Positions 1 through 64,000 of a DNA stretch of 64,000 nt are shown here, one piece after another (the stretch's first letter is position 1; every line of letters begins with the position of its first letter). The stretch lies in assembly GCF_044704955.1 (NCBI RefSeq), contig NC_091979.1, positions 318,618,001 through 318,682,000 on the forward strand, in the 5' to 3' direction. The notes beneath the pieces are model-generated. The model saw nothing but the letters and a program-made list of their open reading frames with translations. It made no database searches and was not told the DNA's origin. Made by a program: the position numbers and the translations under genes. The DNA is from Pristiophorus japonicus. Taxonomy: Eukaryota.

Positions 1-1490
1 TCGAAGGGACTTGCTCGGTCCAGGCTTGAATACAGACTCCCATCAAGTCCACCCACGGGGTCCGTTTATGAACTGCTATTCCCAGAGCATCTCTTATCCC
101 AGGCAAAAAACCGTTCAGAAACTTCATTTGAATTTCTTAGCTTCATTTGCATCTTGATATCATTGGGCCTTTTCGTATTAGCCATATAACCGAGAACGAA
201 AGGAAATAGGGCGCTCATCTGGTGAGCGCATCCCATCAGCTGGTTAAAGTCAATTGAATCCATACCCAGTCGGACGGACACTGCCTCCAACACATACCAC
301 CAATCTCTGTCTGAATCATACACATCCTGGGGAGCACATCCCAAAGGTCCTCGGAGACACATCACAACAAAACCTGTTTTAAATCTGCCGTCTCTAATTC
401 AGGATGGCTACGGCGGAACCTGCCCCAGTTACGGGTCAGGGTGATCGGATTCATCCCCAAGATGACGGGTCCCATCGATTCTACGAGTGCCTTTAATTCA
501 TCCGGTTTCAGACTTCTGCTAGTAGTGGTGACGCTTTCTCTCGGGGGTTGGTCATATGTCCCGGAGACCTCAGAATTAGTGTCAAACTCATCTTCATTAT
601 CTGCCTGGGCTGTTGTAATAGTGGTAGTGATCAGATTAACCTTCTTTGTCTCTGCCGGGGTGTTCCCTCCTGGATAAGGGGGAGGGGGCGTGAGGGTCGG
701 GGGCTGTCCTGACAATAAGAATCTTTGTGGGATTATTTCTGTTTAGTCAGGCCTTCCGGGTTAACATTGGGGTCTCCCAGTTTAGAGCGAGTGATGGCTG
801 CCACAACAGCTGATTGCTTTCCCAGTTTCCCCTGCAATTCTAGTATTTTTAATTCACACTGGGAGTGACCAATGCCCACCGGAGGGGGGCTTACAAGATA
901 CTCTCTGAGAACTCCTCTTGAGTTCCTCAGTTGTGAGGACAAGAGTTTAACCTTGGATTTTAAAGACTGGTTTTGCTCAAAGGCCTGCTGATGACGTTGT
1001 GAAGCCAGTCGGGCTTCCTCTCCTCATGTCGAAGGAAAGAACAGACATTAGCATATCGATCCTGCCAGTCCTGTCATTTTTTTTCAAGTGAAGTATTTTG
1101 TTCTAAGCGCTCGAGTTCTTTCGAGCGGACGGCACACAAGTGGGCCATATTGGGCTGTATATGACTAGCTTCTTTAAGCTTAATCTTCTTCTCATTCACT
1201 TGGGATGCTATCCCATCCCAGTGCTTGGAGTAACTACACCCCTCCTCTTGGACCACTCTAATAACCTCTTTGGCCCTCTGGACCCCGAATTTCTCGGAGA
1301 GACTGCTCATGATTTTATGTCTACAATGAGCATCCGTGATTTGTTTTTTGGTTTCCGTGACGAAGCACACCCCCATACGGGGTTTCCTACCCAGTCGTTC
1401 CACCTGATACCCTTTATGACATTTTAGAGCAAGTCTGTCTCCAACTCGTTTCTCCACAATAACCTTTTTACAGTCCTGCCCCCGAAGCCA
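1..1490 (-). mobile_element. Degenerate Gag-like ORF of an LTR retroelement or endogenous retrovirus (frameshifted, continues off the left edge)
   Basis: The minus-strand ORF pieces 1074-1457, 733-942, 362-715 and 66-365 join across stops and frameshifts. They give a coiled-coil region (..QAFEQNQSLKSKVKLLSSQLRNSRGVLREYL..HSQCELKILELQ..), a PPPY motif (TPPPPYPG) and a capsid-like start (RSLKPDELKALVESMGP..). The family assignment is by recalled resemblance only. Confidence 0.55.
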
Positions 1491-3954
1491 ATTGGTTGGA
1501 AATAGCCAAGTTTAAGGCTATCTCTGGTCCCTTTAATAATCAGGATCAACGGTAAAACCAATCTGGTGGATACATTATATTTAATCAGAGTTTAAGACAG
1601 AATATAACATATTAGTTATAGAGCAAAAACATACAACCGTAACAGGTAGTTGATACCGATTCCGATCGGACAAAAGGCTGATACAAGTGAGCAGTACTCT
1701 GGCTTGCTTGCAGTCTCTTTCTCTCGTCTAGATCTTCCTTCGGTAAAGCATGGGATCTCTCTCGAAAAGTGTTCAATCAGCTAAATTTCTGTTTCGCCCT
1801 TCCCTCACACCATCTATACCATCATTCTTCAGGAAGCTACTTTTATTCTATTTTTAGGAGTGGGCCTGACCCTGGATATTGACAAGACCGTTTGACCTTT
1901 CGAGGTGCCCCTAAAAACTTACTATCCAATAAGCTTTCTAGTTCTTTGTCTCAATTCTTGTTTCAACAACCCGCCTTAAAGATGTCTTACAATTTTGGTC
2001 ACATTTCACTATTTATATCTTATCGAAGTAGCTTTTCTGTGGAATTCCTTTGATACCTCTCTGTCTCTATTCTCCCAGGAACAATCACTACACAGCCTTA
2101 TCCCTCTACTCTTTGAACTATGAAGCTGATGTGGAGTATTACAAAGATGCTCAACACAAGTCTGTTTAGGAGAAAAGATTTGTTTATTAAGTACTCGATC
2201 GAGAGAAAGACAGCTTCTGCACGAGTTCAGTAACTCGGTGATCCAAACTAGCTGTTCTCCTCGAACAAGCGTCAGGTTACTATTTTTATAGTAACAGTCA
2301 AAATACATACAAAATTATGAAGTTCCGTGTGGAAGCTTTCCATTTGTTGTTTCCCTGCCGCATCACAAAGTTTCGCCTAACTTTATGATTGCAAATATTA
2401 ATTAGTTAATACAATTATATTGACAGCAAGCTTCGTTACCTCCCCTGTGCACCTTTTATCTGATAAGTTACGTGCTACATCATTCTCAGGTCTGCGCCTC
2501 TTGGCTGATCTGCTCTCAACCAGTTGAGATTTTTCTCAATCCGCCTTTGTTTCCCGTAATCGTTTATCACCTCATGTGACCTAACCTTGGTCCAACTGTC
2601 TGGGTTATACTGTGATAAGGTGATTTATCTTCCTGAGAGTTGGAGTTTTAACATTTTCCCTGTGTTTCGGAGCACGTATTTCTTTTGTTTCTGACAGCCT
2701 TTATTTTTGGTTGTTAACGTTACTTAATTAGGTCCCCTTTGATTAATTAGGTTCCCTCTACTTCATTTTTTTTCTACAGAAGCAAAACCAAAAAACTGCT
2801 CACCCCAGAGTGTTACGTCTTTTACGACATAGCAACATGTTTACCGTAATTCTACAAACTTCCTTTCATTATCTACACCAGCAGTTTTGTTCAGGTAACT
2901 TTAAACCCTACCCGTTGCATTATACATAAAATACATCAACAAGTATTTAAATTGCCTAGCATCAGGGAGATTGTAAATAGTACAAAAAACTATATCCTCC
3001 ATTTCTAAGCATTTCTCTGATTCGAATCGATATTCCATCTGCAGTTCAAAACAACGATTTAAACATAATATTCTTATCCGTTTTACACATTCGTGACAGT
3101 TTTATACATTTTTAGGAATCCCTGATTTCGAAAAAGTGCTGACAATCAGATGTCCCTCACAACCAACAGTAATACAATAACTCATTGATAGTCTTTATGT
3201 TACAAGCAGTAATAGGTGTAATGTCTCTCTATCCTATGTGTAACTAGCAGTAATACTTTAACCCACTGATACTCACCCTGAAACCATACCCAGAATCCCC
3301 CTGCACTGCACCAGGTGAGGTCAGGCTCCCCAGTTGAAGCCACATTTAAGAGGCCCGATCTCTCTCTCTATCACCTTGGAATCTGATTTGGTCTCCGGTT
3401 CCGTGTGAAGGTGACAATTCTGAACTGGGAACCTCAGTCTGAGCTGATCTGTATTTGGACTTCACACGTCAAACCCGGCCGGCACAGACCCACCTGAACC
3501 AATCCAAGAGATTGCACAAAGGCCAGTGAGCTCAGTGTGTGGGGCACTTCTCACAGGGCACATTGTCCTAAACTCAGCTCAGCACCAACATTTCTAAACC
3601 GTTCCATGTGTTCGGTCTCAATAAAGGAGGGTTTTCATAGAATTATAGAAATGACTGCACAGGAGGAGACCATTCGACCTCGGAGCTTGCACTCTCTTCT
3701 GTAATCCCATTCCCCCCAGATCTTATAACATTCTTCCTTTTCAAATATTTATCACATTCCCTTTAGGTTTTAGAATCCTTGGTTTCTGTTCCCTAGTTCC
3801 CCATTCGCCCACCACTGGAAATAATCTTTCACTATTTACCCACAGTAAGGTCCCCAGGTTTCACTCACCCCTTTACTGGCTGCTCCTCTCTCAGTGTCAC
3901 TCCCACTCACCACGTTACTGCTGCTCCCGGCTCTATGGGAAATACTGGACCCTG

Positions 3955-4870
3955 CACCCACCCCATTCCCCAGTCTCCCTCTCCCCGAACCCCCATTCCC
4001 CAGTCTCCCTCTCCCCGAGCCCCCATTCCCCAGTCTCTCTCTCCCCGAGCCCCCATTCCCCAGTCTCTCTCTCCCAGAGCCCCCATTCCCCAGTCTCCCT
4101 CTCTCCCCAAGCCCCCATTCCCCAGTCTCTCTCCCCCCGAGGCCCCATTCCCCAGTCTCTCTCTCCCCGAGGCCCCATTCCCCAGTCTCCCTCTCCCAGA
4201 GCCCCCATTCCCCAGTCTCCCTCTCTCCCCGAGCCCCCATTCCCCAGTCTCTCTCTCCACGAGGCCCCATTCCCAAGTCTCCCTCTCCCCAAGCCCTCAT
4301 TCCCCAGTCTCCCACTCGCCGAGCCCCCATTCCCCAGTCTCTCTCTCCCCGAGGCCCCATTCCCAAGTCTCCCTCTCCCCAAGCCCTCATTCCCCAGTCT
4401 CTCTCTCCCCGAGCCCCCATTCCCAAGTCTCCCAGTCCCCAAGCCCCCATTCCCCAGTCTCCCGCTCCCTGAGCCCCCATTCCCCAGTCACCCTCTCCCT
4501 GAACCCCCATTCCCCAGTCTCCCACTCTCCACAAGCCCCCATTCCCCAGTCTCCCTCGCCCGGAGCCCCCATTCCCAGTCTCCCTCTTCCCAAGCCCCCA
4601 TTCCCCAGTCTCTCCCTCTCTCCCCGAGCCCCCATTCCCCAGTCTCCCTCTCCCCCACCCCCCATTCCCCAGTCTCCCTCTCCACGAGCCCCCATTCCCC
4701 AGTCTCCCTCTCCCTGAGCCACCATTCCCCAGTCTCTCTCTCCCCAAGCCCCCATTCCCCAGTCTCCCTCACCCAGAGCCCCCATTCCCAGTCTCCCTCT
4801 CCCCAAGACCCCATTCCCAGTCTCCCTCTCTCCCCCAGCCCCCATTCCCAGTCTCCCTCTCCCCCGGCCA
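3955..4870. repeat. C/T-rich ~30-bp minisatellite (ccccattccccagtctccctctccccgagc), ~30 copies; the minus strand is G-quadruplex-type
   Basis: Tandem periodicity of 29-32 bp is directly visible. It generates the spurious GRGRLGNGGS / PIPQSPSP ORFs. Confidence 0.95.
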
Positions 4871-4874
4871 CCAT

Positions 4875-4936
4875 ACATAGAATCATAGAATGGTTACAGC
4901 ACGGAAGACGACCATTTGGCCATCCAGCCCGTGCCG
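4875..4936 (-). mobile_element. CR1-type LINE/SINE 3' tail fragment
   Basis: catagaatcatagaatggttacagcacggaag..ccatttggcc is the reverse complement of a CR1-family 3' end. Confidence 0.6.
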
Positions 4937-5187
4937 AATTAGACACATCTCATTTACATTAAACACCAAAAGACCCAACTGGAGATTTCTATCCAATCAC
5001 CAAAAAGAAAATATCCCCAAACCCACTCAATGATAGATACATTACCGATTACTATTAACACTGGCAGCAGCCAGTGACAATCAAACGAAATGAAGATGCA
5101 GAATCGTGGATTGCTTCTGAATGAACCCTCCTTGCGACACAGCAAGTCCAGATTCTAGTCCCAGTGAACTTCACTTCGGGACCAGCC

Positions 5188-6255
5188 TCAGGCTTGGGCT
5201 GGTGAGTTTGGGGATAATTCTCCTCGTTCAGCAGGGTTCGCTGGGCTGTAACCAGATGTCTCCTCTCCTCCTCTCCTCTTCCACACAACCGCACCGATCA
5301 CAAGAGCAATCAGGGCGACGGCAGCAATCACAATTCCAACAATCAAACCCCTATTTGTTCCCTCTGGCGATCCTGGAGTCACTCGGAACGTCCCGTCCCA
5401 GTCTCGGGTCTTCCCTCCTGCTTGGCCGCTCTGCTCATACTGACAGGAATAGGTGGCTCCATCCGCGGGCTCGATCTGAGCCCATGTCGTGAGCTGGTAG
5501 GTGCCATCGTGGTTGGGCAGGATGCCCGTGGATTCCGTGTCCCTGATTGGCTCGCCATTTCTCAGGAGGGTCACTTGGATTTCGCGAGGGTAAAAACCTG
5601 TGAGGAGACAGGAGAGTTGGGGGGCTTTAATATTCGACGCCTTGTCCACAGAAGGAAACACTTGAGGAGCAACAGCTCCCAGTTCTCTCTCTCCAGCCTT
5701 CAGGTATTTCTTCAGCCACTCGATGCACTCCTGCTCCAGGTAACTTTTGTCCTGCTGCATTTCGGCCCTGTCCTGGTCCCACTTGTTCTTGGTGATCTCT
5801 CCCCACGGTACCGGGGTGACCCACACCAGGCGATCCTTGTCGAAGCTGATCAGGTCCTTCCCGTCCCAGCCGTACTGCCAGAAGCCGCTGGTGGTGCCGT
5901 CATCCCGCAGCTCACAGCCGCACAACCTCTGCAGCGTGTGGATCCCGCCGGTCTGGTTGGTGCGGGTTAAGACGGTCTGAATGTTGCCTTTCATCACCTG
6001 CTCCTTGCCCCGCAGGATCTGTGTGTAGCGCTCCCAGTACTCGGCGCCCTCGCTCTCCCTGATCCACCGCTGCCGCGGGGTGTACTGCCGGCTCACACTG
6101 TCATAGTAAATAAACTGCTGGTCATCCACATAACCCACATCGGTGAACTCAGCAATGCCCGGGAGCGGAGTGATAGCCGTGTGCATGTACCGTAGGGAGT
6201 GAGAGCCTGCACACACCTCTCCACACAGAAGGGCCAGCACGGTCAGTCCAAACAT
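5188..6255 (-). CDS. MHC class I heavy (alpha) chain, intronless, 355 aa (shark-type; possibly the UBA-like lineage)
   Basis: ATG at 6255 in good Kozak context (ACAATG). One uninterrupted frame encodes the signal peptide MFGLTVLALLCGEVCA, alpha1 (GSHSLRY..GYVDD..EYWER..RTNQT, 6207-5947), alpha2 (..GCEL..YGWDGKDLISFD..TKNKWD..YLEQECIEWLKKY, 5946-5674), the alpha3 C1-set domain (LSCLLTGFYP..PNHDGTYQ..YSC), the TM segment LIVGIVIAAVALIALVIGAVVW and a Tyr-containing tail. Confidence 0.96.
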   Translation of the reverse strand: MFGLTVLALLCGEVCAGSHSLRYMHTAITPLPGIAEFTDVGYVDDQQFIYYDSVSRQYTPRQRWIRESEGAEYWERYTQILRGKEQVMKGNIQTVLTRTNQTGGIHTLQRLCGCELRDDGTTSGFWQYGWDGKDLISFDKDRLVWVTPVPWGEITKNKWDQDRAEMQQDKSYLEQECIEWLKKYLKAGERELGAVAPQVFPSVDKASNIKAPQLSCLLTGFYPREIQVTLLRNGEPIRDTESTGILPNHDGTYQLTTWAQIEPADGATYSCQYEQSGQAGGKTRDWDGTFRVTPGSPEGTNRGLIVGIVIAAVALIALVIGAVVWKRRGGEETSGYSPANPAERGELSPNSPAQA

Positions 6256-6349
6256 TGTTACTTCCCTCGACAGGCTGGAATGAGCGGTTTGCAGGCAATC
6301 CTTTTCCGAGAGACCGTCCGTGAGCTGCGCCCAATTCAGACCGTGTGAT

Positions 6350-7306
6350 TCCTGTGCCCTGTGCCGATACTGTGTCTCTGGGACTGTCTCTCTGTGCCCA
6401 GTGCTGATACTGTGTCCCTGGGACTGTCTCTCTGTGCCCAGTGCTGATACTGTGTCTCTGGGACTGTCTCTCTGTGCCCAGTGCTGATACTGTGTCTCTG
6501 GGACTGTCTCTCTGTGCCCTGTGCCGATACTGTGTCTCTGGGACTGTCTCTCTGTGCCCAGTGCTGATACTGTGTCTCTGGGACTGTCTCTGTGCCCTGT
6601 GCTGATACTGTGTCTCTGGGACTGTCTCTCTGTGCCCTGTGCTGATACTGTGTCTCTGGGACTGTCTCTCTGTGCCCTGTGCTGATACTGTGTCCCTGGG
6701 ACTGTCTCTCTGTGCCCTGTGCTGATACTGTGTCTCTGGGACTGTCTCTCTGTGCCCAGTGCTGATACTGTGTCCCTGGGACTGTCTCTCTGTGCCCTGT
6801 GCTGATACTGTGTCTCTGGGACTGTCTCTCTGTGCCCTGTGCTGATACTGTGTCTCTGGGACTGTCTCTCTGTGCCCTGTGCCGATACTGTGTCTCTGGG
6901 ACTGTCTCTCTGTGCCCAGTGCTGATACTGTGTCTCTGGGACTGTCTCTGTGCCCTGTGCTGATACTGTGTCTCTGGGACTGTCTCTCTGTGCCCTGTGC
7001 TGATACTGTGTCTCTGGGACTGTCTCTCTGTGCCCTGTGCCGATACTGTGTCTCTGGGACTGTCTCTCTGTGCCCAGTGCTGATACTGTGTCTCTGGGAC
7101 TGTCTCTGTGCCCTGTGCTGATACTGTGTCTCTGGGACTGTCTCTGTGCCCTGTGCTGATACTGTGTCTCTGGGACTGTCTCTCTGTGCCCTGTGCTGAT
7201 ACTGTGTCTCTGGGACTGTCTCTCGGTGCCCTGTGCTGATACTGTGTCTCTGGGACTGTCTCGGTGCCCTGTGCTGATACTGTGTCTCTGGGACTGTCTC
7301 TCTGTG
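6350..7306. repeat. 40-bp (38-bp variant) minisatellite, ~24 copies, in the presumed 5' UTR of the class I gene
   Basis: Unit gtgctgatactgtgtctctgggactgtctctctgtgccct. The minus strand has no ATG and no stop codon, which explains the artefactual 772-aa ORF. Confidence 0.95.
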
Positions 7307-7340
7307 CTATCTGTTCTTGCGCTTTGCCCAGTGCAGAGTG

Positions 7341-7371
7341 TTTTACACTCAGACTCCTCCGGACTGATTGG
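7341..7371 (-). promoter_or_regulatory. CCAAT box plus TATA-like element (core promoter of the class I gene)
   Basis: The minus strand reads CCAATCAGTCCGGAGGAGTCTGAG-TGTAAAA. The layout resembles the CCAATCAGT...TCTAAA arrangement of mammalian class I promoters. Confidence 0.55.
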
Positions 7372-7494
7372 TTCGAGGGTATATTTGTCTCCAATTACAA
7401 TAAAAACAGGCTGTGAGCCAATAGGCTCCGGGTAGAAAAGACACGGGGAGAGTTTGTGTTGGTGCCGAAATAAACTTTCCAAACATTGAACTAT

Positions 7495-7536
7495 CCAATC
7501 AGACAAATACTGCGAGCTGCATCATCAGTTGCCGGG
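7495..7536 (-). promoter_or_regulatory. MHC X1/X2 box and Y box module (RFX/CREB/NF-Y platform)
   Basis: The minus strand reads CCCGGCAACTGATG, a 20-bp spacer (ATGCAGCTCGCAGTATTTGT), then CTGATTGG. HLA-DRA has CCTAGCAACAGATG, 20 bp, CTGATTGG. The module is oriented toward the class I ORF. Confidence 0.75.
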
Positions 7537-7654
7537 TAGGTTAAAGATAATCCCCGCCTCTCCCGGTCCCGAGTTCTCCCACCACCCTCCAAACCCAACT
7601 TCCCGACTCCCAACCCCCCGAAAGCTCTGCCCACCCCCGGCAGCTCGATCTCCT

Positions 7655-7790
7655 GAGGGGTTCAAGGGATCTGCTGCGAGGGGACTGAAGGGATCTGCTG
7701 GGAGGGGGCTGAAGGGATCGGCTGGGAGGGGGCTGAAGGGATCTGCAGGGAGGGGACTGAAAGAATCTGCTGGGAGGGGGCTGAAGGGAG
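7655..7790. repeat. 24-bp tandem repeat (gaagggatctgctgggagggggct), ~5 copies
   Basis: Directly visible; translates as the LKGSAGRG repeat. Confidence 0.85.
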
Positions 7791-7946
7791 TTGCTGTGGT
7801 GTGTGAGAGAAGGCCAGGGCTGGAGAGGCCCAGTGACCTTGTCTGGAGCCCAGGGATCAGTCCAGCTCTTCCAGGCCCCCACAGAATAAATTACACTCAA
7901 CCTGGCCTCTTCTACCTCCCGCCTGGCCTCACCATGATCCCCCCTG

Positions 7947-8491
7947 ACCCATTCCCCAGTCTCTCTCTCCCGAGCCCCCATTCCCCCTCTCCCCGAGCCC
8001 CCATTCCCCAGTCTCCATCTCCCCGAGGCCCCATTCCCCAGTCTTCCTCTCCCCGAGCCCCCATTCCCCAATCTCTTTCTCCCTGAGCCCCCATTCCCCA
8101 GTCTCCCTCTCCCCGAGCTCCCATTCCCCAGTCTCCCTCTCCCTGAGCCCCCATTCCCCAGTTTCCCTCTCCCCAAGCCTCCATTCCCCAGTCTCCCTCT
8201 CCCCGAGCCCCCATTCCCCAGTTTCCCTCTCCCCAAGCCCCCATTTCCCAGTCTCCCTCTCCCCGAGCCCCCATTCCCCAGTCTCCCTCTCCCCGAGCTC
8301 CCATTCCCCAGTCTCCCTCTCCCCAAGCCTCCATTCCCCATTCTCACTCTCCCCAAGCCCCCATTCCCCAGTCTCCCTCTCCCCGAGCCCCCATTCCCCA
8401 GTCTCCCTCTCCCCGAGCCCCCATTCCCCAGTCTCCCTCTCCCCGAGCCCCCATTCCCCAGTCTCCCATTCCCCGAGCCCTCTTTCCCCAG
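7947..8491. repeat. Second array of the same ~30-bp C/T-rich minisatellite, ~18 copies
   Basis: Same unit and orientation as 3955-4870. Confidence 0.95.
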
Positions 8492-8492
8492 T

Positions 8493-8857
8493 GTTAAGGG
8501 ATGATCTAATTGAGATGTTTGATATGATTAAAGGATTTGACCGGGTCGATCGAGAGAAACGATTTCCTCTGGTGGGGGAGGCCAGAACAAGGGGGCATGA
8601 AATAGAAATTTGAGCTCAGCCATTCAGGGGTGATGTCAGACAGCACCTCTTCACACAAAGGGTAGTGGAAATCTGGAACTCTCTCCCCCAATAAGCTGTC
8701 GAGGTTAGGCCAATTAAAAATGTCAAAACTGAGATGATAGAATTTTGTTAGACAAGGGTATTAAGGGTTACAGAACCAGGGTGGGTAGATGGAGTTGTGA
8801 TACAGTTCAGCCATGATAAATTAAATGGTGGAACATGTTCCTATGTTCCTACCTATG
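8493..8857 (+). mobile_element. CR1 LINE 3' fragment
   Basis: Degenerate ORF2 C-terminus (..DLIEMFDMIKGFDRVD..FFTQRVVEIWNSLP-like) followed by a ctatgttc tail. Confidence 0.85.
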
Positions 8858-9138
8858 ATCATACTAATGGATGATCGTGGATTTCTGCTGGCACTCATGA
8901 GCCAATTGTTCATTTGTTGTTGCCTCCGGGACCATTACGGGATTCCAATGGGTTTCCCCCGAACTGAGGGATGCCAGGCAGTGAGGCTGCAGGGAGGTGT
9001 TCCGGGCCCATGTGCACTGACCTGCTCATCTGTTCTGCTATTCTGACTTTACCAGCATTGCTATGTTGATTATATATGAGCTAAAAATGTAAGTTAGATA
9101 CACATGAGATGGGCTTTGATTATTTTGTTCTCTTACAG

Positions 9139-10160
9139 CAACACACTGAATGATTGCTTGAAAGCAAAACTCGGCCAGCTTCAATGTCACTTCACGTGGG
9201 GCCCACAGAGAGACAGCATTGACTTGGACGACATGAAGTATAGATTACAAGATTTAATACAGGCTCGTGTGAAATATCAGGCCAGGTCTGACAACCACCT
9301 CGCATTTGTAAACTGTCAGCAAGGCAATTCAAAGGGGCAATTCAAAACTTAAAGGAAGCTGAAAAGATTCTGAGGGAGAACCATGAACATGAATTTGAAA
9401 GAAGAAGCATCATCACCTATGGAAACTATGCCTGGGTATATTATCACATGGGCCAACTGACAGAGGCCCAGTCCTACCTCGACAAGCTGGAGATGATCTG
9501 TAAATAATTTACTGATGGCTCTCAGTATACAGCACTGATACCTGAAGTATACGGGGAGAAGGGTTGGTCACTGTTGAATTCTCCTTGTCAATACTATGAA
9601 GAGGCAAAGGAATGTTTTGAGAAGACTCTGGAGGAAGATCCTGATGACACTGAATGGAACGTTGGCTATGCGACTGTTTTGTTCCGTCTGGAAGGGTTTT
9701 CTGGTACCCCAGAGAGTGGTGACCGCAGCCAATCAGTGAAGCAGTTGTGACGTGTGCTGGAACTTGATCCAGATGACTCTGTAGCCATGTTGGCTCTAAA
9801 ACTACAAGAGTTCAATCAAAAGGTGGAAGAACACGAATTAGTTGAACAAGCATTGCAGAAGTCCCCTGATCTTCCATATGTAACTCGTTCTGCAGCAAAA
9901 TTTTACAGAAGAGAAGGAAATGTGGAAAAAGCTGTGGAGCTGTTGAAGAAAGCATTAAAAATTACTCCAAACTCTACCTTCATACACCACCAAATAGGTC
10001 AGTGTTGCAGAAAAAAAATATTTCAACTGATCAAATATCCAGGCAGCAAAGCCCCTCGCAATCCTGCTTTTCAACAGAAAGCTGAGTTGATCAATCAATG
10101 CAAGTACTATTTTGAAAAGGCATTTGAGCAGAAGCCATCATTTATTTTTGCACAATTGCA
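9139..10160 (+). pseudogene. IFIT: IFIT (interferon-induced protein with tetratricopeptide repeats) pseudogene, exon 2, 5' part
   Basis: A splice acceptor (ttctcttacag at 9128-9138) precedes (S)NTLNDCLKAKLGQLQCHFTW..YGNYAWVYYHMG..EVYGEKGWSLL..YEEAKECFEK..LELDPDD..AAKFYRREG..HHQIGQC. There is a frameshift near 9330 and in-frame stops near 9503 and at 9748. Confidence 0.92.
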
Positions 10161-12772
10161 AATCTACAACGCAGAAGGAGGCCATTTCGGCCCATCGTGT
10201 CCACACCGGCCGACAAAGAAACATACGGCCCTCAGTCAGCAGCCCTGAAAGTTACATATAAACGTATGAACAATGAACAATGGCAGAAAGGTAAAGAGCA
10301 CCCAGCCCAACCAGTCTGCCCCACACAACTGCGACACCCCTTGCACCGAAACATTCTACACTCCTCCCCAACCGGAGCCATGTGATCTCCTGGGAAAGGC
10401 AAAAAACAGATAAAAACCCAGGTCAATTGGGGAAAAAATATCTCGGAACATTCCTCTCCAACCCATCCAGGTAATCGAAACTCGTCCAGGAGATCACCCT
10501 GGATATATTCGATTCGCTGCAGTACTTACCATCATAGCTGTGCCTGCCAACAACAGGTTATCCAGTCTAATCCCACTTACCAGCTTTAGGTCCATGTAAC
10601 CCTGCAGATTATGGCACTTTAAGTGTCCATCCAAGCACCTTTTAAATGTGTTGAGGGTTTCTACATCCACCACCCTTCCAGGCCCTAAGTTCCAGACCCC
10701 CACAACCCTCTGCTTGAAAAAGCCACCCCTCAAATCCCCTCTGAACCTTCCACCAACCACCTTAAAACTATGCCCCCTCATAATTGAACCCACCACCAAG
10801 GGAAATAGGTCCTTGCTATCCACTATATCCAGACCCCTCAAAATTTTGGACACCTCAATGAGGTCTCCTCTCAACATCCTCTGTTCCAATGAGAACAAAC
10901 CCAGCCTATCCAATGATGTGGTATATTTGGACTTTCAGAAGGCTTTCGACAAGGTCCCACACAAGAGATTAATGTGCAAAGTTAAAGCACATGGGATTGG
11001 GGGTAGTGTGCTGACGTGGATTGAGAACTGGTTGTCAGACAGGAAGCAAAGAGTAGGAGTAAATGGGTACTTTTCAGAATGGCAGGCAGTGACTAGTGGG
11101 GTACCACAAGGTTCTGTGCTGGGGCCCCAGCTGTTTACATTGTACATTAATGATTTAGATGAGGGGATTAAATGTAGTATCTCCAAATTTGCGGATGACA
11201 CTAAGTTGGGTGGCAGTGTGAGCTGCGAGGAGGATGCTATGAGGCTGCAGAGTGACTTGGATAGGTTAGGTGAGTGGGCAAATGAATGGCAGATGAAGTA
11301 TAATGTGGATAAATGTGAGGTTATCCACTTTGGTGGTAAAAACAGAGAGACAGACTATTATCTGAATGGTGACAGATTAGTAAAAGGGAAGGTGCAACGA
11401 GACCTGGGTGTCATGGTACATCAGTCATTGAAGGTTGGCATGCAGGTACAGCAGGCGGTTAAGAAAGCAAATGGCATGTTGGCCTTCATAGCGAGGGGAT
11501 TTGAGTACAGGGGCTGGGAGGTGTTGCTACAGTTGTACAGGGCCTTGGTGAGGCCACACCTGGAGTATTGTGTACAGTTTTGGTCTCCTAACTTGAGGAA
11601 GGACATTCTTGCTATTGAGAGAGTGCAGCGAAGATTCACCAGACTGATTCCCGGGATGGTGGGACTGACCTATCAAGAAAGACTGGATCAACTGGGCTTG
11701 TATTCACTGGAGTTCAGAAGAATGAGAGGGGACCTCATAGAAACGTTTAAAATTCTGACGGGTTTAGACAGGTTAGATGCAGGAAGAATGTTCCCAATGT
11801 TGGGGAAGTCACAGTCTAAGGATAAGGGGTAAGCCATTTAGGACCGAGATGAGGAGAAACTTCTTCACCCAGAGAGTGGTGAACCTGTGGAATTCTCTAC
11901 CACAGAAAGTAGTTGAGGCCAAATCACTAAATATATTCAAAAGGGAGTTAGATGAAGTCCTTACTACTCGGGGGATCAAGGGGTATGGCGAGAAAGCAGG
12001 AAGGGGGTACTGAAGTTTCATGTTCAGCCATGAACTGATTGAATGATGGTGCAGGCGAGAAGGGCTGAATGGCCTGATCCTGCATCTATTTTCTATGTTT
12101 CTATGTTTCTATCCTCATAGCTAAGTTTCTCCATTCCAGGCAGCATCCTAGCAAATGTCCTCTGCACCCTCTCTATTGCAATCACGTCCTTTCTATAATA
12201 TGGCGACCAGAACTGCACGCAGTACTCCAGCTGTGGCCTAACCAAAGTATTATACATTTTAAGCATAACCTCCCTGCTCTTGTATTATGTGCCTCAGCCA
12301 AGAAAGGCAACCATTCCGTATGCCTTCTTCACCACCTTATCCACCTGGCCTGCTACTTTCAGGGATCTGTGGACAAGCACTCCAAGATCCCTTTATTCAT
12401 CTACACTTTTACCGGTTAATGTGTATACCCTTTCCTTATTAGCCCTCTCAAAGTGCATTACCTCATACTTATCCAAATTAAATTCCATTTGCCACTGCTC
12501 TGCCCACCTGACCATTAGATTGATATCCTCCTGCAGTCCATGACTTTCTGCTTCATTAACGACCACACAGCCAATTTTGGTGTCACCTGCAAACTTCTTA
12601 ATCATACTCCCGATAATCAAATCTAGATCATTGATGTATACCACAAAAAGCAAGGAACCCAGTACTGAGCCCTGCGGACCCCACTGGAAACATCCTTCCA
12701 GTCACAAAAACATCCATTTACCATTACCCTTTGCTTCTTACCGCTGAACCAATTTTGGATCCAACTAGCATG
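10161..12772 (-). mobile_element. CR1 LINE (5'-truncated), split by a nested CR1 at 10915-12112
   Basis: Minus-strand ORF2 pieces LGLFSLEQRMLRGDLIEV (10494-10913) and YINDLD..KFAGDTK..WQMEFN (12393-12653). The sequence is continuous across the nested insert (ccagcctatccaat / cctcatagc). Confidence 0.88.
10915..12112 (+). mobile_element. Young CR1 LINE 3' portion (RT C-terminal half)
   Basis: DVVYLDFQKAFDKVPH..GVPQGSVLGP..KFADDTKL is open almost to the end, followed by a (ttctatgt)n tail. Confidence 0.95.
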
Positions 12773-13870
12773 TTGGCATGGATAGAGGATTGGCTGACGA
12801 ACAAAAACAGAGAGTCGGGATAAATGGGTCATTTTCTGGTTGGCAAACAGTGACGAGTGGGGTGCCGCAGGGATCGTTGCTGCGGCCTCAAGTATTTACA
12901 ATCTATATTAATGACTTGGATGAAGGGACCGAGTGTAATGTAGCCAAGTTTGCTGATGATACAAAGATGGGTGGGAAAGCAAATAGTGAGGAGGACACAA
13001 AAAATCTGCAAAGGGATATAGACAGGCTAAGTGAGTGGGCAAACATTTGGCAGATATAGTATAATGTGGGAAAATGTGAGGTTATCCACTTTGGCAGAAA
13101 AAATAGAAAAGCAAATTATAATTTAAATGAAAAAAAATTGCAAAGTGCTGCTGTACAGAGGGAACTGGGGGTCCTTGTGCATGAAACACACAAAGTTAGT
13201 ATGCAAGTAATCAGGAAGGCAAATGGAATGTTGGTCTTTATTGCAAGGGGGATAGAGTATAAAAGCAGCAAAGTCCTGCTACAACTGTACAGGATATTGG
13301 TGAGGCCAACCTATCGAGTACTGCGTACAATTTTGGCTTCCATATTTAAGAAAGGATATACTTGCATTGGAGGCTGTTCAGAGAAGGTTCACTTGGTTGA
13401 TTCCGCAGTTGAGGGGGTTGACTTATGGAGGTAGGTTGAGTAAGTTGGGCCAATACTCATTGGAGTTCAGAAGAATGAGAGGTATCTTATCGAAAAATAA
13501 GATAATGAGGGGGCTTGACAAGGTGGATGCAGAGAGGATATTTCCACTCATCGGGGAAACTAAAACTAGGGCACATAGTCTCAGAATAAGGGGCCACCCA
13601 TTTAAAACTGAGTTGAGGAGGAATTTCTTCTCTCAGAGGGTTGTAAATCTATGGAATTCTCTGCCCCAGAGCACTGTGGAGGCTGGGTCATTGAATATAT
13701 TTAAGGAGGAGATATACAGATTTTTGAGCGATAAGGGAACAAGGAGTTATGGGGAGCGGTCAGGGATGTGGAGCTGAGTCCATTATCAGATCAGCCTTAA
13801 TATTAAATGGCGGAGCAGGTTCATGGGGCCAGGTGGCCTACTCCTGCTCCTATTTCTTATGTTCTTATGT
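12770..13870 (+). mobile_element. CR1 LINE 3' portion, degenerate
   Basis: GVPQGSLLRP..KFADDTK..FFSQRVVNLWNSLP, followed by a (ttcttatg)n tail. Confidence 0.92.
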
Positions 13871-13871
13871 C

Positions 13872-14175
13872 ATTATGTCCTGATAAACAGCAGGCAGTGT
13901 CTTTGCAGTTTGGGTTATTTGAACTGCACTAGAAAGGATCTAAATCAAATGCAATCACCCATTTTCTGGAAGGACTTACAATTGAACAAGGCACAAAAGG
14001 TTGGCAATTGTGTCACGAAAATTTGAGAAAGATTGTATCAAAACAAATTGACAGGAATCCCAGAGACAGCAAGGCCTTTGGTGTTCCTGGGTTACTGCAC
14101 CAGCTGGATGGGGAGAAGTGCGAAGCTATTGAATGCTTTGAAAAGGCCTTGGAGTTTGATTATGACAAAAAATAA
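13872..14175 (+). pseudogene. IFIT: IFIT pseudogene exon 2, 3' part
   Basis: Translates as LCPDKQQAVSLQFGLFELH*KGSKSNAITHFLEGLTI..RNPRDSKAFGVPGLLHQLDGEKCEAIECFEKALEFDYDKK*, the C-terminal TPRs of IFIT. It is absent from the ORF track because of the internal stop. Confidence 0.88.
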
Positions 14176-14379
14176 GCATTTTTAATAGAAGTGCCCAGCC
14201 TTTCACCTGTGGGAAACCTGATTTAAGATAACTGAAATGTCTGAAAAGAAAACTATACTGAGCCATTTATTAGTTTCATTGTTATACATTAGTCAGTTTG
14301 TAAGTCAATAAAGTATGTTTAATATGTAAAACTTTTAAATCATGCCGACTAGTGCCTGGTGCCTAAGACAATTAGTTTA

Positions 14380-14615
14380 ATTTGAAAACCTTCCTCGAAC
14401 GGGTGCAATCGGTGGAAACTCGCCATCCTCGTTATTTCTATCTGTGGGCCGGGCCAGTTTTGTAGATTTTTAAACCAGTGTTAAAGATCACGGAATACTT
14501 GATTTACACTTGATGTAAATCATGCTCGAGTTCCCGTGATCTTTTGCGCTGGTTGAGCAGTTTTCACCGGATTGTGCTGATAAAACTATCACAAATTAGC
14601 AGAGACTCTACCCCA
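14380..14615. mobile_element. Palindromic MITE-like remnant
   Basis: Imperfect hairpin centred near 14510 (aaccag..aaagatcacgg..gatttaca / tgtaaatc..ccgtgatcttt..ctggtt). Confidence 0.45.
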
Positions 14616-15469
14616 GTGTTTGAAAGATGCTGTGATGCTCTCTGATCAATGAACAAGTTTGGCAGCATACTCATCCGACTTACCTTATTTAATATATACT
14701 GTTAATATTTTTATTCGAAGCAGCCTTTTGCTTCAGTATTTGTGAGTACAGTCCCCACCGATTTCCCCGCTTTGTACGGGATGGTCGGTATCACGCCTGA
14801 ATAAAGATTATGTTCTCTCTCTCCGGGAAATGAGCCGCCCACAGCTCCCTGATTTCCAGCCTCTTCAATGGAAGCGGTTAATTTCTACCGCGTGACTTAT
14901 GGATAAATGATAAAGTAATAGATTAAAATGGTTAAAAAATAATAAAGCTTTATAGTTGCAGAGATAGCTTTTCCCAGCAGAAATGTTAATTTGCTGTAAT
15001 ATCAGAGACTGAGTGTTAAAATAACCAATAAAAATAAACTGTAGTTACGATTTTATTTGTGTCATTGATCTGCGCTAATGCTGACAGTAAGTGTCACTCA
15101 TAGTCCATACTTTGTGATAGTGAACTGTACCAGCTCTGTAAGGAACATTCAGACCAGCCTTTAACACAGGCAGTAAACTGAACAGCTGTTGATTGTGGAG
15201 TGACACATGGCCCTTACACTGCTAGCTGTAGCCATAATGCTATTAGAGAAAGGTTAGGGAGGAATGGTTGGGAAAGTTCCGTGGAATTGGACAGTGGAAG
15301 AACCTAACATTGGGAGAGGTGCAGATGCCTCACACCATATTTACACCGAATGGAAAATCACCTCCTTGAAACAGCACCAGAAACAGCCTTTCTGTGGAGG
15401 TTTTCTCAGGTCCGTGCAATGCTGGAAACTGAACTTAAGGTATTGGAGATGATACACAGTCACCTGAGG

Positions 15470-16140
15470 GGCTAAACTGGATCGCCCTGAAGACGGGATC
15501 AGAGATCATGAAGCGTGATTAACCCACGCCCGTTGATTGAAATGCAGGCAGCACGCCAACTTGGTGCTGCGCCAACCGGCACCTCTTAAAGGGGTGCTGC
15601 ATTGTGGCTGGAGCAGGTGCTGGGGGTCGTGGTTGAAGAGATTCTGACCTGGGAAAGAGGAAAGGCACAACAGGGGAGCTAGCGGTCTCCAAGTTATTGG
15701 GACGTTGCACTGAAGGCCTTGATGGAGGATGTGGAAAGGAGGCGCGATGTCCTGAATCCACAGGGGGGAAGGCAGCCCTCCAGACACACGGTCAAAAGGA
15801 AGTGGAAGCAGATAGCCGTGGTGGTCAGTGCCCGGAGTCAAGCCCCGAGGACCCGCATACAGTGCCGCAAGAAGTTCAGTGACCTCACATGAGTGGTCAA
15901 GGTCAGTGAATGCATCTTCAAATACCATGTCTTCCCAACTGCAACAGGAGCCACACCCACTGCTCAATTCACCACATCCCCATCACTCACCTCCCAACAA
16001 TCTCTCTCAGTCAGGCTTCATACCTGACATAGCTTCACCTCACCCTCACATACTTCACACTGCCGCAAGCCTCACACTCACATCTCACAGCTTGCACATA
16101 CTGCTAGCTATTCAACCATGACAGCCACATCAGTCAAACA
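15470..16140 (+). mobile_element. Harbinger fragment with a Myb/SANT-like exon
   Basis: ~15705-15900 reads ALKALMEDVERRRDVL..KWKQIAVVVSARSQAPRTRIQCRKKFSDLT*VVK, followed by a gtcagt donor. Confidence 0.75.
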
Positions 16141-16276
16141 GATTGCCCTGGAGTCTGTCTGCATTGAAGGTTAATCTCCAGCACACTGCTGTGAGCAACT
16201 AGGGAGAACATTCACGGGGACATGAAATAAATGGTGTGTTTTTAACATTTTCTTTGAATCCTTTTATTTATTAGTA

Positions 16277-17643
16277 CAGGTACAACGTCTGAAATCCGCT
16301 GTTGGCGCTCCTCGCCATCGGCCAATCCTCCGCTCCTCACCGCCGGCCAATCCTCCACTCCTCGCCATCGGCCAATCCTCCGCTCCTCGCCATCGGCCAA
16401 TCCTCCGCTCCTCACCGCCGGCCAATCCTCCGCTCCTCGCCATCGGCCGATCCTCCGCTCCTCACCGCCGGCCAATCCCCCGCTCCTCACCGCCGGCCAA
16501 TCCTCCGCTCCTCACCACCGGCCAATCCTCCGCTTCTCACCGCCGGCCAATCCTCCGCTCCTCACCGCCGGCCAATCCTCCGCTCCTCACCGCCGGCCAA
16601 TCCCCCGCTCCTCACCGCCGGCCGATCCTCCGCTCCTCACCACCGGCCGATCCTCCGCTCCTCACCGCCGGCCAATCCCCCGCTCCTCACCGCCGGCCAA
16701 TCCTCCGCTCCTCACCGCCGGCCAATCCCCCGCTCCTCACCGCCGGCCAATCCTCCGCTCCTCACCACCGGCCAATCCTCCGCTCCTCACCACCGGCCAA
16801 TCCTCCGCTCCTCACCGCCGGCCGATCCTCCGCTCCTCACCGCCAGCCGATCCTCCGCTCCTCACCACCGGCCAATCCTCCGCTCCTCACCGCCGGCCGA
16901 TCCTCCACTCCTCACCGCCGGCCAATCCTCCGCTCCTCACCACCGGCCAATCCCCCGCTCCTCACCACCGGCCAATCCTCCGCTCCTCACCGCCGGCCAA
17001 TCCTCCGCTCCTCACCACCGGCCAATCCCCCGCTCCTCACCACCGGCCAATCCTCCGCTCCTCACCACCGGCCAATCCTCCGCTCCTCACCGCCGGCCAA
17101 TCCCCCGCTCCTCACCACCGGCCAATCCTCCGCTCCTCACCGCCGGCCAATCCTCCGCTCCTCACCACCGGCCGATCCTCCGCTCCTCACCACCGGCCAA
17201 TCCTCCGCTCCTCACCGCCGGCCAATCCCCCGCTCCTCACCGCCGGCCAATCCTCCGCTCCTCACCGCCGGCCGATCCTTCTCTCCTCGCCACCGGCCGA
17301 TCCTCCGCTCCTCACCGCCGGCCGATCCTCCGCTCCTCACCGCCGGCCAATCCTCCGCTCCTCACCGCCGGCCGATCCTTCTCTCCTCGCCACCGGCCGA
17401 TCCTCCGCTCCTCACCGCCGGCCGATCCTCCGCTCCTCACCGCCGGCCAATCCTCCGCTCCTCACCGCCGGCCGATCCTTCACTCCTCGCCACCGGCCGA
17501 TCCCCCGCTCCTCGCTGGCCGCCGATTCTCACTGGCCGTGGCCCCCCGGCACTGCCCTCCGTTGCCACCTTGGCCGCTTCAAAACTGTCCAATTTTCGGA
17601 CAATTCTGGTTTTGGGAATTCTGGATTCTGGACGTTGTACCTG
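16277..17643. mobile_element. Non-autonomous Tc1/mariner (pogo/Tigger-like) element carrying a minisatellite
   Basis: TIRs caggtacaacgtctgaaatcc (16277) and ggattctggacgttgtacctg (ends 17643). TA precedes the left end; the right flank reads GA. Confidence 0.7.
16305..17522. repeat. 25-bp GC-rich minisatellite (ccggccaatcctccgctcctcaccg), ~48 copies
   Basis: Direct periodicity; the ORF 16302-17651 has a 25-aa period equal to three units. Confidence 0.95.
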
Positions 17644-18650
17644 GAATATAAATATTGGAGGTGGGGAAAAAGGCTGCTGTCTCACAATAAAAAATCATCC
17701 AATCAGGTTCTGGAGTCTGTTCCCTTTCCTATTGGTGGGGGAATGTGTGAGGATGTGCGAGTCCGGTAATCACTGATGGGAGCTCAGGGTGGGGCTATTG
17801 GAGGTGGGAGGTCATGTGATAAAACATCCAGGAATACGTCCAACCAGAGTTGGCAACACTACTTCAACCATCCCAGCAGCTTTTTTCATGATAGCTTTGA
17901 AATACCATTATATCTTCCTGAGCTGGGTTTTCCTCCAGGAAGGGTTTGTGTCAGAGGTGGGTCAAGCGGGGCTTCCACCGAACACTCTGACCCACGTCAA
18001 CCGACCCATTTTCCTGGGTTGGGGCTCATTAGACCCGCAGGGCAGGCTCCCAGCGGGATCTCCGTTACACTTCAAGGAGCCACCACTGATAGCCAGGGAA
18101 TGGTGGCATCGCACAGCAACACCAGAGAGAGGAACATCCACCATTAACGGGGGCAGAAACACCCCAAAGAATAGCAGCGCAATTTTACTTACCGCTTCAG
18201 AATGAGCAGCATTTGTACAAACTGAGTGACTGGGGACAGAAGCGAGGGAGAGGTGCCCACTGTTGGGCCTTCTCTGTCCATAAGGGCGTTCTGCTACTTC
18301 CCCAGCCTGTATTATAAATATATCTAGATAGCAATACAAGTTGTTGTTGTATTGCCGGCCCTCACCTGGTGGCCCGTTTCCCACTCCCTGCCCCCCTCAC
18401 CCCACCAACATATCAAATGGGGTATGGGGGGACTTTCTGGTGGTGCTCTGAGGAGTGAGGTTCTGGCGGTCGGCTTCCGCACCCCATTTTCATCCTTCCC
18501 CATTTTTGGGTGGTGCAACTGAAGTAAAACCAGACCCTTGTTTCTCACTCAGTGGTGGATGTGTGAGTCGACTGTTAATTCTATAGTCACCATTTTAATT
18601 CTACCAATCTGGAGTTATTAATTTGCAAAAAATAAACTTTAAAAATATAA

Positions 18651-19090
18651 AGGCCTAGAAATTCGTTAGCCCCCGAAAACGGGCGCGGGGATCGCGATGT
18701 GCGATCAACACACGCCAGTTGTGGGGAATGCAAGCAACACACGAACTTCATACTGCCTGCTCATTTCCATGGTTATGGCATTCAGCCCAGTGTCGAACGT
18801 GCTGCTGAGTGGCTGAATGCTCAGCACGGGACCCAAGGTCGTGCGAGGCTAGTACCACATAAAGCTAGCCTGCACTACTTAAAGGCAGTCTACATTTCTG
18901 AAAGGGGAGGTGCATTCTGTCTGCAGCAGCTCATTGAACTGGCTGGGGAAGACAGTGAGAGGAGGAGAAAAGAAAAATCATGTCACAACAGCGAAGAGAG
19001 CGTGTGGCAAGTTTCTCGGATACAGCACTGGAGGCCTTGGTGTAGGGGGTCAACTCGAGGAGAGAGGTGTTGTTTCCACAGGGAGCCAGG
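18651..19090 (+). mobile_element. Harbinger 5' fragment with the start of a Myb/SANT gene
   Basis: TIR-like ggcctagaaattc at the start; MSQQRRERVASFSDTALEALV*GVNSRREVLFPQ from 18980. Confidence 0.6.
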
Positions 19091-19094
19091 AGAC

Positions 19095-19572
19095 ATTCAT
19101 CACCAAATCACACCATGGTCTCTCACCATACTCCTCTGACACCTCCTCCTTTGAACAGCTCATCTTGTTCCACATCTCTGTCATCTCATGTAATTCCTCA
19201 TTCTCCATCGCCCAGCCAAATACCAAGTAATTTCCACTCAGATATCTTCACAACCTCTTCACCGACTGACTTCTCATCTTTGGTGATTTCAAGTACGTCC
19301 CAACTCAGCTTTCTCTCTCACCTCTGACTTCACTGCCCTCCTATCCTCCCTTAACCTCTCCCTCCATATAAACTCCACAACCCATATTCACGGCCACCCA
19401 CTCGATCTTGCCAGCTCACTTGGCCCATTTTCCACCCTCCATGAACTTGAATTCATCCAAAACTCTGCTGCCCGTACCCCAACTCACACCGTCCCGTTCA
19501 CCCATCACCCCTTTGCTCACTGACATACATTGGCTCCCAGTCTGGCAACGCCTCAATCTTTAAATTCTCATT
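19095..19572 (+). mobile_element. L2 LINE fragments (endonuclease region joined to the 3' region)
   Basis: C/T-rich sequence similar to 20417-20765 and then to 22601-22725. Confidence 0.7.
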
Positions 19573-19889
19573 TGGTGAGAAGGCAGATTGCAAAACAGTT
19601 TTGTTTAAGAGGTTAAGCTTCTAGTTTCACAATCAGGAAACAAATAATCTGGATAATAGAATAACATACACAGGAATTCAGTTGCCAGCTCTGTTCCCCT
19701 TTTGTAACTGACTTTGTGGTCCCGATTTTAACTCCTCCCCCCCGCCTGGCGAAAACCGACAGGCAGGCAGTTAAAATGGAGTGGGGTAATTGCTATGTAA
19801 CCAGGCCGATGAAACTTGAGTTTCCCTGTGTCCATTCTCGTGAGCATTTTGTCTGCCTCTCCGGACCCGAGCCCATCACTTCTACTTGT

Positions 19890-22728
19890 GCTTTTCACTG
19901 ACACTTTATTTTATTTCTCTTTACCCTTCATTGATCCCTCACTTCTGTCGACGTGTCTCCTATCATTTCTCCCCTCTCGGGTACTCGGCCCTCCCAATTC
20001 CCTACTCCAATCCGACAGCTCACCTCCACCTTCCTGCACTCATGCTGCCCTCACAGGTTTGACTGCATCTTAGATAAGCTTACAGCTGCCCCCTGTGCCT
20101 CGCTTGGCACTCTCCGGAGAGCCTAACAAGACACTCAGCATTCTCTCCTTATGAGCAACAACTCAAACTGCCTCATCCTATTCTTCGCTGAGCTTACTAC
20201 TCAGTGTGAGAGCTGGGCATTAACCTTTCCAATCTCCATCCCGTCCCACTCACCCCTCCCAATGCTAACCCTGTGGATGATTGCTGCGACATCAGGGTCT
20301 TGACAGAAACCTGGCTGATGGTTGAAGGTGCCTTCCCCCAAGTGAATCTTTCCCACCAGGCTATACCTTTCACCACTGGCCTCACCCAAACGACCGCTGT
20401 GGCGGTGTGGTATTTATCACCAAATCACACCGAGGTAGTTCTCTGTACTTGTCTGGCATCTTCTCTCCCTTTGACCATCCCACTTTGTTCTACCTCTCTC
20501 AAATCTCATTTAAAATCCTCATTCTCTAACGCCCAGCCAAATACAGAGCCATATTTCCACCGAGATATCTTCACTGCTTTCCTCCCTTAGTCTCTGCACC
20601 AACTGACTTCTCATCTTCGGTGATTTCAACCTCCATCTTAACTCAACATTCTCTCTCACCTCTGAGTTCATTACCCTCATATCCTCACTTAATCTTTCCC
20701 TTCATATAAACTCCCCTACCCATATTCATGGCCATCCCCTCGACCTTGCCTCCTCACTTGGCCTCGCTGTTCCCCCCGTGTCAATCACAGATAAGGCCAT
20801 CTCTGATCACTTCCTAGTATTGCTCACAACACACATCCCCCTTTCCCCTCACAACTTCACTTCGTTCTGTGTCTGCCACTGTAAAAAAAACTCTCCCCAA
20901 GTCACTTAACACTGCACTTTCAAATTCTCAACTGCCTCGCATTTGTCCCTCCATTGATCACAACATTTCTTCATTTACTGATCTGCTCAATCACTCCCTC
21001 ACCTCCACCTCTGATGCTCTTGTCCCCATTTAAACCATTAATGTCTTTCACTCTGGTTCTTCTCCCTGGTACGGCCCTCATCACTGCTCCCTCAAGCCCA
21101 AGGGATGCAGACATGAATTTTTATGGTAAACAAATGGTTTCGCTATTCATTGCCAGCTCTGACTGCAGCATATAAAGTATTATCGGGCCCTGTGCTCCTC
21201 TGCCAAAAATGCTCACCTTTCCACGATCTTTCTGGAAGGCATTGAAAGCCCCTGGCTTCTATTCTATTGACACACAGTCTTCCCAAATCCCTCTTCCTGC
21301 CTCTTCCACCCTCATCTCCAAAAACAAGTGTGAGGAGGTCATATATTTTTTGGTCACAAACATTGAAACCATCCGTTCAGCCGCATCACCTGCTTCCGTC
21401 TTTTCACCGAGCCCACCAGGTCAAACTTCACCTATGGTTTCCCTCTGCTCTAGCCCTGAACTTGCATATTTCTCCATTTCTCCCCAATCTCACCTCATGC
21501 CCACTCCAAGCTCCCCTTGTCTATTCGACCCACCTCCTGCTCACTCGAACCCTATTGTTACCAAATTGATAACCGCCCAACTTCCCTTCCTGGCCCCCAT
21601 AACAGCAGATATTGTTAAATCTCCTCAAGTACTGTCCCCCAGCCCTTCACATCTGCTTTCATCATCCTTCTCCTCAAAAAAAATCATTCCTAACACCTCT
21701 GTCCCTGCAACCCACTGACCCATCTCCAAAATCCTTTCCTCTCCAATGTCCTTGAATGTGCCATCGCCTCCCAAATCCATGCTGATCATTCCCGCAGATC
21801 CATGTTTGAAACCCTACAATCAGTTTTCCTCCAGTACTGATTCGAACCTTATCAAAGTCACAAATGACATCCTATGTGTCTGTGACTGTGTTAAACTAAC
21901 CCTCTTCATTGTTCTCAACCTGTCTACAGCCTTTGACACGGTTGACCACAACATCACTTGCAACACCTCTCCTCCCTCCTCCAGCTGGGTGGGTCTGCAC
22001 TCTCCTGGTTCCATTCTTCTCTATCCAATCATAGTCAGACAATCATCTGCAATGGATTCTCTTCCCACTACCACAGCATTACCTCTGGACTCCCCAAGGA
22101 TCTAGCCCTGGCCCCCTCCTTTACTCTACATCATGCTGCCCCTCGGTGAAATCATCCCACAACACAGCATCAGGTTCCATATCTATGCTGACAACACCCA
22201 GTTCTACCTCACTACCACCTCTCCTGACCCATTCACAGTTTCTAATTGGTCACACTGGTTATCCAAAACTCAGTACTGGATGAGCAGAAATTTCTTCCAA
22301 CTAAATATTGGGAATCTTCACCACAAACTCTGTTCCCAAGCCACTGACTCCATCCCTCTCCCTGGCAACTGTCTGAGGCTGAACCAGTCCACTCGCAACC
22401 TTGGTGTCACATTTGACACCGAGATGAGCTTCCGACCACATGTCAGCTCCATCAGCAAGTCTGCTAACTTCCACCTCAGTAACGTCACACAACTGTACTC
22501 CTGCCTCAGCTCAGCTGCTGCTGGAACCCTCATCCATGCCTTTGTTACCTCTGGCCTTGACTATTCCAATGCTCTCCCGGCCGGCCTCCCATCTGCCATT
22601 CTCCATGAACTTGAATTCTTACAAAATTCTGCTGCCCGTATCCTAACTCACACCGTCCCATTCACCCATCACCCCTTTGCTCACTGATATACATTGGCTC
22701 CCAGCCTGGCAATTTTTAAATTCTCATT
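19890..22728 (+). mobile_element. L2 LINE, degenerate ORF2 (APE endonuclease plus RT)
   Basis: LTETWL, GDFN, SDH; LIKVTNDIL..LNLSTAFDTVDH; FHIYADNTQFY; RNLGVTFD; LIHAFVTSGLDYSNAL. Confidence 0.88.
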
Positions 22729-23228
22729 TGGTGAGAAGGCAGATTGCAAAACAGTTATGGTTAGTTTTGTTGAACAGGTTAAGTTTCTAATTTCACAATC
22801 AGGAAACAAATAATCTGGATAATAGAATAACATACACAACAAATCAGTTGTTGGCTCCGTTACCCCTTTGTAACTGACTTTGTGGTCCCGATTTTAACTC
22901 CCCCCCTACCTGGCGAAAACCGACAGGCAGGCAGTTAAAATGGAGTGGGGTAATTGCTATGTAACCAGGCCGATGGAACTTGAGTTTCCCTGTGTCCATT
23001 CTCGTGAGCATTTTGTCTGCCTCTCCGGACCCGAGCCCATCACTTCTACTTGTGCTTTTCACTGACACTTTATTTATTTTTGTTTCCCCCTCCTTGATCC
23101 CTCACTTCTGTCGACGTGTCTCCTATCATTTCTCCCCTCTTGGGTACTCGGCCCTCCCAATTCCCTACTCCAATCCGACAGCTCACCTCCACCTTCCTGC
23201 ACTCATGCTGCCCTCACAGGTTTGACTG

Positions 23229-26200
23229 TGTTATGTATGCTTGCTTGTATTGTTTTATGGTGTTTGTAACACTGAATGTACCTTACACTGTACACATCTT
23301 ACTGTACACCAGAGGGTGCTGCTGCTGGAGACCTAAGGGTTACCTACACACTGCAGGTAACCCAGTCTAAAAGGGAGCTCACAGCTTGGTGTCCCAACTC
23401 AGGAGCTGCAAATAAAGGACTACAGTGTACACAGTTTAAGTACCATACACTGCCTCGTGGAGTCATTACCAAAGGTGCCTGCATACACTGCAATTGGCGA
23501 TGAGGTCACGAACTACATGCTCAGCATGTCGAATCTCAGCAACTTTCAGCAATTTACCGATGGGGAAGATTGGGATACTTTTGTAGAAAGATTGGAACAT
23601 TTCTTCATAGCCAACGACCAGGATGGGGACACACTGGCTACACGACTGAAAGCGCAGGGCCATCCTGCTTAGCAGTTGTGGGCCCACCATCCATTGTCTC
23701 GTCAGGGACTTGCTAGCCCCTGTGAAGACAACCACCAACAGCTATGAGGAACTTGTAACACTAATACAGGAGCAAGTAAAACCAAAAGAAAGCATCCTCA
23801 CAGCCAGGCACCGGTTCTTCACTTACCGGCGACCCGAAGGCCAGGAAATTACTAAGTATGCTGCACATTTAAGAAGACTAGCTGCACCGTGTGATTTTGG
23901 AGACCACCTGAATGAAGCACAAAGGGACATATTTGTCATCGGAATCGGTCATGAAGGCCTCCTACACAAATTGCTCTCTGCCGACATCACAGTCACCCTG
24001 CAGAAAGCAATTCAAGTGAGCCAGGCCTACATGGCTTCGGCCGGCGACTCCAGGCGAATATTGACCCTGGACTCTAAACCGCCGAGCGCAGTGCACCGCA
24101 TGGACACTTCTAAAGGCAGAAATGCTGCCCCGAGTTCCGCAACCCTGGTCCGCCACATGGGGCAAACCGGATAGCCCCGTGCTGGCGCTGTGGAGGAAAC
24201 CACAGGGCCCACCAGTGCCGCTACAAAGACTATACATGCAAAAGCTGCAAAGAAAAAGGGCACCTTCAAAGGATGTGTAGAAAAAGCTTTACTCACTGCG
24301 TCACTGAAGAGGAGGCTGATCACCGGGGCTCAGACACAGATGAAGATGAAGCTGCTCAACCCGTGGAACAAAAGAATGGAGATAATACCTGCTCCACTGA
24401 AAGTTCTCTGTGGACGATGGAAATCTACATCGGTGGGGTCCCAGTTTCCATGGAGATCGACACAGGGCCGAGCCAGTCTGTGATGAGCCAAACGACCTTT
24501 GAAAAAATTTGGATGAATCCCACCACTCGACCAAAACTGTCTCCTGTCCAGGCGCAGCTGCTCACCTACACCAAAGGTAAAATCCAAATCGTTGGCAGCG
24601 CGAACGTCCAGGTCTCTCAGGGCGACGTGTTGAACAAACTCTCCCTGTGGATCGTTGCTGGAGATGGTCCCACACTGCTGGGAAGGAATTGGATGAACCC
24701 GGTCCAAGTCAGGGGAAGTGGCGACGGCCTCCAGGCTCCAGCAATCGACATCCCACGCAGCCCCGAACATGGATCCATCGCTGCATCGAGAGATCCCAGC
24801 GACCAGTCGACTGCGGGGTGACGACTCCACAACACCGTGACAAGATCTCAGGAACCGAAAATCCAACCTTCATCTTCCAGGCCAGGGCAGGACTCCAAGA
24901 GGTGAACATCATCGAAAGAAGTGGATTCCCGACGTCCATGGCCAAACCTGAGGAAGAAAAGATCACCACAGCCGACCTGGAGGAGAGCCAGAAGATAGCT
25001 GCCTCACCACGAGGAAAAAAACCTAAAATCAAAATGGCCGGGACCAGATCATGAGGGGCAGCATTGGAGGAGCGACACGTGACATCGAGCGGCCAATCGG
25101 ATTTGAAGGCTCCCTTAAAGGAGACCGGTAACCAAAAAAATTTAAAGGGGCAGTTTCAACTTAAAGATGACAGGGACTTTAAAGCTAAAAATGCAGTAAA
25201 AGGGTGGACGTATGATAATGTAACCATGAATGGTGATGCTGGTGTAACTAATGTGAAAAATAAAATGAATGCTTGTGTAAGTAAGTTTAGGAACAAGCTT
25301 GTTATGTGTGATGATTATGGCAGGGAGTTTGAAATACCTAATGTAACCATGTCTGGTGAGACCATGATACCAAAAAGTGATGCAAATGCTGTTATTAACA
25401 ATGTAAAGGCAGTCAATAATATAGACTCAACTATGTATGATCAGAGCTAGGGTGTCATGTATACAGGTAGGACACTGTTAAAGCACACAGTGTTCGACAG
25501 GGACCATGCAAATGCTAGAGGAATCCCCCCCATGGGAGACCCCCAGGTCCAGCTGGCTACCAGACCATGTAGCCTGGATCTTTGGAATGAGTGTGATGCC
25601 CCAGGAAGGACACACACACACCCAGCACACCCAGTGGAAGCAGACCCACTACAGGGACAGTGGTCAATGGGCAACACAGCCACCACCACTGGCAACCTGC
25701 CCCAGACCAGCCCTACACCCCCTGGTCACGAGGGCCAACACCAGGAGCGAGAGGCCAATACCCTCCAGCTTTCCTGGCAAACCCTGGGATGACCAGACTC
25801 TCATCCCAATTGGAGGACAAGGAGCCCACACAGTCCTGTGGTCCTGCCCACCACCACACAACTACCCACATCTCAGAATATGCACCCTACCCACTGCTGC
25901 AATGGCTACCCCACTGAGGGATCCCACAACAGTGACACCCACATGGTCTGTGTGAGGGATGGGGGGGAAATATATGAGGCCAGCCTTAAGAACAGGGATC
26001 ACACCTGGCACCCACACAACCCTCACTACACCTAGCACCCACACAACCCTCACCACAACCTCCCATAACCCACTACCGATCACTTCCCCAGGTCATTACA
26101 ATAAGGACTTGAAAAATGCTTTGGGGGGAGTGTTGTTATGTATGCTTGCTTGTATTGTTATATGATGTTTGTATCACTGAATGTACCTTACACTGTACAC

Positions 26201-26398
26201 ACCTTACTGTACACCAGAGGGTGCTGCTGCTGGAGACCTAAGGGTTACCTACACACTGCGGGTAACCCAGTCTAAAAGGGAGCTCACAGCTTGGTGTCCT
26301 CACTCGAGGAGCTGCAAATAAAGGACTGCAGTGTACACAGTTTAAGTACCATACCCTGCCTCATCGAGTCATTACCAAAGGTGCCTGCATACACCACA
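23229..26398 (+). mobile_element. Non-autonomous Gypsy LTR retrotransposon (gag plus protease only) with two ~265-bp LTRs
   Basis: LTRs at 23229-23492 and 26134-26398 (TG..CA, internal AATAAA); PBS tggcgatgagg at 23495; PPT ttggggggag near 26121. Gag reads EDWDTFVERLEHFFIAND..RHRFFTYRRPEGQ with two CCHC knuckles (CWRCGGNHRAHQC..CKSCKEKGHLQRMC). The protease motif is MEIDTG. No RT or integrase was seen. Confidence 0.92.
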
Positions 26399-27512
26399 GT
26401 AACGGCTCCCCAGTTTACGACCTGGACCAGCCAGGATTCCACGTTACTGCCTGCTAACGGCAAACCGCTAGACGGGATGTTGCAGCTTATCCGTCGCAAA
26501 CACAGGTTGCTCATCCCATCAGATTGGCTTCTATGGGGCAATCCTGCTACGTTGCAAAGAAAGGGAGGGAGGCTATACATAGTTGGTGGTCCGGGCCTCC
26601 ATACCATGGCCCAGGATTGACGGGGACCCTCCCACGACCACTGAAAGTCTCAAGTCCATATCAGCCATCCTTGGCTTGCCAGACCTCAGGGTCAGAGACA
26701 ATAGTCCGGAGCGGGCAGCCCAAATCATAAAGCCAAGCACCACACGTGTCACGGTAGACTCTCCACAGACCCAGATATCTCGGGTGCTACGCAGTTACCA
26801 GACAGAATCACTCAGAACCGTGCTTTCCTTATGCTATCAGCAGAGAATGCACCACGATCGCATGGCTCCTCCACGCGACATCAGAATAAATGATGTAGAC
26901 CATGTTCAAGGCCCCAGATGGGCTGCTAGCACTGTATTAGCCAACGAGGGGAATGGAGTGTTTGTGATAAAAATGGAACGTTTGTTGTGGAACCATGTAC
27001 TGGGCAAACGCACAGAGCATTTGGACCAGACCCAACTGCGAACTACAGATAAACAGGAACCACAGGAACCACTGGCCCCCAGCAACACACTAACCACAAG
27101 TGACCTCGTCGTCAACCACGAGGATGAACCCACCATGCCCATCAGTCCGATCAGACCAGCCGCGTGGCCGTGCAGCAACGATCAGACCAACTCACCCGTG
27201 CCAGGACTTCAACTCAGGCGATCGACCCGGGGACGCGGGGTGCCAGATCACCTCAACTTGCAAATAACTTGTACATAAGACTTTGGGGGGGGAGCGATGT
27301 TATGTATCTATGTAAACCTCACCAATATGTAAGACTTGCCACTAGGGGGCATACCTGTGGGAGACCTAAGGGTCACCTGTGCACCCTGAGCAAGCAGGTA
27401 TAAAAGGTCATTCACCATGCTGTCTCCTCACTCTGGAGTCTGAATAAAGAGACCAAGGTCACAACAGTTTGAGCTCACAATACAGTCTTGTGGAGTTATT
27501 CTGAACATAACA
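26399..27512 (+). mobile_element. Gypsy element 3' remnant (degenerate integrase region, PPT, 3' LTR 27298-27512)
   Basis: ERAAQIIK..RVLRSY..GPRW..HLDQ..LRRSTR; PPT ttggggggggag; LTR tgttatgtatc..aataaa..cataaca. Confidence 0.85.
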
Positions 27513-27662
27513 AGACTCATTTCCAGATTCTTGTTTTTTTGGCTCTAAGCCAAAGGAGACCACCTGAACCTTTTCATTTGAAACTGGTTCAATCTCTCAG
27601 TGCAAAGCTTTTATGAGAGGAAGATTCAAGGGGAATAATTCATCCTATTTGGAAGAAACATC

Positions 27663-29000
27663 GGGCCTAAGTTTCCACACACGCCTAGAACGGCGCAGTC
27701 CCGACCTGGACGCCCGTTTTTCGCGCCACAAAGTGCGCCTAAAAAAATCCTCGGTATTCTCCACCTCCCTGCAGGTCCTCTGGCCCTCGCGCAGCGCAGC
27801 ACGAGCTGTGGGTGGGCGGAGCCAGGTCCCTGCGCTGAAAACAGTGCCGGGACCTCTGCACATGCGCGCTACAGTGGGCACGCAAGTGCAGTAGCTCCAG
27901 GCGCCCGAAGCACGCAGCCCCTAGCCCTGGCCGAATGGCCTCACTGGAGCTGCGTGAATAAGGCTCCTCCCCCGGCCAGCTCCTGCTTCCCCCCCCCCCC
28001 CCCGCGACCAGACCCGGCACCCGCTCTCCCCCCCGCCCCCCGACCGGACCCGACCCGATCCGACCCGCGCTCCTGTTCCCCCCCACCCCCGAATGGACCC
28101 GACCCGACCCGACTCCCGCCCCCCAACCTGACCCCCCCCACCCTCCGACTGGACCCCCCCCGACTCGACTCCCACCCCCCCCCCAACCCGACCGGACTCC
28201 CGCTTCCGCTCCCGCTCCGCCCCCCGCCGACTGGACCCGACCCGCGCTCCTGCTCCCGCTCCCCGCCTCCCCACCCCGACTCGACCCGACCCGATCTGAC
28301 ACGACTCGACTCCCGCTCCCCCCCCCGCCCCCAGACTGGATCCGACCTGACCTCCCCCTCCCCGACCTGACCTCTNNNNNNNNNNNNNNNNNNNNNNNNN
28401 NNNNNNNNNNNNNNNNNNNNNNNNNNNNNNNNNNNNNNNNNNNNNNNNNNNNNNNNNNNNNNNNNNNNNNNNNNNNNNNNNNNNNNNNNNNNNNNNNNNN
28501 NNNNNNNNNNNNNNNNNNNNNNNNNNNNNNNNNNNNNNNNNNNNNNNNNNNNNNNNNNNNNNNNNNNNNNNNNNNNNNNNNNNNNNNNNTCTCTCTCACC
28601 TCCCCCCCTCTCTCTCCCTCCCTCCCTACCCCCCCTCTCTCTCCCTCCCTCCCCCCCCGCTCTCTCTCCCTCCCTCCCTCCCCCCGACCCGACCCGAACC
28701 AAACCGAACTTCCCCGACCCGACCCAATGCCACCTACCTGTAAATCTGGTGCTGGGGACGGGCCCTGCCTGAAGTCTCGGGCCGGCCCGTTCAGCCTTCG
28801 GTCCCGAAAGGCCTGCCTGAAGCACTTTCACGCAGGTTGGGAGATGGTTTATTTAATCTTTTCTTTGCTTATAAATGTTTATTCAGGTTGGATTTATTTG
28901 TTTAATATTTGTATAAGTATAAATAAAGATTTATTATAGAATTTAATGACTTCCCTTCCCTCCCCCTCCCCCCCCACCTCGTTCTGGACACCTAATTTGT
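27663..29000. mobile_element. Harbinger-type non-autonomous element with a GC-rich low-complexity core
   Basis: Starts with the TIR-like gggcctaagtttcc; the core is cccga-rich and spans the gap. Confidence 0.55.
28376..28589. other. Assembly gap (214 N)
   Basis: Run of n. Confidence 1.
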
Positions 29001-29915
29001 CTTTACCATCCACCTCACCAGCCTATTCATTCATCGGATCATCCTGCACCATTCCTGCCCTCTCCAGCGTGATTCCACCACCAAACACATCTTCCCCTCC
29101 CCTTTCAGCATTCCGAAGTGACCGTTCCCTCCTCAATCACCCCCAGCACTGCTCCCCTTCCCACAGCACGTCCTGTGCAAACGCAGGAGATGTAAGACCA
29201 GCCCTTTCATGTCCTCCCTTCCCACCGTTCAGGGCCCCAAGCACTCATTCCAGGCCAATCAGCGATTTACTTCTCCTTCTTTCAATTTCACAAACTGTAT
29301 TTGTTGCTTACGATGCGCTCTGATCTACACTGGGGACACCAAACGCAGATTGGATGAACCCTCCGACGAACCCTTCTGTTCAGTCCACAAGCGTGACCCT
29401 GAGCTTCCGGTCACAATTAGTTATAAATCTCCCTCCCACTCCCACTCTGACCTCTCTGTCCTCGGCCTCCTACATTGTTCCAATGAAGCCCAACAGTAAC
29501 TCGGGGAACAACACCTCATCTTTGGATTACCATCTTCAGAGCCTTCCGGTCTCAACATTGAGTTGATCAATTTCACTGCTCCCACTTTTTCAAACAGGTC
29601 ATGGCTCTGCTGTTGCCATTTACAGCTCCTCTAGAACCATCTTTTGTTTCTTTACTTGTTCCATTACCACCCCCTTTTGCCTTGCACCATCATCCCTTTT
29701 GCCATTTGATCACTCCTGCCTTCCACCTATCACAAACCTTCCCTTTTGTTCCTTCTGGCCCTCACCCCTCCTTTCCCTGCCTCTGTACTTCCTGAAAAAC
29801 CATTACATCTCGAACATTTTCCAGTTCTGATGAAAGGTCACCGGCCTGCAACATTTCTCTCTCCACAGATGTTGCACGATCTGCTGAGTATTTCCAGCAT
29901 TTTCTGTTTTTATTT
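29000..29915 (+). mobile_element. Penelope-like element fragment (GIY-YIG endonuclease and terminal region)
   Basis: FTSPSFNFTNCICCLRCALIYTGDTKRRL (YIGET-like); the terminal sequence is tctgatgaaagg..ctctccacagatg..ctgctgagtatttccagc. Confidence 0.8.
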
Positions 29916-31001
29916 ATTGAACCTATCGACTCAGATACAATCAGATAGCACAATACAAGCTTCACTGCTGCATTCCAATATTTATCTATTGTTACTGTTG
30001 ATCATCTGGTCCCTTTCAATTGGGATTGATTCCTAGAGATCTGATTGGTCCTTAGGAATCAAATGACCCACAACTCTGTTGTTCTTCTGCCAATACTTTG
30101 GTTGATGGGATCATGTGACCCATATCATTAATACTGCTCTAGTGATCTGATAGGTCTGTGGGAACATGTAACCTGCGGGAGGGGACTAATTGGTCTGTTT
30201 TCTTTCAATAATGAAAGACACTCTGATTCCTTGTTTAAACAGGCCCAGCTCCCACCTCGGCCTCACCAGTCAGGGCCAGAAGTGTCCCCCTCGAGGGCTT
30301 CAGGCTCATGTTCCCCGCCCTTCTTACTGTGTGAAGATGCCTTTGTACATTTAAAATGTATGAATACAGCTGCACTGAGCGGGCTGCAAAGGATCAGGAA
30401 CTTAGCTCTGTGGCCTGAGGGTGGGGGAATGTCCTGGAAGTGACCACCCCCTTTACACTCACGGCCCTGATCCTGGGATTGGGGATGGTGTCAGTGCGAG
30501 GGCAGACTGCTGGTCAGGACGTGCTGCTCCAGCACAGTTCCAGTGGCTCAGCAGTCTGACTAGACTCTCCAGTTCTCGGCGTTACCGACACTGAGATCAA
30601 TTTACCATGGAGATGTCACTGAAGCATGTTGTGTAACTGCATTCCAGAGGAGTTGATGAGTGATATGGTCAGAAGGCAGAGAGAAAAGCCGTGGTGGTTA
30701 GTTATATTTAACAGTTTCAGTAAATAGTTTCACATTGAGAAAACAAATAGCTGGAAATTATAACACACTGAGTACTGATCTCAATCAGCTCACCATTGGA
30801 GGGAAAGCTGAAGAAGGAATTTGCCTCATTTTCCATTCGATTCGCATTACGAGGTATCGATCATTGGAATTCCTTCTGTATTTAAATTTACATTCAGACG
30901 ATTGAATGAGGAGTTTTCTTCCAGGAATAAAATAGCATACACAATAGTATACAACGAAGCAGTTGAAATGCACAGAGCTGGGATAATTTGCTCACAGTGG
31001 G

Positions 31002-31320
31002 AACATAAGAACATAAGAATTAGGAGCAGGAGTAGGCCATAGGATGCCTCGAACCTGCTCCGCCATTCAATAAGATCATGGCTGATCTTCTACCTCAATC
31101 CCATTGTCCCACTCTGTCCCCATACCCCTTGATTCCTTTAATGTCCAAAAACTATTGATTTCAGTTTTGAATATACACAACTGCTGAGCATCCGCAGCCC
31201 TCTGGGCTCGAGAACTCGAAAGGTTCACAACCCTCTGAGTGAAGAATGTTCTTTTCATCTCAGTCCCAAATGTCCCAATCTTTTTCCTGAGACTATGACC
31301 CCTAGTTCTAGACGCTCCGG
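31002..31320 (-). mobile_element. CR1 3' fragment
   Basis: RTRGHSLR..FFTQRVVNL with an (aacataag)n tail. Confidence 0.85.
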
Positions 31321-31511
31321 CTCCCCACATTCCCCCCAACCCCTGCCCCCTCTCTTGCACTCCGAGGGAAGTGGAGTGCTTGATTTATTGCTCTACTTCC
31401 CTCTTGGAGTAAATTTGGGAATTTCTCAAATGATTGAAAAGACTAACGCCTGGCTCTAACTTTTCAAACATTTTTCACTGAGCTCCCCAAACTGGACCCC
31501 AGGGGAATTTC

Positions 31512-31985
31512 TATCCCATTGTTCCAGAAAACTGTCTCAAACGCATTTCATAAATTGTCCTCAAAACTACTTTTGCCATTTTGGGTTGCCCAGTATATAT
31601 GAAGATTAAAGTCCCCACGATTACTGCATTACTCTCGTTACATGCTCCTCTAATTTACTGATTTATATTCTGTCCAACACTGTTATGGGGCCTATAAACT
31701 ACTCACACCAATATTTCTGTCCATTGCTATTTCTTTGCTTCAACCAAACTGATTCTACATCCTGATTTTCTGGGCTAAGATCCTTATTCACTGCTGTCCT
31801 TATCTCATCCTTTATTATCAGGGCTACCTCCGTCCTTTTCTATTTCAACTATCTTTCTTAAAAGGCAAGTACCCTGGAACATTTAGTTTCCAGTCTTGGT
31901 CACCCTGTAACCACGCCTCAGTACTGGCAACTAAATCACACATATTTATCTCTATGTATGCCATTAGTTCATCTATCTTGTTTCA
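31512..31985 (-). mobile_element. CR1 endonuclease-region fragment
   Basis: Reverse complement carries TEAWL..GGVALII..GVVYRP..VGDFN-like motifs. Confidence 0.7.
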
Positions 31986-33216
31986 TGATGTCATCTCTAG
32001 ATGCATCGCCCCGGTAGTGACCCGGCACAAAAACTCACCCTCGCCCCCTGCAGCAGTGCCGGGCGATGGCAGCAACTGCTGCAGGGGTCGCTAGCAGGGC
32101 AGCCAGACACTAGCGAGATGTTATTTAAAGGTGAGTTGGACGGCCACCTTGAAAAAATGTTGGATCTTTTCAAAACAAAATGTGCCTGCAGACATGGGGT
32201 GCGTACCGCGATCGGTCAGTCTTGCACTCTGCTTGAGTGCTGGGCTGATTGCATGACACCCGCACTCCCCATTGGTCCAGGTAAGTTAAAACATTAATTC
32301 AGAGTTTGCAGCCTGGGCCCTTGCTGTTAATTCAGGGAAGAGCCCCTACAATGCAGCAGTGCCATGTGTCATAGTGCATAGTGCTGCTGAGCCGTGCGCC
32401 TCGCTCACAATCTTCCCCCCATCTTGCGCTCCAAGAAGGAAGTGGACCGATTTAGTGCTCCACTGCCCTCGGAGCAAAAAGTGGGAATTTTAGAGAAGCT
32501 GGAAGAAGATAGCTCCTGGCTCTAACTTTTCCAGCTTTCCTGATTTAGCGTGTCAAACGGGACCCGAGGGGAATTTCTAACTCGCCTTTAATTTTAACTT
32601 TTTACTATTTTTCCCTGATGTGACCTTAATCACGAGAGCCCTATGACCTTTGTTAACCTCTCTCGGTTAGAAATTCATCATAGCCTAGAATGGGCGGTAG
32701 GATTAGAAAAGTTTGAGGGGTCGAAATTCGGTCGCGCCGTTTTTGAGGCGGTATCACCGTTTGAATGGAGATTTTACCACCAGGCGGCAGTTGCCGTTAC
32801 CAACCGTGAAATTCAGTTTTGCTGCCTGAAAAGGGGATTGCAGGGTTAAAGCAGGTGTTGTACGCTCCCCAGGAGTGGCAAACGGCGGTAAATGGGGTGG
32901 AAAGTGAGGCAGCAACACCCAGGCGGCAATTATCATTTGTAAATGTGCCACAGACACACTCCCGCCACCTGCATTCAATTGAGGCGGTGATTGGGTGTGT
33001 CACCGCCTTGTGCGTATACTGGCTTCCTACGCACTCACTCACAGGGTGAAGATTACAGATGCAGCCGCAGCTCGCCAGCGAGCTCTCCGCTTCTCCGACA
33101 CCGCTATCGATGCACTGCTTGATACCCTGGAGAGGCGTCGAGAATTACTTCGGACAGAGGCTGGCAGCAGGCCACAACCCCAAACATTTCGAAAGCTCTG
33201 GTGGGAAGTCGCTGAA

Positions 33217-33510
33217 ATAGTGTCAGTGAGTGACACGGTGCCCAGGACAGCGACCCATGTCACAAGTAGTGTCAGTGAGTGACACGATGCCCAGGACAGC
33301 GACCCATGTCACAAGTAGTGTCAGTGAGTGACACGATGCCCAGGACAGCGACCCATGTCACAAGTAGTGTCAGTGAGTGACACGGTGCCCAGGACAGTGA
33401 CCCATGTCACAAGTAGTGTCAGTGAGTGACATGGTGCCCAGGACAGTGACCCATGTCACAAGTAGTGTCAGTGAGTGACACGGTGCCCAGGACAGCGACC
33501 CATGTCACAA
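33217..33510. repeat. 49-bp tandem repeat, 6 copies, inside the Myb exon
   Basis: Unit gtagtgtcagtgagtgacacggtgcccaggacagcgacccatgtcacaa. Confidence 0.92.
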
Positions 33511-34005
33511 GAAGGACATGACTCGGTTCTGAGGGTGAGTATATTTTACATTAACCTGACCATGCCACGCTCTGAGCTCAATGTGCAGTCTCTCCTCAAT
33601 GTGAATGTGTCTGACCCCATGCTCTATGTGGGTGAGACCAGATACAAGGTTCCCATTTGCAGCCTCACCCACTCCAAGGCCTGTATGCACAATTAACCTT
33701 CCTACTCCCTTGTGGACACCCACCCCTCATCCTGTTACCTCCTCAGTCTTCAGATGTATCTGGAAGATGCTAACCTCACAGTAACTGTTAGGTCCTGGCT
33801 CCCCTTCATTCAAGCATTGCCACAAGTACTCGGAGCTAATGGAAGTTATATCAAACTTTAGAGAGTCTCAGACACGAACATGTTCTGAACTATGTAAGGC
33901 ACTTCAGACAGACAGAGAGAAGGGCACTAATTATGACGTTCTTTTTAATCTTGCAGGCCAAATTTGCACAGATTGGAAGAGACCAGATGCGGAATGGAGG
34001 AGGGG

Positions 34006-37000
34006 ACATAACATAAGAAGTAGGAACAGGAGTAGACCATCTAGCCCCTCGAGCCTGCTCTGGCATTCAACAAGATCATGGCTGATCTGGCCGTGGACTC
34101 AGCTCCACTTACCCGCCCGCTCCCCGTAACCCTTAATTCCCTTATTGGTTAAAAATCTATCTATCTGTGATTTGAATACATTCAATGATCTAGCCTCAAC
34201 TGCTTCCTTGGGCAGGGAATTCCACAGATTCTGGGAGAAGAAATTCCTTCTCAACTCGGTTTTAAATTGGCTCCCCTGTTTTTTGAGGCTGTGCCCCCTC
34301 GTTCTAGTCTCCCCGACCAGTGGAAACAACCTCTCTGCCTCTATCTTGTCTATCCCTTTCATTATTTTAAATGTTTCTATAAGATCACCCCTCATCCTTC
34401 TGAACTCCAACGAGTAAAGACCCAGTCTACTCAATCTATCATCATAAGGTAACCCCCTCATCTCCGGAATCAGCCTAGTGAATCGTCTCTGTACCCCCTT
34501 CAAAGCTAGTATATCCTTCCTTAAGTAAGGTGACCAAAACTGCACGCAGTATTCCAGGTGCGGTCTCACCAATACCCTGTACAGTTGCAGCAGGACCTCC
34601 CTGCTTTTGTACTCCATCCCTCTCGCAATGAAGGCCAACATTCCATTCACCTTCCTGATTACCTGCTGCACCTGCAAACTAACTTTTTGCGATTCATGCA
34701 CAAGGACCCCAGGTCCCTCTGCACCGCAGCATGTTGTAATTTTTCCCCATTCAAATAATATTCCCTTTTACTGTTTTTTTTCCCAAGGTGGATGACCTCA
34801 CATTTTCCGACATTGTATTCCATCTGCCAAACCTTAGCCCATTCGCTTAGCCTATCTAAATCTCTTTGCAGCCTCTCTGTGTCCTCTACACAACCCGCTT
34901 TCCCACTAATCTTTGTGTCATCTGCAAATTTTGTTACACTACACTCTGTCCCCTCTTCCAGGTCATCTATGTATATTGTAAACAGTTGTGGTCCCAGCAC
35001 CGATCCCTGTGGCAAACCACTAACCACCGATTTCCAACCCGAAAATGACCCATTTATCCCGACTCTCTGCTTTCTGTTCGCCAGCCAATTCTCGATCCAT
35101 GCTAATACATTTCCTCTGACTCCGCGTACCTTTATCTTCTGCAGTAACCTTTTATGTGGCACCTTATCGAATGCCTTTTGGAAATCTAAATATACCACAT
35201 CCATCGGTATACCTCTATCCACCATGCTCGATATATCCTCAAAGAATTCCAGTAAATTAATTAAAGGTGATTTCCCCTTCATGAATCCATGTTGCGTCTG
35301 CTTGATTGCACTATTCCTATCTAGATGTCCCGCTATTTCTTCCTTAATGATAGTTTCAAGCATTTTTCCCACTACAGATGTTAAACTAACCGGCCTATAG
35401 TTACCTGCCTTTTGTCTGCCCCCTTTTTTAAACAGGCGTTACATTAGCTGCTTTCCAATCCGATGGTACCTCCCCAGAGTCCAGAGAATTTTGGTAGATT
35501 ATAACTAATGCATCTGCTACAACTTCCGCCATCTCTTTTAATACCCTGGGATGCATTTCATCCAGACCAGGGGACTTGTCTACCTTGAGTCCCATTAGCC
35601 TGTCCAGCACTACCCACCTAGTGATAGTGATTGTCTCAAGGTCGTCCTATCCCACATTCCTGTGACCAGCAATTTTTGGCATGGTTTTTGTGTCTTCCAC
35701 TGTGAAGACCGAAGTGAAATAATTGTTTAAGGTCTCAGCCATTTCCACATTTCCCATTATTAAATCTCCCTTCTCATCTTCTAAGGGACCAACATTTACT
35801 TTAGTCACTCTTTTCCGTTTTATATATCTGTAAAAGCTTTTACTATCTGTTTTTATGTTTTGCGCGAATTTACTTTCGTAATCTATCTTTCCTTTCTTTA
35901 TTGCTTTCTTAGTCATTCTTTGCTGTGGTTTAAAATTTTCCCAATCTTCTAATTTCCCACTAACCTTGGCCACCTTATATGCATTGGTTTTTAATTTGAT
36001 ACTCTCCTTTATTTCCTTGGTTATCCATGGCTGGTTATCCCTTCTCTTACCGCCGTTCTTTTTCACTGGAATATATTTTTGTTGAGCACTATGAAAGAGC
36101 TCCTTAAAAGTCCTCCACTGTTCCTCAATTGTGCCACCGTTTAGTCTGTGTTTCCAGTCTACTTTAGCCAACTCTGCCCTCATCCCACTGTAGTCCCCTT
36201 TGTTTAAGCATAGTACGCTCGTTTGAGACACTACTTCCTCACCCTCAATCTGTATTACAAATTCAACCATACTTTGATCACTCATTCCGAGAGGATCTTT
36301 TACGAGGAGATCGTTTATTATCCCTGTCTCATTACACAGGACCAGATCTAAGATCGCTTGCTCCCTTGTAGGTTCTGTAACATACTGTTCTAAGAAACAA
36401 TCCTGTATGCATTCTATGAATTCTTCCTCAAGGCTACCCCGTGCGATTTGATTTGACCAATCGATATGTAGGCTAAAATCCCCCATGATTACTGCCGTTC
36501 CTTTTTCACATGCCTCCATTATTCCCTTGATTATTGTCCAGCCCACCGTGAAGTTATTATTTGGGGGCCTATAAACTACGCCCACCAGTGATTTTTTCCC
36601 CTTACTATCTCTAATGTCCACCCACAATGAATCAACATTTTGTTCATTAGAGCCAATATCGTCTCTCACAACTACCCTGATTTCATCCTTTATTAACAGA
36701 GCTACCCCACCTCCTTTCCCTTCTTGTCTATCTTTCCAAATTGTCAGATACCCCTGTATGTTCCCAGTCTTGGCCACCCTGCAACCACGTTTCTGTAATG
36801 GCCACCAAATCATACCCAGTTGTCATGATTTGTGCCGTCAACTCATTTACTTTATTTCGAATGCTGCGTGCATTTAGGTAGAGTGTTTTACTACTAGTTC
36901 TTAAACCATGATTTTTAGTTTTGACCCCTCCTGCAGCCCCTTATATTCATACATATTGTCCCTTCCTATCACCTTGTGGTTTACACTTACCCCAGTGCTA

Positions 37001-37372
37001 CTCTGCTCTGTTGCCTCCTGTCTTTTGCATTCTTTCTTGGGATCCTGTTCATCTGCGCTCTCACCTATTCAAACTAGCTCAGAGCCCTCTCCTGTGTTCC
37101 GAATACTCCTTGCATTGAGGCACCGAGCTTTCATGCTTGCCTTTTTATTACAATTTGACCCTTTAGAATTTTGCTGTACAGTGGCCCTTTTTGTTTTTTG
37201 CCTTGGGTTGCTCTGCCCTCCACTTTTACTCATCTCCTTTCTGTCATTTGCTTTTGTCTCCTTTTTGTTTCCCTCTGTCTCCCTGCATTGGTTCCCATCC
37301 CCCTGCCATATTAGTTTAACTCCTCCCCAACAGCACTAGCAGACACTCCCCCTCAGACATTGGTTCCGGTCC
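34006..37372 (-). mobile_element. CR1 LINE (near-complete ORF2 plus the end of ORF1), degenerate
   Basis: ORFs 35647-36813 (endonuclease), 35428-35610, 34659-35372 (RT, FADD) and 34099-34701, with the tail at 34006. Confidence 0.95.
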
Positions 37373-39109
37373 TAGGGGGACTCTGAAGTGCAACCCCTGA
37401 CTCAGGTGGAGGAATACCTCTCGGCCCTGATGGGTGCACAAGTGGGTGCGTCGGCGGTGGGTGAGGCTGATCCCCCTTGGTACAGTGACGGTATGTTGAG
37501 TTCCTTTACAGCCTCCAGCAGGCCACTCAGCCCTGACAGCAGAATCCTTCACCACTTTCCTGAGACAAGCATTTCCGAACATCTCTCCCATCCTGGCCCC
37601 CTCACCTGTAGGTAACCACTCTTCTCTTGCTTTGTACTTTCCGATGGCGACTCAGATGGCCAGGGGCCTGCACGTCAGCCTTCCACTGTTGGTGGTGGTG
37701 GAGAGGAGGAGGAGGCGAAGGACACCTCTCTGGATGTGACCGAGGATCCAGCGTCCTCAGAGAGCAGGGCCAGCAGCTTTTTGACGGAAGGCGTGGTCGG
37801 TGAGATTGAGGTGGGTGATGCTTCGGGACCCAGTGGCCTACAGCAGTGCCATGGGGGAGGGGAAAACAGGGGGCCAGCTCCCCGGAGGGTGAGTGTGCAC
37901 CTGAGTGATGCTCAGCAGCACTCTGATGATGAGCCCAAATTAGAGGATGTTGCAAGACAGTCATTGTGGATGCACAGTGATCTGCTGGGTGTATTGGCAA
38001 GGGTGTCCGAGAGTCTCAATGCACTAGCTGTGAAGATGGAGGAGCCTGCCTCAACTTATACACATGTCTCTCAGAGCCCGTGGAGTCCATCATTGGTCGA
38101 TATCAACAGATGTTGGATGCTTCCAGTGAGCATAGGGTCCCAAACGTGGTGGGACGGGCTATGGCTGAGTGGCAGTAGCGATTGAGCACCAGGTCGATGC
38201 TATGGTAGACCTGCATACTATCATGTCGTCAGTATGTGGTGGAATCAATCAGCTCTGTAATGTGCTGCAGATGCTGATGCAGAGCCAACTTGATGCCACG
38301 TAGCCACTGACTGCTGCCATCGTGTCTGCGGCCCCATCAGTTCAACTGGGACCTCACGTTGCCGAAGCAGGGCAGCAATCTGTTCTCACCCAGGTTGCTC
38401 CAGATGCTGAGGGAGTAGCAGCGTGTTGGGCCTTTTGCAATTTGATGTCCTCTCACAGGACGACATAATTCTGCACTTGCCCCTGCCGCTCTCTGCAACC
38501 CATCCACCACAGTGTGCTGCTGTCCATGCTGCGGTGATGTAGTCTGCATGGGCCCGAACTGGTGCAGCACGTCCTGCTAGGCCATCAGCTGTGGCAGCGG
38601 TGTCAATTGAGCGTCCTTCTACAAGCCTTACTGCGGGCACTGAGACCCTATTGAGGAGGAGCAGTAGGCGTCGGAGGGGGAGAAGCGAATGAGTGGAAAA
38701 ACACGAAGAAAGATCTACTAAAAATGTGTGTGCTAATGGCCAGAGATGGTGACCTTGCTCAAATATGAACTCATGTAAATAGTTGCACTTGGATGAGCCA
38801 CTAAAGAATTATGTGATCGTGGCCAGAGATGCTGTCTTGTTTGAATATGAATTAATCTAAATAGTTGCACGTGGATGTGGGTGAGAAAGTTTCAAGTGGT
38901 CTGATTTCAATTATTCTTTGCTGTGGATGATGGCATCCTTTTGTGCTTCTTTACAGCACACTGTGGTTTTTGTTGTCACACTCTTGACTTGCCATTTATA
39001 TACACAGATGCTGGGCGGGTGGGGCGCGATGTCTTCAGCAGATCGGCAGGTGAAGTAGACTGGCCATTCGGCACATCTTGTGTCATTCACTGGAATCGAT
39101 GCACGATGA

Positions 39110-40290
39110 ATCTCTGACGAGCAGTCTTTGCAGCCACAACAGTGTCAGGCTGCCTCCTCAGCACTTTGTCGTCCTCCTTATCGTCATTGTCCTCCTGAGG
39201 TGGAGCTGCCATCTCTTTTGGTAATGGCTAGCCCAACATGATGGCCAGGTTGTGCAGTATGCAGCACACAACAGTGAAGATGGACACTCTGTCAGGTGAG
39301 TACTGAAATGCCCCTCCAGAATGCTCAAGGCAGTGAAAACGTTGCTACAGAAACCTGATACTTTGCTCTCTAATGGTCCTGGTTGTGATATGACTGCTGT
39401 TGGAGCGCTGCTCGGCAGGTGTGGTGGGATTGTGGGCAAAAACACGTTCCAAAAGGCCCGACCCGCTGCTACTCACCCGGGGCAGAGCCTCAGCATCTGG
39501 TGTCATCAGCCAGGTGGCGAGACCATATCCTTTGTCGCCGATGAGCCAACCACACCATTCATGCGATAGCTGGAACAGTCAGGACACACTGCGCTCCTGA
39601 AGGATGAAGGCATCGTGGCAGCTGCCAGGATAGCGTGCATTGATACAGCGAGGATCATCTGCCTGTGATCGCAGACCAGCTGAACGTTGAGGGAGTGGTA
39701 GCCCTTTCGATAGCGGAACACCTCTCCATTGTGAGGCGGGGCCCTCAATGCCACATGCATACTGTCAATGGCCCCCTGAATCACGGGGAAGCCCGCTATC
39801 CTGGCAAAGCCATGGGGCCGCTCATCCTGGCTCTCCCTGGACATACTGAACTTTATGTAGACCATTCATCGGCTGCAGAGAGTGCAGACACCTGGCGAAT
39901 GCGGCAATGTACTGCAAACTGCGAGATGTTGCAGATATCACCGACAGGAGACTGGAAGGAGCCGGTAGCATAGAATTGGAGGGCAACTGTCATTTTCTCT
40001 GCTATTGACAGCGAGGTCCTGGTGCCAATGTCAGCTTCGAGTTATGTCTGCAGGAGGTGGTAGAGCTCAGTAACGACCTCCTTCCGGAACCGCAGTCTTT
40101 TTATGTACAGCTCCTCGGACATATCCAGGTAAGAATAATGCACACGGTAACCCCTGCGTCTCTACGGTCTCTTGCCCTGACATCTGGGGCCTCTCCTCTG
40201 GCATGGACCCACATTGGCCTGAAGCTGTCTCTATAGCCGGTGCCTTGGAAATATTCACTGCAGGACGAAGTTGTGTGCCATCACTGCCCC
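39110..40290 (-). pseudogene. Harbinger (HARBI1-like) DDE transposase, degenerate
   Basis: ALQFYATGSFQ..GFARIAGFPVIQGAIDSMHVAL..YRKGYHSLNVQLVCD..GDKGY..VVCCILHNLAI. Confidence 0.9.
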
Positions 40291-40997
40291 CATTAATTTG
40301 CAGAAGTTAGCCGCGATATGGTAGTTGCAAATGGATCCAACCTGAAACCCACCAATGTTTGCGAAATGCTCGTTGTGAAGCTGAGTAGTCGCAGCACGCC
40401 AACACCTACACACTCTGCGAGGAGAGAACGCAACACTGACCGCGACCTCTGTGGCCGGCTGCTACTCCCTTTAATTACTGCCCCTTGATTTACCTTGATT
40501 TGTGAATGGTAACTTTTTTTGGCGTGTTCCCCGCCAGCCGGTAAGTGAGGCAGAAAAATGAATTTGGCGAGACCGGCACCAAGGAGGCATTGCACGCGTA
40601 CTGATGTCAGGATTTCCATGGCGATAGTCGGCGAGGCGGAAAATCTTTGCACCCTTGAAGAAGCAGAACCGAATTTCCCATCAGGCAGCACCACCGTCTA
40701 ACGCTGCCGCCGAGCCATTTACGCCCCATTGCCGCCTCTCCCAGGTGGTATCAGCTGGCGGTACAACCGAATTTCGACCCCTGAGATTTCGCGCCAGGCG
40801 CTAATGCTTTAGATTGCATGCAAAATTCATTCTCACTGCTCAAAGAAATGATTTGGGCGCTAAATCAAGTCTTAAAGGCCTAGTTCAGTGGTGTCACACT
40901 CACAGGGTGGACGGATATCGGGTGCAGTCTAATCACAACTCATTATTGCCACAGGTTTTTGCCAGTACTTAAAGGGAAGGTTCTTTGATACTGCAGC

Positions 40998-43900
40998 CAG
41001 GGACGGATTAAGAGTGCCTTGGGGCCCGGCTAGTATCCTGATCATGGGCCCCCTACTCCCATTCACATCCTGCAGTAAATGACATTAGTGAGCTAAGTCA
41101 CAGGACACTACACTGAGTATGTATCCGGTCAAGGTCAGGTCAGGTCTACGCCTCAGGTTATGTTCTCATTGCTACTATAACGACTCCCATTTAATATTTT
41201 ATGTTTCCAAATAATCAAACCGATACCTTGATGAAACCCTGTATAAACAGTAAACAACAACGCTTTAATTTTTACAAATCCTTACATTTTGAAACTAAAT
41301 CGACAATGACAACAATTTCGAATAAGACTGTGCAATTTTATTGGAAGACCATCATTTGTCATTTGTATTCTATTTTCTCCACAGAGGCAACTACCATTAC
41401 ATTGGTCTTTTCCTAGATTTTTGTCGGCTAAACTCGTCAATGATTTTTGAGAAGTCAAGTCCTCGCAGTACTTCGCTCTTAATTCTCACGATTGAAAGAC
41501 TATTAAGTCAATCTTGTCCCATTCGGTTCCAGACCTCATCCTTGATGCGTTTTAGTTTCGAGAAGGATTGGTCACCACTGCAATTTGATACCATCCTCGA
41601 CAGGTATATCCGAAGAGCTATTTCAGTGTTAGAAAAGGTTTGGGTGAGGGCGTGTCTATTGAGCAATTGGTACATTCTCAGCTCTGATGGCTTAGTTTGT
41701 TTGACACAACTTGAGGGTTGAAGCTCTGTTGAGGATGCCACCAAGCTAGAAAACTGGATGAATTAATTTTCAATCCTAGGTTCCAGATTGTTGGGATAGG
41801 AACAGGCAAGATTTGCTGTGGTTTGCTTGATCTCATGAGTCGAGAGAGCGGCTAGCTTGGACAGGAATCCAAACTTACAGTTGATTTCCTTGTGTGCTTC
41901 AAGGTGATGTTTCAAGGTATTGATTAGTTGATCAATGATGACAAGGAACACTTCAGTTTTGAATTTCTCCTTGGGTGACAGCACAATGTTTTCAGCGTCT
42001 CCATCGTCATAGTGGCGACTGCATACCTGAACGTGCCTCGGAGCTGAATTGTACTCATTCTGGCCACAGTTTAATCCCTCGGGCTTCGAAGTCCTCAAAC
42101 TCTGTTCACCGTGTCTTGACAAAATCGACAAGGGACCCGAGTAAGGACATCATGACATTTAGATTCAAGCCGATCTCTTGAAGCGAGAGATTGGTCAGGT
42201 GAAAGCGCTTCAAGACTGTGTTCCAAATAACAATGAGAATCGCTGAATCCAGGTCGCCCAGTTTGTCAAGGATCAACTGAGCTTCATTTCAGCATTCAAC
42301 TTTCTGTTTCACCTCAGTTGCCAGGGATTCCAACACTTCACATATGGGAGTGTAATCTTTGAGCAGGGCTGACACTGCTTCATACCTCGCTGACCATCGA
42401 GTAGCAGAAAGCTGTTTGACGACAGACAGCCCTAAAGGCTTTCATTTTTCATAAAGCAGTCGCCAGCGATACGTTGATGCAGAGAGAAAAGTGTACAACT
42501 TTTGTACAATGTCAAAAATCTGATGATCACTGGGCTGCGTTCGGCATTGTTTTTCCCCACAAGGTTGAGTGAGTGTGCTGTGCATGGTATAAACGTCGCA
42601 TATGGGCATTGCTCTTTGATGATAATTTGGACACCAATGTATTTACCACTCGTATTTGAAGCATTATCATAAGATTGTCTGTGGCAATTTTGTACATCAA
42701 TCCCATTCTCATCCAGAAAGGCCAGTGTTATTTCTATTATTTCTATTATTTCTTGTCCAGTATGACCGATTATCGGCAACAACATGAGGAATCTTTCCTC
42801 AGGATCAGTCGGTAGAACATAGCGGACAACAAATGTCAGCTGATCTGAGTGTGTGGCATCTGGTGTTGAATCAACAGATACTGAATAGAACTTCACTGAT
42901 TTCAATTCCTGGATAATTGTCTCAAGTACTTTGCCACCCATCAGACTAATCAGTTCTTCACAAGTGGTGGAAGACAAGTATGAAGTATGCCCCTTGCCTT
43001 TGTTGGCAAACTGCTTGATGTGTTCAGCAAGAAATGCATCGTCGTTTGCGAGATCCTCCAACACACCCAGATAATTACCATTTCTTGGAGACCCAACGAT
43101 TTTGTCTCCACCTCGCAATGAAAGACCTCGTTCACAGAGAAATGTTATGACACAGACAGCCCGTTCTAGCACCTTGCGACAGCACTGCAATTCATTTTCA
43201 AACTTGAAGACAATATGACCATCCACAAAACCAGTGCCTGCTTGTCCAGTGCACATTACTACCATGGCTTCTCTGTGCTGGTGGCTGTTTTCGTGAGATG
43301 AAATCGTCTCATCTCCATGCATCTAGTCATTAAACCCATGAGTAAAGTAGCTTCTTATTCGTGCTGTGACCTTGCAAACAAAGCAGTATACACTACCATT
43401 TGAAGGTAACTAACAGAGCCACATTCACTCCACACGTTCCCCTGTCAGTTGGTGCACACGTGTGAAGAAGGACTTCGAGCAGTATCAGTGACATCCTTCC
43501 TTGGCATGAATCACACCGGAGTTTTGGAAGTCTTTATCACAGTTTCGGTGGTCCTCACTACCTTTTGCAACCCAATGGCTTTACATGTCTTCTGAGATAT
43601 TGTCTCCCCACAGCCCAATGTCGCTCGTAAGTTGCGCCTCTTTCAGCTCAGTATGTGACAGTTGGTTGTCATCTTCTTCAACTTTTTAGACTTGGAGCTC
43701 CAACTCGCCCAACTCCGAGTCTGGTGCCACGAGTGGTTTCATTGTTGAACTTAACTGCACAGCGTCATCTTGGCCTTCATCTTCATGATCTTGAGGTTTT
43801 AGCTGGAAAAAATGTTCTAGTTTAAGCAGTTTAGCTACTTCTCGTCTCTTTTGCTCCTTGCGTAGCTCGTGTTCTTTCCTTTTTTTAACCCGGATTTGTG

Positions 43901-45221
43901 TGTAGAATGCATCTCTAGAAAAAGGGCATCTAGAGGCTGTTTACATCAAGTCGACAATAACATGCGCCTGAGCCCTCGTGGCTTCACTCCACTCCTGCTA
44001 CGTCACTTACCTCAATACTGTTTACCCTTACCCTTAATCCCACCCTGTATGGGCCCCACTCTCGGCTTGGGCCCCACTCTCGGCTTGGGCCCCACTCTCG
44101 GCTTGGGCCCCACTCTCGGCTTGGGCCCCACTCTCGGCTTGGGCCCCACTCTAGGCTTGGGCCCCACTCTAGGCTTGGGCCCCACTCTCGGCTTGGGCCC
44201 CACTCTCGGCTTGGGCCCCACTCTAGGCTTGGGCCCCACTCTAGGCTTGGGCCCCACTCTCGGCTTGGGCCCCACTCTCGGCTTGGGCCCCACTCTAGGC
44301 TTGGGCCCCACTCTAGGCTTGGGCCCCACTCTAGGCTTGGGCCCCACTCTCGGCTTGGGCCCCACTCTAGGCTTGGGCCCCACTCTAGGCTTGGGCCCCA
44401 CTCTAGGCTTGGGCCCCACTCTAGGCTTGGGCCCCACTCTCGGCTTGGGCACCACTCTAGGCTTGGGCCCCACTCTCGGCTTGGGCCCCACTCTAGGCTT
44501 GGGCACCACTCTCGGCTTGGGCACCACTCTAGGCTTGGGCCCCACTCTTGGCTTGGGCACCACTCTAGGCTTGGGCCCCACTCTCGGCTTGGGCCCCACT
44601 CTCGGCTTGGGCCCCACTCTCGGCCCACTCTCGGCTTGGGCACCACTCTAGGCTTGGGCCCCACTCTAGGCTTGGGCCCCACTCTAGGCTTGGGCACCCC
44701 TCTAGGCTTGGGCACCACTCTAGGCTTGGGCACCACTCTAGGCTTGGGCCCCACTCTAGGCTTGGGCACCACTCTCGGCTTGGGCCCCACTCTCGGCTTG
44801 GGCCCCACTCTAGGCTTGGGCCCCACTCTAGGCTTGGGCCCCACTCTAGGCTTGAGCCCCACTCTAGGCTTGGGCCCCACTCTAGGCTTGGGCCCCACTC
44901 TAGGCTTGGGCCCCACTCTAGGCTTGAGCCCCACTCTAGGCTTGAGCCCCACTCTAGGCTTGGGCCCCACTCTAGGCTTGGGCCCCACTCTAGGCTTGGG
45001 CCCCACTCTAGGCTTGGGCCCCACTCTAGGCTTGGGCCCCACTCTAGGCTTGAGCCCCACTCTAGGCTTGGCCCCACTCTAGGCTTGGGCCCCACTCTAG
45101 GCTTGGGCCCCACTCTAGGCTTGGGCCCCACTCTAGGCTTGAGCCCCACTCTAGGCTTGGCCCCACTCTAGGCTTGAGCCCTAGGCGACTGCCCCATTTG
45201 CCTCCCCTTCATTTGTCTCTG
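40998..45221 (-). mobile_element. hAT transposon (ZMYM1-like/Tip100-type transposase), full length but decayed
   Basis: Imperfect TIRs cagggacggatt and catttgtctctg; 8-bp TSD actgcagc / accacagc. Transposase pieces at ~41410-43910: RNGNYLG..YLSSTTCEELI..FYSVSVDSTPD..QSYDNASN..PCTAHSLNL..SNCSGDQSFSKLKRIK. Confidence 0.9.
44050..45185. repeat. 18-bp minisatellite (cactctaggcttgggccc), ~62 copies, in the hAT subterminal region
   Basis: Direct periodicity; produces the LGLGPT / VGPKPR pseudo-ORFs. Confidence 0.95.
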
Positions 45222-46197
45222 ACCACAGCAGCACATTCTCAGCATTGCTGGCTGTGCAGCTGCCTCACGAGGAGAAGCACAACAAGGAGAGGGAGTTGGA
45301 GGTCTGGAACAGGTGTGCTGATGGCAGATCCACCTCAGTCAGGTGGTCAGGGTGATTGAATACTTCAACAAATGCTACATACCACCATCTGTACCACAAG
45401 CTTCACACACTGCCCAAAGGACCAGACTCCTAGCACTTATCAACCAACAATCTCCACCTACTAACACTCACACCCACAGCTCACGCCTTGTAGACAATGA
45501 CAGCTATTTAACTATGGCAGCACAAGGGTCATTAGTTATTCGAATGAATGTGATATGTGTGATATGTTTACGCGCAAATTTATTAATGGAGTTTGCAATA
45601 TGTTGTGGTCTCCCTTATTTCACCCTTGTGCCCAGGAGGACGCTGTCATAGGGCAGGACATAGTGATGGTGTGATGGACATGTGATGAGCAAAAGGTTTC
45701 TGGGGTTTAAGTCATCCTGGTGAGAGCCCTGATGCCCCTCCTCATCCCTGTGAGCACATGTTCCCACATTTCTGGCTGCCTACGCTCTCTCCGCCGTAGA
45801 CCCTGGAGGGCGAGGTGACATGTGTAGCAGTGTGGCAAATGTGGCAGTGTAAATCTGTGAACAATAAATGTAGCCACTTTGTGAAACAATGCTGATAAAA
45901 ATGAACCTTGAAATGACTCATACAAACTGATCCCCTGGCTGAAACTGACCAGAGACCTCAGAAACTAACCTGCTGATAGGTGCGAGTGATTAATGCGGAT
46001 GCCAGCATCCTGAAGCTGTGTGCCTCCTCTCCCTGTCACTGTCTGGTCCAGGTGCAAAGTTAAACATCCAGAATGAATTTGGCAGATTGGGCGCTCGCTG
46101 ATGTCACGATCTGCCTGGCATTGAAGTCCCCGGCGGTACCTTGTATCGGCAGCGCAACGGAGGGTCCGGATTTGCTGTGCACCGCGAGATTCGCCTC

Positions 46198-47598
46198 ACC
46201 CCAGTTCTCAATCCACGTCAGCACACTTCCCCCAATCCCATGTGCTTTAACTTTGCACATTAATCTCCTGTGTGGGACCTTGTCGAAAGCCTTCTGAAAG
46301 TCCAAATATACCACATCAACTGGTACTCCTTTGTCCACTTTACTGGAAACATCCTCAAAAAATTCCAGAAGGTTTGTCAAGCATGATCTCCCTTTCACAA
46401 ATCCATGCTGACTTGGACCTATCATGTCACCATTTTCCAAATGCGCTGCTATGACATCCTTAATAATTGATTCCATCATTTTACCCACTACTGAGGTCAG
46501 GCTGACCGGTCTATAATTCCCTGCTTTCTCTCTCCCTCCTTTTTTAAAAAATGGGGTTACATTGGCTACCCTCCACTCGATAGGAACTGATCCAGAGTCA
46601 ATGGAATGTTGGAAAATGACTGTCAATGCATCCGCTATTTCCAAGGCCACCTCCTTAAGTACTCTGGGATGCAGTCCATCAGGCCCTGGGGATTTATCGG
46701 CCTTCAATCCCATCAATTTCCCCAACACAATTTCCCGACTAATAAAGATTTCCCTCAGTTCCTCCTCCTTACTAGACCCTCTGACCCCTTTTATATCCGG
46801 AAGGTTGTTTGTGTCCTCCTTAGTGAATACTGAACCAAAGTACTTGTTCAATTGGTCCGCCATTTCTTTGTTCCTCGTTATGACTTCCCCTGATTCTCAC
46901 TGCAGGGTACCTACGTTTGTCTTTACTAACCTTTTTCTCTTTACATACCTGTAGAAACTTTTGCAATCCGCCTTAATGTTCCCTGCAAGCTTCTTCTCGT
47001 ACTCCATTTTCCCTGCCCTAATCAAACCCTTTGTCCTCCTCTGCTGAGTTCTAAATTTCTCCCAGTCCCCGGGTTCGCTACTATTTCTGGCCAATTTGTA
47101 TGCCATTTCCTTGGCTTCAATACTATCCCTGATTTCCCCAGATAGCCACGGTTGAGCCACCTTCCCTTTTTTATTTTTACGCCAGACAGGAATGTACAAT
47201 TGTTGTAATTCATCCATGCGGTCTCTAAATGTCTGCCATTGCCCATCCACAGTCAACCCCTTAATTATCATTAGCCAATCTATCTGAGCCAATTCATGCC
47301 TCATACCTTCAAAGTTACCCTTCTTTAAGTTCTGGACCATGGTCTCTGAATTAACTGTTTCATTCTCCATCCTAATGCAGAATTCCACCATATTATGGTC
47401 ACTCTTCCCCAAGGGGCCTCGCACAATGAGATTGCTAATTAATCCTCTCTCATTACACAACACCCAGTCTCAGATGGCCTCCCCCCTAGTTGGTTCCTCG
47501 ACATATTGGTCTAGAAAACCATCCCTTATGCACTCCAGGAAATCCTCCTCCACCGTATTGCTTCCAGTTTGGCTAGCCCAATCTATGTGCATATTAAA
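46198..47598 (-). mobile_element. CR1 internal fragment (EN-RT), truncated at both ends
   Basis: ORFs 46897-47463 and 46060-46863: PLGKSDH..KSPGPDGLHP..NYRPVSLTS..LDFQKAFD. Confidence 0.93.
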
Positions 47599-47615
47599 GA
47601 AGAATTATTTGATCT

Positions 47616-48942
47616 GGGGGCCAATTTTAATGACTGCCACTCACTGCCATCCACTGCCACCCACTGCCGCCCACTGCCATCCACTGCCGCCCACTGCCAT
47701 TCACTGCTGCCCATTGCCATTCACTGCCGCCCACTGCCGCTCACTGCCATCCACTGCTGCCCACTGCCACCCACTGCCATCCACTGCCATCTACTGCTGC
47801 CCACTGCCATCCGCTGTCATCCACTGCCGCCCACTGCCACCCACTGCCATCCACTGCTGCCCACTGCCACCCACTGCCACCCACTGCCATCCACTCCCAT
47901 CCACTGCCACCCACTGCCATCCACTGCCGCCCACTGCCATCCACTGCCGCCCACTGCCACCCACTGCCATCCACTGCTGCCCACTGCCACCCACTGCCAT
48001 CCACTCCCATCCACTGCCATCCACTGCCACCCACTACCGCCCACTGCCATCCACTGCAATCCACTGCTGCCCACTGCAACCCACTGCCATCCACTGCTGC
48101 CCACTGCCACCCACTGCCATCCACTGCTGCCCACTGCCATCCACTGCCTCCTACTGCCACCCACTGCCATCCACTGCCTCCCACTGCCGCCCACTGCCAC
48201 CCACTGCCATCCACTGCCTCCCACTGCCACCCATTGCCATCCACTGCTGCCCACTGCCACCCACTGCCATCCATTGCTGCCCACTGCCACCCACTGCCTC
48301 CCACTGCCATCCACTGCCGCCCACTGCCATCCACTGCCATCCACTGCCTCCCACTGCCGCCCACTGCTGCCAACATTCCTCTGCTCGAACCGCCCAGTGC
48401 CACTTTCGATGTGGCCTGGAGCGGGTGGGAAGGGAGAGCCGCCGGGAAGTGCCCGTCAATGTCAGCGGATGGCTGATGCACGTAAGTCGACTCCCGCCCG
48501 CCGAGATGCCCGATTGGTGTGGGCGGGAGTCGGTGGCAGGACGGCGGGGGACCGCTGGGTGGAGGCTGCTCTGTCCTCAACGGTAAGTGTCAAGATCCTG
48601 TAACAAAGGTAAGTGGAATGTTGATAAATTATTTATTTACAGGGACTTACCTGGAGGTCCTCAGATGTGTTTTTTTTGTTGGTGACGATTTTTATTTTGA
48701 CCTCTTCGACCCTCCGTGGGCCCAACTCCATCCTCGGCGGCACTTGGGAGGCAAGTGCCTCTGCCGCTGAGAATGAGACTCCCACCCGCTGCCGCCCAGA
48801 TTGGTGGCGTACGTCGTTGGTTTGTCACCCTCCGACATCGAGGGACCTCGGCGATGAAAACCCCGCCGAGGTCCCTCGGCGGCCATCGGCGGCACTTTGG
48901 GCGGCACTTGGGCGAGCGGAGACCTTGACCAAATTCAGCCCC
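47616..48942. mobile_element. Harbinger-type MITE carrying a 10-bp minisatellite
   Basis: Ends gggggccaatttt and aaattcagcccc. Confidence 0.55.
47634..48370. repeat. 10-bp minisatellite (ccactgccat/ccactgccgc/ccactgccac), ~73 copies
   Basis: Direct periodicity. Confidence 0.95.
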
Positions 48943-49274
48943 ATAGTTTCAATTATTAATTTAATCCTGTATTAGCAAGTTATCGGGCCTCAACTTGATC
49001 AATGAGCTGCCCAATACCACCCACAGCCGCCAAGGTAGTGCTGCCTTAAATATTTTGTTGTGATTCCTCATGTACAGCCCATCTGCCGCCCAGATCCCGC
49101 GGGGCGGGAGTTTCTTCAGGGAAGTACCACCGGTGCAACTTCCTACTGCCCGCCCAGGCTGGAGGCTCCAAAAATGGGATTGTGGTGGTCTAGGATCCTC
49201 TAACATGCTGCTCCCGCCAACCAGACTGACCGCTGGGAAAAAGGTGCTCTGAGCGGGCGGCAGGGACAATCGCA

Positions 49275-50690
49275 CAGAATAGTCCAGAGTGTACATCCCG
49301 GGGAACAGACACACACTGCACCATTATCACACCCTCAGAGTGGTCCAGAGTGCACATCCCGGGGAACATACACACACTGCACCATTATCACACCCTCAGA
49401 GTGGTCCAGAGTACACATCCCGGGGAACAGACACACACTGCACCATTATCACACCCTCAGAGTGGTCCAGAGCTGCACATCCCGGGTAACAGACACACAC
49501 TGCACCATTATCACACCCTCAGAGTGGTCCAGAGTGTACATCCCGGGTAACAGACACACACTGCACCATTATCACACCCTCAGAGTGGTCCAGAGTACAC
49601 ATCCCGGGGAACAGACACACACTGCACCATTATCACACCCTCAGAGTGGTCTAGAGCTGTACATCCTGGGGAACAGACACACACTGCACCATTATCACAC
49701 CCTCAGAGTGGTCCAGAGTACACATCCCGGGGAACAGACACACACTGCACCATTATCACACCCTCAGAGTGGTCTAGAGCTGTACATCCTGGGGAACAGA
49801 CACACACTGCACCATTATCACACCCTCAGAGTGGTCCAGAGCTGCACATCCCGGGTAACAGACACATACTGCACCATTATCACACCCTCAGAGTGGTCCA
49901 GAGAGCACATCCCGAGTAACATACACACACTGCACCATTATCACACCCTCAGAGTGGTCTAGAGCTATACATCCTGGGGAACAGATACACACTGCACCAT
50001 TATCACACCCTCAGAGTGGTCCAGAGTGTACATCCCGGGTAACAGACACACACTGAACCATTATCACACCCTCAGAGTGGTCCAGAGAGCACATCCCGAG
50101 TAACATACACACACTGCACCATTATCACACCCTCAGAGAGATCCAGAGTGTACATCCCGGGTAACAGACACACTGCACCATTATCACACCCTCAGAGTTG
50201 ATCCAGAGCTACACATCCCAGGTAACAGACACACACTGCACCATTATCACACTCTCAGAGTGGTCCAGAGTGTACATCCCGGGTAACATACACACACTGC
50301 ACCATTATCACACCCTCAGAGTGGTCTAGAGCTACACATCCCGGGGAACAGACACACACTGCACCATTATCACACCCTCAGAGTGGCCTAGAGCTGCACA
50401 TCCCGGGTAATAGACACACACTGCACCATTATCACACCCTCAGAGTGATCCAGAGCTACACATCCCGGGGAACAGACACACACTGCACCATTATCACACC
50501 CTCAGAGTGGTCCAGAATGTACATCCCGGGTAACAGACACACACTGCACCATTATCACACCCTCAGAGTGATCCAGAGCTACACATCCCGGGTAACAGAC
50601 ACACACTGCACCATTATCACACCCTCAGAGTGGTCCAGAATGTACATCCCGGGTAACAGACACACACTGCACCATTATCACACCCTCAGA
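49275..50690. repeat. 61-bp minisatellite, ~23 copies
   Basis: Unit agagtggtccagagtgtacatcccggggaacagacacacactgcaccattatcacaccctc. Confidence 0.95.
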
Positions 50691-51449
50691 ATGAGTTCAC
50701 AGATGCAAATTAACTGCACAAAGACTTCACAGATGTAAATAAAAAGTACTCTGTTGAAGGGCAGGTGTGGTATAGGAAGTGGAAATGTGCTACGGGATAC
50801 AGTGAAGACTCGATGGAGGTGTACTATAAGGGTGTTTAGAACATTGCAGGCGGACCAGATTTATTGAGTCCATGTGAATGTTCAGATGGTATGAACTTAT
50901 GTCAAATTATTTAGGCAAAAATGAGATCATGTAAGGTTCTGTTAGGTAGGAGGATGTGAACCTGCGAACAACAGGAACTCAAGTATAGAATACAGGACAA
51001 TAGATATAACGAGTAACATGTCATATCAGGGGTGGGGCTCGGCAATGTGGACTGAAGTGTAAGTCTTAATGTGTGCCCTCCAAGTGGTGCAAATATCTCT
51101 CATTCAATGACAGCCTTCCTGCATTGGTCACCCTTGTCGTTGCGAGATCGCCTGATGACAGGACCCAATAAAGAGTCGCATTATATGTGGACGCCAAGAT
51201 ATTGCTCAGAGACCAGTACACCTGAAGGAGGTCTGTCTGTTTCTCAGCACGTACCCCAGATGATATAAAAATGAAACACTGGCCAAGAGTTGGTGAACAA
51301 TGTGTCTGTATTGAATAGTGCAGCATGGCAAATGACAGGACATGCAAGCAAGTGAATCCAAAAATTGTACATTATTTCCAAAACCAGTCAAGTGAGAATC
51401 CAAACGAACCATGTGAAGCAACAGCAATAGCTTAATGAAGAGTTACCAA

Positions 51450-54400
51450 CATCACCAGCACCAACACCCAACCCTCCATCCACTACCACCACCTCTCTTT
51501 CCCCCCCTCGATGTGAGGCCTATTGCCTTCTTCATGGTTCCGCTTTCACCATGGCAACACGCACCCCTGCCCCTCACCGCCTCTGCTCCATGACATTGTG
51601 GAGCCCTGCTGCCGTGTTCGTCTCGGAGAGAATGTAGGGGGTGAGATGGAATCCGCTGGCAACTCCAGCTCCTCGAGATCTGTCGGCCTCGTTGGTGAGG
51701 CTTCGGGGGTTGCATGACATGGCCCGAAACCATCGATTGGCACATGACCTCTACAGAGTCGGTGTTTCGCTCCACCGCACTGATGAGCCGCGACATCCTT
51801 GTACATTGTATATCCCTGTCTGGAGTAAAAATCAAACAGCGAAGGTGGCTCAACCGTGGCTAACAAGGGAAATTAGGGATAGTGTTAAATCCAAGGAAGA
51901 GGCATACAAATTGGCCAGAAAAGGCAGCATACCTGAGGACTGGGAGAAATTTAGAATACAGCAGAGGAGGACAAAGGGTTTAATTAGGAGGGGGAAAATA
52001 GAGTACGAGAGGGAGCTTGCCGGAAACATAAAAAAATGACTGCAAAAGCTTCTTTCGATATGTGAAGAGAAAAAGATTAGTGAAGACAAACGTAGGTCCC
52101 TTGCAGTCGGACTCAGGTGAATTTATAATGGGGAACAACGAAATAGCAGACCAATTGAACAAATACTTTGGTTCTGTCTTCACAAAGGAAGACACAAATA
52201 ACCTTCTGAAAGTACGAGGGGACTGAGTGTCTAGTGAAAGGAGGAACTGAAGGATATCCTTATTAGGTGGTAAATTGTGTTAGGGAAATTGATGGGATTG
52301 AAGGCCAATAAATCCCCAGGGCCTGAAGGTTAGCATCCCAGAGTACTTAAGGAAGTGGCCCTAGAAATAGTGGATGCATTGGTGATCATTTTCCAACAGT
52401 CTATCGATTCTGGATCAGTTCCTATGGACTGGAGGGTAGCTAATGTAACACTACTTTTTAAAAAGGGAGGAAGAGAGAAAACGGGTAATTATAGACTGGG
52501 TAGCCTGACATCAGTATTGGGAAAAATGTTGGAATCAATTATTAAGGATGAAATAGCAGCGCATTTGGAAAGCAGTGACAGGATCGGTCCAAGTCAGCAT
52601 GGATTTATGAAAGGGAAATCATGCTTGACGAATCTTCTGGAATTTTTTGAGGATGTAACTAGCAGAGTGGGCAAGGGAGAACCAGTGGATGTGGTGTATT
52701 TCGACTTTCAAAAGGCCTTTGACAAGAGATTGGTGTGCAAAATTAAAGCACATGGTATTGGGGATAATGTACTGGCGTGGATAGAGAATTGGTTGACAGA
52801 CAGGAAGCAGAGAGTCGGGATAAACGGTTCCTTTTCGGAATGGGAGGCAGTGACTAGTGGAATGCTGCAGGGCTCAGTCCTGGGACCCTAGCTCTTTACA
52901 ATATATATTAATGATTGGGATGAAGGAATTGAGTGTAACATCTCCAGGTTTGCAGATGGCACTAAACTGGGTGGCGGTGTGAGCTGTGAGGAGGACACTA
53001 AGAGGCTGCAGGGTGATTTGGACAAGTTAGGTGAGTGGGCAAATGCATGGCAGATGCAGTATAATGTGGATAAATGTGAGGTTATCCACTTTGGGGGAAA
53101 AAACACGAAGGCAGAATATTATCTGAATGGCAGCAGATTAGGAAAAGGGGAGGTGCAATGAGACCTAGGTGTCATGGTTTATCAGTTATTGAAAGTTGGC
53201 ATGCAAGTACAGTAGGCGGTGAAGAAGGCAAATGGCATGTTGGCCTTCAGAGCTAGGTGATTTGAGTATAGGAGCAGGGAGGTCTTACTGCAGTTGTACA
53301 GGGCCTTGGTGAGTTCAGTTTTGGTCTCCTAATCTGAGGAAGGACGTTCTTGCCATTGAGGGAGTGCAGCGAAGGTTCACCAGACTGAGTCCAGGGATGG
53401 CTGGACTGACATTTGAGGAGAGACTGGATCGACTGGGCCTTTATACACTGGAGTTTAGAAGGATGAGAGGGGATCTCATAGAAATATATGAGATTCTGAC
53501 GAGACTGGACAGGTTAGATGCAGGAAGAATGTTCCCGATGTTGGGGAAGTCCAGAACCATGGGACACAGTCTTAGGATAAGAGGTAGGCCATTTAGGACT
53601 GAGATGAGGAGGAACTTCTTCACTCAGAGAGTTATTAACCTATGAAATTCCCTGCTGCAGAGAGTTGTTGATGGCAGTTCATTGGATATATTCAAGAGGG
53701 AGTTAGATATAGCCCTTACGGCTAAAGGGATCAAGAGGTATGGAGAGAAAGCAGGAAAGGGGTACCGAGGGAATGATCAGCCATGATCTTATTGAATGGT
53801 GGTGCAGGCTCGAAGGGCTGAATGGCCTACTCCTGCACCTATTTTCTATGTTTCTATGTTTCTATGACATACTGCCCCTCACCGCCTCTGCTCCATGACT
53901 TTGTGCAGGAGGGCAGTGGAGCCCTGCTGCCATGTTCGTCTTGGAGAGAATGTAGGGGGTGAGATGAAATCCACTGGTAACTCCAGCTCCTTGGGATCTG
54001 TCGGCCTCGTTGGTGAGGCATCGGGGGGTTGCATGACATGGCCCGAAAGCATCGATTGGCACATGGCCTCTACAGAGTCGGTGTTTCGCTCCACCGCACT
54101 GATGAGCCGCGACATACTGGCAGAATGCTCCTCTGCAAAGGTGGCAATGCTGGCACCTATCCCAGCCCTGGCCTGCAGCAGATCTCGACCTATCTCGACA
54201 CTCGTCCTCGACAACTGCACCATTTCCTGGAATGCCTCCCCCCCGTCCTGCATCCTCATCGGCTTGTTGCATCATCATGGATGATTGTGGCTTGGTGGCT
54301 TTTCCGGCACGGCTTCTGTACCTCCCAACACTTGTTCCCACGTCGTCCAATTCGAATCCCAAAAAATCCGACCCCGAAAGCGATGTTGGCCGAACAGGTG

Positions 54401-55422
54401 ACACACATGTCAGGAGGCTGGAGTCCTCCTCTTGCAGCTCCTCGACCTCAAGTAGTTCGAACACTGGCACTTCTCCCTCCTCTCCCTCCTGGTCTTCGTG
54501 TCTCTGTCTCTGGGTGGCGGAGGTTGATGTGGGGGATGTGTGTGATCTGGTGGGTGGGGGAAGGAGCTGGTGTGTTGAGCTGCTGATGGTGTCGAGGTGG
54601 AAGGCGGGTTGTTTGACACTGCCTTTGTGTATCAGAGGTGGATGGGGTGCATTGATCGGTGCTGTCCCAATCAACATCTGGACGTAGAGGACAACATTTA
54701 GGTGTGTAGCAGGTGGGGGGGGGGTTGGGTCATGTGACATGTTTCCGTCACATTTCACATTCTTACTTCAAGGACTTCCATCGCTACATGAGCACAGCAT
54801 TAATGGGCGACACACAGTGCGATAAAAAACAGTTGACATAACATTACATGACCTTGCATGACATGAGCGTGACACAGACCGGAGATTCAGTAATGCTTAC
54901 CCTGCTCTAGCACGGGATCTGCACCACCCTGTGTGGTGGCACGGGGGTGGTCACCCACCACAGCCAAAGCACGCTCCTCTAAGCTAGTCACCTCGATGAA
55001 ATCTGGTGAGCCCCCTCCCATGCCACTCTGCTTTGATGTGTTGGATGCTCTTTTCTTCTGCAGAAATAAAAGTTGCAGCCTTTACCTGTTTTGCTCATGT
55101 AACACCCGCACACACAACCACACAGACACAACGGACAGAGAACCTTTTGGAATAGTATGGGAGTGCAACAATACATGTTTATTTATTCTTGATGATGCAA
55201 CCATATGGTTCCATCGTTTCCTACACTGGTCTCCATCCCACACAACATTGCTCACTGAGGACACAGCCTCCCCCATCTCCCGCCAAATGTGTCTGTATTC
55301 GGGTGGTGCAGGCTTGCCACGACCATCCCGGGTAAGGTCTTTATAATGGCACTCCAATTCACATACAAGTTCTTCCAGCACCTCCTCACTAAACCAGGGA
55401 GCTCTGGGCCTCCCTCCATTCG
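51450..55422 (-). mobile_element. Harbinger Myb/SANT gene region, interrupted by a CR1 and truncated by an LTR element
   Basis: GRPRAPWFSEEVLEELV..IWREMGEAVSSVS..DGDQCRKRWNHMV (55180-55420); downstream low-complexity exons at 53870-54690 and 51500-51797. Confidence 0.75.
51798..53865 (+). mobile_element. CR1 LINE, 5'-truncated, degenerate
   Basis: ORF2 fragments (QPWLTREI.., SQHGFMKG.., LEFRRMRGDLIE), a (ttctatgt)n tail, and a probable gacat TSD. Confidence 0.93.
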
Positions 55423-56385
55423 TGTTATATCTTGAACAAAGCAATGTGACTGAGTACTGTAGACGTGAGTAAGTGTGACCTTAGTCTCTTTATTCTAACT
55501 CCAGAGTGCTGGTACAGCATGGGAGGCCTGCTTATAAACATTACTGCCAAGGGATGCTGGGATCCCTTGGAACTCCAACAGATACACTCTCTGGTGGCAG
55601 TAGAATGCTGGTTATATCGGGTTGCATACATAACATCACTCCCTCCCAAAGTCAATAGTATACTTATTTACAGGGTGAGACGATCTGGGGCTTTCCGCTC
55701 CCTAGACGATCTTCTCGGTACAAATGCAGGTGCAGGTGAGGCAGTTGGTTCTTCGCTGGGCTGCAGCGCAGCTGGCCTTGCTGGGCTTCATGGTCAACCG
55801 TGATGTTGGTTGCCACTTGTATGTGCCGGAGGATCAAAGTTGGTGGTGTCTTCTTCAGGTTGCTCGTGGCTGTCTGTGAATCGCAGTTTGGTTTGGTCTA
55901 AATGTGTTCTGCAAGTTAGTCCATTTGCGAGTTTGACCTGAAACACCCTACTCCCTTCTTTGGCTATGAAAGTGTCAGCAAGCTATTTGGGACCATGTCC
56001 ATAGTTGAGTACAAATACAGGGTCATTGACTTCAATATCGCATCACAAATTTGCGCGATCATGGTACATGCTTTGTTGATGCTGCCTATCCTCGACGTGA
56101 TCATGGAGATCAGGGTGGACAAGACAGAGTCTTGTTTTGAGCACACTTTTCATGAGCAGCTTGGCTGGGGGAACCCCGGTGAGCGAGTGGGATCTAGTGC
56201 GGTAGCTGAGCATGACTCGGGGCAGGCGGGTCTGCAGGGAGCCTTCCGACATGCGTTTCAAGCTTTGCTTGATGAATGAACTGCCCGTTCTGCCTGGCCG
56301 TTGGATGCGGGCTTGAATTGGACAGATGTGATGTGCTTGACCCCATTGCTGGTCATGAATTCCTTGAATTCAACACTGGTGAAGC
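55423..56385 (-). mobile_element. Gypsy 3' remnant: integrase C-terminal region, PPT and 3' LTR (55423-55634)
   Basis: LTR bounded by tgttat..ataaca; minus-strand PPT ttgggagggag; SNGQAERAV..LLSYRT(R/P)HSLTGVPPA-like motifs. Confidence 0.85.
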
Positions 56386-59300
56386 TTTTCATTCTCTTTT
56401 CTATTTCAGTAAGTAACCTTTAGCATTGTTGCTGCCAAATTAAGTTCATCTAGGGGTTAAGTCATGACAGGAGAGCTCGGACACGTGTTATGCTCTTTCT
56501 GTACCATGTGGGAAATCAGGGACGCCTCCGGTGTCCCTGACAACTCCGTGTGCGGGAAGTGTATCCGCCTCCAGCTCCTGACGAACCGTGTTGCGGAACT
56601 GGAGCTGCGGGTGGATTCACTTTGGAGCATGCACAATGCTAAGAAAGATGTGAATAGCACATTTCATGAGTTGGTCTTACCGCAGGTTAAGGGTTCACAG
56701 CCAGATAGGGAATGGAAGACCAACAGGAAGAGCAGTGCAAGGAAGATAGTGCAGGGGTCCCCTGCGGTCATCCACCTGCAAAACAGATACACCGCTTTGG
56801 GTTAGGTTGAGGGGGATGACTAATCAGGGGAGAGCAGCAGCAGCCAGGTTCATGGCAGCGTGGCTAGCTCTGCTGCACAGGAGGGTAGGAAAAAGAGTGG
56901 GAGAGCAATAGTGATAGGGGATTCGATTGTAAGGTGAATAAATAGGCATTTCTGCGGCCGCAACCAAGACTCCAGGATGGTATGTTGCCTCCCTGGTGCA
57001 AGGATCAAGGATGTCTCGGAGCGGGTGCAGGACATTCTGAAAAGGGAGGGTGAACAGTCAGTTGTTGTGGTGCATATAGGTACCAATGATATAGGTAAAA
57101 AATGGGATGAGGTCCTACGAGACAAATTTAGGGAGCTAGGAGTTAAATTAAAAAGTAGGACCTCAAAAGTAGTAATCTCAGGATTGCTACCAGTGCCACG
57201 TGCCAGTCAGAGTAGGTATCGCAGGATAGCTCAAATGAATACATGGCTTGAGCAGTGGTGCAGAAAGGAGGGATTCAAATTCCTGGGACATTGGAACTGG
57301 TTCTGGGGGCGGTGGGACCAGTACAAACCGGACGGTCTGCACCTGGACAGGACCGGAACCAATGTCCTAGGGGGAGTGTTTGCTAGTGCTGTTTGGGAGG
57401 AGTTAAAACTAATATGGCAGGGGGATGGGAACCTATGCAGGGAGACAGAGGGAAATAAAATGGAGACAGAAGCAAAAGATAGAAAGGAGAATAGTAAAAG
57501 TGGAGGGCAGAGAAACCCAAGGCAAAAAACGAAAAGGGCCACTTTATAGCAGAATTCGGAAGGGTCAAAGTATGTTCAAAAGACAAGCCTGAAAGCTCTG
57601 TGCCTCAATGCGAGGAGTATTCGGAATAAGGTGGACAAATTAACTGCGCAGATAGCAGTTAACTGGTATGATGTGATTGGCATCACGGAGACATGGGTGA
57701 CCAAGGCTGAGAACTCAACATGCAGGGGTATTCAGCATTTAGGATATATAGACAGAAAGGAAAAGGAGGCGGGGTGGCATTGCTGGTTAAAGAGGAAATT
57801 AATGCAATTGTAAGGAAGGACATTAGCTTGGATCATGTGGAATTGGTATGGGTGAAGCTATGGAATAGCAAAGGGCAGAAAACGCGAGTGGGAGTTGTGT
57901 ACAGGCCACCAAATAGTAGTACTGAAGTTGGGGACAGCATCAAACAAGAAACAAGGGACGTGTGCAATAAAGGTACAGCAGTAATCATGGGCGACTTTAA
58001 TCTATATATTGATTGGGCTAACCTAACTGGTAGCAATGCGGTGGAGGAGGATTTCCTGGAGTGTATTAGGGATGGTTTTCTAGACCAATATGTTGAGGAA
58101 CCAACCAGAGAGCTGGCCATCCAAGACTGGGTGATGTGTAATGAGAAGGGACTAATCAGCAATCTTGTTGTGCGAGGCCCCTTGGGGAAGAGTGACCATA
58201 ATATGGTAGAATTCTTTATTAAGATGGTGAATGACAAAGTTAATTCAGAAACTAGGGTCCTGAACTTAAGGAAAGGTAACTTTGATGGTATGAGGCGCGA
58301 ATTGCCTAGATTAGTCTGGCAAATGATGCTTAAAGGGTTGACGGTGGATAGGCAATTGCAAACCTTTAAAGATCACATGGATGAACTTCAACATTTGTAA
58401 ATCCCTCTCTGGAGTAAAAATAAAACGGTGAAGGTGGCTCAACCGTGGCTAACAAGGGAAATTAAGGATAGTGTTAAATCCAAGGAAGAGGCATACAAAT
58501 TAGCCAGAAAAAGTAGCAAGCCGGAGGACTGGGAGAAATTTAGAATACAGCAGAGGTGGACAAAGGGTTTAATTAAGAGGGGGAAAATAGAGTACGAGAG
58601 TAAGCTTGCCGGATACATAAAAAATGACTGCAAAAGCTTCTATAGATATGTGAAGAGAAAAAGATTAGTGAAGACAAACGTTGGTCCCTTGCAATCGGAT
58701 TCGGGTGAATTTATAATGGGGAACAGAGAAATGGCAGACCAATTGAACAAGTACTTTGGTTCTGTCTTCACAAAGGAAGACACAAATAACCTTCCCGATG
58801 TACTAGGGAACCGAAGGTCTTGTGAGAAGGAGGAACTGAAGGATATCCTTATTAGGCGGGAAATTGTGTTCGAGAAATTGACGGGATTGAAGGCCGATAA
58901 ATCCCCAGGACCTGATAGTCTACATCCCAGAGTACTTAAGGAAGTGGCCCTTGAAATAGTGGATGCTTTGGTGATAATTTTCCAACAGTCTATGGACTCT
59001 GGATCGGTTCCTATGGACTGGAGGGTTGCTAATGTAACACCACTTTTTAAAAAAGGAGGGAGAGAGAAAACGGGTAATTATAGACGGGTTAGCCTGACAT
59101 CAGGCGTGGGGAAAGTGTTGGAATCAATCATTAAGGATGAAATAGCAGCACATTTGGAAAGCAGTGATAGGATTGGTCCAAGTCAGCATGGATTTATGAA
59201 GGGGAAATCATGCTTGACGAATCTTCTGGAATTTTTTGAGGATGTAACCAGTAGAGTGGACAAGGGAGAACCAGTGGATGTGGTGTATTTGGACTTTCAA

Positions 59301-60488
59301 AAGGCTTTTGACAAGGTCCCACACAAGAGATTGGTGTGCAAAATTAAAGCACATGATATTGGGAGTAATGTACTGACGTGGATAGAGAACTGGTTGGCAG
59401 ACAGGAAGCAGAGAGTCGGGATTAACGGGTCCTTTTCAGAATGGCAGGCAGTGACTAGTGGAGTGCCGCAGGGCTCAGTGCTGGGACCCCAACTCTTTAC
59501 AATATACATTAATGATTTGGATGATGGAATTGAGTGTAATATCTCCAAGTTCGCAGATGACACTAAACTGGGTGGCGGTGTGAGCTGTGAGGAGGATGCT
59601 AAGAGGCTGCAGGGTGACTTGGACAGGTTAGGTGAGTGGGCAAATACATGGAAGATGCGGTATAATGTGGATAAATGTGAGGTTATCCACTTTGGGGGCA
59701 AAATCACGAAGGCAGAATATTATCTGAATGGCGGCAGATTAGGAAAAGGGGAGGTGCAGCGAGACCTGGGTGTCATGTACATCAATCATTGAAGATTGGC
59801 ATGCAGGTACAGCAGGCGGTGAAGGCAGAAAATGGTATGTTGGCCTTCATAGCAAGGGGATTTGAATATAGGAGCAGGGAAGTCTTATTGCAGTTGTACA
59901 GGGCCTTGGTGAGGCCCCAACTGGAATATTGTGTTCAGTTTTGGTCTGCTAATCTGAGGAAGGACATTCTTGCTATTGAGGGAATGCAGCGGAGGTTCAC
60001 CAGACTGATTCCCGGGATGGCAGGACTGTCATATGAGAAGAGAGTGGATCGACTGGGCCTGTATTCACTGGAGTTTAGAAGGATGAGAGGGGATCTCATA
60101 GAAACATATAAAATTCTGACGGGACTGGACAGGTTAGATGCAGGAAGAATGTTCCCAATTTTGGGGAAGTCCAGAATCAGGGGTCACAGTCTAAGGATAA
60201 GGGGTAAGCCATTTAGGACCGAGATGAGGAGAAACTTCTTCACCCAGAGAGTGGTGAACCTGTGTAATTCTCTACCACAGAAAGTAGTTGAGGCCAATTC
60301 ACTAAATATATTCAAAAGGGAGTTAGATGAAGTCCTTACTACTCGGGGAATCAAGGGGTATGGCGAGAAAGCAGGAAGGGGGTACTGAAGTTTCATGTTC
60401 AGCCATGAACTCATTGAATGGCGGTGCAGGCTAGAAGGGCTGAATGGCCTACTCCTGCACCTATTTTCTATGTTTCTATGTTTCTATG
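56386..60488 (+). mobile_element. Near full-length CR1 LINE: ORF1 (zinc finger/leucine zipper plus SGNH esterase) and ORF2 (APE plus RT), with a few stops and frameshifts
   Basis: ORF1 56464-57549: CSFCTMW..CGKC..IGDSIVR..CLPGA..HIGTND..DGLHL. ORF2 ~57590-60388: CLNARSI..ITETW..GDFN..SDH..FADD. The tail is (ttctatgt)n. Confidence 0.96.
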
Positions 60489-60855
60489 AACACCTCGATC
60501 AAATCTCCCCTTAATCTTCACTGCTCTAAGGAGAACAACCTCAATTTCTCCATCTCTCAACACAACTGAAATCTTCCCACCCTGGACCCGTTCTAGTAAA
60601 TCTCCTCTGCACCCACTCTCAGGCCTTGCCATCCTTCCTAAAGTGTGGTGCCCAGAGTTAGCCACAGGACTCTTGATGGGGCCTAACCATGTTTTATAAA
60701 GGCTTAGTATATTTTGTCTCACATATTTGAAGATAACTAATTTTCAGGGTTATGGGGAAAAAGCTGGGGTGTGGGACTAAATTAAACAACTCTTCCAAAG
60801 GGCCGGCCCAGGCACGACGGGCCGAAGGACCTCCTTCTGTGCTGTAAGATTCGAT
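60489..60855. mobile_element. Old CR1 fragments (minus 60489-60715; plus 3' end 60735-60855)
   Basis: Reverse strand has LRGDLIEV-like sequence; the forward strand has a CR1-type 3' end (gggccgaaggacctccttctgtgctgtaa). Confidence 0.65.
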
Positions 60856-60856
60856 G

Positions 60857-63800
60857 GGCCAGATTTTCCACTGTTTTTGCATGCATAACGCCCACTTAAT
60901 GCCCATTTCACTGCTGAAATGACGTATAACGCCCATATATCGCCCACTTAGCCACAAAGTGGAAACTGACGGGCATTTTTGGACACTTGTCGCCGAGCAT
61001 TACTTTCCCCATGTGCGTAACACCGGGAAAAAATAATACCGACCGCCCAACTTTTTTTGGGCGGAATCATCAGAATGGGCGAAATCAACGGCCACAATAT
61101 CGGCCAGCGGTAGTTTCCGCATGTAATTAACGCCGAGATTCAATAATACCGCCCGCCCATCTTTTTTTGTCGTAAAGATCACATTTGCCAAAAATAACGG
61201 GCAGGAGATCACCCAGCGTGACTTTCACCACCTCGCACACATCTCGCCCACAATATCGTTCACCCAAAACACCGCTCAGAAAAAGTGCAACTCTTCTGAC
61301 CGAATGACAGCGGTGTGGACGCCATTTTTTAAATCGCAGATCGTTTCATTCAAAAGGCTGCTTCAACTTCGGGGGAGTTTGCATTGACTCTGGAGTTCTT
61401 CTCAGGTGAAGTGACCATCTCAACAGATATATTTTCAGACTCTGGACTATTGGGGGTTTAGTGTAGGTGTATTTTAGTGAGGAAATTATTGTTTCTGATC
61501 AATCACTATTATACTTTCATTGCAATGGGGCCAGCCATTTTTCAGCCTGCATCGATTAATACGCAGCTGCTGCAGAGTGCAGATGGCTCATTGTGTCCCC
61601 AATTTAACACATGCAAGAATGAGGAGGAGGTCCAGACCATACACACCCCACACTTACAGGTAAAAGAGGTTTTACCTCGACATGTCCGAGCACACCTGCC
61701 TTCGGAGAATGCACTTCCACAAGGTGGTGATCAATGAAATATGTGAGCTCATCAGGCCACATATGTAGCCTGCCATCAGGACATCAGTGTCGGTCGAGGT
61801 CAAGGTCACCGCGACACTATCTTTCTACGTGTCCGGTTCCTTTCGGGACTTCGCGGTCGAGATTTCCCTTCTATCTCACCATGCCAACCATCGCTGCATT
61901 AGATAGGTCACAGAGGCCCTGTACGCATGAAGGATGGACTTTATCAGCTTCTTCATGACCATGGAGGCTCGGACTGACAGGGCTGGAGCATTCTACCTCA
62001 TTGCTAACTTCCCCAGGGTGCAGGGAGCAATACAGTGCACTCACATTTCCATGCGGCCACCTTCTCAGGACCCAGAGATTTTTCAGAACAGAAAAGGATT
62101 TCACTCCCTGAAGGTCCAACTAGTTGTCGACCACAACCAGATCATAATGGCAGTGAATGCCAAATGTCCGGGCAGCTTCGATCAGGCTCACACCCTGCGT
62201 GAGAGCGCTGTCTCTGACATCTTTAAGAGTCAGCCACAAGGATAATGTTGGATGCTTGGTGATAACTGATATGGCCTCATCACCTGGCTGATGATCCCCC
62301 TGGTGACACCCACACCGAGGCCGAGAAGTGATACAACCAGACCCACAGAGACACATGCAATGTGGTCCAGAAAACAATAACTGTGCTTAAACAGCGCTTC
62401 AGATGCCTGGACCACTCAGGAGGGGAGCTACAATCCAACACTGAGCAAGTAGGTAAATTTGTGGTCGTGTGCTCCATGCTGCACAACCTGGCTATCAGGA
62501 GGGGACAAGAATTGCCAGAAGGGACTGATGCTCCACCTCAGGAGAGAGAGGAAGAGGACGAACAAGGGGCTGGACGATGGCCTAGGGCCAGACAATCAGG
62601 CTGACTATGCAACCATGCCCACGACCCCCTCCAGACCGCAGGAAAGGGCCCATGGTGGCTACAAAGCTGCAAGACTCTTATGTGAAGAGCTGATATCTGA
62701 ACGATTTGCCTGAGAGAACGTTGCTGTAAGTGACAACGCTGACACACTGCTGTGTGTGTGCAGCTCAGACATCAATGGTGGCCATTACCTTGGTGCCAGT
62801 TAAAGTTTACTTTGATTGAATTAAGTTTTATTTAACCCTTTCATGTTAAGGAATCACCAGTGTGTAACAGTCCAGCTATCTGAGACAATGCGCAACAAGG
62901 TTATGTTCAATAAAAAAATGTTTTTCCAACATTGGCCTGAAATCTTAAGTATCTTGGGCAAAAACACCCCATCCCCGCCCACACCCCACTTTTTTCACCA
63001 TTGACATCAATCAAATATTCAACATGTCCAGCAACACAGAATACAAAGGCAAAGCAGGAGGGTGGTCCCCTCCCCCCATACATTACAACAAATTGCATAC
63101 ACCCAGATGGAGATATAACACAGTCATCACCTGCGGACATGCACCTCACTTTCCTTCCCACCTCCCCTTCTTCTCCCCACCTCTACCCCTTCCCCTCCTC
63201 GCTCCATGCCGCCTGGCCGAAGAGCTCCTCAGGCAGTGCCTCATTGCGGGGGGTATGAAGGCAGAGACGGTGGTTGCATGGGTACGGGAGCAGGGGGTGC
63301 CGAGGGGGGAAGATTCTCTGATCCAGAAGCAGGATCTTGGTCCTGCCTCTCATCTGTCGTTCACAGTGGTGGTGCGGAACCGAGGGATGGAGTGCCACTC
63401 TCGGGGACCACTGGGAGGCCTGTGCCAGCAGTGTTCCTGGCTATCTCCTCCAGGGCCTCTGCCATCCATGGAACGTACTCAGTCATGGTGGCCAGCTGTC
63501 GGGATATGCCCCCCAATGCATCAAGGAGCTGGTCATCAATGTTTACAGTCCTCCTGGACAAGTCTACCATCTCTCCGCTCTCATGTCGCACTCGTGGACC
63601 AGACCTGCCGTGTCCACGAAACCTCCGCGGGGTGGGCGCCGTCCTGAGGACAAATGGGGTGCCCTGTGGCCAGGTGCTTGGAGCCGGTACCTCCAGAGTG
63701 GAGGCGGGAATGACCGGAGTAGCACGAGATGGCCTTGGGGTGGAATGGCTTCTGGAGCGTGGTGATGCAGGTTCCTCGAAGTCCGCGCTCTCATCTGTAG

Positions 63801-64000
63801 AGAAGAGACCCAGCGGATTGCCGGGCGAGAATCGGACCTCCTCAGCAGATGTAGGATCGTCTGGTGAGTCTGGCCCCGCGCCCCCACCTTTTGGCCTCTG
63901 TGGTCTTGCCTGGTGTTGTGCTGCTGGCTGATCTGCAAAACACAAATGAGGTTATTCGAGGAGAAGGGGGTGCTAGGGTCACAAGGTGATTACAGCGCTA
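60857..64000. mobile_element. PIF/Harbinger transposon, left part (transposase on +, Myb gene 3' exon on -), continuing off the right edge
   Basis: TIR-like gggccagattttcc at 60857; convergent two-gene layout as in 32717-40781. Confidence 0.85.
61525..62713 (+). pseudogene. Harbinger (HARBI1-like) transposase, degenerate
   Basis: FYLIANFPRVQGAIQCTHI..NRKGFHSLKVQLVVD..KQRFRCLDHSGG..VVCSMLHNLAI, with stops and frameshifts. Confidence 0.9.

What the first reader, a model, noticed from the sequence alone, without database searches (positions are those of the whole stretch)
5188..6255. Completely intronless, intact MHC class I heavy-chain gene
Seen: leader, alpha1, alpha2, alpha3, TM and cytoplasmic tail lie in a single 1068-bp frame with no stop, frameshift or intron, in a window where almost every other ORF has decayed. 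Known: class I genes normally have roughly one exon per domain (7-8 exons). Inference: this is a functional retrogene lineage under purifying selection, not a dead processed copy; no poly(A) remnant or TSD is visible and it has a promoter. Caveat: I recall reduced-intron non-classical class I genes (UBA-type) in elasmobranchs, so the lineage itself may already be described.
Basis: partly seen in the sequence, partly recalled or inferred. Interest (0 to 1): 0.8.

Follow-up and report, generated by a model that had tools for sequence, protein, structure and literature searches.

The report
Single-exon sawshark MHC class I retrogene
A Japanese sawshark gene encodes a complete antigen-presenting (MHC class I) protein on one uninterrupted coding exon; it looks like an RNA-derived copy made by a CR1 jumping-gene enzyme beside a dead interferon-response gene, is one of several near-identical copies, and has not been shown to work.

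Summary
On the minus strand, 6255 to 5188 is one frame of 355 codons plus a stop. It encodes leader, alpha1, alpha2, alpha3, transmembrane segment and tail of an MHC class I heavy chain.

The genome is Pristiophorus japonicus. The protein is one of six distinct, 99%-identical annotated proteins. This scan found the same 1068-bp gene earlier in at least seven other windows of this genome.

The gene is classical (UAA) type, not UBA. All eight peptide-end anchors, the glycosylation site and four cysteines are kept. Its nearest relatives are a second sawshark gene (74%) and Squalus UAA.

- **Origin:** a retrocopy is likely. The unit ends in a CR1 hairpin plus (ATTCTATG)x2 that abuts a 30-bp satellite, which it splits. 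There is no poly(A), no poly(A) signal and no significant target-site duplication.
- **"Completely intronless":** true only of the coding part. The N-termini of the annotated sister proteins need 5' leader exons spliced in, and these exons are present here.
- **Expression:** near-exact contigs exist in RNA-like runs, without strand.
- **Selection:** not shown for this copy.

The parts
5188..6255 (-). Coding sequence of the class I heavy chain, 355 codons plus stop. By my alignment-based division: leader 6255-6208, alpha1 6207-5941, alpha2 5940-5668, alpha3 5667-5392, connecting peptide/TM/cytoplasmic tail 5391-5191, stop 5190-5188.
6256..6324 (-). 5' untranslated part of the coding exon. Two AG acceptors lie here: 6326-6325 (exon from 6324) and 6276-6275 (exon from 6274). 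An exact contig of run X2 ends at 6325.
   Evidence: N-termini of P0001 and P0125
4892..5187 (-). 3' untranslated region, covered by a near-exact contig of run X1 (4880-5438, 2 other letters). It holds no AATAAA or ATTAAA.
4876..4935 (-). CR1-type 3' module: hairpin 4935-4898, then ATTCTATG twice (4891-4876). It directly abuts the flanking satellite.
   Evidence: consensus ATTCTRTG and hairpin in PMC8665684 (passages)
3961..4864 (+). 30-bp minisatellite array on the 3' side of the gene
7948..8492 (+). Second array of the same 30-bp minisatellite in the same orientation, on the 5' side. The unit 4865-7947 lies between the two arrays.
6352..7307 (.). 40-bp minisatellite (24 copies) between the upstream motif region and the ATG. 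It would be intronic in the sister gene models.
7493..7535 (-). X1/X2/Y-box-like motif cluster (AACTGATG, TGATGCAG, CTGATTGG). Function not tested.
8865..8935 (-). Leader exon whose translation equals the N-terminus of sister protein P0125. The donor GT is at 8864-8863.
9053..9058 (-). ATGCTG followed by GTAAAG. This is the end of a second leader exon that would give the 'ML' start of sister proteins P0001 and P0122.
9139..10250 (+). IFIT pseudogene, large exon, head-to-head with the class I gene. It has one frameshift and two in-frame stops, and is cut off near 10250 before LINE sequence.

Best explanation
This is one copy of a young multi-copy family of MHC class I genes with a single coding exon in the Japanese sawshark. 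The protein is of the classical (UAA) type.

Shown:
- The frame is intact and the domain set is complete.
- All eight peptide-end anchor residues, the N-glycosylation site and the four disulfide cysteines are kept.
- The model has a class I fold.
- Six 99%-identical annotated proteins exist.
- The unit ends in a CR1-type hairpin and octamer tail at its junction with a satellite, which it splits.
- A broken IFIT gene lies head-to-head with it.
- Contigs in two RNA-like runs match the exon almost exactly.

Inferred:
- Origin: a spliced transcript of a UAA-type gene carried a CR1 3' module in its 3' UTR. A CR1 reverse transcriptase copied it into a G-rich 30-bp satellite next to an IFIT gene. The copy took about 1.7 kb of upstream sequence with it, including an X/Y-box-like region.
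- Spread: the class I-satellite-IFIT unit was then multiplied by segmental duplication. Some copies have since broken (earlier scan notes, not checked here).
- Transcription: it probably starts at leader exons next to the IFIT exon and splices into acceptors just upstream of the ATG.
- Function: the product would pair with beta2-microglobulin and bind peptides by their ends. With almost no variation between copies, it would behave as a class Ib-like, low-expressed presenter.

I put the retro origin at about 0.8, a working family at about 0.55 and a working product from this copy at about 0.45.
For: - Protein and fold.
- Family: (six distinct proteins, 1-3 residue differences). Scan notes report at least seven intact 1068-bp copies over about 2.65 Mb and two broken ones.
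- Octamer tails: the octamer pair occurs 7 times against 0.15 expected. Five of the seven matches, at three sites (12090; 53843 and 53851; 60465 and 60473), carry the TTTCTATG form. Two of those sites lie downstream of RT ORFs of this window. The class I site is the only exact match.
- Tail structure: five aligned tails share a hairpin of 13 pairs. Three pairs show compensatory changes, all in the class I row. The single-sequence fold has z -2.6. PMC8665684 (passages) states that CR1 needs a hairpin plus the ATTCTRTG microsatellite.
- Satellite split: 35 of 35 matches to the 30-bp unit lie in the two flanking arrays and nowhere else in 64 kb.
- Lineage constraint: the six copies form a 100/100 clade with a stem of 0.24, next to P0005 (93/78) and Squalus UAA. 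The window protein has 5 changes at sites invariant in 12 other rows, mostly conservative, against 1-2 in most rows and 7 in one.
- Transcripts: X1 contigs cover 4880-5438, 5425-5739 and 5731-6016 with 2, 0 and 1 other letters. An X2 contig covers 6134-6325 with 0. Unique flanks (7670-7824, 8910-9064) have no depth in X1, so the run is not whole-genome DNA. Contig ends fall at the acceptor (6325) and at the CR1 tail.
Against: - No canonical poly(A) signal lies on the gene strand from 5187 down to 3300.
- No significant target-site duplication: a match of 9 is reached by 153 of 5000 random pairs and 565 of 5000 shuffles.
- Intactness of a 99%-alike copy is expected by chance (2292 of 4000 at 1%).
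- No dN/dS could be computed.
- The runs are not on record as RNA and the contigs carry no strand.
- One contig joins an antisense donor inside the gene (5739) to the IFIT exon (9139). Part of the cover could therefore be antisense.
- With six or more near-identical copies, the contigs cannot be assigned to this one.
- Exact contigs are laid at word depths of about 36-50, against tens of thousands for the P0005-like paralogue. The tool warns that depth ranks poorly.
- The leader exons carry in-frame ATGs ahead of the signal peptide.
- The insert includes promoter-like upstream sequence, which is unusual for a retrocopy.
- The exon structure of P0005 and of other squalomorph genes could not be seen.
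- The IFIT partner here is dead.
Confidence: 0.6

Rival explanations
1. It is a young processed pseudogene family that is transcribed but useless. The retrocopy was recently multiplied together with its IFIT neighbour. Every copy is still about 99% like the source, so the frames are open by chance. Transcription is by-catch from neighbouring promoters or from antisense IFIT transcripts.
For: At 1% random change the frame stays open in 2292 of 4000 trials. There is no poly(A) signal. The apparent depth is low, and an antisense joint runs to the IFIT exon. The IFIT partner is a pseudogene. Scan notes report two broken copies (not checked). The setting is rich in satellites and LINEs.
Against: The six copies share a long stem (0.24) on which the frame, all anchors, the cysteines and the glycosylation site survived, with only 5 mostly conservative changes at otherwise invariant sites. 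Contig ends coincide with the sense exon's acceptor and tail. Splice sites for the leader exons are intact here.
Confidence: 0.27
2. It is not an RNA-mediated copy at this site. On this reading, a class I gene that had already lost its coding introns, by recombination with a cDNA or in an older ancestor, was moved and multiplied as DNA with its own upstream region. The CR1 module is an unrelated, 5'-truncated CR1 insertion that happens to sit at the edge.
For: The unit carries about 1.7 kb of upstream sequence with an X/Y-box-like motif. There is no poly(A) and no significant target-site duplication. The gene structures of P0005 and other members of the clade are unknown to me.
Against: The CR1 hairpin and octamers are in the gene's orientation and form the exact 3' boundary against the satellite. 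That is where target-primed reverse transcription would put them. Contigs of the highly expressed P0005-like paralogue also lie on the 3' UTR bins at 90% or more in X1. This fits a shared 3' UTR, though repeats may inflate the last bin. All domain-boundary introns are missing at once.
Confidence: 0.1
3. It is an assembly artefact or cDNA contamination.
For: None beyond the general oddity of an intronless class I gene.
Against: The unit has non-cDNA flanks: an upstream region, minisatellites and a CR1 tail. The same gene recurs at many places in the genome. A third run of another labelled organism holds near-identical pieces.
Confidence: 0.01

Closest known systems
Teleost (salmonid) MHC class I L lineage, the 'processed genes' of Dijkstra et al. 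2007 as described in PMC4364491 and PMC6797598 (passages seen)
   Same: These are class I genes that lost the introns between alpha1, alpha2 and alpha3, with a proposed origin by retroposition of a partly spliced mRNA. They are multi-copy and lie away from the classical locus. Some members are interferon- or virus-induced.
   Different: L genes keep the leader on a separate exon and lack the peptide-end anchor residues. Here the leader is in the same exon and all eight anchors are kept. The host is a shark, the tail is a CR1 module and the neighbour is IFIT. I did not place teleost L sequences in a tree; none was among the 120 best hits listed.
Shark classical class I (UAA): nurse shark 6LUP, Squalus acanthias Q8HWH7, sawshark P0005
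   Same: Fold, domain order, anchor residues, glycosylation site, cysteines and tail tyrosine are the same. The nearest tree neighbours are P0005 and Squalus.
   Different: Identity to P0005 is only 74%. The copies hardly vary. The gene has a single coding exon and does not sit beside antigen-processing genes in this window. The serine-rich end of the tail is changed (SSSNSS in relatives, LSPNSP here).
CR1 retroposition rule and LINE-tailed SINEs (Suh 2015 as cited in PMC8665684; PMC3747384; passages)
   Same: An RNA that ends in the LINE's own hairpin and octamer microsatellite is what a 'stringent' CR1 reverse transcriptase is thought to accept. This unit ends in just that.
   Different: The passenger is a whole protein-coding mRNA, not a tRNA- or 5S-derived SINE body. 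The papers seen give this requirement as the reason retrogenes are scarce where CR1 dominates.
L1-type processed pseudogenes of MHC genes, such as the wallaby class II DAB processed pseudogene (PMC3179965, passages)
   Same: An intronless copy of an MHC gene away from its parent.
   Different: That copy has a stop codon, a poly(A) tail and a poly(A) signal. This one has an open frame and neither a poly(A) tail nor a signal.

Membership tests
MHC class I heavy chain | alpha1-alpha2 peptide-binding superdomain followed by an Ig C1-set alpha3 | tested here: met
   Pfam MHC_I 8.4e-53 and C1-set 1.1e-14. 6LUP at E 5.3e-94. The model matches 6lup_A with TM 0.93 by target.
MHC class I heavy chain | Signal peptide, transmembrane helix, cytoplasmic tail, two disulfide pairs | tested here: met
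   A hydrophobic leader precedes GSHSLRY, the first residues of the 6LUP chain. The model has a helix at 302-328. C101, C164, C203 and C259 equivalents are present.
Classical (class Ia, UAA-type) class I | Eight residues that hold the peptide ends (Y7, Y59, R/Y84, T143, K146, W147, Y159, Y171) | tested here: met
   All eight are present in the alignment-based table. The list of residues is from established knowledge, partly seen in PMC8236899.
Classical (class Ia, UAA-type) class I | High polymorphism centred on the groove | tested here: inconclusive
   The six family proteins differ by 1-3 residues, only two of these in alpha1/alpha2. These are paralogues of one animal, not alleles of a population.
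Classical (class Ia, UAA-type) class I | Tight linkage to TAP, PSMB8 and tapasin | tested here: inconclusive
   None was seen in 64 kb; the neighbours are an IFIT pseudogene, LINEs and satellites. Only the 10 largest other ORFs were scanned, so short exons would be missed. The chromosome-scale position was not available.
Classical (class Ia, UAA-type) class I | High, broad expression | tested here: inconclusive
   Near-exact contigs are present in X1 and X2, but at far lower word depth than the P0005-like paralogue. The contigs give no strand, tissue or level.
Processed retrogene of the L1/poly(A) kind | No introns, poly(A) tail, target-site duplication, intron-bearing parent elsewhere | tested here: not met
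   There are no coding introns. There is also no A-run of 5 or more and no significant duplication.
CR1-mobilised retrocopy | The 3' end is the LINE's hairpin plus octamer microsatellite, in the copy's orientation, at the insertion boundary | tested here: met
   Hairpin 4935-4898 plus ATTCTATG x2 at 4891-4876, 11 letters from the satellite. Octamer-pair tails of the TTTCTATG form lie at three sites in this window, two of them downstream of RT ORFs, and the aligned tails share the hairpin.
CR1-mobilised retrocopy | The source mRNA carries the same CR1 module in its 3' UTR | tested here: inconclusive
   High-depth contigs at 90-95% likeness lie on the 3' UTR bins in X1 but not in X2. The last bin may be inflated by repeat transcripts.
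Teleost L lineage | Lacks peptide-end anchors; leader on its own exon; teleost clade | tested here: not met
   The anchors are kept and the leader is in the same exon. All nearest relatives are shark UAA-type genes. No L sequence was placed in the tree.
   The six copies sit with P0005, Squalus and Heptranchias genes. The sequences that lack anchors (for example Heterodontus O19480, sawshark P0066) form another clade. Lineage names of most rows are not given by any source I saw.

The most novel reading that the evidence does not exclude
A classical-type, peptide-binding MHC class I gene escaped the shark MHC. It travelled as an mRNA that ended in a CR1 tail and landed head-to-head with an interferon-induced IFIT gene. 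There it picked up leader exons and regulation, and expanded into a working family. That would be the first elasmobranch class I family outside the MHC. It would also be a rare protein-coding retrogene made by a 'stringent' CR1 reverse transcriptase.
Probability: 0.3. Interest if true: 0.8.

Novelty: new variant of a known kind. Interest (0 to 1): 0.62.

Why it matters
A 2023 survey of white shark, catshark and sawfish states that no elasmobranch MHC-Ia/b gene lies outside the MHC, and builds an ancestral-linkage argument on that (PMC10751288, passages). A class I family among IFIT genes in a squalomorph shark would be an exception, if the IFIT region is indeed off the MHC, which I could not check.

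It would also be a classical-type groove uncoupled from TAP, tapasin and PSMB8. That is a natural test of the co-evolution idea.

[quoted passage not shown] This locus shows what happens when an mRNA carries that tail.

My searches found no paper on intronless or retro-copied shark class I genes and none on the sawshark MHC. I saw listings only for most hits, and supplements were closed.

Tried and rejected
- **Second class I copy in the window:** none. tblastn and blastn of the gene against the 64 kb gave only the self hit.
- **Genomic structure of P0005 and of a sister copy:** So there is no parent exon map and no DNA of other copies, hence no dN/dS. The only codon-level glimpse is four listed differences of the high-depth paralogue at 5674, 5679, 5683 and 5695. 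Three fall on third codon positions and one gives G193R as in P0005. That is too few to count.
- **Target-site duplication:** a flanking repeat (9 letters with a 2-letter gap) is reached by 153 of 5000 random pairs and 565 of 5000 shuffles. Rejected.
- **Poly(A) tail or signal:** none.
- **IFIT first exon or ISRE promoter upstream of 9139:** no ATGAG|GT, and only loose GAAA pairs at 198, 1786 and 8599. I therefore cannot say whether the class I unit lies inside the IFIT intron.
- **kappaB, ISRE, CRE and GAS sites:** none in 7308-7947. In 8936-9400 there is one loose GAS-like match, at 8963.
- **3' UTR as a repeat within the window:** blastn found no other copy. Only the last 60 letters or so align to LINE tails.
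- **'Mosaic alpha3 by gene conversion' (note s1-878651):** the alpha3 is indeed unlike nurse shark or Triakis UAA (41% and 37%). It is shared, however, by P0005, Squalus, Heptranchias and several galeomorph genes (72-84% in the squalomorph rows, 60-69% in the galeomorph rows). It is therefore a clade trait, not a feature of this gene.
- **Monophyly of copies plus P0005:** found, but not starred (93/78). The alternative P0005+Squalus clade is not rejected (AU p 0.245).
- **Rows left out of the trees:** fusion-length hits P0002-P0004, P0031, P0056 and P0083; fragments such as P0039, P0073, P0086, P0099 and P0100; and most non-shark hits.
- **The search of earlier findings by sequence with P0005:** blank, which means nothing.
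- **Spliced models:** I translated the leader exon and the coding exon's 5' part separately and compared them by eye with the sister proteins.
Full report
**The observation**

On the minus strand, an ATG at 6255 opens a frame of 355 codons that ends with a stop at 5190-5188. The product carries Pfam MHC_I (residues 17-192, E 8.4e-53) and C1-set (199-275, E 1.1e-14). It aligns to the nurse shark class I chain 6LUP from its first mature residue, GSHSLRY, to the end of alpha3 at E 5.3e-94.

An AlphaFold model built on a 50-row alignment has pLDDT above 90 over most of the ectodomain, a transmembrane helix at 302-328, and 6lup_A as its best Foldseek match (TM 0.93 by target).

The mechanical ORF extends upstream to 7506 only because a 40-bp minisatellite (6352-7307, 24 copies) is open in that frame. 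The window holds no second class I copy.

**Whose gene, and how many**

The exact protein is in the public collection. Its 90% cluster has six distinct members of 355-385 residues. The five that carry a name are all called 'class I histocompatibility antigen, F10 alpha chain-like', Pristiophorus japonicus, and they differ from one another by 1-3 residues.

The next best hits among 577 (120 listed) are:
- fusion-length models of rays;
- a second sawshark protein, P0005 (74%);
- Squalus acanthias Q8HWH7 (72%);
- Heptranchias perlo (68%).

No other species has anything closer.

This scan met the same 1068-bp gene before. Its notes list intact copies at seven other places, from 2.0 Mb before to 0.65 Mb beyond this window, plus two broken ones, among IFIT genes. 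I did not check those windows. The six proteins are my own evidence that the family exists.

**What kind of class I**

In a quick tree of 81 rows and a careful tree of 31 rows, the six copies form a fully supported clade on a long stem (0.29 and 0.24 changes per column) with almost no depth of its own. In the careful tree the clade's sister is P0005 (93/78, not starred), then Squalus (92/87). The alternative that P0005 and Squalus pair first is not rejected (AU p 0.245).

The wider clade of 18 rows (100/100) also holds Heptranchias and a set of galeomorph genes. It has its own alpha3 type:
- 72-84% identical to the window protein in the squalomorph rows;
- 60-69% in the galeomorph rows compared;
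- 41% to nurse shark UAA and 37% to Triakis UAA.

The window protein keeps all eight residues that hold peptide ends, the N86-equivalent glycosylation site and the four disulfide cysteines. So do P0005, Squalus, 6LUP and Triakis. Sequences such as Heterodontus O19480 or sawshark P0066 lack several of them. This is a classical-type molecule by sequence.

**Retro origin**

The gene's sense strand ends, 297-312 letters past the stop, in ATTCTATG twice (4891-4876), preceded by a hairpin (4935-4898). Eleven letters further on, a 30-bp minisatellite begins.

- **Octamer pattern:** the octamer-pair pattern occurs 7 times in the window against 0.15 expected. Apart from the class I site, which is the only exact match, there is one degraded minus-strand site at 3636 and five matches of the TTTCTATG form at three sites. 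The sites at 12090 and at 60465/60473 lie downstream of RT ORFs of this window; the one at 53843/53851 is not tied to an ORF I scanned.
- **Shared stem-loop:** five aligned tails share a stem-loop of 13 pairs. Three pairs show compensatory changes, all in the class I row.
- **Literature:** PMC8665684 (passages) gives hairpin plus ATTCTRTG microsatellite as the 3' structure CR1 needs. It cites Suh 2015 for the idea that this need explains the scarcity of retrogenes where CR1 dominates.
- **Satellite:** it occurs only as two arrays in one orientation, 3961-4864 and about 7948-8492. All 35 matches to the unit in 64 kb lie in these arrays, so the 3.08-kb unit 4865-7947 looks like an insertion into one array.

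There is no poly(A) run and no AATAAA or ATTAAA on the gene strand down to 3300. A flanking 9-letter repeat is not significant. The lead to look for a CR1 tail came from earlier scan notes; the tests are mine.

**Not fully intronless**

Three of the six sister proteins have N-terminal extensions.
- The extension of P0125 equals the translation of 8935-8867, which runs into a GT at 8864-8863. It continues with the residues encoded just after the AG at 6276-6275.
- The 'ML' start of P0001 and P0122 fits ATGCTG|GTAAAG at 9058-9053 and the AG at 6326-6325, after which the window encodes LTDGLSEKDCLQTAHSSLSREVT.

I compared these pieces exon by exon and made no joined sequence. Gene models of sister copies therefore have a leader exon and an intron of about 2.6-2.7 kb. 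That intron would hold the TE, the satellite, the X/Y-box-like region and the 40-bp minisatellite. The same sites are intact here.

The extensions put an in-frame ATG ahead of the signal peptide. This looks like an annotation choice and would not help the protein.

An X1/X2/Y-box-like cluster lies at 7535-7493, and no ATG occurs on the gene strand between 7486 and 6256. I found no kappaB or ISRE site and cannot say which start is used.

**Neighbour**

Head-to-head with the gene, from 9139 on the plus strand, lies the large exon of an IFIT gene. It matches IFIT5 at 1e-28 and IFIT1 at 1.4e-28. It is broken by a frameshift and two stops and is cut off near 10250. I found no IFIT first exon upstream. 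The rest of the window is LINE pieces, a DUF4371 ORF and minisatellites.

**Transcripts**

Three runs hold parts of the stretch; none is on record as RNA.

Contigs laid on the gene:
- X1: 4880-5438, 5425-5739 and 5731-6016, with 2, 0 and 1 other letters.
- X2: 4992-5169 with 1 other letter and 6134-6325 with 0.
- X3 (another labelled organism): 5209-5357 with 2 and 5646-5948 with 1.
- No listed piece covers 6017-6133, which proves nothing.

Unique flanks such as 7670-7824 and 8910-9064 have no depth in X1. Contigs of a paralogue lie on alpha3 to the 3' UTR at 90-95% likeness with word depths in the tens of thousands. Their loose ends at 5744 and 5349 translate to P0005-like residues. I infer that X1 and X2 are transcriptomes and that the P0005-like gene is the main expressed class I.

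Among the 15 joints shown (4 more not shown), none lies within the coding part on the gene's strand. One contig joins a plus-strand donor at 5739 (CAG|GTAACT, antisense to the gene) to the IFIT acceptor at 9139. Antisense transcripts therefore exist in some copy.

Contigs have no strand. The fit of their ends to the sense exon (6325 and the CR1 tail) favours sense mRNA but does not prove it, and nothing ties them to this copy.

**Selection**

Random substitution leaves the frame open in 2292 of 4000 trials at 1%, 14 of 4000 at 10% and 1 of 4000 at 15%. So the open frame of a copy that is 99% like its sisters is uninformative. The survival of the frame and of every key residue along the long stem is informative.

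The stem shows 5 changes at sites invariant in 12 other classical-type rows (F24M, P35A, M111L, E227Q, S347L). Most rows show 1-2 and one shows 7. This does not look like free drift.

**Comparison and novelty**

- **Closest described case:** the teleost L lineage. It has lost the alpha-domain introns, with a proposed origin from a partly spliced mRNA; it is multi-copy and some members are interferon-induced. It lacks peptide anchors and keeps the leader on its own exon.
- **Processed MHC copies in mammals:** those I saw have poly(A) tails and are dead.
- **Published generalisation:** PMC10751288 states that no elasmobranch class I gene lies outside the MHC, based on three species, none of them squalomorph. 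It has no occurrence of 'intronless', 'retro', 'processed', 'IFIT' or 'Pristiophorus'.
- **Searches:** searches for intronless or retro-copied shark class I genes and for the sawshark returned nothing on the subject.
- **VGP preprint:** its retrocopy screen removes families with more than five paralogues, which might hide this one.

**Verdict**

I file it as a new variant of a known kind: a processed class I gene family, here of classical type, CR1-made and IFIT-linked. For this copy, function is unproven.

Noticed in passing
window 9139-10250 (+): IFIT pseudogene head-to-head with the class I gene. The acceptor AG is at 9137-9138. There is one frameshift near 9330-9350 and stops near 9502 and 9751, and homology to IFIT1/IFIT5 ends near residue 355. 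No first exon was found upstream.
   Followed up: partly
window 5739 -> 9139 (+): One contig of run X1 joins a plus-strand GT donor inside the class I coding sequence (antisense) to the IFIT exon's acceptor. This is a chimeric antisense-class I/IFIT transcript from this or a sister copy.
   Followed up: partly
window 6352-7307 and 7486-6256 (-): The 40-bp minisatellite between the X/Y-box-like region and the ATG has no stop in the gene's frame, which makes a spurious 772-residue ORF. The gene strand has no ATG at all from 7486 to 6256.
   Followed up: partly
window 12090-12105, 53843-53866, 60465-60488 (+); 3636-3651 (-): Resident CR1-like tails end in TTTCTATG repeats after a conserved hairpin. 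The class I unit carries the ATTCTATG variant with compensatory stem changes, so it belongs to another subfamily.
   Followed up: yes
proteins P0005-P0016 against 6LUP and Triakis: A shark-wide class I clade (sawshark, Squalus, Heptranchias, Heterodontus, Scyliorhinus, Stegostoma, Chiloscyllium) has a distinct alpha3, 5-9 residues longer and only about 40% identical to nurse shark and Triakis UAA alpha3. It mostly keeps the peptide anchors. No source I saw gives its lineage name.
   Followed up: partly
run X3, window 5209-5357 and 5646-5948: A run labelled as a different organism (2021) holds pieces 99% or more identical to the gene, and shows more depth on the 30-bp satellite than on the gene. 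It may be low-coverage DNA of the same or a sister species.
   Followed up: no
window 42432-43322 (-): ORF with DUF4371, a transposase-associated domain, among the LINE fragments.
   Followed up: no
window 16306-17513, 33218-33511, 44050-45181, 47633-48371, 49275-50690: Five further minisatellite arrays (units of 25, 49, 18, 20/30 and 61/123 bp). The window is unusually rich in them.
   Followed up: no
   Followed up: no
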